Positions 1 through 64,000 of a stretch of 64,000 nucleotides of DNA are shown piece after piece. The stretch lies in the NCBI RefSeq assembly GCF_002113885.1, contig NW_018408154.1, positions 906,929-970,928 on the forward strand, written 5' to 3'. Origin of the DNA: Mizuhopecten yessoensis (taxonomy: Eukaryota). A model generated the notes under the pieces. It was given only the letters and a program-made list of their open reading frames with translations, was not told where the DNA came from and did no database searches. Each line of letters begins with the position of its first letter. The first letter of the stretch is position 1. Made by a program: the position numbers and the translations under genes.

Positions 1-108
1 TGGAGCCTTACTGTAATTGACCTTGTTACTATCAGCTGTCTGGAGCCTTACTGTAATTGACCTTGTTACTATCAGCTGTGTGGAGCCTTACTGTAATTGA
101 CCTTGTTA
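1..108. repeat. 40-bp tandem repeat (tail of an array)
   Basis: tggagccttactgtaattgaccttgttactatcagctgt(c/g), about 2.7 copies visible. Confidence 0.9.
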
Positions 109-627
109 TTAAGTTTGAAGGTCACTGATGAATAAATAATTGAGATATGGAGTGGACACAAAAATATCAGGGGGCATAATTCTAATAATGACAACAATTA
201 ATTGCAAAATTATGTTTTCCTGGTAGTTAAAATTATTATAAAGTTAACTGACAGCCATAGGAGATATAGAACAACTAATGGGTACATATGCTTAGGGTAA
301 CCAAATTGATGTCAATTTTATATTGCCAACTTGTACATATTTTACACTTTTTACAACTTTGTTTCTGCATTACTTATCAACTCCAATTTCTTTTTTTCTT
401 TTTTTTTTTAAATATAACAAATTGTTAAATATTTTCAGTTTTCTGTTTACAGAGAATTAATTTAACATAAAACCTAACTATTCATTTGTGTATACTACTA
501 CAGAATAACGACAAATGAAATGTTCATTTCTCTTATTTAGCAAAACTTACAATCACCTCTTATTTTTATTTTTATTTTTTCCAACAGAAAGTTTTATCAC
601 AAAAGTTAAACCCCATTACATAATTAC

Positions 628-736
628 CTGTCATGGCTGTTTCTGCAACACCCAGTGTCTCTTTAACCTCTGCGAAAACCGGGGACAGATCAAACACAGG
701 GCTGTACTCATTGACATCAGTGATATGGACCGTCAG
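628..736 (-). CDS. Cadherin exon 5
   Basis: ctcacag|CTG...ACAG|gtaatt; encodes LTVHITDVNEYSPVF. Confidence 0.9.
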
Positions 737-3700
737 CTGTGAGAGACATACATACAGGAACTTACATTGTCCATCTTATAGGAGGTATAGGAAGCAAGTC
801 ATAAATAGTTCATAAATCTTGATTTATCCGTTGGTTGATATTGCCACAGTTTTGACGATTATTTATGTTCAAGATAAATGCTATCCTATCATTCATGCCT
901 ACTGTACTGCTGATACTTTTTATGCTGTTACCTGGGATAAAAATATTGCCTGCACAAATTTTGGACATTTTTTTCCCCATTATTGCGTCAAGAAAGGATG
1001 GCTTTAACATTCAGTATTGCTCTGAAGAGCCACACATAAATTCTGATTCTCAAATAATTACTATAGACGTACTTATCTTAGAGGTAATTACATTTTTAGA
1101 ATTAAAGTCAATTTTAGAGTTAATATCACTTGCTTCTTAAGACAATAAGTAAATATATTACAACTGACTTCCTGCTTGTTATAGACTTTGTAACCTCTAA
1201 ATAATGAGGTCACTTGAATCCCACTGACGATGTGAGAGAGAACAAGTGTTCTGGTATTGGTATATCAGTATGTGAGAGATAACAAGTGTTCTGGTATTGG
1301 TATATCAGTATGTGAGAGAGAACAAGTGTTCTGGTATTGGTATATCAGTATGTGAGAGAGAACAAGTGTTCTGGTATTGGTATATCAGTATGTGAGAGAG
1401 AACAAGTGTTCTGGTATTGGTATATCAGTATGTGAGAGAGAACAAGTGTTCTGGTATTGGTATATCAGTATGTGAGAGAGAACAAGTGTTCTGGTATTGG
1501 TATATCAGTATGTGAGAGAGAACAAGTGTTCTGGTATTGGTATATCAGTATGTGAGAGAGAACAAGTGTTCTGGTATTGGTATATCAGTATGTGAGAGAG
1601 AACAAGTGTTCTGGTATTGGTATATCAGTATGTGAGAGAGAACAAGTGTTCTGGTATTGGTATATCAGTATGTGAGAGAGAACAAGTGTTCTGGTATTGG
1701 TATATCAGTATGTGAGAGAGAACAAGTGTTCTGGTATTGGTATATCAGTATGTGAGAGAGAACAAGTGTTCTGGTATTGGTATATCAGTATGTGAGAGAG
1801 AACAAGTGTTCTGGTATTGGTATATCAGTATGTGAGAGAGAACAAGTGTTCTGGTATTGGTATATCAGTATGTGAGAGAGAACAAGTGTTCTGGTATTGG
1901 TATATCAGTATGTGAGAGAGAACAAGTGTTCTGGTATTGGTATATCAGTATGTGAAAGAGAACAAGTGTTCTGGTATTGGTATATCAGTATGTGAGAGAG
2001 AACAAGTGTTCTGGTATTGGTATATCAGTATGTGAGAGAGAGAACAAGTGTTCTGGTATCGGTATATCAGTATGTGAGAGAGAGAACAAGTGTTCTGGTA
2101 TTGGTATATCAGTATGTGAGAGAGAACAAGTGTTCTGGTATTGGTATATCTGTATGTTTAAGTTGTAATTTTTCTGTATCAAGATCAGACGCGGTACAGA
2201 AAGCTGACTTACATTTATTAAAGTGAAGAGATCCGACACACTATCCTTGGCCTTCAGGGACAGTTTGTACTGTGGTAACTTCTCATGGTCATATGTCGTT
2301 AGGGTCAACAGCTGTCCATCTTTGATACTGAACTGTGTACTAGGCCCCTGTGTCCTCGGATTGATAATGGAATAAGTTGTTGTTCCATTTTGAAAGTTGA
2401 CAGTCTGAAGATTTACTTCATTTGAATCAGAGTTCTGTAGCTTGAAGCTGGAAATATGAAGGCAGTACATGAAGCATAGTGTAGATTTAGCAGATTGTAC
2501 AAGGATACATTTCTTAAAATAATAATACAGCATTAACAGATATATTGTATAGAAATATTTTAACAGTATAAAGTTGTACATTGTGTAATACCTTTATACT
2601 GTATAGTATTAGTGGCGCTTGTAAATTGTATTATGCCTGTACATTGTATAGTTATAATTGTACATTGTATAGTTATAATTGTACATTGTTAAGTTATACT
2701 TGTACATGGTTTAGTTATACTTGTACATTGTATATATATACTTACACATTGTATAGTTATACTTGAACATTGTGTAGTTATACTTGTACGTTGTATAGTA
2801 ATACTTGTACATTGTATAGTAATACTTGTACATTGTATAGTAATACTTGTACATTATATAGAAATACTTGTGCATTGTATAGTAATACTTGTATATTGTG
2901 TAGTTATACTTGTACATTGTATAGTAATACTTGTACATTATATATTTATACTTGTACATTGTGTAGTTATACTTGTCCATTATATAGTAATACTTGTACA
3001 TTGTATAGTTATACTTGTACATTATATAGTTATACTCGTACATTGTATAGTTATACTTGTACATTGTATAGTTATACTTGTACATTGTGTAGTAATACTA
3101 GTACATTGTGTAGTTATACTTGTACATTGTATAGTAATACTTGTACATGGTATAGTTATACTTGTACATTGTGTAGTAATACTTGTACATTGTGTAGTTA
3201 TACTTGTACATTATATAGTAATACTTGTACATTGTATAGTAATACTTGTATATTATATAGTAATACTTGTACATGGTATAGTTATACTTGTACATTGTGT
3301 AGTAATACTTGTACATTATATAGTTATACTTGTACATTGTATAGTAATACTTGTACATTATATAGTTATACTTGTACATTGTATAGTAATACTTGTACAT
3401 TGTATAGTTATACTTGTACATTGTGTAGTAATACTTGTACATTGTATAGTTATACTTGTACATTGTATAGTAATACTTGTACATTATATAGTTATACTTG
3501 TATATTGTGTAGTAATACTTGTACATTGTATAGTTATACTTGTGCATTGTATAGTAATGCTTGTACATTGTATAGAAATACTTGTATATTGTGTAGTAAT
3601 ACTTGTACATTGTGTAGTTATACTTGTACATTGTATAGTAATACTTGTACATGGTATAGTTATACTTGTACATTGTGTAGTAATACTTGTACATTATATA

Positions 3701-6700
3701 GTTATACTTGTACATTGTATAGTTATACTTGTACATTGTATAGTAGTACTTGTATATTGTGTAGTAATACTTGTACATTGTATAGTTATACTTGTACATT
3801 GTATAGTTATACTTGTACATTGTATAGTTATACTTGTACATTATATAGTTATACTTGTACATTGTATAGTTATACTTGTACATTGTATAGTAATACTTGT
3901 ACATTATATAGTAATACTTGTATATTGTGTAGTTATACTTGTACATTGTGTAGTTATACTTGTACATTGTGTAGTAATACTTGTACATTATATAGTAATA
4001 CTTGTACATTATATAGTAATACTTGTACATTATATAGTAATACTTGTACATTATATAGTAATACTTGTACATTATATAGTAATACTTGTACATTATATAG
4101 TAATACTTGTACATTATATAGTAATACTTGTACATTATATAGTAATACTTGTACATTATATAGTAATACTTGTACATTATATAGTAATACTTGTACATTA
4201 TATAGTAATACTTGTACATTATATAGTAATACTTGTACATTATATAGTAATACTTGTACATTATATAGTAATACTTGTACATTATATAGTAATACTTGTA
4301 CATTATATAGTAATACTTGTACATTATATAGTTATACTTGTACATTGTGTAGTTATACTTGTACATTATATAGTTATACTTGTACATTGTGTAGTAATAC
4401 TTGTACATTGTGTAGTAATACTTGTACATTATATAGTTAAACTTGTACATTATATAATAATACTTGAACATTGTGTAGTTATACTTGTACATTGTATAGT
4501 AATACTTGTACATTGCGTATTAATACTTGTATATTGTGTAGTTATACTTGTACATTGTGTAGTAATACTTGTACATTGTGTAGTAATACTTGTATATTAT
4601 ATAGTTATACTTGTGCATTGTGTAGTAATACTTGTACATTGTATAGTAATACTTGTGCATTGTGTAGTAATACTTGTATATTGTGTAGTTATACTTGTAC
4701 ATTGTATAGTAATACTTGTACATTGCGTATTAATACTTGTGCATTGTAAAATAATACTTGTACACCCTTAAGTTATATTATACATTAGATAGTTATACCA
4801 AGTACATAGCAATATAATCTACTTGGTGCATTGTAAATGCATTGTACAGTTTATGAAAAATCACTTACGTTTGTTCCAATTGAGCATTTTCAGGTACATC
4901 TGCAAAGTATTCGGGGAGATAAAACTGGGGGGCACGATAACTTGTGGTGATAGACACTTTTTCTCGAGTACTGGACTGCTCAGTGGCTGCGCTATTATCC
5001 TTGAGGTAAACAGTAATATCCTCGTCATAATTCTGTGTCAGACCAGCCTTGGTTTTGATCTCTCCCGTCAGCTCATCTATCTCAAATTTAGTACTTGTTC
5101 CTGCAAAGTGAATTCATAGACAAAGTGAGTGATGTGGCTATTTCTGAGTGTATGATAGGAAGGGTGGACATGTTTTAGCTTTATTATTATTTTCATTAGT
5201 TAATACGTATTATTAAATGTTACAGAATGTTTCACTGATAAATTAACTGTTTTTCTCACTAGCTACAATGCCTTAACAAATGAAAATATATTTACGTTTG
5301 TTCTACAGCCTTGTTCAACCAAAAAGATATCAAAAGCAAACATTTAGGTGACGTCTGCCTGTTTCCGATATATGTTTGCACAGACACTTTTATATTAGTT
5401 TTACAGAGAACTTAAATGATGGACTACCTAGTCCTGGTTTATAAATCACCTCCTGGTATTTGCATGTACTTACCTTCCATGTAAAAGCCCAGTACACTCC
5501 CCTGGTCCTGGTCCAGGCCGGTGACCGTGTAAAAAGTGGTCCCCACAGGAGCCCACGCATTTACCCTGGCAAGCATGGGTCTGGGAATGTTGGTGATCTT
5601 CGGGACTTCATCATTGACATCCATAACCTTTAGTGTTAACGTGTGTTCATAAGCCACTGAAATGTTAAAATGGTTTCAAGTATTTAGATCAGTTAAAGAG
5701 ATATGGCCATTTTACGTACAAACCATCTCCCACACTTCTAAAGCAACCAAGACCCCTCTAAACATAGATATATAAACTAGAACCAGCCCCTAGTAAACCT
5801 GGGGGTTACCCTATCTTAACCTCGGGGTTACCCTAGTAAACCTGGGGGTTACCCTATCTTAACCGCTATACTTAGTTCAAGTTTTAAATCAACTTAGTGG
5901 TTAACTCCTCATACTTAACTCATTCACCACTGAAGACACATTTTAACTCTTCTAATTCAAAGGTTGGAATAGTGTATTATGAAATTTCAGGGGTGAATGA
6001 GTTAAACCCCTACCCCCTTCAAAGTTTACATAAACCTTTATCTTAAATACCAACTTACGCTGTGAATCTCCTATCACACCCTATCATATTTTAGCCCTTC
6101 TCCTGCCCATCTATTGTGTCAGCTACGTTGCCTAGGTTTCCCAAAAGTTCTTTACACAAATCGGAGAAATATTCCTATCATTTAATATCAAACGGTGCCG
6201 CTAGATTCAATACGATTTTTGAAGCCTGCTATCATTATCATTTATGGTCGGTTTAAGCAGGCTATGTAGATAAAACCAGTGTCGTATGCTTGTCTCAGTC
6301 CGTGTTATTGTAAAGTCATCATATTCACAACATTTTAAAACCAGGAATACTATACAAAACCGTTTATCTTGCGGCGGCAGAGGTAACGCCGACATCAAAC
6401 AACAGAGTAATTATGTCTAGACTTCTGGTAACATAGGGTGCAAATAACAAATCCAGTCCGCACATCGGCCTCTTTTGAGACCATTTAATCATATATATAG
6501 TAGTACTAATATTATTCCCGGCCTCCTCTGCCCATATAAAAAAAAATCTCTCGACGTCATCGCAGCTCATATAGCCTAACCTAGAGTAAAGAACAAGCAG
6601 ACTGGGATTTGAACACAGGACCTCCGATCGAACTCCAACCGGACGTCCTACCTAGCCGGCGATCGACTCTGTCCAGTTCTGGTAAACAACTAGAAATACT

Positions 6701-9700
6701 TAAACATTTGTGTTATTAAACATGGTGAAATACAAAACAATACTGCAACAAAAATGTATTTGCACGATCTATTAACAGTTAGCAACCTTAATTATTATTT
6801 AGTATGAGGAAGGTGATCATTAATAATGAATTTTATATCAGGTAGGTCGGACATGTCAGTACATATACGGTATTTGGCGCGCCGGTGGATGACATCCAAT
6901 TTCCATGATTTATTGATGATTTACTTGTTTCCCACGTCGGTAGATTCGTCAAGCGAATTCGACCTCGGCGTTAGATTTATTTCACTAAATCACTGGAGTT
7001 TGAATTGATTACCTCCGCTGCCCTTTTAAAACTATACTGGGTAGCCTTGCTCAAGTCCGTATCGTTTCAAGCACCAGAAATACACGAATAGCACCAGATT
7101 ATGTTTACACAAAGTACTACATATTTATTGCATCAACGATTATACTCTAACATTGCTGGACCCAATTTTTATAAGTAGCCCAATCTTATTTTAGTTACTT
7201 TTTTTTTAATCATGCCTTCATTTAGCGTGTTCTGTATAGAATTCACTTTGAGAAAATCTCACCAATAGTTCCGGACAATAGTCAACCACCACACAGCCGT
7301 ACAACATCTAAACCTTGAGAAAGCTAAATATATCTCACCAATAGTTCCGGACAATAGTCAACCACCACACGGTCGTACAACATCGAAACCTTACTGATCA
7401 TCCAGTGATTTTCAGGTTGAATTCGAGGCCTTATAAAGGCGCATTCCCCAATAACAGTTCTTCTTTATATCCCAAGCTCAATGCGAAAATTAGATTATTT
7501 CCCTAAATTCATGTGTTTTTTATGTGTGTGATATTTTCCCGTAGCACAAACCCCAGTGGAAAAGTGATTTCACTAGATAAGTTACCAGGGTAATAAACAT
7601 CTCATTGAATAGAAATCAAATATAACAGTTTGTCTAAATAATACTTAAATATGATTTAGTTAGAATTGGGAAATTAAAGTTAACTCTCTGGGGTCAAACA
7701 GTAGATCGTGGAAATCGTTGTCGTTCATTATCATTTACACCAAATACATCAGACTATCATTATATTTAGTGTACCTTTGATTAAGAGAAAAGTAAAACAA
7801 AAATGCAACTCTCTTTACAATGTCTTTGTGTTCCTTTGAGTATCTCTAGCAATTTCAATACCTTATTCACGTTATCTTTCTACGACACACTTTTTAAGAC
7901 TATGAGTTATATTTCCCTCTGATTACCCTGTTATAAACTTCCATAAGCAAATTTTACTGCTCTTATTCGGAGACTTTTAAAGCTGTTAAATATTCACCGG
8001 GCGATTTCGTACTTAATCCTACAATTTATACATGTATGTTTCCCAACCTTCGAATTTATACCCATGTGTATAATCAGAAAAAAACTTACAAGCGCGATCA
8101 TTTTTTAAACGTTTCTTGTGGATCTTCCGGTTCAACAGACTCATTGAGGCTATATATGCGACAGAGCGATGTCCTGAGCCAGGGGCATCGTTTATCTGCT
8201 ATAGGCAGGCAGGTGTCAGAATTTAAACAGTCGCCACGTTGCCTGGTTTTGTCCACTTTATACAATTTATAGCTTTACAGTCGTACCATACGATAATTTG
8301 AAATATGACTCCTAAAACTTTTTCGCACGTACAGGTACCAAATCTTATAGACAAGTGAAGTGTTTTAGTTCACTCTCTCACTGAGTATGCCCACGGGTGG
8401 AAATATTATACATAATTCAATATCCGTATTTTTCTTTATATGACACAAGAATGATTTAAACGGAAATGTATATATAATTCAATATCCGTATTTTTCTTTA
8501 TATGACACAAGAATGATTTAAATGGAAATGTATATATAATTCAATATCTGTACTTTTTTCCTCGCGACAAAAGAATAGTCTAAATTGGAAAGAGTACAAA
8601 AACTCAAATCTGTATTTTTCTTCCTGACAAGCGAATAGTCTAAACTACTAATCGATACGGGTGTAAAAGATCTCCAGGCGGAATGTCCGGAATGTCGAGC
8701 GGGGTAAACAAAATGACGTCACTTCTTGATAAGCGATAACAAACCACAAAAGATGTGAGGTAAGCCAGCAGTAAGCGGTTACTTATCTGTTCAGTTTTGT
8801 AAGATCAAAAAAACTAAACCCAAACAAGACCGACCCGACAAACGTGCTGATTGTGGCGCAGAGTAAATATTTAACAGACACAATCGATCATTAAAGCAGG
8901 TAGATAGTGACATTATTTAAAATCATTAATATGTTGTAAAGAGAACAAAATAAAATTTGAAAAAAAGTTGTATACATGTCGCACACTTCAGTCATTTCCC
9001 TCGGAAACATCATAGGTGATGTCAAATACAATCTGATATTCAGTACTACAGGGACAATAAAGACACCTGCTACAACAGTCTAAGCTAGGAGACCCGTAAC
9101 GTATCTTACTATAATACAAATACAGTTCTTTCAGCCTTAGAAACTTAACACGGTCCCACAGAATGTGAGGAAACGACAAGAAATGCGCTGTAATCCTTCC
9201 GGTGCTCACGATCGGCAGTGAATGTATTCAATTATATTCATGGAGTGGTGGTTATATAGTTGTCACAGGTCGTTAAGTTACTAATCTGCCAACAATAAAT
9301 TGCAGTTACATATTAAGTCCGAGTTATAATTCAAAATAAGTCACATTGACTTGTATTACAGGCCCTAGTTACATAACTTTCGGTACATTGAGCTGTCGTT
9401 ACAAAACTAGTTATTTTATGTTGTAATTACAGGTCCGTCTACATTGAGTTGTAATTACAGGTCCGGCTACATTGTGTTGTAATTACAGGTCCGTCTACAT
9501 TGAGTTGTAATTACAGGTCCGGCTACATTGTGTTGTAATATTAGGTCCGGCTACATTGAGTTGTAGTAACTAATCCGGCTACATTGAGTTGTAATTATAG
9601 GTCCGGCTACATTGAGTTGTAATTATAATTACAGGTTCGGCTACATTGTGTTGCAATTACAGGTCCAGCTACATTGAGTTATAATTCTAATTACAGGTCC

Positions 9701-12700
9701 GGCTACATTGTGTTGTAATTATAGGTCCGGCTACATTGAGTTGTAGTAACTAATCCGGCTACATTGAGTTGTAGTTATTAATCCGGTTACATTGAGCTGT
9801 AGTTACAAAACTCGTAAAATGGTGTTGCAATTACAGGTCTAGCTTCATTGAGTTGTAGTTACAAATGTCGTTACATTGTGAGTTACATTGTGTTGTAACT
9901 ACAGGTCCAGCTATGTTGAGCTATAGTAACAGAACTCGTTACTTTGTGTTGTAATTACAGGTCCGGTTACATTGAGCTGTAGTTACAGAACTAGTTACGT
10001 TGTTTTGTAATTACAGGTCCGGCTACATTGAGCTGTAGTTTCATAAATAGTTACTTTGTGTTGTAATTACAGGTCCGGCTACATTGAGCTGTAGTTACAG
10101 AACTAGTTACGTTGTTTTGTAATTACAGGTCCGGCTACATTGAGCTGTAGTTACATAAATAGCTACTTTGTGTTGTAATTACAGGTCCGGCCTCATGGAG
10201 CTGTAGTTACATAAATAACTACTTTGTGTTGTAATTACAGGTCCGGTCTCATGGAGCTGTAGTTACATAAATAGTTACTTTGTGTTGTAATTACAGGTCC
10301 GGCCTCATGGAGCTGTAGTTACAGAACTTTCGGTACATTGTGTTGTAGTTTCAGGTGAGGTTGTATTGAGATGTAGTTACAAACGTCTAATTGTAGCTAC
10401 AAGTATGTGGTTACATTTCTGATTACACTGGGGTGTAGTTACATATCTCTGGCTACCTATATATGGTATTAGATGATTGTCTACATTCTAGTGTGTACCT
10501 GTTAGATATATACATGGTAGATGTTCAACCCGTACGGCAAGTAATAAACAGCACTGACCGGAAAATTATAAAGGAATGCATTACAGTACGAAATTGGCCG
10601 CCGTGTATTTGTCGGAAGCTCTGTGTTTGTTCATGAGAATTGTCGACAATGATCACCTTCATAGTCTTTGACATGCCAGAACTATACAAATCCTACTATG
10701 TGTTTTGTAAGTCAATTATCCGATGTTTTGGTCTGGTATTTGTAGTAACAATTCTATGGTAAGTCCTCCGCCGATTTGATGTCTGTAATTATTAAAGCCA
10801 ATTATATAAATAGTTATAAGTACTAAACTAACTGGTAGGGGTTTACGTTAATTAAATACAAACATTTTAGACGTGAAGTATGCTACTTTATATAGAAGAT
10901 GAAGCAAAATTCATCTCCTATTTATATGTTGCGATTTCTTTAGATTTGGTTTTCTATTTTTTTCAGTTTAAAAAATACCAAAACTGCTATTAAATTAAAT
11001 ATGGTGTCTGTTTATAGTTACAGTGTGTTATTTGTGTAGTGTTTCTTTGTGTAGTGTTTCTGTGTGTTGTGTTTATTTGTGAAGTGTTTATTTGTGAAGT
11101 GTTTATTTGTGAAGTGTTTATTTGCAGTTCGATTCGTATCAGCTAATCCTCTTTGGTGCATAATGCAATGAAATTGAACAGAATGCATCTCAAAGTCGTT
11201 CGCTAATACGTTTAGAAATATATATGTCACTCTAATTTTTTGTTCCAGTCTGCCCCCAAAACACGTTAAACTTGGCAATTTTGAAAACATCTGAATAACA
11301 TTTTACTCACACTTTATTTATTGTTTCTGACCGTTAGGGAAGTTTTTATAACCTGTACAGGTTGACCTTGAATGGTACCGTTGACCTTCACGGTTTAATT
11401 ATAAGACACCTGTCGATCCGTTATCGTGTCAACAGATGGGAGATTGAACCGTATGCCGGTATGACCACCTCATAAATCGGCCATTATAACACATGGCCAG
11501 GGGTACATTCCATTCTTTTATTACACACAGATCGAGCACAACAAAGCACAGAAAATGTACGCATAAGTGTTCATGAAATGTTGGTATAACTGCAATATAA
11601 CGTACATTTGTATGTTGGAACGACGTGATGCGGTATCAATCAAAGTAATATATTTACTCTACATATGTAATAACTTTAATCATTTACACGGTAGTATTTA
11701 ACGGTATCAATCGCACCTAATTCTGACGTCATACAGCAAAAAACATTGTGTCGTCATATATTTTGAGATAAGTATGACTACGGTTACCGAATAAAACAAC
11801 AAATTTAATAGCATGACGTAAATTATCAATAAGATCCCGATTACCGTGCAAAACCAAATGACGTCGTGTCGTCATATATTTTTAGATTAGAACGACCCCA
11901 GTTTTACTGTATTATACCACTAAATGTGACGTCATTTGATCATATGACGTCATTCGTTTTAGATCAGAATGACGCTGGTTAACTTTTTACATGACAATAT
12001 GAGGAGGAAACAGTTTTTCAGCACGGTAACGCATAGAAAATGGTCAACATTTATCGTGTATTTAAGTGGCAAAGTAATTGTCTTAATAATTGTTAAGTTT
12101 TATATGTAATAAACCACCGTTTCAGAGAGAGAAACTGATCGGTCTACAATTAGTAAGAGGATACTTCGTGTTTTTGCAGTACGAATCAGGTTGTGTAGCT
12201 GATTGTTATGATAAATAGACTAAACAACATCGTCATTGTTTATACGGACTGTCTGCTAATGGAATGAAAACACCTATTGTGTAACTTATTGATATTTTAA
12301 CAGTCAGAGTGTATATCGTACGACCACAGGGACCTGAGAATTTGTTACAACTATATATGGACCTAAACTAAGGTGTTCAGAGTAATTTTAATTGTTTTAG
12401 GGATTTAGATCGACTTTCGGTAAAAATGACACCCCCAATATGATCATATATACGAGCTTGTATATATTATTATTGGGGGCGTATATATGATCATTGGGGA
12501 GTCATTTTTACCGAAAGTTGATTTAAACCCCTAAAACATGTAAAACTACTCTGAACACCTTAGTTTAGGTCCGAATATAGCTGTAACAAATTCTCAGGTT
12601 CCTGTGGTACACTGTCGTTGTGTATTGTGTGCAACCAGGGCCCGTATTCATGAAACCGTTCTCATGCTGAAGCATGGATTCCGTGCTCAAACAAACTTTC

Positions 12701-15700
12701 TTGTTACTCGCTTAGATTATGTCAAACGATCGAAAAGTCATATGTAAACAAAGAAAACGTTATTTGGCTTTAATTTATACGTCTCTTCAAAAATCTTTAC
12801 AAATCATTGACGAAATAAGACTTATTTATTAAGTTATAATAAGAACAAGAATTTTGAGCCCAAAATCCAAGCTTGACCATGAAAAGCTTCACGAATACGG
12901 GCCCAGGATCCCGTCAAGTACACCGTTCATCATCTAACTTATCCCAACGACCTGGACTCCCATCAACTACCCCTCCCCTCCACCCCACCCCTACCAAACG
13001 CTATACTACCGCCTAATCCCAGAATTCCCGTCCCTAGGGACAGCATACCTCCTCCCCTCACCCTTGGTCCCAGGCTCCCTCCCCATATCACCATTGTAGC
13101 ATCTGCCATTACATACAGGTGTATGCTGTAAGCCTTTGGTGGTATTATTTCTACCGTGTAAACAGATAGATGATCATCAATATTAGATGCTATAGGTTCC
13201 CGTGTTACTGGCATGTGTCCTATCATATGCCTGGTTATAGCGTAAGTTTCGATGTAGTTTGTTTAACTTTGATGTACAGATTGTAGTTATTTTAAACAAA
13301 TACTAAAAACGAACCAAAAATAAATCATCAGCTGATGATGTCTTATATCTAATGGTTATCTGTATAATTTACATGTACCTGTGTATGTTACTTTAACGTA
13401 CCTGTGAAGGTCACTTTAACGTACCTGTGTATGTTACCTAGTATACCTGTGTATGTTACCTTAACGTACCTGTGTATGTTACTTTAACGTACCTGTGTAT
13501 GTTACCTACACGAACCTGTGTATGTTACCTACACGAACCTGTGTATGTTACCTACAGGAACCTGTGTATGTTACCTACACGAACCTGTGTATGTCACTTT
13601 AACGTACCTGTGTATGTTACTTTAACGTACCTGTGTATGTTACCTTAACGTACCTGTGTATGTTACTTTAACGTACCTGTGTATGTTACCTACACGAACC
13701 TGTGTATGTTACCTACACGAACCTGTGTATGTTACCTACACGAACCTGTGTATGTTACCTACACGAACCTGTGTATGTTACCTACACGAACCTGTGTATG
13801 TTACCTACACGAACCTGTGTATGTTACCTACACGAACCTGTGTATGTTACCTACACGAACCTGTGTATGTTACCTACACGAACCTGTGTATGTTACCTAC
13901 ACGAACCTGTGTATGTTACCTACACGAACCTGTGTATGTTACCTACACGAACCTGTGTATGTTACCTACACGAACCTGTGTATGTTACCTACACGAACCT
14001 GTGTATGTTACCTACACGAACCTGTGTATGTTACCTACACGAACCTGTGTATGTTACCTACACGAACCTGTGTATGTTACCTACACGAACCTGTGTATGT
14101 TACCTACACGAACCTGTGTATGTTACCTACACGAACCTGTGTATGTTACCTACACGAACCTGTGTATGTTACCTACACGAACCTGTGTATGTTACCTACA
14201 CGAACCTGTGTATGTTACCTACACGAACCTGTGTATGTTACCTACACGAACCTGTGTATGTTACCTACACGAACCTGTGTATGTTACCTACACGAACCTG
14301 TGTATGTTACCTACACGTACCTGTGTATGTTACCTACATGTACCTGTGTATTTTACCTTAACGTGCCTGTGTATGTTACCTTAACGTACCTGTGTATGTT
14401 ACCTACAATTACCTGTGTATGCTACTTTAACGTTCCTGTGTATGTTACTTTAACGTACCTGTGTATGTTACTTTAACGTACCTGTGTATGTTACCTTCAT
14501 GTACCTGTGTATGCTACCTTAACGTACCTGTGTATGTTACCTTAACGTACCTGTGTATGTTACATTAACGTACCTGTGTATGTTACCTTAACGTACCTGT
14601 GTATGTTACCTTAACGTACCTGTGTATGTTACCTAGTATACCTGTGTATGTTACCTATTATACCTGTGTATGTTACCTAGTATACCTGTGTATGTTACCT
14701 ATATATGCCTGTTTTTGTTACCTATAATACCAATAAGTGATACCCTCTTCACGTGTAGGTTTATATTATCCGTAAGTAATGTCGATAGTGGTTTGACTTA
14801 CATTAGCATTGGTCTCATAGAACACGAACAATTAAAGTTCATTTACTTCATCTTACTGACGAAGGAAATGATCAGAATGTACTTTCAGCAGTAATAACAG
14901 TTATAAGTATAGTATAGGAACCACAAGTGGTACCTGGATTACCTGTAGCTCCGTTTCCGGTTTTCTCGTTCACCTCCACCAGGACCGATTTTGCGCCGTT
15001 ATCGTAATCCAATACTTGACCTGCCTTGAGAAACACTTGACCATTTGTGTTCACTGTCACCATATCCGGTACCGCCTGTTTAAGTTCGAATGTGGTTCCG
15101 GTACCTTGTCGACTGAAGTCGTACAAATTTCCAGTGGTGCCTTCGTCGACGCTTTTTGTGACAGCGGTGGTTTTTACCTGTCGCCTGTTCCGGTGGTGGA
15201 AGTTTGTCCGTCTTGCGGTCTGTTCATCGGTCATTGTCTTGTGCTGGTCAAAGGTGACAGTTAAATCATGGGATGGTGTCCGAACGTCATGGTGACTATT
15301 AATATGTACTGATGGCTCTCGCGTGCAGGTGATGTCCGGTTTGACGGGTGACATTATGTTGTGTCCGTTAAGAATATCTACACGGATGTTGGTAAACAAG
15401 ACGCGGCCGTCCGAACTGTCCATCTTACATATCAGATGGTAAACCCGGGAGGATGGCACGTCAGAGCTAGATACATGTAATCGCAGGTTTCCAGATGTGC
15501 CTTTTCGAATTACAAATAAGTCTGTTGCTTCCGTATTTCCCACCAGCGTATATATGGGGGACAGTGTATGGAAAGCCCCGAGTAGATGTTCAATGTCCCT
15601 ACCCCGTACATGGGAGGATCTGGCCAAGTCTACAAAACCTCGGATTTCATTTGTCTCCTTTGGAAAATTGATAAAATGTGAGGGAGGTTTGACGGCGATA

Positions 15701-16047
15701 AACAGTCTCGAAATTTTGGGAATGTTTGTTTTTCGTGGACATTCCGTCCTAGATGTTAATCTAGTCACTTGGACGGTCAACAGCTGATTTTCATAACTAC
15801 TTAAAGTTTGTTTTAAAACCAATTCACCAGTTCCTGTTACAGAAAACAGTTGGATTTCATTTTCAGGGACGTCTAGCATTATGCCCCTCCCAGTACAGCC
15901 CAGTTTTGTTACGTAGAAACCGCTCGGTACATTGCTGGGGACTTCAATATGTACTTCAATGGCTGATACTCCAATAAACGGAAAAAGAAGAACGACAATA
16001 CCAACCTTAAGTAATCTACACAAAGTTACCTGTATGGCGGTCGCCAT
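628..16047 (-). CDS. Large cadherin (neural/type III classical-cadherin-like), 5' part; continues beyond the left edge
   Basis: Exons 16047-14943, 5656-5474, 5100-4869, 2447-2213 and 736-628 all have GT-AG ends and phases 1,1,2,0,1 that join in frame. Signal peptide MATAIQ...FIGVSA, RNRR site, and cadherin Ca2+-binding motifs LDYD, DVNDEVP, VPENA, YDHE, DVNEYSP. Confidence 0.92.
1231..2156. repeat. 40-bp minisatellite, about 23 copies
   Basis: Unit tgtgagagagaacaagtgttctggtattggtatatcagta. Confidence 0.97.
2213..2447 (-). CDS. Cadherin exon 4
   Basis: tttccag|C...AAT|gtaagt; encodes FSIKDGQLLTLTTYDHEKLPQYKLSLKAKD. Confidence 0.92.
2570..4765. repeat. 21-bp minisatellite, about 100 copies
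   Basis: Unit tacttgtacattRtRtagtWa; homogeneous core near 3980-4330. Confidence 0.97.
4869..5100 (-). CDS. Cadherin exon 3 (absent from the ORF track)
   Basis: tttgcag|GA...AAC|gtaagt; encodes FEIDELTGEIKT...APQFYLPEYFADVPENA. Confidence 0.92.
5474..5656 (-). CDS. Cadherin exon 2
   Basis: tttcag|TG...GAAG|gtaagt; encodes LKVMDVNDEVP...TVTGLDQDQG. Confidence 0.92.
5919..6001. mobile_element. 83-bp MITE with TTAA target duplication (piggyBac-like)
   Basis: TTAA|ctcattcaccactgaa ... ttcaggggtgaatgag|TTAA; 16-bp TIR with 1 mismatch. Confidence 0.75.
7257..7392. repeat. Direct duplication of about 60 bp
   Basis: tctcaccaatagttccggacaatagtcaaccaccacac occurs twice. Confidence 0.85.
8410..8650. 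repeat. Degenerate tandem repeat of about 62 bp, 3-4 copies
   Basis: ataattcaatatccgtatttttctttatatgacacaagaatgatttaaa... Confidence 0.8.
9300..10440. repeat. 28-bp minisatellite with about 56-bp dimeric higher order
   Basis: ttgtaattacaggtccggctacattgWg alternating with ctgtagttacaWaaMtagttactttgtg. Confidence 0.9.
12323..12608. mobile_element. Foldback element with inverted arms of about 130 bp
   Basis: accacagggacctgagaatttgttaca...tgatcatatatacg versus cgtatatatgatca...tgtaacaaattctcaggttcctgtggt. Confidence 0.85.
12639..12903. mobile_element. MITE, PIF/Harbinger-like, CAG target duplication (copy 1)
   Basis: cag|ggcccgtattcatgaa ... ttcacgaatacgggcc|cag. Confidence 0.8.
13370..14705. 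repeat. 23-bp minisatellite, about 57 copies
   Basis: Unit acctgtgtatgttacctacacga; perfect core, divergent flanks. Confidence 0.97.
14943..16047 (-). CDS. Cadherin exon 1 (signal peptide, prodomain, start of first mature repeat)
   Basis: ATG in aagATGGCG context, 368 codons plus 1 nt, donor ACAG|GTAATC at 14942. Confidence 0.9.
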
Positions 16048-17029
16048 CTTGGAATTCTTTAAAGGTGAACCAATCAAATTTTAAAAAATTGTATACAGAC
16101 TCACACCATTAACCTCCAGGTATATAATCCACACAACGAAAACTTAAATAAAACACAGAATCTACATTTTCATAATTAGATCCATCGAAACACAAACGGA
16201 ATAGAAGGACACGGTTGTCTATGCCATGACGAGTCCACGCCTATACAGTTTGATACCAGTGTTGTTGACTAAAGGCCTTATGGCGGAAATGTGTGCTGTA
16301 TTGATATATCCCAGGTATGCACTACAGCGCGTCGCCGCTCAGGTGTTAGAAGTCAGCCCCAGTGCTCAAACGCTCGATGACTAATCACTCGATCATATAA
16401 ATATAATTTTACCTTTTCCTTATACCTAATCCGGGTATTACGGTTTGCAAGTTTAAACTTCCGATCCGGCGCACACTAGCGGTATGACAGTCGCTCATAC
16501 ATGTATATGTGTATTATTAAAGGTGTGTAAGGGTAGCGGACATATTCTATTTATAGAAATGCCATGAATGCTAATAAAGCCTTAGGACGCATGCCCTAAC
16601 TAACAAATCGATCCGGGTAAACCGTCTCCAAAAGTTTTGATGACTAATTCATGTGAATCAAAGGAAGGAGCGTACCTGTAGTTTTAACCTGTGGTAAATA
16701 TACCTGATGGGCATGTTACCTGTGTGCGTGTACAAAATGTATAGGTAGCGTTGATGTGATTGTTTATAAAGTCTTATCGAAACATCCGCTAGTTGAAGTT
16801 TACTTGATAATCCCGAGGACAGCTAGGGACACCACAGACACTACACTCGTGTGCCTGACTAGTGGGCGTGTAACGGTCCGCTGACAACGTATACACACAT
16901 CCAAATTATTATAGACTTAGTAATAAAACGATGACGAAGGTAATCAACGGTACAGTATTATACATAGTTTACTACCGGGATCGTTAATCAGCTACAAAGA
17001 TAGTTTTATTACATTACCAATTTACCATT

Positions 17030-18460
17030 ACAGTGTAACAATACAAATTAAACGTTTGTTACAATGTAACAATACAAATTAAACATTTGTTACCTTGCTA
17101 CAATACAATGTAAACGTTTGTTACAATGTAACAATACAAATCAAACATTTGTTACATTGTTACAATACAATGTTAACATTTGTTACAATGTGACACTACA
17201 ATGTAAACGTTTGTTACAATGTAACACTACAATGTAAACGTTTGTTACAATGTAACAATACAAATTGAACGTTTGCTACAATGTAACAATACAATGAACG
17301 TTTTGTAACCTGTAACAATACAATGTAAACGTATTGTTACATATTTTGTCACACCAAGGAAAAGCCCAAACGTTCGCTAGACGTAAATAATACAAACTAA
17401 CGCTCGGACCTCTGACACAGTAACAATACAAACTAACGCTCGGACCTCTGACACAGTAACAATATGAACTACCGTTTGTTACACTTAATCAATACAAACT
17501 GACGTTCAGACCTGTGACACAGTAACAATATGAACTACCGCTTGTTACACTGTAACAATACAAACTAACGCTCGGACCTGTGACACAGTGACAATATGAA
17601 CTACCGTTTGTTACACTGTAACAATACAAACTGACGTTCAGACATGTGACACAGTAACAATATTAACTACCGTTTGTTACACTGTAACAAAACAAACTGA
17701 TGTTCGGACCTGTGACACAGTAACAATATGAACTACCGTTTGTTACACTTAAACAATACAAACTGACGTTCAGACCTGTGACACAGTAACAATATTAACT
17801 ACCGTTTGTTACACTGTAACAATACAAACTGATGTTCGGACCTGTGACACAGTAACAATATGAACTACCGTTTGTTACACTGTAACAATACAAACTGTCG
17901 TTCAGACCTGTGACACAAGAACAATATGAACTACCGTTTGTTACACTTAAACAATACAAACTGACATTCGGACCTGTGACACAGTAACAATATGAACTAC
18001 CGTTTGTTACCCTGTAACAATACAAACTGACGTTCGGACCTGTGACACAGTAACAATATGAACTACCGCTTGTTACACTGTAACAATACAAACTGATGTT
18101 CGGACCTGTGACACAGTAACAATATGAACTACCGTTTGTTACACTTAAACAATACAAAACGTCAGTTACAATGTAGCAACATATGCAAATGTTTGTTACG
18201 CCACGGAAAAAATAAAAGTTTGTTACACTGTAGGAATACCATATCATTATTTGTTACAATATCGATTCAATATAAACTTTGTTACAATGTAACAATACAA
18301 TGAACGTTTGTTACTACGTAACATTACAATGAACGTCTGTTACAATGTTACATTACAATGAACGTCTGTTACAATGAACGTCTGTTACTACGTAACATTA
18401 CAATGAACGTCTGTTACAATGTTACATTACAATGAACGTCTGTTACGATGTTACAATACA
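17030..18460. repeat. Composite minisatellite (about 28-30-bp units; about 60-bp dimer at 17390-18160)
   Basis: aacgtttgttacaatgtaacaataca variants and ggacctgtgacacagtaacaatatgaactaccgtttgttacactgtaacaatacaaactga. Confidence 0.9.
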
Positions 18461-19423
18461 GACTTAGTGTTTATTACATTATTTTTATACATTATACAAA
18501 GTTTAATGCTTATAACATTACAAAATACAAACTCGTCTTACAATGTATTAATAAAACCTACAGTATGGTTATGGTAGACTGTAAATATTATGTAACACCT
18601 TGTCTCCGTTAAGTGTCAGACATTCTCGAACGCCAGATAATACCAGGTGAGCACAGGTAAAGAGCTGGGTTATCAATGCTTGAGTTGTATAATAAAGAAC
18701 ATATCTTACATACCTAGCTGTCAGTATGTTTAGCGAGTGAGTAATGCTACAGGATATGTATTTTTTATTCGGTGTGACTACCTTATAACGTATATAAATT
18801 TAACGTTGTCTTTTCTCCTCAGCGCGTCTACAATATTTCTTTCAAAACGTGTACGACTTCAAAGTCTCCACACCTTTACACCCATACGTACACGGGATTA
18901 CTCAATATGTTACGTCACATTGCCAACGATCAGGTCAAACTGCACGTAATTCTCTGATCGGGGCGCCTCCCTATTGATGAACATAGATAGTGAGTTTCAG
19001 TCTGATAATATTGATACTACAAATACCAGGTGTTCATTCGTTTTCCTCGTTGTTTTAAGTCTATATGCTTGTTAGTCAGTGTTAGTTACCAACTTATTTG
19101 TTTTAACTTAGTAATATGCTGTCGTGAAATATTGATTCATAATTCGGATTGTTAGTACTACATTTATTCATAGATTTAGTAATATGTAATCGCTGTGTTT
19201 GAACTAATATATAGGATGATATATTCGCATTAAGTTGCAAATTATTGAAATAATACTAGCTACCAGTCATTAATATTTGCGTTAATTTTCAATTAAAGGT
19301 ATAACATTTCTACATACTATTGCATTATTATTTATTATACATATATGTATATATAGTAATAACGAGCTATTTCCATCAGTCCACGTGTTCTTATAATTAC
19401 ATTAAATAAATGTTTTTGTGCCA

Positions 19424-20335
19424 TAACGACGTATACTTATTACAGGTGTATAACGACGTATACTTATTACAGGTGTATAACGACGTATACTTATCACATG
19501 TGTATAACGACGTGAACTTATTACAGGTGTATACCGACGTGTACTTATTACATGTGTATAACGACGTATACTTATTACATGTGTATAACGACGTGTACTT
19601 ATTACAGGTGTATAACGACGTATACCTATTACAGGTGTATAACGACGTATACTTATTACAGGTGTATAACGACGTATACTTATTACAGGTGTATAACGAC
19701 GTATACTTATTACAGGTGTATAACGACGTATACTTATTACAGGTGTATAACGACGTATACTTATTACAGGTGTATAACGACGTATACTTATTACAGGTGT
19801 ATAACGACGTATACTTATTACAGGTGTATAACGACGTATACTTATTACAGGTGTATAACGACGTATACTTATTACAGGTGTATAACGACGTATACTTATT
19901 ACAGGTGTATAACGACGTATACTTATTACAGGTGTATAACGACGTATACTTATTACAGGTGTATAACGACGTATACTTATTACAGGTGTATAACGACGTA
20001 TACTTATTACAGGTGTATAACGACGTATACTTATTACAGGTGTATAACGACGTATACTTATTACAGGTGTATAACGACGTATACTTATTACAGGTGTATA
20101 ACGACGTATACTTATTACAGGTGTATAACGACGTATACTTATTACAGGTGTATAACGACGTATACTTATTACAGGTGTATAACGACGTATACTTATTACA
20201 GGTGTATAACGACGTATACTTATTACAGGTGTATAACGACGTATACTTATTACAGGTGTATAACGACGTATGCTTATTACAGGTGTATAACGACGTATAC
20301 TTATTACAGGTGTATAATGACGTTTACTTATCACA
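19424..20335. repeat. 27-bp minisatellite, about 33 copies
   Basis: Unit acgacgtatacttattacaggtgtata. Confidence 0.97.
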
Positions 20336-21719
20336 GTTGTATATGACATTATATGAAAAAGTAGTTGTAATATTGATGCTCCAGAGGATTTTGGACATTG
20401 TTTATAAAATAACAAACTATAATTTAATCATACAATTAACAACATAAAATAAAATACAAAAAGCGTTACGATTACTATTTTCAGTATCAAAGAAATTATA
20501 ACCCACCCGCAAACAACAAACAAATGTAAAAAGGATAAAAATGGGGGGGGGGGGGCACTTCGTTCGGGCATCAAGAATGGCCAGGTGCCGCTAGTTAACT
20601 AACTTAGGATTGTACATGATACATTACAAAAAGAAGTGGATGTTTAATAATGCTTTGAAATGCAGCATTATTGTAATATACCAGTGCGGAATGTGATTTA
20701 CATCCGGTCCCTCGAATCTGTGCGTCACTTCATCACTTAAACATTATAAGGTACTGTACAATTAGTATCCGCTAATTTATTTGTCTCTGTGATATGACAT
20801 TTGGCATGCAATTTATTGCAAGTATTTGTGATTAAACTCTTTTAAGCAAGGAATGAATAATTTACAAGTCTTTGTTAAGCTACCTGGCTTGATAAGACGT
20901 ATACCTGAAAGGTCTCTATACATTTTGTAGTACAAAACCAATACAGACATCAACCGGAAATAATGTGTGTGTTTGTGCTGCTGACCTCACAGGTCAGAAC
21001 AGGGGCCCTGTCGTGTGCTGACTCACCTGTAAATTACCTTTGATTAATTACAAAACAAGCACATGTCTACTGTATGAGATAAGCACAATCTTATCTAGTA
21101 CCGCGGTTGTCTGCGCAGGTGCGTGGATTTGATTTGAAATGTCCGTTGATACAATTGTTAGTCTGCTACTGAGATATTTTGGTATATAAATTAAAACTGC
21201 ACCTTCACAGGTTAACATTGGCTAAACTTTGGCTCATATTCCAAACAATGTTTCTCAATGATATTAACCAGAGACGTATAAACCCATATATATATAGTAT
21301 ATACATTTGTACGTCTCTCTGTTACTTAAACGTGACAACTGCTAAAATATCTTCGAAAATGTTTAACGTTTACATTTCTATCGCCAATGAACTTTGTCCC
21401 GAATCCATCATTGGTAAGGAATAACAATTCTATCATGACGTTCACAATCGATCACAGTTGACTGTTGATAAACTAAGTCGATGACAAACACAGCATGGGA
21501 CGAGTTGTTTCCCTTACATCAGAATCTTTCGAAACTTTTAGTCCTAACAAGAGCGATAACTCTTACTACGTCGATGAACGTTTTTTTTTCAAATAAAGAT
21601 TGAAAATCATAAGAAAGGAGCACAGTGATGTTTTCCCGTTAGTCAATATTATTAATGTATATAGAATTTAAAAATAGTTATGAGGGAAGAAGGAGAAACT
21701 CATCAGTACCTAATACTCT

Positions 21720-22230
21720 CGACTAGTGTAAGGACAGATACTGTGACTAGTGTGGTGACACAGGTACTGTGACTAGTGTGAGGACAGGTACTGTGACAAG
21801 TGTGAGGACAGGGACTGTGACTAGTGTGAGGACATGTCCTGTGTCTAGTTTGAGGACAGGTACTGTGACTAGGGTGAGGACAGGTACTGTGACTAGTGGG
21901 AGGACAGGTACTGTGACTAGTCTGAGGACAGGTACTGTGACTAGGGTGAGGACAGGTACTGTGACTCGTGTGAGGACAGGTACTGTGAGTAGTGTGAGGA
22001 CAGGTACTGTGCCTAGTGTGAGGACAGGTACTGTGAATAGTGTGAGGACAGGTACTGTGAATAGTGTGAGGACAGGTACTGTGACCAGTGTGAGGACAGG
22101 TACTGTGACTAGGGTGAGGACAGGTACTGTGACTGGTGTGAGGACAGGTACTGTGACTAGTGTGAGGACAGGTACTGTGACTAGTGTGAGGTACTGTGAC
22201 TAGTTGGAGGACAGTTAGTGACTAGTGTGA
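21720..22230. repeat. 24-bp minisatellite, about 20 copies
   Basis: Unit gtgtgaggacaggtactgtgacta. Confidence 0.95.
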
Positions 22231-22537
22231 AAGTTGTAACTAATTCTCCACATGTCGATCCCACCAGAAGAAGAAACACGGAAAGACAATCAAATAAAGA
22301 GGGTAAAAATGAAGCATCCACATTCTTATAACAAAGAGGACTGGGAGCTCAACACGTGACCCTAATTTTAGAGGCTCTGTATCGTGCTGGAAGTTTGACT
22401 GGTTGTGCTGCAGCTGTGCTGAAGGGGTAAGAGGAGCTTACAAAGAGAGATCTCTACAGTGTGCTGCCAGAGGGAACGACGACACTATTTCTGACACAGT
22501 TCTTTAGGAGGATGTCGTAAGGCTTACCTAAAGATGG

Positions 22538-23719
22538 CAATCAAATCTACTGACATACAGGGTTCACCCTGGACCTAAACAATCAAATCTACTGACATAC
22601 AGGGTTCACCCTGGACCTAAACAATCAAATCTACTGACATACAGGGTTCACCCTGGACCTAAACAATCAAATCTACTGACATACAGGGTTCACCCTGGAC
22701 CTAAACAATCAAATCTACTGACATACAGGGTTCACCCTGGACCTAAACAATCAAATCTACTGACATACAGGGTTCACCCTGGACCTAAACAATCAAATCT
22801 ACTGACATACAGGGTTCACCCTGGACCTAAACAATCAAATCTACTGACATACAGGGTTCACCCTGGACCTAAACAATCAAATCTACTGACATACAGGGTT
22901 CACCCTGGACCTAAACAATCAAATCTACTGACATACAGGGTTCACCCTGGACCTAAACAATCAAATCTACTGACATACAGGGTTCACCCTGGACCTAAAC
23001 AATCAAATCTACTGACATACAGGGTTCACCCTGGACCTAAACAATCAAATCTACTGACATACAGGGTTCACCCTGGACCTAAACAATCAAATCTACTGAC
23101 ATACAGGGTTCACCCTGGACCTAAACAATCAAATCTACTGACATACAGGGTTCACCCTGGACCTAAACAATCAAATCTACTGACATACAGGGTTCACCCT
23201 GGACCTAAACAATCAAATCTACTGACATACAGGGTTCACCCTGGACCTAAACAATCAAATCTACTGACATACAGGGTTCACCCTGGACCTAAACAATCAA
23301 ATCTACTGACATACAGGGTTCACCCTGGACCTAAACAATCAAATCTACTGACATACAGGGTTCACCCTGGACCTAAACAATCAAATCTACTGACATACAG
23401 GGTTCACCCTGGACCTAAACAATCAAATCTACTGACATACAGGGTTCACCCTGGACCTAAACAATCAAATCTACTGACATACAGGGTTCACCCTGGACCT
23501 AAACAATCAAATCTACTGACATACAGGGTTCACCCTGGACCTAAACAATCAAATCTACTGACATACAGGGTTCACCCTGGACCTAAACAATCAAATCTAC
23601 TGACATACAGGGTTCACCCTGGACCTAAACAATCAAATCTACTGACATACAGGGTTCACCCTGGACCTAAACAATCAAATCTACTGACATACAGGGTTCA
23701 CCCTGGACCTAAACAATCA
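22538..23719. repeat. 42-bp tandem array, 28 copies with no mismatch seen
   Basis: Unit caatcaaatctactgacatacagggttcaccctggacctaaa; 22538-23713 = 1176 bp = 28 x 42. Confidence 0.97.
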
Positions 23720-24020
23720 GTAGACAAAAAGGAAGCTATGTGTGATTTTCAGTAGACTTTTGATTTAAACAGTGGCCATACTTTCTCGGCCGCCAACCGT
23801 TATGGATGGACCCTCCATTAAAAGCACACACCATTCCAGTCTGATAACGAAAATACAGTGTATATGTCACATGAGTCCAAACGATAGGGATAATTTTGAA
23901 ACGCTCCGTTTAGCAGACGAACAAAGAGGGAGAAAAATTTCGAAGATAGGCCTATATAAGAATTACCAAAAGTGTAAGACCGTGACAATCCTGACTCTCA
24001 CAGCTGCGGGAGTGCCGTCT

Positions 24021-24880
24021 CGATGTGATTTTAGGAAGATGAATCAATTAACAAGCCTTTTTCATGCATTGGGGACACATTAGATGGTTTTTCTTGAGCA
24101 GAGTGATTTAGTTCACTTGACCTCAAGTCTGGATTTTGACAAGAATGATTTGCTAAGGTAGCAAAGGAAACGACAGCGGTCTCTATTTGCAGTTATCTAC
24201 GATATTATCCTGGCATGGCCTTTGGTCTTAGTAAAAGTCTAAGTACAATTGAGCGCCTTTATATCGAAACGATATAACTTGAGTTAACTTGGAAGCCGTG
24301 CTTCGTGTATCTAGACAAAGTCCTCTACAGTTTGGGGAAGGCAGATTTAAACTTGAGTGCTTACTTACTTACTTACTTACTTACTCAGCCTTTTGTTCTG
24401 GTAGTGCGAACTTTCGTTTTCTTTACCCTTTTGTGTCATAAGTGATTCTATGTGAATGTACTGATATCATTTAACTTTCCTGTCATATACATGTAGATTT
24501 AATTAACCAGCTGGTATCCTACATAATTTGTGATTTATTATGTTGTATATAATATTGTTTACATGTCAGCTGTTAACCGTCCATATTGTGTACGTAATAT
24601 GTATATAGTATATGTTTACAGGGCCATATTGTAAACTAGAAAAATGTCTAAATACGTTACCCTGACTAAATACAAGAATTTATTATTGTTTAGTGAATTG
24701 AAATGTAATTTGTAACAAAAACAGATATTCTTTTTGGTGCATTAAGCAAGCAAAAAGAACCTCTCCAGAGATTGACGAAGGCAGATTTAAACTTGAATGC
24801 AAAGCGATATAATTTTTTATTAGAACAGATAGCCTTTTTTGTTCATTTAGCTAATAACTTTGGAGTTGCTACTGAGAAAA
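24021..24880 (+). mobile_element. Decayed Ty3/Gypsy reverse transcriptase relic
   Basis: Ordered broken motifs RCDFRKMNQLT, FSSLDLKSGF*Q, MAFGLS..STIERL, WKPCFVYLD, LQRLTKADLNLNAK...FGVATEK; stops, frameshifts and an insertion of about 400 bp. Confidence 0.8.
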
Positions 24881-26115
24881 AAATGCTAGTTGGTAAAAGC
24901 GTGGCGAATGCCGAACAATGTGAAGGAGGTGAGGAGCTATTCAGGACTGTGCACATATTATCGAAAACTTGCACAACAACAGTTTGCCAATATAGCACCT
25001 CTACACCGTGTGAAAGAAAATGGACCATGTTTTTCGGTGCACAATTGAATGCCAAGGAAATATGTTCATGGATGTCTTCGAAAAAAGCACAGGGAGAATA
25101 AGACATGATGTTCGGGAAAGGAAGGCGTCTTAATCGTCATCAACGACACCAGATCAGAGAATCGGATTGGTAGTTATGATACTGTATATATCACAAGTGT
25201 TGCAATATAAATGGTTACATTTAGCATAAATCACAAGATGTTCAAATATCCGAATGTTTGACGTGCCATAGCAGTGTTTATTAAGAGGATATGGTCTTAA
25301 TTAATAATGATACAGTGTATGTTTTAAGTGTTCAATCTTGTCAAAGACGTGGCTGACTACTGACTATGACATGTACTTATCTTGACATTGTAAATAATTA
25401 CACTCTATATGCTATTATTCTTGATTGTAACAGTTGTTGGTAGCAGTGACCTATGCGATATATGCACATGGACTTTTCTACCAATAACTGTCTATGATAG
25501 TGTATATATATGCTGAAATTAATGTATTTGTACATGTACTTGTTTGTGTGTGTAAGTGTGTATGAGATGTGTGAGATGTTTCCTTCATGAGTTACTTCCC
25601 CTTATCCTTGTGTAAATATGAATTATTTTGTGCTAAATATTTCCTTTCCAACATGTCTAAAGTATTATGTATCATTGTTTATTCTACTTTGGCCATTTAA
25701 CGGAGATAATTTATATAGACTTTGCCTGTTATTCTATCATATTGACTATGAAATCCTAGTTATCATTGATTACGTGTAAAGCACGTGGTTAGAAATACAT
25801 GATATTGAAATCGATTTCTATTGATTGTTTAGCTTGGCAATACTTACGCTTGAAGTCAGATTTAAGTGAACTGAAATCAAAAACGTTGAGAAGAAGACTT
25901 CATTATGTTCCACATTCATTGGATTACTAGAAAATAGATATGTGTGCACTATATTAAAAATGGTTAAAATACTTAAACTATTTTTGATATAGTGCACACA
26001 TATATACATACCAGTAAACGTTTTAAACAATGAATTAAATCAAACACGACTGAATTAATTGAATAGGACCGCCTCTCTTCACCCTTCCCACCTCTCTATA
26101 CGTCTGTGTCACTCC

Positions 26116-26132
26116 CTCTCTCTCTCTCCCAC

Positions 26133-26197
<65 letters not shown>
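26116..26197. repeat. (CT)n microsatellite
   Basis: Direct reading. Confidence 0.95.
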
Positions 26198-26198
<1 letters not shown>

Positions 26199-27941
26199 GC
26201 ACCCCTTTCAAATTAAATTACTGAGAGAAAAGTATTTGGTTTTTGCAAACCGTTCACCCATTCTTGGTTTAACTTATATATATATATTGATGTATTGTCG
26301 CTTTTTAAATGTTTTGTGTAATAACTGTTGAGGAGAGGGCTTTGATAATGTTGTGAAAACTTGTGCCCGATCCTATTGCTGTAAAAATAAAAAGCAATAC
26401 AATATGTTTGAACGAAATATCTGACTGTCACTTAGTTTGGCTTCTCGGTAATATGGATTTTTTTTACAAAATACTCACACTTTCTTCATTATTGGATTCT
26501 GACAATATCATATTGGATACTAATGTTCTCACAAAGGGAGACATGGATTTACGTATTGTGTTCTCTCTTGTGTATCATTAATTTCCTGCAGTTCTAGTGT
26601 AACTGGTTAGTATGGCACTGTGTGTAGTGACAGTGACTTTGAAGTGCCCTAACCGAACTCTAGCTCTACCCTGGTAAAATCTCTGATATTCCAATTAGAC
26701 TGCTAATCTCTATGTATGTATATATATAACTGGCTTATTGGTTCGGCCTACCCTTAATTGTATCTACCTAAACCTAATATGTTACATCTTCTATTTATAT
26801 GTAGTATATGGTTGAAATGTATGTCTTTTCTATATGGAAAGGGCTTTTATAGACAATGACTGTGTCTAATCCTATTGTTAATTGCAACAATAGAATAATT
26901 TTCTTCATCATTGGATTCAAATAGAAACAATTTCAATACACTTTGACTTAAAATGAGTATGAAAATACTGATTGATTTGTAACTACTGACAGAACGAGTC
27001 TAACGTCATTCTCCTGATATGGCATAGGTGTCGACGTTATAACCGTACTTCACTAGCCATAGATAGAAGATTTTCTCAAGCGCTTGATTTCATATTAGTG
27101 TTTTAGGATTCCTGGTACTATCCATGGTGTGTGTAATAAAACGATGTAAGGATTTTGTAAATCGATGCAATATTCCCTTTATATTTGTTTTTCAAAAATG
27201 CTGAAATCCAATTAAGCGTTATACTGTATGTTTGTTGGCGGAAGGTTATTTGGTAATCCGGAGCATATTGTGACCTCATGGTTTGGTGAGCTCAGTGCAA
27301 ATTATTCTCATTGCATAAAACTGAAACAGGAAAGTTTTAAAATATATTTTGAGATTTCTTGGAAATTTTCTTTAACTCTTTATGACTCATGTAGATGTAT
27401 AATTTCCTTAAGCATACTTTACCAGCCAAAGTAAGATTACGTACCCTGATAAAGAATACAGAAGGGCACACAAGACAATAGACTCGCTTATTGCACGACC
27501 AAGGAAGAATTTCAGCGTATTGTTCAGCTATATTATACATAAGGAAATACATATCAGTTAGTGATCGTTTATGTGCGGGTGTCTATTTCATCTACGTGCC
27601 TATTGTTGTTACGAGAACTGGGCGTGAACACCACAACAGACTAGGTATGTCACAATTTAGTTTGCTTAACTTGCAAGTCATTGGTTGATCTCAATGAACG
27701 AACTTGTGCAGACAGATCGCTACATGTAACGTACGAAAGATATAATTTGATGTTGTGCAAATGTTTGCTTTGTTCGGTTAACGCCTTATTAACAGCTAAG
27801 TTCATTAAGAACATGTATCCATATGTGTAATGTATGCATTGGTGAAGGAGGCGATATGTTGGTGTCATCCCCCCTCGATCTGATGGCGAATTAAGAGTGC
27901 TAATTCACTGATACACCGCATACATTATAGTAATTCACCAG

Positions 27942-28100
27942 GGCCCGTATACCTGAAACAGCTATCATGCTCAAGCATGGATCCTATGCTCAAACCAGCT
28001 TCCTCGTAACTCACTTAAATCATGTGACACAGTAACAATGTCAAGTGCAAACATTTTTAAATCAGAGTTTGAGCATGTGAAAGCTTCATGAATACGGGCC
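27942..28100. mobile_element. MITE, same family as 12639-12903 (shorter copy)
   Basis: cag|ggcccgtatacctgaa...catgctcaagcatggat...ttcatgaatacgggcc|cag. Confidence 0.8.
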
Positions 28101-29223
28101 CAGGTCACACTTTACTGAAAACGGTTAAACCAATTCTCACCGCTACCTATTAAAGCTGCACGTGAAGCAGAGAGTAGCAATTAAGTACAATTCTGAGGAC
28201 TTTAGTTTGTCTCAGTGGTGATACAGAACCTATAACCTTCCTTGGGCGAACACTTAACACCAAGGTCATTAAAAAACAAAGGAGAGAAGACGTAAAGATC
28301 CGAAATGTTGCAATAAGTGCAGCACATTTAGTTTTGGCACTTTTGTGTCCCCAAGTACAGGGAACATATATAAATTTCAAATTTTGCAGGAGTTCCCATA
28401 TAACTATTACGATGCAGTGAGTAACAGCAGCAGGTATACTTTATATTTTAATCCCCAATTGCAGGGCTGTTAAAATATATGAGCTGATGTATTTTCTACC
28501 CAAGTTACAAAACAAAAGCACTTCATTTAAACAGAAATTCAACTGCAAACAGGAAGTCTTAACACAAAGTCTATGATAAAAAAGGCAAATAATGAAGGGC
28601 TAAAATGTGAAAACGAAAGTCTATTTTGGACAAATCCCAATCGTAGCGTTAAATAGATAGAGATGTTATCAGCCGTATACGGCGGTACTAGATAGAACAA
28701 GCTAGTGCTAGAATATTGGAAAAATGTACCCTAAGAATAAAGATAGTGAGTGTTCTCTTCTTCTGTCCATTTCCCGACTTCAAAAGACTATGATTCGTAT
28801 AGGCAAGGGCGCTTATATGTAGGTATTTTTAACATTGATCAATATGCACACAAGCAACGAAAACAATAGAAGTAGCACCATGATGATGGGATTTAGAATT
28901 TAAAGAATGAGATGGGAAAAGTGTGATTATCACAATATTCGCAACTCCCCCCCCNACATGAACTCATCACAAATGAGTAATAACTTACTAAAGGCTCGCT
29001 ACAAAGGGAGAAATCTTCATAAATGAGATGTTGAATGAAAATTCATGTAAGATCATTAATGCAAATTCGTATTGATTATACGCAGTTGCTAGCCAGTTCT
29101 TAACATATATGTGTTTTGCTATTTTTCAAATAACAATTGAGTTCAAATAAGATTAATTAATTGATATTCAGTAGTTTGATTTATAAATAAATACGTTTCA
29201 GATTCTAATACAACACATATACC

Positions 29224-30816
29224 ATGGCGTGGTCAGATGTACTGCAGGCTGTACTCGTGCTTCCGTTCACAGCGGGGAATTCGAGGACAGTTCGGAACCG
29301 ACCTGTTCATTTAGACGGAACGACATCCACCGTTGTCATCAGTATTTTCTTTTTCTCCTTTATATTACTGCTAGTGAATGGTATTATAGACAAAGAAGAC
29401 ACTCGCATAAGCTTCGTCGGGATCAAAGTTATTCTATCCATTGTTGTCTCCCTTGGCTTGCTGTCCTGTGTGGCTGTTATCATTGTCATCAAGGTCAAAG
29501 GCTTCAACTCAATAATGGAGCGTCGACGGGAGGTGACGAGTTCTCGTCTCCAGAAGGTTGTTTTGTGGATTTTTGGGATCCTGTCTGTTGTATATTGCTT
29601 CCTGAAAAGTGCCCACATAATAGAGTGTATCCACACTCTCGATTCCAATTACAAGTACCACGCCCCAATCATGGACTGTGTATACTACGCTATAATACTT
29701 GGATTCCTGCCCGTACAAATGTTATCACTAACCTATCTCACGCCTTACCGATTCAAAAGATGTTGGCAGATTCATTATGTGATACTGGTAGTACTAGCCT
29801 CTAATCTCACGATGTGGGTTTACGGTTTGAAGACACATAGCCATTCTCATGTAAACCTCAAAAACGTCACGTGGAATACCAACTGTACAAATCAAACATT
29901 TACACATATGCTTCATGTCTCCGAAAACATTCTGCCTCCAATATTTTTGGAATATTCTATGTTAGCAATTACGATGACACACAATTTATCTGTTAAATGG
30001 GAAACTTACAATGACAGAAGCGAAAATACAATCCTAGAGACCCATAGTCTGACAGAAACAAGTGAAAGCACTTTCGAAGAAGGCGACAGTACTGTTCCAA
30101 TCAATGCTGAAACTCCATTATTGTCTGAATTATCAAGATCTTCCCTAGGTCAGAGGAGAGACAAGAATATGTTCCTGTTCTACGTCGTTTTGATGTTATG
30201 GGGATTGCTTTCTGTTGGTATTTTCATCGGATACATTGTTCAAGTCACTATCTACAATGAAATTCAACAGAAATGGACCGCTAGTTTAGAACTGGTCATT
30301 GCTGTCATGATGGCGATTTGTACATATTATGGATATCATTTTGTGGCACGAGACACCAATCCTCCTTTCAAGTCCGATCCAATTTCCGGAGGCGAATACG
30401 TGTTTATTCTTTCTTCAATTGGTTCACTGTTAGGAAGTACATTTCGCGTGATGACATCCCTAAAATTGAAAACTCCCAATTATGTGATTGCAGTTTCTCG
30501 GGGGATCTTTGGTACTCTTTCCTACTTACAGACTGTCCTTATCCTTCACGCTAGCCGCTGCAGCCCGAAGCACCAGTGTCGAAATAAAGCATCACTGAAG
30601 CGCACTTTGCTGATACTGTCATTGTACAATTTAGGGGCTTGGACCATCGAGAGCTTTATATTGGGTAGCTTTCCTAGTTTAAGGAGCGCAGAGAAACAAT
30701 ATCTTGACCAGGCCCTGTGGGAAATAAGTTACCAGGTTTGCCATCCTATGAATGTCTTCTTCAGATTCGCCTCAGCTCTGGAATTATATGAGTTGTATAA
30801 GAAATATGGAGGCTAA
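29224..30816 (+). CDS. Otop: Otopetrin-like 12-TM protein, paralog A (530 aa, single coding exon)
   Basis: 12 hydrophobic segments in a 6+6 arrangement around an acidic/Ser loop. TM4 PVQM, TM5 SNLTMW, TM6 PIFLEYS, TM10 YLQT, TM11 YNLGAW and TM12 CHPMNVFFRFAS match the otopetrin P-x-x-x-E-Y and P-x-x-x-F-Y-R-x-H-S signatures. Confidence 0.82.
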   Translation: MAWSDVLQAVLVLPFTAGNSRTVRNRPVHLDGTTSTVVISIFFFSFILLLVNGIIDKEDTRISFVGIKVILSIVVSLGLLSCVAVIIVIKVKGFNSIMERRREVTSSRLQKVVLWIFGILSVVYCFLKSAHIIECIHTLDSNYKYHAPIMDCVYYAIILGFLPVQMLSLTYLTPYRFKRCWQIHYVILVVLASNLTMWVYGLKTHSHSHVNLKNVTWNTNCTNQTFTHMLHVSENILPPIFLEYSMLAITMTHNLSVKWETYNDRSENTILETHSLTETSESTFEEGDSTVPINAETPLLSELSRSSLGQRRDKNMFLFYVVLMLWGLLSVGIFIGYIVQVTIYNEIQQKWTASLELVIAVMMAICTYYGYHFVARDTNPPFKSDPISGGEYVFILSSIGSLLGSTFRVMTSLKLKTPNYVIAVSRGIFGTLSYLQTVLILHASRCSPKHQCRNKASLKRTLLILSLYNLGAWTIESFILGSFPSLRSAEKQYLDQALWEISYQVCHPMNVFFRFASALELYELYKKYGG

Positions 30817-31639
30817 ACACGTAGAGTGCCTTTTGTCCGCCAACTTCTGTGAATGAGTGTATCAGACTTTGTATTTGTTCTAAAGGTTAGGAGAAACTTA
30901 TACACCATCGCTTTTCTAAAGTCGATAAACATCGCTGATACGAGGTCTCTATATTTTTAAAATTGTGTGGACTGGTTTCAATAACATAAGATCTGTGACG
31001 AAAAGTATTGCCTACCTTCCAGAGCAAATGATTGTGTCTCCATGTTTTGCTTTTTTATCCCCCCCCCCCCCCCCCCCATCGAATTGATTTATTCATTTTG
31101 TTTTCGTATGGTTACAATATATTGTACTTTTCTTAATGCTTAGTGAAGAAGTTAGAGATGAAGAATTTTACTCTTTGTTTTAAAGGAAATTGCTGTTAAA
31201 TATACATATTATAGTAATTTTACTTACCAATAAACTAAGTGATGAACGTTGATTCTGGTAACAGGAAGAGTTCGCCTACTGTAAAGTATAAAACAAATGG
31301 TTTGAGATGAAAAAGTTACATAATTGTATATATAAAAATATTTTATTAAAAGATAAATGAATATCATTTTTCAAAGTCTTATGGATTTCTTCCTTTCTTT
31401 TCTTTCTTGTTTTTAGATTCTACTGATCAATGAAATTTGTACCTTCCTTTTTAATAAGAGAAAACATGTGTCTTTGCCTACAAGTACAAGTTAGAGGATG
31501 GAAAGGAATTTAAGCCTACGGAACACCAGCAATTTAGCAGTTTTGTTACCATTGTCAGTAACCTTTCATGGGATGCTCAATTATCTGGAAGAAAAAAAAG
31601 AGAAAACCCCCGCTCATTAAAGTTTGAATGCAATTAAGG

Positions 31640-31870
31640 AAACAATCAAATAAATGCACCGTTATCTATTTAAATATCTATGAAAAGATTTGTAAAACTT
31701 CATCTAGAATATGCCAACCAAGTTTGGAGCCGGCATCTGATAAAATATACATAGCGGCGGCCATAGCCATAGATTATTATCAAAAGAAGAGCACGAAAAC
31801 TTATTGGGTATGGCAGACCTATCTGCTCCCAACGTTACACCTTAACACGATAATATTAAACTGTTGATGC
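31640..31870 (+). mobile_element. Decayed CR1-type LINE ORF2 fragment
   Basis: FVKLHLEYANQVWSRHLIK resembles the CR1 motif LVRPHLEYANQVWSPHL, followed by a frameshifted Q.R.TK...DLS. Confidence 0.65.
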
Positions 31871-33267
31871 ATAAGGCTGAACTAATCTTATGAGAAGGGA
31901 AAACGCGGGATGCCAATCAGCGGTGAATGAATACATAAATAATCTATTTTTTTCAGTACATGTACAGGAGTATTAGTCTGAACGGCATGAAACTTTGTGA
32001 GATAAGGACAGGTCGCAGTCCACATGTGACACCACTGAGGATCCTGATGGGGATAATCCTTTAGCTAAATCAGGCTTTAATCCTCAATCAATTAAGTTTA
32101 GGATATGTTACGATTCCTTCTCCTTCTATTTCATAAATCTGCTGGCCAGATATTTAGGAAAATCCACATGAGCATTGGTAGGTAGATGTGCGTAACACTT
32201 TTATTTTCCGATCGGTCGTCAAACATGGTTGCGGTGGCTTCTGATTGGCTGACCCGTAATGGATTTAATTTAATTTTAATTTTGAGGATTGAAATGAAAA
32301 TTGGCGAAAAAGATATTTATGAGACACTTGAAACAATTGAAACTTACAACCGATCACAGGGTTGATAGGTCATATTTCATGGGTTAATACGCAATAAAAT
32401 TTAACATGGGTATATTCACTGGATAACACAGTACATTATGTAATAAACATGTATGTTTCCTAGTGAATTACTTCAACGACCAAAGTTAGATACACTACAC
32501 ATACAGGGTACACATCACAATAGGCTCATTTTTTGCCCCGGAAGAATTTAAGCGTACTGTGCTATTAATTACAATCATTAAGGAAACATCCGAAGTTTTG
32601 TTGGTGTCTGTAACGTTGTCTTCGTAAATTAATTTCTACACGGCTGAGCTGTTACGAGGAATTACCACGGCAGATAAGGTATGTAACAAATAATACACTT
32701 TAGTTGCTGACACTGACTGGATCTCCATTAAGGAGCTTATGTGTAAACAAACGCGTGAAACTCTTGTACACTTACAGTATGAACAATTCTCATGTTAGGA
32801 TTTTAAATCATTAACTCGAATAGAGTACATATAATGAGATGTATAAATATCATCTGTAGACAGACGAAGTAATTTCGAATTGTAAAGCTGTATGAGCTGT
32901 ACGCTCGTACAAACAATAATATATCAATTATATATATATACTTATACTTATTATAAAAGCAGAAAAATCATCCTTACGGATGAAGAAATATTATAAAAAG
33001 AAAAATTCGCAACAACGAGTCTTTAGTACTTTCATCTCTTCTACGGGATTCTTCAGATTTATACTTATACATATGTTCTCACCTTTTTATTTATTACACT
33101 AATGTATGAGTTATTGCAGTGCTTAAATGAAAAAGAAAGACTACTTTGGCAAGCCAAATAATATTTTTCTTGATTAGGAATTTAATTGATCAATTTATTA
33201 TGGTGATACAATACAGAAAAAGCTATTGATACAATGCAATCTATTGTCTTTTTTCAGAAATCTTAAC

Positions 33268-34869
33268 ATGGCATGGTCAGATGCACTGGTGAATGTACTG
33301 CTGCTTCCGTTCACAGCGGGGAATTCGAGGACAGTACGGAACCGACCTGTTCATTTGGACGGAACAACATCCACCGTTGTCATCAGTATTGTCTTTACCT
33401 CTTTACTTTTACTGCTCGTAAAAGCAATGATAGACCAGGAGAACACTTTATTAAGCTTTGCTGGGACCATAGGTTTCCTATCCGTTGTCGTCTCCTTTGG
33501 CTTGCTGTCCTGTGTTGCTGTCATCATTGTCATCAAGGTCAAAGGCTTCCACTCAATATTAGACCCACGACAGGATGTGGCTAGTTCTCGTCTGCAAAAG
33601 ATTGTTTTATGGGGTTTCGGGATGGTGTCTGTAACATTTTGTTTTCTGAAGAGCGGTCATCTAGTAGAATGTATCGACATTCTAGACAACGCCCCAATCA
33701 TGGAGTGTGTATTCTATGTTATAATACTTGTGTTTTTGCCCGTACAGATTTTATTACTGACCTATCTCACGCCTTACCGATTCAAACGATCCGTACGTAT
33801 TCAGTATACGATCCTGTTAATGCTAGCCTCTAATATCACAATGTGGGTGTACAGTTTAATGACACATGATCAAGAACATTCACATGCTAACCCGAGAAAC
33901 GTCACGTGGAATACCAACTGTACAAATAAAACATTTACACATATGCTTTATGTTTCCGAAAAAATTCTCTCTCCAATATTTTTGGAATATTCTATGTTAG
34001 CAATTACGATGACACACAATTTATCTGTTAAATGGGAAACTTACAATGAAAGAAGCGAAAATACAATCCTAGAGACCCATAGTCTGACAGAAACAAGTAA
34101 AAGCACTGTCGATGAAGGCGAGTCAGACGACCGTTCTGTTCCCATAAATGCTGAAACTCCATTATTGTCTGGATTGTCAAAAGTTTCTCCAGGTCCAGTT
34201 CAGAGGACAGACAGGAAAACGTTCCTGTTCTACGTCGTTTTGATGTTGTATGGATTGCTTTCTGTCAGTATTTTCATCGGATACATTGTTCGAGTCACTG
34301 TCCCCAGTGAAATGCAGCAGAAATGGATCGCTAGTTTGGAACTGGTTATTTCTATCATGATGGCGATTTGTACATTTTATGGATATCATCTTGTGGCACG
34401 AGACACCAATCCTCCTTTCAAGTCCGATCCTATATCCGGAGGCGAATACGTGTTTATTATCTCCGCAGTTGGAACCATGATAAGTTGCACATTTAGCGTG
34501 ATGACATCCCTAAAATCCCTGAAAACTCCCAATTATGTGTTTGCAGTTTCTCGGGGGATCTTTGGTACACTTTCCTACTTACAGACTGTCCTTATCCTTC
34601 ACGCTAGCCGCTGCAGCCCGAAGCATCACTGCCGAAATAAAGCATCACTGAAGCGCACTTTGCTGTTGCTGTCATTGTACAATTTAGGGGCTTGGATCAT
34701 CGAGAGCTTTATATTGGGTAGTTTTCCTAGTTTAAGGAGCGCAGAGAAGCAACTCCTCGGCCAGGCTCTGTTGGAAATAAATTACAAAGTTTGCCATCCT
34801 ATGAATGTCTTCTTCAGATTTGCCTCAGCTCTAGAATTATATGAGTTATATAAGAAATATGGAGGCTAA
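33268..34869 (+). CDS. Otop: Otopetrin-like protein, paralog B (533 aa from ATG 33268)
   Basis: Close paralog of A (MAWSD...YKKYGG). The ORF-track start at 33226 runs through an intron acceptor (ttttttcag, 33257). Confidence 0.82.
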   Translation: MAWSDALVNVLLLPFTAGNSRTVRNRPVHLDGTTSTVVISIVFTSLLLLLVKAMIDQENTLLSFAGTIGFLSVVVSFGLLSCVAVIIVIKVKGFHSILDPRQDVASSRLQKIVLWGFGMVSVTFCFLKSGHLVECIDILDNAPIMECVFYVIILVFLPVQILLLTYLTPYRFKRSVRIQYTILLMLASNITMWVYSLMTHDQEHSHANPRNVTWNTNCTNKTFTHMLYVSEKILSPIFLEYSMLAITMTHNLSVKWETYNERSENTILETHSLTETSKSTVDEGESDDRSVPINAETPLLSGLSKVSPGPVQRTDRKTFLFYVVLMLYGLLSVSIFIGYIVRVTVPSEMQQKWIASLELVISIMMAICTFYGYHLVARDTNPPFKSDPISGGEYVFIISAVGTMISCTFSVMTSLKSLKTPNYVFAVSRGIFGTLSYLQTVLILHASRCSPKHHCRNKASLKRTLLLLSLYNLGAWIIESFILGSFPSLRSAEKQLLGQALLEINYKVCHPMNVFFRFASALELYELYKKYGG

Positions 34870-35970
34870 ACATGTCCAGTGTCATTTGTCTGTAATCTGT
34901 TACTTTTTAAATATGACTGGAAATTAGCACAATAGCCGTTAGTTGTAATATTGTTTTGGGATTTTGTTTAACACAAGTTTGACTCTGCTTTGTTTCCAAG
35001 TGTTTGATCAGTTTTTTGTCATCCTCATTAATGATTGCTAGCATGTTGCTTATATTCAATTTGATAACTTAATGTATATTTCGATAAAATCGTCTCGCCG
35101 AAAAGGAAATAGAATAAAATTATAAATAAATAAAATCAGTAATGCACTCTCTAATGCATATCGACTTCTGTGTTTGCCATTAGGTTTTGTACAAATAGAT
35201 AACACGTTTCCGCTTAGACGTCACGGGAAAAAACCCTTAGCTGATCTGCTGCAATAGGAACCCTAGAGATCACCATTTTATATTCTATTTTCTCTTTCTT
35301 TTCGCCGGTGTATCCCTAGCTACATGTACTTTAGCTAAGCTCATTGTCACAATAATGTGAGGGAATGGAGTGTCATACTTCCGCATTCAAATTACGGTAT
35401 TCCAGTGATATAACAAGGAAATGGCCCATTACTTATTACTTCACACGAACATACAAGACGTAAATCCAAAGCAAGCAAATAATCAAAGTCCCTAGTGTGT
35501 ACAAAAAAAGTACACAATTAAACAGAATTATGAAATGGATTGCATGAATTACATGACAGGTTGAATGGTGAAAGATGATTGACTGGAGAGAAGTTCAGAA
35601 CTCCTCTGATTCTTACAAACCAGCCTTACTGCTCTCTCTATCAACCAGGCAACGGGTTCTTTTACCGACAATCAGCAAAATCCTATCTTTAAAGCTTATA
35701 TTATCTTAATATTATATGCTCAGCACAATGAAAGGAATGTCTAGTACCACACGTGACGGATCCATGATAAGGAAAGACATTATTGAATTAGCGATAATGT
35801 AACGTCTGTGTGAACAAAGCATAAATCTTATTGTTGCTACCACTGGCGTCATAACTAGCAGGAAATACCAAAATGAATTATTAATATGTAATTCAGAAAA
35901 ATTCATATAAGGAAGTACATAAATATCCAAATCTTTGTTACTGTTAATTTGTTTTGGTCAGCTTCAAACA

Positions 35971-37114
35971 AACAAGAGGCTCATGGGCCTTAACGGTCAC
36001 CTGATTTATGTTAAAACTGATTTTATCGATGTTGCAAAATTAAAAAGAAATAATTTTGTAACAAAGGTAACTTGAACTACATGTAATATACTATGTACAA
36101 GTAGTGGTTCTGTCAGTCAGCTGAATTTAGGTAAAGCACCTTGAGATCCTTCCATCTATGAAGAGTATTTGATTCTACCAAATCTGGATCTTGAGAAGAA
36201 GGTTTTTAAAATTTTAGTCAATTTGACCTTTTTTGGCCCCGCCCCTAAGGCCCCTTGGGTCTGGGGACCATATTACTCACAATTAAACTATAGTAAAGTT
36301 TACCACCTCCCAAGGGGAAAAACGTGAGACCCCAGGGTCATGAAATTTACAATTTTGGTAAAGCACCTTGAGACCATTCCATCTATGAAGAGTATTTGAT
36401 TCTACCATTTCTGGGTATTGAGATTAAGATTTTTGAACTTTCAGTCAATTCAACCCTTTTTGGCCCCACCCATCAGCCCCTGGGGGTCAGTCAGGGCTGA
36501 TTTGTGCATATCAAAATGCTATCCAATATTGATAATGCTAACCAAGTTTGAATTAGTTCCAATGGAAATAAAACAAATTCTGGTCCAAAATGTGATTTCC
36601 CTATATAAACTATAGTAAAGTTTACCTCCTTTCCAGGGGGAAACGTGAGACACCATGGTAATGAAATTCACAACTCTGGTAAAGCACCTTAAGACCCTTC
36701 CATCTATAAAGAGTATTTGATTATACTATATCTGGATCTTGAGAAGAATTTTGATATTTTAGTCAATTTGACCCTTTTTGGGGACCATATGATTCACAAT
36801 TTTGGTTAAACTTTGGCCATGGAAGATTTTTGCAAAATTTCATTGAAATTGGTTCATTTTTTTGTTGAGAAGAAGTCAATTTTGGTAAAGCACCTGCTTA
36901 AGACCCTTCCATCTATGAAGAGTATTTGATTCTACCATATCTGGGTCTTGAGAAGAAGATTTTTGAAATTTTAGTCAATTCATATCATTAAAATTGGTTC
37001 AGGGGTTTTGGAGAAGAAGTCGAAAATGTAAATTGTTTACGGACGCCGTACGACGCCGGACAAAAGGCGATCGCAATAGGTCACTTGAGACTTTGTCTCA
37101 GGTGACCTAAAAAA
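35971..37114. mobile_element. Non-autonomous Helentron/HINE-like element with internal tandem repeats
   Basis: Starts aacaagaggctcatgggcc with subterminal ggtcacctga. Four or more internal copies of ggtaaagcacct...ccatctatgaagagtatttgattctacca. Short gacg tract, then terminal hairpin aggtcacttgag/ctcaggtgacct and an A tract. Confidence 0.8.
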
Positions 37115-37852
37115 GCAGAAAAATGTATGACGAAATATTTATAAAAACAAGATAAAAATATACGATAAAAGGGTGATGGCATCATGTTTTAGTGATGTAC
37201 TCAAAACAGATAAAAAGAATCAACCGTTTCACAATTAAGGACATGAACATATCCTTAAGCGATATAGAGAAATTATATATATATACAAACGAATATTTTC
37301 AATGTGATGGTTATCGATCCATGCCTTACATGTACATCGAATGACTTGTACTTTGTCCAAACACAAACGACGAAGTTCTTTTTTTAGTTTCAGTATATAT
37401 TACGATTCTATGAACAAATGGAACTAAAGCTATCACCGAGGAGTTGACAACGTAAAATCAATAATACAAATGTCATTCTCTGCAGAGAAGGGTTGGGCTA
37501 TCTCAATTTTCAATTTAGCGCTCTCGTTAGAGCACATTTCCCACCATTTTCTTGCTGAAGAAAGAGGATGTGTGATCAGTCACAAACATGTTTTTTTGTT
37601 TTTTGTTTTTTAATAATGATTTTATTTTCAAAAGAGGTTTTTCAATACAGTGACAATAATAATGGATCAGTAATTCATTCAGATCATATAATAATCTATT
37701 TGTCACCATTCATCTTTCCTATCGCCAATCATACCATACAAATTATGCAAAAAGAAATTTGTATCACTATAGACTGCATATGGATAGGTATTATTTCACA
37801 ATCTTCCTTATTTATAAACTCAATTATATATTCTTTCTTGTCATACAGTATA

Positions 37853-38393
37853 ATATTGCATGCAAAGACATACATTATCACAAATGTTGCAACCATATTA
37901 TTTTACCCCCCGCAACGAAGTGGTTTTTTTGAGAGGGGGTCGATATTATACATCCTTTAGTTCATAGGCTTATTCAAAACACCGAGAATAATGTGATCAG
38001 GATATTTTAATAAAACGATGCGGAACGGGCAGAAATTTCCGGAATCGGCAGAAATGAGACACATAACAAATTGTAATGCATATATAATCGTAAAGATTGG
38101 GCCAAAAGAGAAAAGTTGGCACCTCTGCATGGTACTGCCACTACACAAATTTTTTTTCTAAGAAATCTATTGAAGAAAAAGCAAATGCATAGCCGGACAA
38201 ATTTATACGTAAAGGGACGTTTTTCTCTTAAAAAGGTCAGAAACGACGAATAATTTCAGGGGGCATAATTACATATGGTACTGCCATTACACTTAAAGAT
38301 TCAAAGACAGGGGGGGGGGGGGGGGGGGGGGGAAGGGATGATTAATAATATGGTTGCAACATTTTGGATAATGTATGTCTATGCATGCAATAT
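37853..38393. mobile_element. Element bounded by inverted repeats of about 50 bp
   Basis: atattgcatgcaaagacatacattatcacaaatgttgcaaccatattatt (37853-37902) is the near reverse complement of 38344-38393. Confidence 0.75.
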
Positions 38394-38819
38394 CAAGTTC
38401 ATACAGAAAGTAGTGGAAGGCCTTACGCTTATTTTTCTTAAATCAGAAATAATTTCCCCCAACAAAGGTAGATTTTTTTGTTTTCTTTTGTTAAGAATTG
38501 CCGCTGTATGACAAGGAAGAATATATAATTGAGTTTATAAATAAGGAAGATCTTCTGTCACTATCTTATTGTTAGATATGCCGTAAACGTTAAGAGAACT
38601 CTTGACAGTGGACATTGTAAGTATACATTTTACTGCACAGAACATTATGATTATTATGATTAAGAACCAAGTTATGTCATAAATATGAAATGAATGCATA
38701 CTTTTTATTTGTCTTGTGCAACTTAATAACAATAATAATAAATCCTGTGTTGACTTTCACAACTGATTTAACATATAAAAATCCATTTTTTCTGTGTTTT
38801 AGAAAAGTCTGATAAGAAC

Positions 38820-40544
38820 ATGGCGTGGTTAAACGTTTTGCAGTCTGTATTCATGCTTCCGTTCATGGCGGGTTACGCGAAGGCAGGACGGAATCGACCT
38901 ACCCATCTTGATGGGACAACCTCTGTTATTGTCTTCAGCACATTCCTCTTCTCCTTCATTCTTCTGATTGCGAAAACAATGACAGGTACTAACGAAACTG
39001 TATTTCATTGTCGCGGATTCCATGTAATTTTGTCCAGTATTGCCTTTATTGGCGTGCTTTCCTATATTATACTGATCATTACTCTCAGACTCAAGGGCTT
39101 CAGCAGCTTATTGGAACAACGAACCGCACGTAGCACTTCTGGTGTCCATATCATCTTCCTCTGGATGTTTGGGGTTGCATCCGTCGTCTTTTGTATACTG
39201 AATACAGGCCGGCTGATAGAATGTGAACTTTCGCTGGAGTCCAATGTCGTTTCAGATGTTAATCTGATGGAATGTGCTTATTATGTAGCCATGGCGCTGT
39301 TCCTCTTAATACAGATGATGGTACTGACCTATCTGATGCCTTTTAAGTTTAGAAGCTCTTTGCGACTTCAATACTTGATTCTGATAATCATATCCACAAA
39401 TTTATCGATGTGTGCTTACAGTTTTAGAGATCGTTACCTCGGAGATATGTATGTAGGTAATGGCACATGGATTGTTCTCAATTGCACAAATCAAACATTT
39501 TCACAAATGCTTGATGTTTCTAACAAAGTCCTCACTCCAACGTTTTTGGAATGTTCCTTCCTATCGATAACAATTATTATGAACATGTCATCTAAATGGA
39601 ACACAGACAACACCATAAATGACAACAACGAACTAACCGTCGTTATTGCATCTAGTGACAGTGTATCAGATACTAATGTCGACAACCCCGTTTCTTTTGA
39701 ACGCAGGAGATCACAATTATCAGGCGAACATAACAACGACACTGAATACGATGACAACTCATCCGAATCTAATCCAAGGACACCCTTGTTGTCTAATTCC
39801 CAAGTATCCAGACGTGGATCAAACTCGGCTCCTGGTTGTCACACTGGCGTCAAACCTAACAAAGAACGTTTAAAGCCGCTGTTGTGGTACTACGCTAGCG
39901 TGTTGTTCTCCTGGATACTCGGCATCGCTGTTTTGATAGTTTACATAGTACAAATTACCAGTGAAAGCACCGACAGAGGTATGTTGAACGCTCGGGATGT
40001 GTGCGAGACACTTGCTTCATGTATGATGGCCGTATATGTACATGCAGGATTTTATCTCCTGTCAAAACACACTCGGCCAAAAGCTGACGTTGGCCCTGTT
40101 TCCGGAAGTGAATATATCTTCATTATATCATCGATCGGGGCACTATTTTCATGCGTTTTTAGCGTATTGAGTTTTATACACTTTGCTCCTACCTTCTATA
40201 AGGTGCATGTAGCGTCTCGTGTAATCATAGGAGTCATATCATACACACAGACCGTGTTTATTCTACATGCAAAACGCTGCAGAAGGAAACGCACGAATGA
40301 GAACATTTCGTCCCTTCGTTCAGTGATGTTGCTGCTCGTTATGTTCAATTTTGTTTTCTGGATTGTCGAAAGTTTTATTTATGGCGGATATTACAATGTG
40401 AAATATATGGAAAGAAAATACCTCGGTCCTGATTTGTGGAACATCCGAGTCGGCATATGTCATCCCCTCTATATGTACTTTAGTTTTACTTCAGCATTGG
40501 AAATGTACAACCTATTCCAACAATTCTCAGCTAAACAATTATAG
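38820..40544 (+). CDS. Otop: Otopetrin-like protein, paralog C (574 aa, more divergent)
   Basis: Same N-terminal RNRPxHLDGTTS motif and 12-TM layout; PTFLECS, YTQT, FNFVFW, CHPLYMYFSFTS; longer central loop. Confidence 0.78.
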   Translation: MAWLNVLQSVFMLPFMAGYAKAGRNRPTHLDGTTSVIVFSTFLFSFILLIAKTMTGTNETVFHCRGFHVILSSIAFIGVLSYIILIITLRLKGFSSLLEQRTARSTSGVHIIFLWMFGVASVVFCILNTGRLIECELSLESNVVSDVNLMECAYYVAMALFLLIQMMVLTYLMPFKFRSSLRLQYLILIIISTNLSMCAYSFRDRYLGDMYVGNGTWIVLNCTNQTFSQMLDVSNKVLTPTFLECSFLSITIIMNMSSKWNTDNTINDNNELTVVIASSDSVSDTNVDNPVSFERRRSQLSGEHNNDTEYDDNSSESNPRTPLLSNSQVSRRGSNSAPGCHTGVKPNKERLKPLLWYYASVLFSWILGIAVLIVYIVQITSESTDRGMLNARDVCETLASCMMAVYVHAGFYLLSKHTRPKADVGPVSGSEYIFIISSIGALFSCVFSVLSFIHFAPTFYKVHVASRVIIGVISYTQTVFILHAKRCRRKRTNENISSLRSVMLLLVMFNFVFWIVESFIYGGYYNVKYMERKYLGPDLWNIRVGICHPLYMYFSFTSALEMYNLFQQFSAKQL

Positions 40545-41276
40545 TTACAAGACAATACCATGCAAATGAGAAAGTGACAGAATATAATGTCATAACATTC
40601 TTTCATGAAAGATTCGATGAATATAACAGTCGAAATACGTTGTTACTGTGTTTACCAAGTCGGTAGTTTTCTTTGGTGTTGTTTTCAAATGGGTTAAATT
40701 AAGCATATGTTGTTGACTGGTTTATTTATAAACTATTTCCGTACATATTCCTGATAACGCGTTACTAGGAAACTTATAACCTGTTGTGCATAAACTATGG
40801 CATATGTGAATTAAAGATTGTATTTTATTTGTTTGCAGTATCGATTTGGACTGTTTGATATCATAAACATATATTACCTAGCTAAGGAAATACACAAAAT
40901 CGTGCTTTATAAGGAGAAAATTGCAGACTTTAGATCAAAATAGTATTTTATCGTTTATGAAAAATGTAAATAAATAATCTGCGTATTCTTTATCGCCTCT
41001 GATTATATTTGTAAATAAGAATCCATCATGGCTGTTCATGCGATAACATTTTGCTTTGGATATTCGCCAACTATTCATAGAAAATATCAAGATATAATGT
41101 ATGTGTACACAGGAGTATAACTTTTTTGAAACTTCCCTGAAAAACCACCAACAAACATACCCTCAATAGGCTGTCAACAAATATCATTATATATGATGGA
41201 AATTACATTCTCACGATAACCTTGCAACTTTATACAAATCCATTTTGGATGTAACAGCAAATTGGTTGTTTATTAT

Positions 41277-41445
41277 ACAATTATGGGCTTTTGTGCTGGT
41301 GAATATGATGTGATATGAACCTGAAAGAGTGATATTGACTGAGGCGAAGCCTAGGTCAATATCCCTCTTCGAAGCCTAGGTCAATATCACTCTTTCAGGT
41401 TCATATCACATAATATTTACCAGCACAAAAGCCCATAACTGTTTT
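41277..41445. mobile_element. Long palindromic terminus of a non-autonomous DNA element (probably extends to about 41905)
   Basis: Arms of about 63 bp (ttatgggcttttgtgctggt...gtgatattgac / gtcaatatcac...accagcacaaaagcccataa) around a gaggcgaagcct loop. Confidence 0.75.
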
Positions 41446-43748
41446 ATTATATGCTTCAACAATAAAACTAAACTAAACTAAAGGTTCTGATTTTTGTACT
41501 CGAGCCACCGTGTAAAATTTAGCCAGGTTTGAATACAACAGTACAGCATTGTAGCTTTCGAAGGCATCGTCTAGATTCTTTTTCTTAAGATAAGCATGGA
41601 GGACATGCACTGCGTGTTCAATAGCCTTTTTTTTACGTTAACAGCATCTTTATCCTCGGAATAGTTTTGGTAATTTTCCTAACGGAGGAGAAACGTTCGC
41701 CAGCAGCCATCTTCTAATGTCGTCTGACACATCGCATTCCAGTCTAACTGCGCATGCGCTACGACAGGTTCCGGGGAATTTCCATACAGGCTATATTTAG
41801 AAATCGATATTCACCAGATAACCAGTCTACATGAGTTTTTGAGGACTGGTCACGTGTATAGGATCCGACCAATGTGATTGCGAGAAATGTTCATGCATAG
41901 AATAACATTGTTTAATATACTATAGCTTATTTTTTCCCCTGATAATTATTGCTATCAACGTAAGTTTGATGGACAACAGAGTACGTGTACCGAGCTACTT
42001 ATAGGTGCTTGTTTTTTACTACTGACTGATAACTTGTTATCTATTATAACGTTTACCGTCAGATATTGAGGCCCTTATTGTTCCGTTCACTGATCAGATG
42101 TTATCATGATAACAAGGAAGCTATGACCGATGTCACACTTGACATATTGTTTCCTTATGAAATACGTTCAATACTTCTTAATGTATACATTTAGTAAACT
42201 ATTGTCATACATTTTTTTTTATTATTATTATTTTTTTTTTTTATTATTCTACAACATTGATATCAAGGAAACCAAGGTATTATCTGTTTTACACACAAGG
42301 AAAATATTTTTCGGTATTGATGAATCATGTCGAAAGAAAACAATATTAACCAGCCAGTCATGACATTAATTGGCCCCGTATAGCTGAATACTCGTAGTAC
42401 GTCATTTTAAACAGGGAAAATAATAAAGAATCATTGATATTTTTTTTTAAAACTTCAACTACCTATTAAGCTACATTGTAACATTATAAATAGCTTCATA
42501 CACAATAACACTTGTAATTCAAAAAGGTACGGCCGGTTAAGAGTTGTCTGTAATAACTTGGCTTGTCGGTAAATTAGTTAAAGCATCATGCATATGTAAA
42601 GAATAAACTATTCCTCGTTTCGATAGTGTAAATAAATATTTCCTGAAATCGTCAACTGATTAGCAATTAATTCCTGTTTATTGACTTAAAAAGCTGATTA
42701 GCAATTTATCGCCAATACTTTTGTAACAAGATAACTAAAGCAGACAACGAACAGCTGTAAACAATCTGGACAAAAACCCGTATAATGAAAGGGCACTTGG
42801 AAGGACAATGCCGAATACCTACTACGAGGAAGTAACGATTAGTAGGTCTACCTTCTTTGGCCTGCATTCACGAAACCGAGTCTATGTTTAAGCTAATTTG
42901 CTGAATCCATACATTCGTACGTTTCTTTGGATGGGAACAAGAACTCAACTTTGTGAGTTGCTAGGCACTTTCATAGTACGATGTAACAGGACCTTGTTAA
43001 GGCTACTGTGTGACTTGACGTACATGTATGATGAATTGGAATACTTACAGCTAGGTTGTGATTGTTTGTCTTGACCTATTCTCTCGTACACATTAACCAT
43101 GTCTTAATAAATTGTTACAACTAATTCTCGTCTACTTGTATTTAATTTCTGTAAAAGGGCCTCACTGAAAACTTAAGCATCGAATAAAATAATATATATA
43201 CTCGGATCTTTGAGAATTAAAATAATGATTTATAAATGCACGATGGTAATCCTTATTTTTGCACATACACACATACCTATACTAATACAACTAAGAGAAT
43301 GGCATCGATGAATCATACACTTTTATACAAAATTAAATCAACAAACTTTTAGTATGCTATAACAATGCAGAAGGAAATATTCCTTAACTAACCTTTTACA
43401 GCTATTGCCTATTCCAATTCTCTAGCCGACTCAGCTTTTTGGCAATTACTCAATATTTACACAAAAAAATAAGAATTATACATTTTTTTTTTATTCTCGC
43501 TGATTCATATGATATCTATTTGATCGAATTCTAAGTAAATTCGGGTGTCAATTAACAAAACGACCAAACCGCTAACATGAGGCGTCACTGTGGTGAACTT
43601 TTGTTGAATATGAAAAGAGAAATCGGAGAACATAAGTCGTCCATGAGACAGGAAGAATTGGTGGTAGTTTATGAATAATACCGAGTTCTCCAACATTGTT
43701 TTTGTTTAAGATAAAATATATATAAAAAAAAAACCCAACGTGTATTGT

Positions 43749-44507
43749 AACTAGAATTTTGTTTTTGTTCACAAAAACATATGTCTCCCCTTATTAGCCA
43801 ATAGATAAACTTCGGTATACAAAAAAAAACTAACAAAGGGCCATATCTCTTTACATAGGGGGGCACAAGACCCGAATTAAGAATGCGACACTCCTACTTT
43901 CCAAGATACATTAAAACTATAGCAAGTTTGTTCAACGTAGGTGAAATAACATGGAAGTGATGCCGTGGACAAACTTCGGTATTAAAAATAAACAAAGGAC
44001 CATAACTGTGTATACAGTGGAGCACGAGACCTAATTCCAGTGCACTGCACACCTTCTGTGGGTGATGCAGTTACACTTCAAGTTTGATTAAGATATCTTT
44101 AATGGTTTAGAAGTTATGCCGCGGACAAACTTCGGTATTACAAATAAACAAAGGGTCATAACTCTGTATATAGTGGGGCATAAAACCTGATTTAAGTGCG
44201 AGAGATTCCGCCTCCCCAAGATACATTTTGGTCAACTTAGATGTTATAACATGAATAATATGCTCCTGACTAACTTTGGTAAACGAATTAAACAAAGGGT
44301 CATTACTCTGTATACAGTGAAGCACAACCTAATTCCAGTGCACTGCACACCTTCTGTGGGTGATGCAGGTGTAGTTCAAGTTTCATCAAGATATCTTTAA
44401 CGGTTTAAAAGTTATGGCCCGGACAAGTTGCGATAAGAAGAACCAGAAGAAGAAGAACCAGTACTAATACAATATGTCTCCCTTCATTCGAAGGGGAGAC
44501 ATAATTA
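43749..44507. mobile_element. Second Helentron/HINE-like element
   Basis: Subterminal atgtctcccc at 43781, internal repeats containing ggacaaacttcggtatt / aacaaagggtcataactct, (gaa)n tract, terminal hairpin atgtctccc...gggagacat at 44474-44502. Confidence 0.75.
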
Positions 44508-44550
44508 ACACTCCTTACACCTTTCAATCCGGCGTTGATAGAGGCTTCTA

Positions 44551-44758
44551 TTACCAACAGTCTATTTGTTCCTGTAAACTTTGGGGGAGTCTGACATTAC
44601 AAAAGTCGTCATTCCAGAAGTTTTCAGGAAGATCTGAAGATGGCACGATTTCTTCGTCGGAGATTAATCTCACTGTACAGTTTCTAAGAAGGGTTTCCAA
44701 ATCAAACGGTGCCTGCTTTTTTGAAACAGCGTCGTTACTCATTACCCCGTCATATGCT
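44551..44758 (-). CDS. Terminal coding exon of the ANKRD31-like gene
   Basis: tttctag|A acceptor; ends ...VRLISDEEIVPSSDLPENFW...IDCW*. Confidence 0.82.
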
Positions 44759-47700
44759 CTAGAAATAGAAGAAAGATAATTGTAAACATTTTTAATTTTA
44801 AATTTATATATATATTAATGCAAAAGTTATTACAAAATATTTTATCCTCTTGTTTTTTCCCTTTTTTCTACAATTTAGAATAAAAAAAGATTTCTGTTAG
44901 CTGTAAGAGAAAACAAAGTGCTGACAGAATTCAAAAATACTTCAAGGAATAAGTTTTTGAATCCTGCGTTTGTAACTATATTGTTTCCTCCAAATGTCCT
45001 CACCTTCATGATAAACTTCACCAGAATACTCAAAACAGTCAATTATTTATCACCTAACAAAATCCCTGAAGCTATTCAGTAGATGCAAATTCTGATATAA
45101 TCTGTTTTCTTGCTTTGTTTTTGTTTGTTTCTGTGATAGTAAAAGAGATACATTAATATGAATAGAGAAACCCAGCTGAACCGATTGGTGCCTAATTGAA
45201 TTGTAACTTTGTTATAGCAATAACCAGACGAGATAGAACTGCGCACTTCTTCGTGTTAGGAGCTCACCTGTTACTCTCTGGTTCCTCGTTAGCCTTGGTC
45301 AAATCTGCGATATATAATCAAAGCAGGATTCTTGATACGTGAAGCAATCAACCATGAATAGTTGTACAAATTTGCTTAAATACTTCCGTTATATATCAGA
45401 TCAGTATGTATTATTCATCAAAACACTATCACTGATAAAACGAAGAAAGCAAATAAAGTTTCATTGTAGTTCTGAAATGTTCGAAAGTAAAACCAAATCC
45501 AGTCGGTTGTCTATTTCTTTTTTCGTATCGGGATTTTTTTTTTAAATATTTATTTTGAATTGTCGCATCAACGTTTGATATCTACTTCTTCATAGAAAGT
45601 AACAACATTTGGAATACTTAAGTAATGTAACATACATAACGCTTGACATAGATTAAATATGACTTAATTAGAACAAGATTACATACCTATTACAGACGTA
45701 GGACCTGGATTGACAAAGGTCAGCAGTGGTTGACCATGATAGAAAACCTAGCAAACAACAATTTATAGCACTATATCAACAAACTCCAAATAATATAACA
45801 AAGTATTACATTTTTCTTGGCACTTCCAAAACACAAACATATTAATAAGTCAGACCTAAAAAAACTTAATTTCTAAGAAATTTACGCTCATCCATTATTA
45901 CATGTTTCAGCCCATAGAGTTCTGTTTTATGTTAGGATTGCATATGGGTTTATCTTAGATCATTATTGACTGACATGCTCTCTCGGATTTGTCAGGAAAC
46001 ACTTCGTAACACATCAACATCATGTATCACAAAGTGCGTGAACCGCTCACCCTAACACATGTATCACATAGTGCGTGAACCGCTCACCCTAACACATGTA
46101 TCACAAAGGGCGTGAACCGCTCACCCTAACACATGTATCACATAGTGCGTGAACCGCTCACCCTCACTCATGTAACACATAGTGCGTGAACCGCTCACCC
46201 TAACACATGTATCACAAAGTGCGTGAACCGCTCCCCCTCACTCATGTAACACATGTATCACAAAGGGCGTGACCCGCTCACCCTAACACATGTATCACAT
46301 AGTGCGTGAACCGCTCACCTTAACACATGTAACACATAGTCCGTGAACCGCTCACCCTAACACATGTATCACATAGTGCGTGAACCGCTAACCCTAACAC
46401 ATGTATCATATAGTGCGTGAACCGCTCACCCTAACACATGAATCACATAGTGCGTGAACCGCTCACCATAACATGTATCACATAGTGCGTTAACGGCTCA
46501 CCCTAACACATGTATCACATAGTGCGTGACCGCTCACCCTAACACATGTAACACATAGTGCGTGAACCTCTCACCCTAACACATGTAACACATAGTGCGT
46601 GAACCGCTCCCCCTAACACATGTATCACATAGTGCGTGAACCGCTCACCCTAACACATGTATCATATAATGCGTGAACCGCTAACCCTAACACATGTATC
46701 ACATAGTGCGTGAACGCTCACCCTAACACATGTAACACATAGTGCGTGAACCGCTAACCCTATCAGAGCATCTGGATATGAATTTAAATATTTAAATTAT
46801 CGCAGAATGACGTAAACCGCAAACAGGCCTTAGATCCCAGTAGGGGGTCGACAATGACGAGTACTATCCGTATTTTCTCATCTCCTGCATGGGAAAATTT
46901 TCGGAGCAAAAGTACAGAAAATGCGTTAGAAGTGTTTGGTATATTGATGCTTACCTTCCCCCTAGTCTTTAAAACTCTGGAGGAACGGAATGTAAACTGT
47001 ACGAGGAAAGATAGTCAAGAGGATTCACCACAGATGATATGTTTATAAAATGAAAATACCCCGTACCTCTCTGTAAGCTCGACTCTTTTTCACCAGTACG
47101 CCATCATTGACAGCGGAGACCCACTGGACAGGGGTTTTAAACACTTCACCTCCATGTCCTCTTATCAACCCAGAGTGCAAAAGGCTCCCGATGTACCGAC
47201 CATTCTTCTAAAATGAATAAATAAATATTCAATAAATAAATAATCAACATACTTATCAATACGAGGAAACACAAAGTTAACAGACAGTGAACGTATTCTT
47301 TCCTATTGGTAACAGCCTAGTTAGTAACCACGCAAAATCACGACAACAAAAAAGATCATGAAATTAGAATTGTGTGACTCAGGAAAAGTTGAAACGTATA
47401 GAAATTCGAACATGTCTCCTAAGTTTTGAATTTTGTAGCATACAAATGACCATTTCACCCGAATTTTTAGCAATAAATTACACATGATATTTTACGAATA
47501 CACCCAGATCTCCATTATCTATAACAAATAGTTTACCAATATTTCCTTATCTTTAGCATGTGCTGCACATAATTGATTGATACACAATCGTCTGTAATTT
47601 ACAGATAAACTCTAGTCTGTAGTATTGTACCATACACGATTTAGACCTAATATTTACCATTTAATCACATAAACATACAGAAATGTACCAATACACTATT

Positions 47701-50700
47701 ATCTGTATTAATTAACAAATCACTATTTAACAAAATTCCGTATTTTTTTATCATTTTACAACACATTATTACCAACACTTACATGTTATTGCTTATGTCC
47801 AACACTGTTCTGTATGAGGTTAGTCCTTGTAAACAATAACAACACTGTTCTGTATTAGGTTAGTCCTTGTAAACAATAACAAGACACACACTGTACCTTA
47901 GATTCTGTGACAAGGCAATCATTTTCAGGCACGAGAGCACCGCGCTCTATCAGAGTTCTAAGAGGTGGATATTTTGTCTGTACCGGAATGCTGCCATTCT
48001 GATCAGACTGCTCCTGTGTAGTATCATAAACTGACTTTGATTTATTCAAAGTGTACAAAAAAGACGACACATACATAAATACATGCAGTTACAGTGAACA
48101 TTATTGTTGTTACTTTTTTAACGGCTCTTCAACACATAAGAGATCAGTAGGGCAAATAAATGGTCGATTAAATTAGTTACAGTAAATGGCATCAGACAAA
48201 CGATCAAGTATATCAAGAGTGGCTATGATTAGTTGCATCTTTTGATTAGACCAACAGTTTTCAGGTAATCTAGGATTATAGAGATATTTGCTTTTGTTAA
48301 AAAAGAGATTTGATAGATTATAAGAAAGGTTTTTCGTGCTGGCTGAAGGTCGATGCAATCTAATAATGATAAGTGTTTTGCTTTAAATGGTTCGTGACAA
48401 GCTATGCATTGATGCTGGTCATCGGGTTTCAATAAATAAGAATGGGTCATGTATAAATGTCCCTTCCCAATACGGGCAGGGCCAACCTCGTCAGGGCGGC
48501 CTTTTCTATAGCTAATAACCATTCTCCAACTACAGGTTTTATAAAGGAGGTTACCTTTCCGAACAGTCCAAGACACAACAAAAAGTCACAAGGCAAATTT
48601 ACCTCACTTACCCGGAACTCCTCCGCTGTTGTCCTTTGATCCTCTTCGATATGTTTGGTGTAAGGACCAATATGAGGCTTTAACACCGGAACAGGAACTT
48701 CGCATTCAATCTCCATCTTCTGACTTTCAGCTAAAAGTCGTCTTTGTTGTATTCTTCTATTGATTTCCGATGATTTGACTGGAAACACGTCGCTACACGA
48801 TGCAGTACTTGGTGATATGTTATCAACATCAGTGGTGTTCGGCAGAGGTGGAGATTTGAACATAGGACCGTGTGACATAATTTGATGCTGAGATGGAGGT
48901 GGGGAACTGGAATTTATAACAGAAGTGTTTGATTGTGGTTTTCTTAATGGCGGAGGAACTAAAATGACCTTGAGCTTTCCAGAGGTTTGCTTGATACCTT
49001 GATCTGGAGCGTTGGTCTTTGTATACAAGGTACGAATGTTTGGATAATTAACAGTCCGTGAAAATGTTTCTTTTGACGTCATATTCGGCAGTACATTTTT
49101 TGGCGTTCCATTGCAATCGAAGTGCTGAAATTAAAGATCAGATAATTAAAATATTGAATTATGTGTTGTCCATTACCAAACGCCAGCACTTCGCAAAAGG
49201 AAAAGTAAAAACAATAATTTATACATTATTTTATTATGTGTGATGCAAAATTTGTTGGAAAGAATGAGGAAAGATGGGTATTTTGAAACATACAGGCCAT
49301 TACACTCCAATACCTCCTACCTTTCAATGAGTTGTCTCCCGTTTTCTCTGTTCAAGATTCAAGATTTCTCTGTCATACCTAGGTTATGATTAAAAATAAT
49401 CTTCCCCTACCTTGAGCGTTTTATCTTACTCGAGGGTTGGAGATTTTTCTGTTATACCCTCAAGGTAGGGGATGACTATTTTTCTGCCGACCTATTATTT
49501 TAGCCACAACTCCAACGACAGTAACCTGCTTGTAAACAAAAACACATGTGGGGTATGAATATTGTCATTCGTTTTCGATGACGTCACAATTACCAGTGAC
49601 ACATATTAATGACGTCACAATTGAACACGTACTAATCGGCACGAGGCTATCCCCCCCCCCCCCCCCCCCCCTCCCTAAGGGGGTGACAAGCTGATCTTTC
49701 CAGGCTGAAACGGGAGACACAACTGTGAACGGTGAACTTTGTCACCCCCGTATAGTATGACAGATGACAGGCGTAAACAAACAATACTATTACGTCACGG
49801 AAACAATCAGACTTAACATCATAATCAGCTCTAGACGGGAGAAATCATGTTTAAATCAAGACAACAAAACAGATTACAGTTGCGTGTTGAAAAGTATTGC
49901 TTTTAAACTTTGTATTGAGAGGACGAAAGGAAAAATAATCATCCTCTACCTTAAGGGTGTAACAGAGATATCTCCTACCCTCGGGGTGATTATTTGGTTG
50001 TCTTACCCGAGACTCTGTCCTCGATGCCTCCTCCTCTACAGAACCCTACTGCTGTTGATAGCCCCTTGGGTTGGAGATGTCTCTTTCACATCCCCATGGT
50101 AGGGGGAGATTATAAAGTCCTGCACTACTGTTAATATAAACACAACTTTGTCACACTGATTGAAACATCCTTTTCACTAACCTGTCTATTCAATCCAGCC
50201 TTACTCATAGCAGTTAGCTTATGAGCTCGTGGAGAGGTCCCACCACGGTTAGAAACAGGAATAGGTCGGTTGTTCTGTGCTGGAGCAGGCCATTCCTCTA
50301 CATTGGCACTTGACTGTATTGTAAAACATTTCCCAACAAGATCACCTGGCTGTGCTGGAGTCTTAGACCTGGTCTCAACATGTGTACAGGACCCTAACGA
50401 AGATCTTTCTTCAATACAGGTACTTGGCTGTTCCGGGTCAAACGAATTAATCATTGAGGTCGTAATCGTTTTCTGACGAGGATGGGTTTGAATTACACTT
50501 GTTTTTTGTTGAAAAAAGGAGGATTCGACAAACGGGTTTGCCGAGACTGTACCAGTGCCGCCCTGTCTCGGCACCGGTCTTTCTACACTGCCATTTTCTA
50601 TCAAGGAACTATTGGCGAAGCTCTTTGTCGGCAGCGACATCTTTTCCGTGTTTTGGTTCACAGGAATGTTACTGGTATAACTAAGTAGCAAACTTTGTGA

Positions 50701-53636
50701 GCATGATTCTGAGGTCAGACGAGACGATCTAGATGACTGTGTGTCCTGCACGCGCTTTTCCTTAGAGTTCGGTGGAGTAACTGTCATCTGGCTTGACCCA
50801 GTTTTTTGGCTCGCTTGATGATTAAGGTTCTGTGACAAACTCGTGGTTGTAGTCTGATATCCTGAACCATCATTTCTTTGTTCGATATCTTTTATTCTGG
50901 AACTCAGCGTCTTTTGCCTTTGGACCAGTTGGATCAGCTGTTTTTGTCGTTTTCCGAGTTGTTCGATCTCGCGCTTGTGTCGGAACCTATCCTGTTTTGT
51001 TTTGGAAGTGGACCGTACGTCGGCGGTCAAGCGGTGTCTGTAACACTTGTGCTGGTTGCTAAGCTGTCGCAACAGTGATTGAAGTGTGTCCATGTGTTGC
51101 TTTATTTTTTCAACGTCTGAAAATGAAAAGACAAATAATAGCGTTGAAGCTTTGGTAAATAAACGTTTTTATTTACTTTAACTTATAAGCTTGATTTAAT
51201 GAGAGGTTAACATGAAATAAACGTTCTAATAAAATCATTTATGCTATCAAAGTAAAATCACATCTCATAAATAATCATATTTTAAAATGCAGCTAATTGA
51301 TTATGAATATTTAATGACAACATAGATCTATTGTTTTCGATGTTCTTGCACAATGGACTAAAAGAAATACTAGTACCCGGATACTCGCGCTGTTATTGTT
51401 CAGTAAGTTAACTTAGGTAATAATGAGATACATTTCCTTATTTCTCCACGTCAATAGTTTCATAAAACACTTTGGTGAACGCCATGAAGCTTACCTCCTT
51501 GAAGACTCGATTTGCGCAGTTGTTTGTCAACATAGTCTTGCTGCTTGACGATCCTTTTGAATATCACTTCCTCTCGGTCATGCTTATCATTGAACAAACA
51601 GTCAAGAGGTTGAACATAATATTCGGGTTTTTCCAGGGGTATTTTTAGAATGTAATTACAAATTTTATTACTAGCATATATCTAGTCTAACCCAACCGCT
51701 TACTAACCACAGTTTAATGTAACATAGTCATCATCCAGGAACAAATTAACCCAAAACTTCAAAATACAGCGGTAATATATATCTGAATAAACATATTTGG
51801 GAACTATATACCCCAGTGTCAACACTAAGGGAACTATATACCCAGTGTCAACATACAAGGGAACTATAAACCCCAGTGTCAACATACAAGGGAACTATAT
51901 ACCCCAGTGTCAACATACAAGGAAACTATATACCCCAGTGTCAACATACAACGGAACAATAAACCCCAGTGTATTTGGTGTTTCCACTGTGATGTGCTAT
52001 TGTATTGGGTGTTTCCACTGTGATGAGTTGTTGTATTGGGTGTTTCCACTGTGATGTGTTATTGTATTGGGTGTTTCCACTGTGATGAGTTGTTTTATTG
52101 GGTGTTTCCACTGTGATGTGTTGTTGTATTGGGTGTTTCCACTGTGATGTGCTATTGTATTGGGTGTTTCCACTGTGATGAGTTGTTTTATTGGGTGTTT
52201 CCACTGTGATGNNNNNNNNNNNNNNNNNNNNNNNNNNNNNNNNNNNNNNNNNNNNNNNNNNNNNNNNNNNNNNNNNNNNNNNNNNNNNNNNNNNNNNNNN
52301 NNNNNNNNNNNNNNNNNNNNNNNNNNNNNNNNNNNNNNNNNNNNNNNNNNNNNNNNNNNNNNNNNNNNNNNNNNNNNNNNNNNNNNNNNNNNNNNNNNNN
52401 NNNNNNNNNNNNNNNNNNNNNNNNNNNNNNNNNNNNNNNNNNNNNNNNNNNNNNNNNNNNNNNNNNNNNNNNNNNNNNNNNNNGGTAAATGGGTAAGCAT
52501 TTTAAAATCTTGTGTAAATCCTCATATCTTGGCTAACTCAGGAAACGAGTACCTTAATAAAGTTCAAGGAAATTGCAAAAATGTGTTTTGGAAAGATGTG
52601 TTTAGGGCATGGTATAAATTAAGAGCAAAAGAGGAGCTGTTTAAAAATGAGAATTTTGCCCTACTTAAGACACCCTTATGGTATAACAAAAATATTTCTG
52701 TTGGTAATAAAGTTGTTTTTTATAGTAAGTGGTTTAAAAACGGGATTATGATAATTAATGATTTGTTGAAAAACAACACAGACTACTCTTTCTTGTCTTT
52801 TAAGGAATTTTGTGATCTACATGGTACAATAACTAATTATCTAGAATATCATGGCTTGATAACAAGCATAAAGAATTATCTGAAACAACTTAATTTGCCA
52901 AACAAAAATGTGATATACCCAATTATACCGTTACATCTTGTAATAATTTTAAAGAAGAAAAAAGGTTCTCAAGACTTCTATAATATACTTATCAGAAATA
53001 ATGCATCAATAACTGCTCAAACAAAATGGGGAACTATATTCGACTATAATCAGGAAACTTGGGGGAAAATATATGCTATTCCTTTCAGGGTTACAAAAAA
53101 TACAAAATTGCAATGGTTGCAATTTAGAATTAATCATTATATTTTAACAACCAATTCTTATTTATGCAAAATTGGACTTGTAAATAACCCACACTGTGTT
53201 TTTTGTATCATAGAAAGGGAGACAATTACCCACGTTTTATGGGAATGCAGGGAAGTACAAAAATTTCTGAGCAATTTTGAAAGTCTTTTAAGTGCTCTCA
53301 CTATTCCTTTCTCACTAAATAAAGAATCAATGATCTTTGGTTTTATCAACCAAACTGGAATTTATACCAGAATTGATAATGAAATTACTCTGTTCATTAA
53401 ACAATATATATACAAAACCAGATGTTTTCATAAGTCACTTAATGTGACGGCTTTAGTCAATTCGATTAAAGATTACTATAAGGTTCAGAAATATATTGCT
53501 CGTGGTAAAGGGGAACAAGGCCTTAGAAGATTTACTTCTGAATGGGAAAAATGGTTAAAATTAGTAGAGCTTGACCTCAACTAACCCTGAGTATTATGAC
53601 TATTTATATTAAGTTATTAGTTGTTATTCTACTTTA

Positions 53637-53673
<37 letters not shown>

Positions 53674-56600
53674 GCTCTTTGTCCATTTGTTTTGTCTATT
53701 CTATGTGTGAAAGTGTGTGAAAATTGAATGTGTCTTGGTGATTGTATAAAATCAGCATCAGATGATGAGGATGATGAGGAGGATGAGGTTGCTGATAATT
53801 TCAATAGTAGATATGTGTGAATGTGTGGATATGTGTTGATGTGATGTTCTGTATAATGTACATGTTCTGAAAATGTTTGAAAATAAAAAAATTAAATTAA
53901 AAAAATAAATAAAAATGAATCAAGTGTGAACACAAAAGAATAAACTATACAAGAGTGTCAACACATACTGACAAAACATGTACAACAGGGTCAATACACA
54001 TACTGACATAACATGTACAACATGGTCAATACACATACTGACATAACATGTACAACAGGTTCAATACACATACTGACATAACATGTACAACAGGTTCAAT
54101 ACACATACTGACATAACATGTACAACATGGTCAATACACATACTGACATAACATGTAAAACAGGGTCAATACACATACTGACATAACACGTACAACAGGG
54201 TCAATACACATACTGACATAGCATGTACAACAGGGTCAATACACATACTGACATAACATGTACAACAAGGTCAATACACATACTGACATAACATGTACAA
54301 CAATGTCAATACACACACTGACATAACATGTACAACAAGGTCAATACACACGGGAAAATATAGGTACAACACTAAAAACTCGATGAAAATAAAGAATTAA
54401 AAATGGCGTGAAGGCGTATCTGACTTTTTTAGCATTTGCTTTCATTTCGGATTTATTTCAGATCTTCTTTTATGGTGATTCATACTTAGGTTTTCTTCCA
54501 TACATCAATTGTACCATTCTTTTCATAGAACACTACTGTATGTCAAGCACACTGAACGATGGCGGAATCCGTTATGTCGAAGTTGTTTAATACATAGCCT
54601 GCTAAAGGAGATCATAAAAGCGTTTCGAGGTAGGGGAAGATGTATTCTGGGACGTATTTTTACGGGAAAGTGTTGATTGCGTAGCGACGGCTGCTTACCT
54701 CTACTGCAGGGCTACTGTCGTGTGGTGATATGGTTGACTGACTTTCATGTCCTTTTTGCGGCGCAAATATTTGTTTTTCCTCTTTGTCATCTGCAGAAGA
54801 TAGGTGTAGTATACAAAACCTGTATGTTTATATATATTTATATATATATATATATATACAATGTATATATAGACATGCAAAAAAACAAGATGGATAGTCG
54901 GCACTTGGACGTATGCTTTACGCGAACTATAGACGCGATATTTAGTACAAAGTACTTAACATGTACATTGCAAAAAACTAGTATGTCATATAATTGATCT
55001 ATTACTAGTGAATTGTATGGTGGCTTATAAATGACATTTCGTCGTTTCGCTTTGTCGCCCGCGAAATAACGCCAAGCGAAATAAAGAAATAATGAAAAGA
55101 CGAAAACCCGCCAAAGCGAAATAACGAAATAACCCCACACCGTGTGAAAATAACGCCAGAGCAGAAATGCTGCACACAAAAAAACAGATAATTTCAAAGC
55201 TTTAATATTTCCTTGTGTGTTGTGTTTACTGATTGATGAACTAGTATATTAAACATGTGCAGAGGAAAGTAGTGAAGTCACACGGAAGAAAACTTGTAAA
55301 TCGTGTTGTTTTCATCCATGACGGGTAACATTGTGGCATATCCTACTCTGTTCGTCCCTTTACTTGTCCGTGTACCAGGAAATGGCTTCCCTACATTTAT
55401 TAACATATAAAGCTGTATTCAAATTATTACATAAATATATATCCCGACTTTATTTGTGCTGTAGGATTGCTATGACAAAATGGGGTATTCTGTCCTGTTA
55501 TATAGAGACAGTTTCCTTGTTCATTCTCTTTATACGAAGTTTATTTATCTATTAAGAGCATTACTTCATAGCTATTCGTATATAGGTAAGGAAGGCAGAG
55601 TGAACACGACTTGAACCTATTGTTTAAAAAGTTATAACTGTTTGTTTTATGTCCAGAACATAACTTCCTTGCTATTCACCAGACATGTGATACATGTATC
55701 TTGAGAAAACCAGTTGTTGTATACTAACATTTTGTCACGCCTCCCCCCCCCNNNNNNNNNNNNNNNNNNNNNNNNNNNCCCCCCCCTCTTTATACAGAAT
55801 TATAGCCCGTTGTTGTTTTTAAATCTTCAAAGTTTTTGTAAATATGGGCAAAGGGAGGCAATCCATGCCATATGCAGAGTTTTTTGATACATTTTATACA
55901 GGAAAGCATCAGAGCCAGTCAGATAGACTATTACGTCTGAGACTTTGTTAAGAACTTGAGTCTAAAATGAAAGTAAAACATGCGATGGGCGTGTATGATG
56001 CAATCATAACGTCATCAACAGTTCTACTAAGTCGAACCTTACCTAAAACATCCAGTGTGTCAATACGCTGGCATTTCCCAGGCAACTCTCCAGTCATTGA
56101 CTGCTCATGACATGAACCCAGTTTCCTGCCTCTCGTGTTGTTATTTCCCGAGCTCCGAGTGCTAGTTGCGTGATACACTTTGTCCTGTTCACTGTCAAAT
56201 TCTCCGGAATTCTGGGGACTCCCGGCATGTGCCCTTTTAGCCTGATCATCGGAGCTTGAATGTGATACCTTGGTCGCCTGAATGTGCCCCTCTCTTGAGC
56301 TCTGCGTGGCACTCGCGTGGAAGGCTTTGGATGATGGCCTACCAACCTCTTCTGAGCTGGGAGTGCTCCTCGGCTTGAAAGTTTTGGCAGCGGAATCAAG
56401 AATTTCTCTTGAGCTCCGAGTGCTTCTCGAGTGGATTTCTCCTGAGCTTTGAGAGCTATACGGGCGGCACATTTTGGCTTGAGGACTATTAGACTTCACA
56501 AAGCGGTCCTCTTGGTCCACTGATTCAAACACCTTTGTACCAACTCCATCACCAAAGGACAGACCAGGGCTATGAGTATACAAGTTAGGCGAGATACGGT

Positions 56601-59600
56601 TTACAGGGGACACAATAGAATCCTGACAATCTGGTCGTACAAATTGGATGGGTAATGTTCCACTGTGGTCACAAGAACTCTGGGTATCATCAAAAAGTAG
56701 CTGGGACGCCTGGTCCTCTGATACAGATTTAGGATTATTGATATGCTGTGTTTGTCGAAGTAATGACTCCGACATTACTGAATCGTCGTCCGAATCTTCC
56801 GCGACCGAATGGTCCACCTACAACAAACCTAGGACATTAGTAACGTTATATATATATATATATATCCTGTAGTATAACCACCAGAATAAGACCAGTAAAT
56901 AGACAAACATATTTTTTATATTTTAGACCACGATTAAATAATGGGAACCTTAACAATGCTTATAGAGAAATGGCAGTCCAAGCACAGATTTATGTGAAGC
57001 CCTAAAATAGCATTAGCGCAGTAGATGAACAAGAAATGCCATGGTTGGTCTAAAGGAAAGTGTGAATCACAGAATATATTAATTAACGTGTGAAAATGTA
57101 CTCAAATATCCTACCTTACGAGACCATGTTGATGTCTGTACGGGCAACACAGGGGATAGTGTTTTATCTGAAAAAGACAACAGTACTCGATATGAGGAAT
57201 AAAACGGTTACTAACATACATAGTAGTTACATATGCTTATACGGTTATTTTAAATATCAAAATCCAAAATTTAACGAACATTTGTAGAAATTTATAATAA
57301 ACATTAAAAGAAAAAAGAAAAAATGCAAATATTCAAAAAATTACATTCACAACCGTCGGCTAATCAGACTGACGAATCAGGCGCTGTCGTTTTGTACACC
57401 TCACTTGTATAGGGTTGAACATTGCTTTGTTCTAGATCATTTGCGGGATGGTTCGAGTTACTCTCAAGACTTTAAATGAAACAGTTTTGCAGAGTTTGTC
57501 TCGGGACCAAATCCATACCTCGCCCCCATGAGCGTGAACATGACAAGATTCCGCATTACATTAACCAAATCCATTGATTATCCTGTCTGTGACACTACGA
57601 GCTTACCTGTGATATCCGTTTGAAGAACTCTTTTATTTTCTAGCCTAAAACAAACAAAAGTACGATCAGGAATCACAAAGCAATATGTTATTGATATTAA
57701 TGAACTGAAACAGCAGGTGATATTAGACCATATCTTGATCAGAGTGAAGACGTTTACTTGCCATAACACAGCGTGACGTACTATCAGATTAAGACATTTT
57801 CTCTACCAAATCGCGATATGTAGCTGTTATTTGTTTACAATTTGATATCTCGTGCCAATTTACATAAAGTGTTTAACAGATCATTAACACCACAACAGAA
57901 AAACAAGGCTTGACAGTTCAAATAGTCAACAGTTATAATACACAATGTATAGAATACACAGCAGATTGTCTCGTGTAACGTCAAGGTACTGTAGCTGATC
58001 GCGTCGTGGTAAGGCCGCCATCTTTGAACGGTCACTTAATACATGAGATTTGTGTTAGATGCGAGACATTCACCTCGTTTTAGAATGATCTTAATGTCCT
58101 GTAAAGTCAATACGTCGTCTATGATTATATTATTGTCAGTTGATTACCTTGTATCCGGTACTCAAGTGGTTGTCGTCATTACTCTATATGATTTGTATGT
58201 ACTTACAGCGAAAAATGGCTGTTAATTTGTGCGTTCTCATAGAGCGTAAAATGTTAATCAAATTGTGAGTTCTCGTGGTTTAAAACGCCAGTTAATTTGT
58301 ATGTATTCATGGTTAAAACCATACCTCAAAGTTATTACTGAAGTACTCTTCGTTTTTTTATTAGAAACTTTAAGAGACAATTACAAGTGGATATTGCTAT
58401 GTTTACTGGTAAAATTTTAAAACTATTTACGGTTGTTGCGTAAAGACTCAGTAACAAAGGAGTTGTTCACGGCCAAGTTGGCTACAATTTCACTGTCTGT
58501 TGCTCGCATATTTATTTAGATTTAACCTGATTAAACGCGCTGTATTGCTAAGCACTTAGTGTTAAAGGATAGACAGTGTGAGAATGTTCTACCTGTACAC
58601 AAAGTTGTTTAGTGATAAATCTGAATAATAAACCCGTGTCTTTAAGAACATTCGACGTATACCGGACATATTACTGAAGAGAGATCTGTTAAAAACCTGA
58701 AAGATTCCGGAATTAAAACAAAGAACCGACCAAAGAAAACGGTCAAACTCCTGTTTCACCCGAGATCACTCACGAGATAGGGTAACGTATTGCTTCTTAT
58801 ACCAGTATACTTACTTACACTCACCGTGTTAAAAGTCATAACACTCTGTCACTAGTAATCACAACGTTAGGTAACTAATTGTTACTGATATCTCTGTGTT
58901 GCTAGTAATCACAACGTTAGGTAACTAATTGTTACTGATATCTCTGTGTTGCTAGTAATCACAACGTTAGGTAACTAATTGTTACTGATATCTCTGTGTT
59001 GCTAGTAATCACAACGTTAGGTAACTAATTGTTACTGATATCTCTGTGTTGCTAGTAATCACAACGTTAGGTAACTAATTGTTACTGATATCTCTGTGTT
59101 GCTAGTAATCACAACGTTAGGTAACTAATTGTTACTGATATCTCTGTGTTGCTAGTAATCACAACGTTAGGTAACTAATTGTTACTGATATCTCTGTGTT
59201 GCTAGTAATCACAACGTTAGGTAACTCATTGTTACTGATATCTCTGTGTTACTAGTAATCACAACGTTAGGTTATTTACTGTTATCCCTGTGTCACTAGT
59301 AATCACACCGTTAGGTAACTAATTGTTACTGATATCCCAGTGTTACTAGTAATCACAAGGTTAGGTAACTAGCTGTTACTGATATCTCTGTGTTACTAGT
59401 AATCACAACGTTAGGTAACTAATTGTTACTGATATCCCTGTGTTACTAGTAATCACAACGTTAGGTAACTAACTGTTACTGATATCCCAGTGTTACTAGT
59501 AATCACAACGTTAGGTAACTAATTGTTACTGATATATCTGTGTTACTAGTAATCACCACGTTAGGTAACTAATTGTTACTGATATCCCAGTGTTACTAGT

Positions 59601-62600
59601 ACCCACAACGTTAGGTAACTAGCTGTTACTGATATCCCTGTGTTGCTAGTAATCACAACGTTAGGTAACTAATTGTTACTGATATCCCTGTGTTACTAGT
59701 AATCACAACGTTAGGTAACTAATTGTTACTGATATCTCTGTGTTACTAGTAATCACAACGTTAGGTAACTAATTGTTACTGATATATCTGTGTTACTAGT
59801 AATCACAACGTTAGGTAACTAATTGTTACTGATATCTCTGTGTGACTAGTAATCACAACGTTAGGTAACTAACTGTTACTGATATCTCTGTGTTACTAGT
59901 AATCACAATGTTAGGTTATTTACTGTTACTGATATCCCAGTGTTACTAGTACCCACAACGTTAGGTAACTAACTGTTACTGATATCCCAGTGTTACTAGT
60001 ACTCACAACGTTAGGTAACTAACTGTTACTGATACCCCTGTGTTACTAGTACTCACAACGTTAGGTAAATAATTGTTACTGATATCTCTGTGTTACTAGT
60101 ACTCACAACGTTAGGTTAATAATTGTTACTGATACCCCTGTGTTACTAGCACTCACAACGTTAGGTAACTTATTGTTACTGATATCCCTGTGTTATTAGT
60201 ACTCACAACGTTAAGTAACTTTCTATTACTGATATCCCAGTATTACTAGTACTCACAACGTTAGGTAACTCATTGTTACTGATATCTCTCTGTTACTAGT
60301 ACCCACAACGTTAGGTAACTAACTGTTACTGATATCCCTGTGTTACCAGTACCCACAACGTTAGGTAACTAACTGTTACTGATATCTCTGTGTTACTAGT
60401 AATCACAATGTAAGGTTATTTACTGTTACTGATATCCCTGTGTCACTAGTAATCACAACGTTAGGTAACTAACTGTTACTGATATATCTGTGTTACTAGT
60501 ACTCACAACGTTAGGTAACTAATTGTTACTGATATCTCTGTGTTACTAGTACCCACAACGTTAGGTAACTAACTGTTACTGATATCCCTGTGTTACCAGT
60601 ACTCACAACGTTAGGTAACTAACTGTTACTGATATCTCTGTGTTACTAGTAATCACAATGTTAGGTTATTTACTGTTACTGATATCCCTGTGTCACTAGT
60701 AATCACAACGTTAGGTAACTAACTGTTACTGATATCCCTGTGTTACTAGTACTCACAACGTTAGGTAACTAACTGTTACTGATATCTCTGTGTGACTAGT
60801 AATCACAACGTTAGGTAACTAATTGTTACTGATATTTCTGTGTTACTAGTAATCACAATGTTAGGTTATTTACTGTTACTGATATCCCTGTGTCACTAGT
60901 AATCACAACGCTAGTACCCATAACGTTAGGTAACTTACTGTTACTGATATCCCTGTGTTACTAGTACTCACAACGTTAGGTAACTAACTGTTACTGATAT
61001 CCCTGTGTTATTAGTACTCACAACGTTAGGTAACTTATTGTTACTGATATCTCTCTGTTACTAGTAATCACAATGTTAGGTTATTTACTATTACTGATAT
61101 CCCTGTGTCACTAGTAATCACAACGTTAGGTAACTAACTGTTACTGATATCCCTGTGTTACTAGTACCCACAACGTTAGGTAACTTATTATTACTGATAT
61201 CTGTTACTAGTACCCATAACGTTAGGTAACTTACTGTTACTGATATCCCTGTGTTACTAGTACCCACAACGTTAGGTAACTTATTATTACTGATATCTGG
61301 TACTAGTACCCATAACGTTAGGTAACTAACTGTTACTGATATCCCTGTGTTACTAGTACTCACAACGTTAGGTAACTTATTGTTACTGATATCTCTCTGT
61401 TCCTAGTACCCACAACGTTAGGTAACTAACTGTTACTGATATCTCTGTGTTACTAGTAATCACAACGTTAGGTAACTAATTTTTACTATTATCTCTGTGT
61501 TACTAGTAATTACAATGTTAGGTTATTTACTGTTATCCCTGTGTCACTAGTAATCACAACGTTAGGTAACTAACTGTTACTGATATCCCTGTGTTACTAG
61601 TACTCACAACGTTAGGCAACTTATTGTTACTGATATCTCTGTGTTACTAGTAATCACAACGTTAGGTAACTAATTGTTACTGATATCTCTCTGTTACTAG
61701 TAATCACAATGTTAGGTTATTTACTATTACTGATATCCCTGTGTCACTAGTACCCACAACGTTAGGTAACTAACTGTTACTGATACCCCTGTATTACTAG
61801 TACTCACAACGTTAGGTTACTAACTGTTACTGATATCCCTGTGTTACTAGTAATCACAACGTTAGGTAACCAATTGTTACTGATATCCCTGTGTTACTAG
61901 TAATCACAACGTTAGGTAACTAACTGTTACTGATGTCCCAGTGTTACTAGTAATCACAACGTTAGGTAACTTACTGTTACTGATATCCCTGTGTTCCTAG
62001 TACCCACAACGTTAGGTAACTTATTATTACTGATATCTGTAACTAGTACCCATAACGTTAGGTAACTAACTGTTACTGATATCTCTGTGTTACTAGTACT
62101 CACAACGTTAGGTAACTAACTGTTACTGATACCCCGGTGTTACTAGTACTCACAACGTAAGGTAAATAGCTGTTACTGAGAACTCTGTGTTACTAGTACT
62201 CACAACGTTAGGTAACTTATTGTTACTGATATCTCTGTGTTACTAGTAATCACAACGTTAGGTAACTAACTGTTACTGATACCCCAGTGTTACTAGTACT
62301 CACAACGTAAGGTAAATAACTGTTACTGAGAACTCTGTGTTACTAGTACTCACAACGTTAGGTAACTTATTGTTACTGATATCCATGTGTTACTAGTACT
62401 CACAACGTTAGATAACTCACTGTTACTGATATCCCTGTGTTACTAGTAATCACAACGTTAGGTAACTAACTGTTACTGATATACCAGTGTTATTAGTACT
62501 CACAACGTTAGGTAACTTATTGTTACTGATATCCCAGTGTTACTAGTTCTCACAACGTTAGGTAACTAACTGTTACTGATATCCCTGTGTTATTAGTACT

Positions 62601-63969
62601 CACAACGTTAGGTAACTTATTGTTACTGATATCTCTGTGTTACTAGTAATCATAACGTTAGGTAACTAACTGTTACTGATATCTCGGTGTTACTAGTAAT
62701 CATAACGTTAGTTACCTTACTGTTACTGATATCCCTGTGTCACTAGTAATCACAACGTTAGGTAACTAACTGTTACTGATACCCCTGTGTTACTAGTACT
62801 CACAACGTTAGGTAACTAACTGTTACTGATATCCCAGTGTTACTAGTAATCACAACGTTAGGTAACTAATTGTTACTGATATCTCTGTGTTACTAGTACT
62901 CACAACGTTAGGTAACTAACTGTTACTGATATCCCTGTGTTACTAGTACTCACAACGTTAGGTAACTAACTGTTACTGATATCCCAGTGTTACTAGTAAT
63001 CACAACGTTAGGTAACTAATTGTTACTGATATCTCTGTGTTACTAGTACTCACAACGTTAGGTAACTAACTGTTACTGATATCCCTGTGTTACTAGTACT
63101 CACAACGTTAGGTAGCTAACTGTTACTGATATCCCAGTGTTACTAGTACTCACAACGTTAGGTAAATAACTGTTACTGAGATCCCTGTGTTACTAGTACT
63201 CACAACGTTAGGTAAATAACTGTTACTGATATCTCTGTGTTACTAGTACCCATAACGTTAGTTACCTTATTGTTACTGATATCCCCATGTTAGTAGTACT
63301 GAAGCTTTATGTAACTTTCTATTACTGGTACACCTGCGTTTTTAATACCTACAACTTTAGGGAACCTACTATTCTCTTAACCTTTTGTACATAATACATT
63401 CCCAGCACACACACAGGCATACACACATAGGGAGATATTAGCCAGGTGGTAAAGGACTAGTAGTTAGCGCCTGATAAGGCAGCTCCTGCGAATTCCTCAA
63501 TATTGTATTGATTAATATATATGCTAATTTTAATGTCTGTATACAATTGTATATCTATGTACTGTAAAGCGCTTTAGAGTGGCGTATGTTCGCTATAAAG
63601 GGCGCAATATCAAATGTTGTATATTACTATTATTACTAAATGACAATCACAACTTTATTTAATTCGCTAATAATCATTATTAACTGCTACCGATTCACAC
63701 TCCTGCATCACCACCGGTTTGTGTATTGCCCCGTACTTCCTTCTTCGGCCACTGATGGCACCCAATTTTCCACTTCGATCCCCTGCACCGACCTAAATTC
63801 ATTCCCGTATGGTGACCTATACTTACATCCTTAGGCCGAGAAGCGACTTGTACGGTGACTTTAGATCACCAGTCTCGTCACTGTTCCTTGTGGTGTTAGT
63901 TACTATGGATACTGCATCGTCACATACTTCCGGAACTATGGAAACTCCGTCGCCATATGTCTCCGCCAT
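44551..63969 (-). CDS. ANKRD31: ANKRD31-like protein with C-terminal RAMA domain (multi-exon)
   Basis: Exons 63969-63827, 57644-57607, 57167-57115, 56817-56043, [unresolved junction], about 51670/51580-51495, 51116-50182, 49124-48612, 48013-47897, 47207-47067, 45747-45687, 45304-45268, 44758-44551. All resolved junctions are GT-AG and in phase. Coiled coil near 51590-50870, then RAMA domain, then LISDEE...FW tail. Confidence 0.7.
45687..48013 (-). CDS. Three exons encoding the RAMA domain
   Basis: Spliced peptide LRTLIERGALVPENDCLVTESK|KNGRYIGSLLHSGLIRGHGGEVFKTPVQWVSAV...AYRE|VFYHGQPL fits the RAMA pattern (L..L..G.L.P / LL..G.I / F.TP..W / V.Y.G..L). Confidence 0.8.
46021..46762. repeat. 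37-bp minisatellite, about 20 copies
   Basis: Unit catgtatcacatagtgcgtgaaccgctcaccctaaca. Confidence 0.95.
47800..47882. repeat. 40-bp direct duplication
   Basis: aacactgttctgtatKaggttagtccttgtaaacaataac occurs twice. Confidence 0.85.
48105..48565 (-). mobile_element. 3' fragment of an I/Nimb-group LINE (ORF2 C-terminal zinc knuckle plus tail)
   Basis: SYR..R.DEV..ARI..GH.YMTHSYLLK.DDQ.QCIAC.EP...KH..LDC.DL..AR...LDYLKTVGL, then a gttgaagagccgttaaa tail. Confidence 0.8.
48612..49124 (-). CDS. Pro/Ser-rich exon of the ANKRD31-like gene
   Basis: tttcag|CAC...CGG|gtaagt; 171 codons. Confidence 0.85.
49397..50113. mobile_element. Non-autonomous DNA element with nested inverted repeats
   Basis: Outer TIR ataatcttcccctacc / ggtagggggagattat; inner IR of about 54 bp at 49431-49484 versus 49929-49982. 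Confidence 0.75.
50182..51116 (-). CDS. Coiled-coil/Ser-Thr-rich exon of the ANKRD31-like gene
   Basis: ttttcag|AC...ACAG|gttagt; 935 nt open. Confidence 0.85.
51798..52211. repeat. Two abutting minisatellites of about 30 bp running into an assembly gap
   Basis: gggaactatataccccagtgtcaacatacaa, then gtattgggtgtttccactgtgatgWgYtRtt. Confidence 0.9.
52212..52483. other. Assembly gap (N run); a second small gap lies at 55752-55778
   Basis: N characters. Confidence 1.
52484..53915 (+). mobile_element. 3' end of an L1/Tx1-clade LINE (ORF2 with zf-RVT-type region, 3' UTR, A-rich tail)
   Basis: Open frame to 53584: FWKDVF.AW, PLWYN.NI, KLQWLQFRINHYILTTN, C..C...ET..H..W.C (CVFCIIERETITHVLWEC). 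(CT)n in the UTR and an A-rich tail at 53880-53915. Confidence 0.88.
53955..54351. repeat. 35-bp minisatellite, about 11 copies
   Basis: Unit gtcaatacacatactgacataacatgtacaacagg. Confidence 0.95.
56043..56817 (-). CDS. Large Ser-rich exon of the ANKRD31-like gene
   Basis: ttgtag|GTG...TTAG|gtaagg; 775 nt open; in phase with upstream exon 57167-57115. Confidence 0.8.
58842..63300. repeat. 50-bp satellite, about 89 copies
   Basis: Unit tctctgtgttactagtaatcacaacgttaggtaactaattgttactgata. Confidence 0.97.
63560..63638 (+). mobile_element. L2-type LINE/SINE 3' tail
   Basis: tgtaaagcgctttagag...ggcgcaatatcaaat...tattactattattacta. Confidence 0.55.
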
Positions 63970-64000
63970 CTCTGTAGTATAGATCAGGTAATCAGTTGAG

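Follow-up and report, generated by a model that had tools for sequence, protein, structure and literature searches.

The window, a 64,000-nucleotide stretch of Mizuhopecten yessoensis contig NW_018408154.1, carries on its forward strand three otopetrin-like genes in tandem, here called A, B and C. The features referred to below, in window coordinates, are the following:

27477..27644, + strand: 5' UTR exon of gene A (5' limit approximate; at least 166 nt seen in RNA contigs)
27645..29201, + strand: GT-AG intron in the 5' UTR of gene A, from the donor gtatgt at 27645 to the acceptor tttcag ending at 29201, with an N run inside
29202..30989, + strand: single coding exon of A, including about 170 nt of 3' UTR, from RNA contigs
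29224..30816, + strand: CDS A, otopetrin-like, 530 aa, 12 TM helices, uninterrupted ORF
29950..29952, + strand: Glu243 codon of A, corresponding by profile alignment to the buried TM6 Glu (XtOTOP3 E321, zebrafish OTOP1 E267)
30394..30396, + strand: Glu391 codon of A, corresponding by HMM alignment to OTOP3 and OTOP1 to the TM9 Asp that is the partner of the TM12 His in canonical OTOPs
30736..30774, + strand: TM12 segment of A, VCHPMNVFFRFAS, with a clade-specific Cys-His before the hinge Pro, FFR for FYR and Ala516 at the His position
33268..34869, + strand: CDS B, otopetrin-like, 533 aa, uninterrupted ORF, recent duplicate of A
34789..34827, + strand: TM12 segment of B, VCHPMNVFFRFAS
38820..40544, + strand: CDS C, otopetrin-like, 574 aa, uninterrupted ORF, older paralogue
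40455..40493, + strand: TM12 segment of C, ICHPLYMYFSFTS

Each of the three genes consists of one coding exon and a spliced 5' UTR exon, the splicing having been read from RNA for A. Three overlapping RNA contigs (run X2) tile positions 29200-30989, corresponding to gene A, and contig depth falls to zero at 29000-29199 and at 31000-32199. The last 30 nt of a 166-nt loose end before 29200 in the same run are exactly those of positions 27613-27642, with 0 chance matches expected, and the donor AG/gtatgt directly follows this 5' UTR exon. Gene B is partially covered by RNA contigs (33336-34509). Expression is low: in three deep RNA runs no read fell on A, and B received only traces. Nine coding differences mark the expressed allele of A, seven of them non-synonymous, and the sole indel seen is of 6 nt and keeps the frame.

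A and B arose by a recent duplication. Their proteins are 79% identical (A and C, 39%), and their nucleotide identity of 84.7%, with a dS of 0.28, is confined to the coding exon. The start of CDS B was set at the ATG homologous to that of A; the ORF list gives an upstream TTG at 33226.

Otopetrin fold and residues of the conduction pathway

The otopetrin double barrel is present in A, B and C together with the buried TM6 Glu, the Gln/Asn constrictions of both barrels and the TM9 carboxylate; the TM12 His is missing. The AF2 model of A (monomer; pLDDT 72.7, pTM 0.75) contains 12 long helices, and its best 12 PDB matches in Foldseek are all OTOP structures (probability 1.00, TM 0.58-0.73), the next fold reaching a TM of at most 0.22; the structure prediction called for by the earlier note thus places A among otopetrins. 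In the profile search it had also proposed, C reaches 45.7 bits with Pfam PF03189 (Otopetrin) against a cut-off of 27.8, in its C-terminal half only, whereas A and B searched singly against Pfam gave no match. A profile of the 24-member family described below matches OTOP3, OTOP1 and OTOP2 across both halves (E 1.5e-29 to 3e-16).

Q165 and N194 of the N barrel, Q436 and N469 of the C barrel and E243 are kept in A, B and C. E243, found within IFLEYS in A, is invariant in all 24 paralogues and aligned with the Glu of OTOP3 and OTOP1, and the TM9 position of Glu391 is E or D in 24/24, its partner His being absent. The Tyr of the C-barrel triad is Phe in all three proteins; A and B retain that of the N-barrel triad, where C has Cys. 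C has also lost the TM6 Tyr, besides the FYR Arg. The residue four before the TM10 Gln is L, L and I in A, B and C, respectively; most paralogues and chicken OTOP3 have Q there, and zebrafish OTOP1 has E; among the paralogues compared, the backstroke-equivalent position is hydrophobic in the trio only. The clade of the trio also has invariant residues of its own lining TM10-12, namely R426, E476 and C506-H507. H442 (TM10) and H507 (TM12) may be candidates for a relocated acceptor.

The TM12 His, in the current model the obligatory proton acceptor that hands the proton into the cell (XtOTOP3 H669, zebrafish OTOP1 H574, CeOTOP8 H567), is replaced by Ala in A and B and by Thr in C, and His occupies this position in none of the 24 paralogues. 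The TM12 motif reads FFRFAS in A and B and YFSFTS in C, so that the FYR box has become FFR in the former (Arg kept, Tyr to Phe, as in two canonical scallop otopetrins) and YFS, devoid of the Arg, in the latter. The description given in the earlier note, of three intact 12-TM frames on an otopetrin scaffold, with the Q and N of both constriction triads, the TM6 Glu, these TM12 motifs and a hydrophobic residue four before the TM10 Gln, is therefore borne out by the translations, the frame lengths and the predicted fold. However, its reading of the Tyr to Phe change as a rewiring does not hold, because FFRFHS or FYRFHS is also what this genome's canonical, multi-exon otopetrins show, and these bear the His. 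The distinctive change is the loss of the His.

A conserved His-less family in bivalves

A search of the scallop genome gave 44 matches, among which at least 24 are intact, full-length otopetrin-like paralogues with a single coding exon, none of them carrying the His; broken paralogues are also present elsewhere in the genome. The trio forms one branch (support 1.0) inside this His-less family. The earlier note had treated the three genes as a unit apart, but the trio is not special by itself, since it is one small branch of at least 24 such genes; its broader proposal, that the genes belong to an otopetrin subfamily specific to a lineage and altered in its TM12 conduction motif, is supported.

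Beyond this genome, a word-indexed protein search, with A and then the family alignment as query, brought up nothing beyond close scallop orthologues and a single fish fragment, and the breadth of the family was therefore taken from an exhaustive profile search. The TM12 His is kept in 39 of 118 related cluster representatives and missing from the other 79; the named representatives are all bivalves, with the addition of one nemertean. The earlier note had held that FFRFAS being common in canonical invertebrate Otops would count against its proposal; this objection holds by half, a His-less TM12 being common among bivalve otopetrin-like proteins, though not in canonical otopetrins. The tree contains a 37-tip clade (support 0.997) in which the His position holds a small residue and never a His. 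The whole clade goes back to an ancestor that lost the His once, Ala, Ser or Thr taking its place as a small residue. A TM9 carboxylate is present in 39/39 proteins with A, S or T at the His site versus 30/49 His-bearing relatives, a comparison in which the A/S/T set is largely one clade and not phylogenetically independent. In mussel clades, a TM9 His occurs solely where TM12 is without His (16/16), a pattern that suggests selection for a titratable group at the interface.

Scallop genera have in common a pair of A-type and C-type genes adjoining a RAMA-domain gene; the pair predates their split. Argopecten shows the synteny with the RAMA-domain gene, and Ylistrum has an A-type and an intact C-type gene, the latter with the same YFSF motif and the FYR Arg likewise lost. 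Between scallop genera, the dN/dS of orthologues is 0.15-0.22 despite a dS above 1. That of the A/B pair is 0.41, significantly below 1 (p 5e-9); constraint specific to TM segments was looked for in this pair and not found (omega 0.40 in TM versus 0.43 in other segments), and recent constraint on A and B is only moderate. A is transcribed and spliced.

The three genes encode real, conserved relatives of the otopetrin proton channels. Expression and splicing, synteny between scallop genera and purifying selection all show that the subfamily is not in decay. A retrogene or pseudogene reading was rejected because of the splicing, the synteny and the constraint on orthologues. A, B and C are best explained as functional genes that form a pectinid-specific branch of the otopetrin-like (OtopL) genes, a group much expanded in bivalves.

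Possible function without the Glu-His relay

The TM6 Glu and the TM12 His have been termed absolutely or highly conserved in all otopetrins, and the current model of conduction and desensitisation rests on this pair (PMC11343839, PMC12549899). In this relay the proton passes from Glu to His, and changing the His to Ala or Gln abolishes the current; in XtOTOP3 and zebrafish OTOP1, His to Ala alone suffices (PMC6483595, PMC11343839). The straightforward reading of these experiments thus predicts that A, B and C do not conduct.

We nevertheless lean, tentatively, towards a proton or pH-linked conduction that would still use the invariant TM6 Glu, with hand-off to water or to the TM9 carboxylate and not to a His. 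The three proteins would retain a proton-linked function via the inter-barrel interface: a proton leaving the TM6 Glu would go to water filling the room that the small residue leaves, and from there to the TM9 Glu/Asp. The outcome would be conduction with different kinetics, e.g. weak or non-desensitising, and His507, which is invariant in the trio and lies at the outer end of TM12, could serve as an external pH or metal sensor. The residue pattern counted in favour of this reading comprises the TM6 Glu (24/24), the TM9 carboxylate (39/39) and the mussel TM9 His (16/16).

Several observations run the other way: the C-barrel Tyr is absent in all three proteins, and the FYR Arg and the TM6 Tyr are absent in C. 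The moderate A/B constraint, the 7/9 non-synonymous allelic differences and the low expression were likewise counted against this reading.

The three proteins might instead be non-conducting otopetrin-like proteins, in which the fold and a protonatable TM6 Glu would act as a pH or ligand sensor, or heterodimer partners that modulate canonical otopetrins; we consider this possible, if rather unlikely. The missing His, given the mutant data cited above, would fit such a role, as would the loss of the C-barrel Tyr throughout and of the FYR Arg in C and its Ylistrum orthologue. OTOPs are, moreover, obligate dimers whose surface trafficking needs dimerisation (PMC12549899), and about four canonical otopetrins in the genome are possible partners. 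However, 24 or more members are a large number for a role in regulation alone, and strict conservation of a buried TM6 carboxylate and its TM9 neighbour would be costly unless it served proton chemistry.

It is less probable still that the permeant species or the stimulus has changed (e.g. to ammonium or another cation), the proteins acting as channels or transporters that use one barrel and not the inter-barrel interface. The conserved constriction Gln/Asn of both barrels combined with the missing interface His, the clade's own invariant lining residues in TM10-12 (R426, E476, C506-H507) and the hydrophobic backstroke-equivalent position peculiar to the trio could be read in this way. Against this, none of the otopetrin relatives is known to carry anything besides protons (PMC12549899), the barrel constrictions are closed in every solved structure (PMC6483595) and the sequences indicate no particular substrate.

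A drift of these genes, as young duplicates, into pseudogenes whose frames happen to be unbroken so far is very improbable and already largely refuted: the A/B omega, equal in TM and non-TM parts, the mostly non-synonymous allelic differences, the low expression and the broken paralogues elsewhere would accord with it, but all three frames are intact, A-type and C-type orthologues are intact in other scallop genera at an omega of 0.15-0.22 and dS above 1, the A/B omega is significantly below 1, and A is spliced, with an in-frame 6-nt indel as the only one in its expressed allele.

Returning to retained proton conduction, a bolder and rather doubtful extension would be that natural otopetrins without the TM12 His still conduct protons, the Glu-His relay being modular and not obligatory: scallops would use a water-filled gap to the TM9 carboxylate, mussels would have moved the His to TM9, and the clade of the trio would have acquired the outer His507 as a new sensor. 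If this were true, bivalves would hold a large unexplored proton-channel repertoire with diversified gating. What makes these genes of wider interest is a selectively maintained family with the Glu but without the His, together with the several different routes by which the His was replaced or relocated in related bivalve clades. Such natural variants are a ready-made test of the relay model and, if conducting, would supply otopetrins gated in new ways. In the biology of scallops, A, B and C may be regarded as candidates for pH handling or sensing. Among the roles put forward in the earlier note (altered selectivity, heterodimer regulation, chemosensing, ammonium sensing or biomineralisation), the evidence gives preference to none.

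Comparison with known otopetrins

Like vertebrate OTOP1, OTOP2 and OTOP3 and C. elegans OTOP8 (PDB 6nf4, 6nf6, 6o84, 8ug4-8uga), the trio has a 12-TM double barrel with a buried TM6 Glu, the Gln and Asn of both triads, the TM12 hinge Pro, the F-x-R-F-x-S frame (in A and B) and an acidic TM9 residue. Unlike them, it has Ala (A and B) or Thr (C) instead of the TM12 His, has Phe for the C-barrel Tyr and Glu for the TM9 Asp, and is hydrophobic at the backstroke-equivalent position, while C is also without the FYR Arg and the TM6 Tyr. Identity to these proteins is about 13-15%, and the coding region of the trio is a single exon.

The canonical otopetrins of the same genome (contigs C5592, C4526, C2776 and C1345) belong to the same superfamily but have several exons each and keep the His; two of them read FFRFHS, the motifs being taken from C-terminal exons only. 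They score 204-275 bits with the Pfam Otopetrin model versus 45.7 for C and no match for A or B. The other His-less genes of this genome (arrays on C5164, C5554, C696, C5510 and others) share with the trio the single coding exon, the fold, a small residue for the His, an acidic TM9 position and three invariant residues, the Glu of TM6, the Gln of TM10 and the Asn of TM11. They lie on different contigs and are only 21-26% identical to A; the L or I that the trio carries four before the TM10 Gln is Q in them, the CHP of its clade is LLP, and its E476 is D.

The OtopLc-like proteins of mussels and oysters (e.g. Crassostrea virginica XP_022337858, Mytilus XP_071130025) stem from the same bivalve expansion and are similar in length to the trio. 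Unlike the trio, the oyster representative keeps FFRFHS, and the mussel clades have K or E at the His site, often together with a His at the TM9 partner position.

Three otopetrin-like genes and their expression

Translation of the window confirmed the three open reading frames, with their TM12 and TM6 motifs, that the earlier note had described for the neighbouring otopetrin-like genes A, B and C (together, the trio):

29224-30816, + strand: CDS A, uninterrupted ORF of 530 aa
33268-34869, + strand: CDS B, uninterrupted ORF of 533 aa, counted from the ATG homologous to that of A
38820-40544, + strand: CDS C, uninterrupted ORF of 574 aa

Protein identity is 79% between A and B and 39-40% between C and either of them. 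The TM12 segment reads VCHPMNVFFRFAS in A and B and ICHPLYMYFSFTS in C; the TM6 motif of A is IFLEYS. The residue four positions before the TM10 Gln, which is Gln in most paralogues, is Leu in A and B and Ile in C, and aligns with zebrafish OTOP1 E429, the position of the backstroke mutant. Elsewhere in the window, Pfam returned no match for seven further ORFs (211-633 aa), and a 474-aa ORF at 52160-53581 with a sub-threshold zf-RVT match (25.4 bits, cut-off 27.5) is probably a retroelement remnant.

The earlier note had proposed HMM and structural checks of otopetrin identity. C scored 45.7 bits against Pfam Otopetrin (threshold 27.8), confined to profile positions 240-434; A and B, searched individually, had no Pfam match, and A as a single query reached OTOP2 at no better than E 0.03. 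A profile built from 24 paralogues in the scallop genome matched chicken OTOP3 (E 1.5e-29), zebrafish OTOP1 (6.5e-23) and mouse OTOP2 (3e-16), and the two matched stretches together span both barrels. The AlphaFold2 model of A (pLDDT 72.7, pTM 0.75) has 12 long helices, and its best 12 PDB matches are exclusively OTOP1, OTOP2, OTOP3 or CeOTOP8 (probability 1.00, TM 0.58-0.73 by target), with TM ≤0.22 beyond these. The family-profile and structural matches therefore establish the otopetrin homology and fold.

RNA-seq run X2 yielded three contigs that overlap one another and together cover 29200-30989; the zero depth on either side (29000-29199 and 31000-32199) provides an internal control against DNA carry-over. 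The contig reaching 29200 runs on for 166 nt unlike the DNA next to it, and the final 30 nt of this extension are identical to 27613-27642. This upstream exon is followed by the donor AG/gtatgt; the acceptor is tttcag, ending at 29201. Thus, A is transcribed and spliced: a 1.56-kb GT-AG intron separates its 5′ UTR exon from its single coding exon. The same polypyrimidine-AG is found 12-23 nt upstream of the ATG in B and C. B is partially covered by X2 contigs and by a few reads of one raw-read run, and A had zero reads in three deep raw-read runs; expression of A and B is therefore low or restricted. The expressed A allele (X2) differs from the reference by seven non-synonymous and two synonymous changes, and by an in-frame 6-nt insertion (TCCAGT) at 30149, at the margin of the disordered loop between TM6 and TM7. 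Two short stretches between A and B (32200-32600 and 32990-33060) are covered to very high depth by each of the four RNA runs, with word depth reaching thousands in X2. Reads there fit only partially and continue into other, unrelated sequence, as an interspersed repeat that is abundant and transcribed would do, and these stretches do not belong to the otopetrin genes.

A pectinid branch of a large bivalve family

The trio is one part of a far larger otopetrin-like family. In the 988-Mb scallop assembly, which includes the window contig (C4827), the Pfam model detected approximately four canonical multi-exon otopetrins (204-275 bits) and many divergent copies with open frames of 520-640 aa, and a trio profile gave 44 matches, from which 28 ORFs were taken. 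All 24 full-length ones keep TM6 Glu, TM10 Gln, TM11 Asn and TM12 Pro, and the TM12 His site is occupied by A, S, T, F or E, never by H (0/24). Three of the canonical otopetrins, read as single, unjoined C-terminal exons, encode FFRFHS, FYRFHS and FFRFHS. Tyr-to-Phe, which the earlier note had counted as part of a rewired motif, is therefore not distinguishing; the His loss is. A separate scallop subclade on contigs C76689 and C5302 (loci L007, L024 and L028) represents a different solution from that of the A/S/T clade: it reads FYR[LI]ES, in which Glu occupies the His site, and a His follows five residues later (as SAFHFW in L024 and L028).

An exhaustive profile search retrieved 1514 cluster representatives at E ≤ 1e-3 (150 at E ≤ 1e-30); those with a taxon name are all pteriomorph bivalves (Pecten, Ylistrum, Argopecten, Crassostrea, Saccostrea, Pinctada, Mytilus), except one nemertean. 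Among the 118 non-window representatives complete enough for comparison in the family-model alignment, only 39 carry His at the TM12 site; the other 79 carry N (18), K (11), Q (9), E (8) or, in the remainder, T, S, A, F, L or another residue. As this sample over-represents relatives of the His-less query, the fraction does not extend to the family as a whole. The nearest proteins are uncharacterised ones of the scallops Ylistrum balloti (61%) and Argopecten irradians (54-55%). In a FastTree phylogeny (LG+gamma, 142 sequences, 480 columns, rows below 75% coverage and three A/B/C duplicates left out), A and B cluster with Ylistrum and Argopecten proteins (support 0.996), and C is sister to that group (1.0). 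This clade is nested in a 37-tip clade (0.997) whose His site is limited to A, S, T, L and F. The lineage-specific subfamily proposed in the earlier note is borne out. The TM12 His is present in vertebrate, nematode and canonical scallop otopetrins, and one ancestral loss is the reading that parsimony favours. The trio is securely placed as a pectinid-specific branch within an extensive bivalve otopetrin-like family that has lost this His. A sister group of the scallop clade (P0027, P0040, P0043, P0052) also carries TM6 Glu-to-Gln and TM11 Asn-to-Val or -Ile; its members look like otopetrin-like proteins that have lost even more of the conduction apparatus.

The RAMA-domain (ANKRD31-like) gene at 44551-48013, downstream of the trio, gives a conserved synteny anchor, since its Argopecten counterpart (L061, 16820-21602) adjoins two A-type genes, the orthologous otopetrin-like pair. 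In Ylistrum, an intact 566-aa C-type gene (orthologue of C; L062, 15510-17210), reading YFSFMS, lies 4 kb downstream of an A-type gene; it is absent from the called genes of that record and appears unannotated. The A-type/C-type pair and the loss of the FYR arginine in C therefore predate the split of these scallop genera.

The TM12 histidine site and proton conduction

In OTOP structures the TM6 Glu is buried between the barrels with the TM12 His beneath it, and XtOTOP3 current is abolished by Glu-to-Gln and by His-to-Ala or -Gln (PMC6483595). The TM9 site, aligned to the canonical Asp, is acidic (Glu or Asp) in 39/39 proteins whose His site is occupied by A, S or T, versus 30/49 His-bearing relatives (Fisher p 2e-6, uncorrected for phylogeny). 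Where TM9 carries His (n = 16), the TM12 site is always E, K, N, Q or R and never His (0/16), which looks like a titratable group relocated in mussel clades. A trio-clade signature, including Cys506-His507, Glu476, Arg426 and Asn254 (numbered in A), is invariant in 7/7 sequences; Cys506-His507 immediately precedes the TM12 hinge proline, where other paralogues have LL.

Strict retention of the buried Glu, a costly residue, and of the neighbouring TM9 carboxylate, together with replacement of His by small residues, leads us to favour, tentatively, a retained proton-linked function. The main rival, which we consider rather unlikely, is that the trio proteins are non-conducting sensors or heterodimer partners, as suggested by the absence of the very His whose substitution silences XtOTOP3. 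A changed permeant species ranks after it and seems improbable. Drift towards pseudogenes is largely excluded: all dN/dS values (Nei-Gojobori), an estimate proposed in the earlier note, are below 1. Orthologues give 0.15-0.22 (dS 1.2-2.1, saturated), the A/C pair 0.23 and the A/B pair 0.41, which is significantly below 1 (p 5e-9). The similar A/B values in TM (0.40) and non-TM segments (0.43) and the mostly non-synonymous allele differences count against strong recent constraint.

In the literature library searched, no paper was found that treats the otopetrins of molluscs as a family or describes naturally occurring members lacking the His. Every otopetrin tested conducts protons (PMC12549899), and the Glu/His pair has been termed absolutely conserved in work on CeOTOP8 and mOTOP2, which proposed direct proton transfer from Glu to His, the protonated His being stabilised by a TM9 Asp that also shapes desensitisation (PMC11343839). 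If proton-linked function is retained in the trio, water and/or a carboxylate would hand off the proton in place of the TM12 His, with altered kinetics.

Follow-up and report, generated by a model that had tools for sequence, protein, structure and literature searches.

In mouse, ANKRD31 controls how many meiotic DNA breaks are made, when and where, and every one of its functions requires that it hold REC114 (PMC10666023). The protein contains two triplets of ankyrin repeats (one in bony fish) and has two conserved regions at its C-terminal end: CR4, of 87 aa (residues 1701-1787), and, after a gap of 23 aa, CR5 (ANKRD31_C, from about 1808/1811 to 1857), which reaches the last residue. We take CR4 to be a RAMA domain. 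The C-terminal peptide clamps the REC114 PH domain in PDB 6NXF, and Y1818/L1819, E1831, L1833, W1842 and the terminal W1857 are critical for this binding, by mutation or structure. ANKRD31 is described in the literature as vertebrate-specific, and an HMM of vertebrate tails built by its discoverers had no match outside vertebrates. The same authors reported that the REC114 surface used by ANKRD31 is conserved well outside vertebrates, and raised the question of whether ANKRD31 might have an earlier origin than is apparent.

The same face of the PH domain is bound by the C-terminal helix of mouse TOPOVIBL (W562). The RAMA domain is a small winged-helix-like fold that sits on the DNA backbone in MPND and CcrM; in MPND it also binds nucleosomes and is regulated by acidic flanking regions. 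Numerous eukaryotic RAMA architectures, in chromatin proteins, were described by Iyer et al., who, as regards CR4 of ANKRD31, give no more than a "RAMA plus ankyrin repeats" architecture. Our literature search returned no text joining ANKRD31 with "RAMA domain", nothing on ANKRD31 outside vertebrates and no mention of LOC110458601 or of the motif ILLISDQEFLP.

Here we analyse a window of 64,000 nucleotides from the scallop Mizuhopecten yessoensis. An earlier note on this DNA placed an ANKRD31-like C-terminus at 44551-48013 and took the host to be probably a lophotrochozoan, which the scallop is.

Gene structure and transcription

The region belongs to LOC110458601, a gene with 13 coding exons and isoforms of 1066, 1068 and 1069 aa that RefSeq labels "uncharacterized". 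The start codon is at 63967-63969, the coding region lies entirely within the window, and 12 of the 12 introns have GT..AG borders. The features are as follows.

44551..63969, minus strand: whole coding span of LOC110458601 (tblastn and exact mapping of the RefSeq protein onto the window)
63827..63969, minus strand: coding exon 1, aa 1-48 (protein mapping, splice sites)
57607..57644, minus strand: coding exon 2 (protein mapping, splice sites)
57115..57167, minus strand: coding exon 3 (protein mapping, splice sites)
56043..56817, minus strand: coding exon 4, Ser-rich, without Pfam domain (protein mapping, Pfam search)
54699..54790, minus strand: coding exon 5 (protein mapping, splice sites)
51495..51582, minus strand: coding exon 6 (protein mapping, splice sites)
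50182..51116, minus strand: coding exon 7, aa 397-708 (donor 50182 present in RNA contigs)
48603..49124, minus strand: coding exon 8, aa 709-882, with the conserved basic motif INRRIQQRRLL (RNA joints, RefSeq)
47897..48013, minus strand: coding exon 9, aa 883-921, start of RAMA (RNA joints, Pfam, RefSeq)
47067..47207, minus strand: coding exon 10, RAMA core (Pfam on the exon alone, RNA joints, RefSeq)
46016..46762, no strand: 37-bp minisatellite of 20 copies, within intron 10 (repeat found in the window)
45687..45747, minus strand: coding exon 11, 61 nt, end of RAMA (RNA joints, RefSeq)
45268..45304, minus strand: coding exon 12, 37 nt, acidic linker (RNA joints, RefSeq)
44551..44758, minus strand: coding exon 13, linker, conserved tail and stop codon TAA at 44551-44553 (RNA joints, RefSeq)

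The interval 44551-48013 corresponds to the last five coding exons, which encode the C-terminal 186 residues. The joints 44758>45268, 45304>45687, 45747>47067, 47207>47897 and 48013>48603/48612 are all present in RNA contigs from three studies (runs X1, X2 and X3). Exons 9-13 join in frame (phases 0,0,0,1,2), and the translation of each is found verbatim in RefSeq XP_021366048-50. These C-terminal exons are the genuine transcribed and spliced end of a scallop gene. The earlier note had held that small exons mostly missed by the ORF list splice together, and this is what the RNA joints and RefSeq show, exons 11 and 12 being too short for that list; position 48013, where the note ended its interval, is indeed the exon 9 acceptor.

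Two alternative splice sites account for isoforms of the protein: a donor of exon 8 at 48612, with loss of VSE, gives isoform X3, and a NAGNAG acceptor of exon 10 at 47204 gives isoform X2. An in-frame candidate exon of 42 nt (46955..46996, minus strand, AG/GT flanks) was rejected, as it is skipped by the joint 45747>47067 in all three runs and is present in none of the RefSeq isoforms. In terms of expression, 14 likely RNA runs from four studies, with tissues coded, contain 0.22-0.34 of the window's sampled words, and RNA run X19 has zero reads on the LOC110458601 exons. The 10 kb past the high-coordinate end of the window, on the 5' side of the gene, is satellite DNA.

The protein (~1068 aa) is probably disordered, and Ser-rich for most of its length. 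The initial ~80 residues of exon 7 are charged, heptad-rich and coiled-coil-like, as judged by eye only.

The RAMA domain

The sole Pfam domain of the protein is RAMA (PF18755), from aa 883 to about 974-981, at 35.8 bits against a gathering cut-off of 35.2. Exon 10 alone gives E=0.0017, and the orthologues score 31.5-50.7 bits, mostly above the cut-off. The AF2 model of the domain has pLDDT above 90 throughout, and its best Foldseek matches are the mouse MPND RAMA structures 7ydw/7ydt (E 2.5e-5, TMt 0.73-0.76, rmsd 2.1 A), with CcrM (6pbd) next. By sequence, RAMA had zero matches in the PDB, and only the fold search succeeded. The RAMA domain predicted in the spliced product by the earlier note is thus borne out, and by its fold it would bind DNA.

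Pfam finds no JAMM/JAB domain downstream, as the same note had said, and the scallop MPND, with RAMA and JAB, is a different gene at C4843:385490-401202. LOC110458601 is therefore not MPND; since that gene exists separately, it is the second RAMA gene found in the scallop.

No ankyrin repeat was detected either: Pfam finds RAMA only in the 1068-aa protein and in six orthologues, and a search with an ankyrin-consensus pattern gave zero ankyrin-like repeats on both strands of the window.

The conserved C-terminal tail

After RAMA comes an acidic linker of about 35-36 aa, followed by a tail that is acidic too.

44554..44709, minus strand: conserved 52-aa tail, aa 1017-1068 (phmmer matches and alignment)

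Within it, L1023/L1024 are encoded at 44686-44691, S1033-P1039 (SDEEIVP) at 44641-44661 with E1036 at 44650-44652, and F1047-W1048 at 44614-44619; the terminal W1068 is the last codon before the stop (44554-44556). The sequence VRLISDEEIVP (44641-44673) and the FW near the stop, both read by the earlier note, are where it had placed them.

The tail is single-copy in the scallop genome and is the best-conserved region of the protein in bivalves. Its identity across orders, 40-67% against ~20% for most of the remainder, indicates that it is under selection. Searched exhaustively with phmmer, 1.84 billion proteins yielded 33 significant matches to the last exon, and those with a named source are from bivalves, crinoids and one nemertean, with no vertebrate protein and no ANKRD31 among them. 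The reciprocal best hit to ANKRD31 expected by the earlier note consequently fails. The scallop tail has 46% identity to that of a crinoid protein with which it has nothing else in common. In an alignment of 31 tails P33, F36 and W37 never vary, and the terminal Trp hardly ever does; LP(E/D)NFW is the most invariant motif of the family. Invariant aromatic positions together with a Trp at the C-terminus usually point to an interface in which they are buried.

Pfam did not find RAMA in the tail-bearing crinoid and nemertean proteins, nor any domain in the ORFs upstream of the tail in two further tail-carrying assemblies. In Sinanodonta 240 aa separate RAMA from the tail, which indicates an independent module. 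Modelled alone, the tail has pLDDT 77 and pTM 0.31, that is, local but no global structure, as expected for a peptide that folds on a partner; modelled with RAMA (AF2), it has no confident docking on the domain (pLDDT 53-66). Pfam, the PDB, Foldseek with the tail model and an Atlas feature search yielded no usable match to the tail and no alternative partner.

Resemblance to the REC114-binding end of ANKRD31

We translated by hand a donor oligo in the SI of PMC10666023, which gives the mouse tail as ...PHYLQIKEILQISKQELLPCHVMEQHWKFYVGR. It contains ILQISKQELLP, and the mouse motif ILLISDQEFLP given in the earlier note is wrong. In an ungapped hand alignment mouse Y1818/L1819, S1828, E1831, L1833 and P1834 fall on scallop L1023/L1024, S1033, E1036, V1038 and P1039, with S1828 and P1834 identical. 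Mouse W1842 corresponds to F1047-W1048 after one extra residue, and W1857 to W1068 after another five. The position equivalent to E1831 is Glu or Asp in nearly every family member.

Overall likeness is low, with 5 identities over 39 ungapped positions and about 15% of aligned tail positions identical, where the motif of the earlier note had implied ~55%. The best ungapped segment, ISKQELLP against ISDEEIVP, reaches ~14 bits and a pairwise E of ~0.2 by hand calculation. Given the 46% identity of scallop and crinoid tails, a vertebrate tail at ~15% would need sharp acceleration. With HMMER against the PDB, the tails, sub-tails and two tail profiles miss the 6NXF ANKRD31 chain even at E<=10. Word-index searches for vertebrate ANKRD31 were blank and carry low weight, known bivalve orthologues having been missed or query length being limiting.

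As for the presumed partner, a REC114 gene is found in the scallop genome at 39.7 bits. A separate candidate for its PH-domain exon, L009:8814-9047, with "ARRFRLQF" resembling mouse R114/R117/Q119, was discarded as unsupported by Pfam and the PDB.

Taken together, the tail appears to resemble the part of ANKRD31 that grips REC114, a likeness that is partly supported and falls short of proven equivalence. From the idea of an ANKRD31-like C-terminus, the RAMA domain, the conserved tail, the counterparts of the critical residues and the REC114 gene stand; ankyrin repeats and a sequence link to ANKRD31 do not. A conserved "ANKRD31-REC114 module" in the scallop would be a reasonable hypothesis, not a result.

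Discussion

We propose that LOC110458601 encodes a chromatin-anchored scaffold, equivalent in an invertebrate to the CR4-CR5 end of ANKRD31, and we consider the arguments for and against this proposal to be evenly balanced. The RAMA domain would tether the scaffold to DNA or nucleosomes, while the tail would fold onto a partner protein. The best candidate is REC114, whose PH domain the tail would hold in the way CR5 does; such binding could equally well prove true or false. In such a complex the hydrophobic pair would lie on one sheet of the PH domain, the Glu would reach an Arg at its open end, and two short helices would bring one Trp into a groove and the terminal Trp into a pocket. The scallop gene would then be the CR4-CR5 end without ankyrin repeats. 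We infer that the protein binds DNA, has REC114 as its partner, acts in meiosis and shares its origin with ANKRD31, whereas the gene, its splicing and transcription, the RAMA domain, the conservation of the tail and the lack of ankyrin and JAB domains are observed.

The protein may instead be a lineage-restricted RAMA chromatin protein whose tail has a partner other than REC114, its likeness to CR5 being convergent or due to chance, and meiosis not being required. This is a real possibility, well short of an even chance. It fits the sequence searches, which link tail and ANKRD31 in neither direction, the lack of the invariant LP(E/D)NFW in mouse, the absence of ankyrin repeats, and the many RAMA architectures of eukaryotic chromatin proteins (Iyer et al.); the tail also occurs without RAMA in crinoids and the nemertean, so that the pairing of RAMA with the tail may be peculiar to bivalves. 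However, the arrangement in which a C-terminal block the size of RAMA is joined by a short linker to a Trp-ended tail of ~50 aa is that of mouse CR4-CR5, all five of the experimentally critical mouse features have counterparts in nearly the same register, and Pfam, the PDB, Foldseek and Atlas point to no other partner.

It is unlikely that the tail acts within the protein, for example by bending back onto RAMA and controlling its hold on DNA, or serves as a localisation or degradation signal. The acidic flanks that regulate the MPND RAMA recall the acidic linker and tail of the scallop, but the AF2 model does not confidently dock the tail on RAMA, the tail is kept in proteins without detectable RAMA and lies 240 aa away in Sinanodonta, and its invariant aromatics and terminal Trp suggest a buried interface. 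Chance ORF pieces or a decaying pseudogene would be in keeping with exons 11 and 12 being so small, and with nothing more; against spliced transcripts in three studies, intact frames, and RAMA and tail kept across bivalve orders, this explanation is extremely improbable.

ANKRD31 may be older than vertebrates. RAMA with a REC114-clamping peptide, or the peptide alone, would have been present in the bilaterian ancestor and would persist in bivalves, nemerteans and crinoids in a form that lacks ankyrin repeats, these having been added on the vertebrate stem; invertebrate meiotic breaks would use an ANKRD31-type scaffold on REC114. We hold this history tentatively, at just under an even chance. 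An invertebrate family with an ANKRD31-like C-terminal layout makes the question of the age of ANKRD31 concretely testable. If REC114 binding proves true, RAMA and tail would be the ancestral parts of ANKRD31 and the ankyrin repeats later additions, the RAMA DNA-binding fold would be tied to the control of meiotic breaks, and a set of "uncharacterized" mollusc genes would gain a function. If REC114 binding is false, the family remains a well-defined new C-terminal motif in search of a partner.

Comparison with known systems

The scallop protein and MPND have the RAMA fold in common: the TM score, scaled to the MPND chain, is 0.73-0.76, and 86-89 aligned columns show 25-26% identity. The arrangement differs, as MPND has an N-terminal RAMA followed by JAB, whereas LOC110458601 has a C-terminal RAMA, no JAB, and then the conserved tail.

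TOPOVIBL likewise has a short C-terminal element with a Trp, which in TOPOVIBL is essential and sits in an amphipathic helix. Its peptide is a single helix, while the scallop tail is ~3x longer, with extra upstream elements. By alignment these would correspond to the elements that reach the other sheet in ANKRD31, and they are absent in TOPOVIBL.

Compared with ANKRD31, the scallop protein has no ankyrin repeats, is shorter (1068 against 1857 aa) and shows no HMMER-detectable similarity. Its tail is 6 residues longer than mouse CR5 (one before the internal Trp and five before the terminal one), and the hallmark LP(E/D)NFW is replaced by VMEQHW in mouse. Both proteins are long, fast-evolving and largely unstructured, with a coiled-coil-like stretch further upstream, and in both a conserved block of ~90 aa near the C-terminus is joined by a short linker to a tail of ~50 aa that is conserved up to its last residue, Trp. 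In the hand alignment an upstream hydrophobic pair, the core Ser-x-x-Glu-hydrophobic-hydrophobic-Pro and one internal Trp occupy nearly the same register in the two tails. RAMA (883-981) and tail (1017-1068) of the scallop thus parallel CR4 (1701-1787) and CR5 of mouse.

Gene structure and transcription

Translation of the region reveals five open pieces on the minus strand, with AG and GT flanks, which join in frame:

Exon 9: 48013-47897, minus strand, AG/GT-flanked open piece
Exon 10: 47207-47067, minus strand, AG/GT-flanked open piece
Exon 11: 45747-45687, minus strand, AG/GT-flanked open piece
Exon 12: 45304-45268, minus strand, AG/GT-flanked open piece
Exon 13: 44758-44551, minus strand, open piece with the stop codon TAA at 44553-44551

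Public runs were mapped to window positions 44300-50299, three of them (X1, X2 and X3, from three studies) being probable RNA runs. The exon 9-13 joints are present exactly in the contigs of all three, all CT..AC on the plus strand, and the upstream joints 48013>48603/48612 and 49124>50182 are also found in RNA contigs. Since contigs without introns can arise only from spliced RNA, LOC110458601 is transcribed. A fourth run, X19, consists of raw RNA reads and has zero reads over the exons, so the gene is not expressed ubiquitously. An in-frame 42-nt exon candidate at 46996-46955 was rejected, as every transcript skips it.

Mapping the database protein back places the whole gene within the window: its coding sequence, in 13 exons, starts at 63969 and finishes at 44551, with GT..AG at all introns. 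The translations of exons 9-13 each occur verbatim in all three RefSeq isoforms, which differ at two alternative sites, one a NAGNAG acceptor (47207/47204) and the other a donor (48603/48612), both seen in RNA contigs. What the earlier note had observed at 44551-48013 is correct to the base. Alternative joints also occur at intron 7, namely 49124>49321 (X1) and 49124>50007 (X3), which suggests that exon 8 is preceded by minor alternative exons or by retained pieces (window 49300-49700 and 50007-50182). A highly covered repeat, with depth up to 169, lies in the same intron.

Repeats and neighbouring frames

Most of intron 1 is filled by a 4.4-kb satellite at window 58847-63298, with a 50-bp unit and a 150-bp higher-order period (89 copies). 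The 7 kb past the high-coordinate end of the window, on the 5' side of the gene, are taken up by a second, different long satellite whose open frame is Leu/Pro/Gly-like (L003, G000:C4827:973800-980900). Just 3' of the gene, at 43900-44510, there are at least two copies of a SINE-like repeat (...gtatacagtggagcacgagacctaattccagtgcactgcacaccttctgtgggtgatgcag...), where RNA depth is very high (125-200) and loose ends abound in every run, X19 among them. Because of this depth and these loose ends, contigs that stop near 44476 may do so because of breaks in the repeat instead of marking the poly(A) site.

One intron contains a 474-aa open frame at 52160-53584 (plus strand), broken by an assembly gap whose N run is at about 52211-52500; the frame resembles the C-terminal portion of ORF2 from a non-LTR retrotransposon. 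Furthermore, three tandem intronless ORFs (530, 547 and 574 aa) at 29224-40544 on the plus strand encode multi-pass membrane proteins unrelated to LOC110458601.

Protein identity and RAMA domain

Searches used single exons first and the database protein (P0001) afterwards. In an exhaustive phmmer search of 1.84 billion proteins, the last exon (68 aa) is a 100% match to the extreme C-terminus of a 1068-aa Yesso scallop (Mizuhopecten yessoensis) protein, XP_021366049.1, “uncharacterized protein LOC110458601 isoform X2”. The existing annotation calls the gene uncharacterized, and the UniProt entry A0A210Q6D5 carries the automatic name “RAMA domain-containing protein”.

The Pfam RAMA model is matched by exon 10 alone (E=0.0017). 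It is the sole Pfam domain of the full protein, at aa 883-974, scoring 35.8 bits where the cut-off is 35.2, with neither ankyrin nor JAB found by Pfam; bivalve orthologues score 31.5-50.7 bits. In an AlphaFold2 model covering aa 870-1068, pLDDT stays above 90 over the whole RAMA domain. The PDB folds closest to this model are the mouse MPND RAMA structures 7ydw and 7ydt (E 2.5e-5, TM 0.73-0.76 by target, rmsd 2.1 A), followed by CcrM. The LOC110458601 product is a RAMA protein, and the Pfam score and fold match bear out the domain proposed for the spliced product. The RAMA domains of MPND and CcrM make contacts with the DNA backbone that are not base-specific, and that of MPND additionally binds histones and nucleosomes (PMC9963953).

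MPND and REC114 in the scallop genome

A RAMA search of the scallop genome gives two loci, LOC110458601 (found via the protein) and C4843:385490-388731. The second belongs to the scallop MPND:

G000:C4843:385490-401202 (L001, L002), plus strand: MPND orthologue; RAMA exons of 57.8 and 24.4 bits, JAB exon of 23.1 bits 12 kb downstream
C3184:527051-527182 (L005:1462-1641), plus strand: C-terminal (MEI4-binding) exon of REC114, 39.7 bits

With MPND separate on contig C4843 and no JAB in the protein, LOC110458601 is distinct from MPND, as the earlier note had held. As for REC114, the exon match indicates that it is present in the scallop genome. An open piece upstream of this exon (L009:8814-9047, region C3184:525813-527182) translates to EEARRFRLQF..., visually reminiscent of mouse R114/R117/Q119 in the pocket for the terminal Trp; it has no Pfam or PDB match.

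A conserved C-terminal tail

The tail comprises the final 52 residues, and the phmmer search returned 33 significant hits. All except one belong to the tail family, and 31 were aligned. The excluded hit, P0006, is a 1095-aa metagenomic protein matching Pfam Spore_III_AB, whose cluster lies on metagenome contigs from ENA, each about 3.5 kb long; it matches the scallop tail through seven repeated stretches (E 2.6e-9) and appears to be a repeat-driven false positive.

The tail consensus is L..LL..C.V.L..D....P..DLPENFWT.DF..V.LP..LW..VD.W, and in most hits it stops at the C-terminus or 1-2 residues short of it. Named sources are eight bivalves (Mizuhopecten, Argopecten, Pecten, Pinctada, Dreissena, Mytilus, Sinanodonta and Ruditapes), two crinoids (Antedon and Anneissia) and one nemertean (Tubulanus). 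The scallop genome holds one copy. Across bivalve orders, identity is 40-50% in the tail, 31-42% in RAMA and around 20% in most of the remaining protein. In Sinanodonta 240 residues lie between RAMA and tail. The scallop and crinoid proteins have the tail alone in common (46% over 50 aa), and no RAMA was detected in the crinoid and nemertean models carrying it. Because identity is kept across bivalves and the tail is separable from RAMA in Sinanodonta, the crinoids and the nemertean, it is an autonomous module under strong constraint.

Modelled alone from 31 sequences, the tail has pLDDT 77 and pTM 0.31, which means local confidence and no global fold, with short helices around LETLLR and QSLQEQI; a structure search with this model gave no PDB match. 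Judging from the model, the tail would behave as a peptide that acquires its fold when bound to a partner.

Comparison with ANKRD31

Mouse ANKRD31 has 1857 aa, with ankyrin triplets at 467-568 and 1167-1279, a coiled coil at 1340-1374, and conserved regions CR4 (1701-1787) and CR5 (1811-1857), both given “no function assigned” from a Pfam release predating the RAMA model (10.1101/423293). CR5 wraps the REC114 PH domain (structure 6NXF); binding is abolished by Y1818A/L1819A, E1831A or W1842A, L1833 and Y1845 are in contact with REC114, and the terminal W1857 occupies a pocket (10.1101/425322). No linking of ANKRD31 with the RAMA domain was found in the searched literature. By database annotation, mouse CR4 would be a RAMA domain. 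Indirect support comes from its size and from the “RAMA plus ankyrin repeats” architecture of Iyer et al.

The mouse sequence was obtained from the E1831A repair oligo printed in the SI of PMC10666023, read in the frame giving P1816-H-Y-L-Q1820. Its translation, residues 1810-1848, is ESMQTIPHYLQIKEILQISKQELLPCHVMEQHWKFYVGR, and it fits each of the eleven residues that the structure paper names; the segment ILLISDQEFLP, given in the earlier note as mouse, differs from it. For the 1-bp deletion at coding position 5484, the same article gives “the last 21 amino acids” as replaced; that position lies in codon 1828 of 1857, so 29 residues would be affected, a minor discrepancy that does not touch the present comparison.

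The tails of mouse and scallop were aligned by hand only, gap-free at a single offset (mouse minus 795). This pairs I1815/L1020, Y1818/L1023, L1819/L1024, I1824/V1029, I1827/I1032, S1828/S1033, Q1830/E1035, E1831/E1036, L1832/I1037, L1833/V1038 and P1834/P1039 (mouse/scallop). W1842 aligns with W1048 once one additional scallop residue is allowed for, and the two terminal Trp residues meet after a further five. Identities number 5 over 39 positions, and the top segment reaches about 14 bits (pairwise E around 0.2), which makes the match weak sequence evidence. It is more than noise, since residues shown to matter match in register and the position of mouse E1831 is acidic in nearly every member of the tail family.

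We consider it about an even call that the tail binds REC114 and that the RAMA-tail module shares common descent with that of ANKRD31. A tail partner unrelated to REC114 is a somewhat less likely reading. An intramolecular or signal role is improbable, and in the longer AlphaFold2 model (aa 870-1068) the tail is not docked on RAMA. The ANKRD31-like reading of LOC110458601 is new relative to the searchable literature.

Identification as ANKRD31 by homology, proposed earlier, did not hold, with no named vertebrate protein among the significant phmmer hits. HMMER searches with single tails, and with two profiles built from tails, also missed the ANKRD31 chain of 6NXF, even at E<=10; this blank rules out strong, not weak, similarity, since with profiles this long HMMER takes about 8-11 bits off any short local hit. 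Ankyrin repeats are absent from the LOC110458601 gene. Without them, and with no detectable sequence relationship, it does not belong to the ANKRD31 family as defined. The most invariant motif of the tail family, LP(E/D)NFW, is VMEQHW in mouse. Both proteins end in the same layout, a block of about 90 aa, a short linker and a tail of about 50 aa running to a terminal Trp. The LOC110458601 product may well function in the manner of ANKRD31's C-terminal end.
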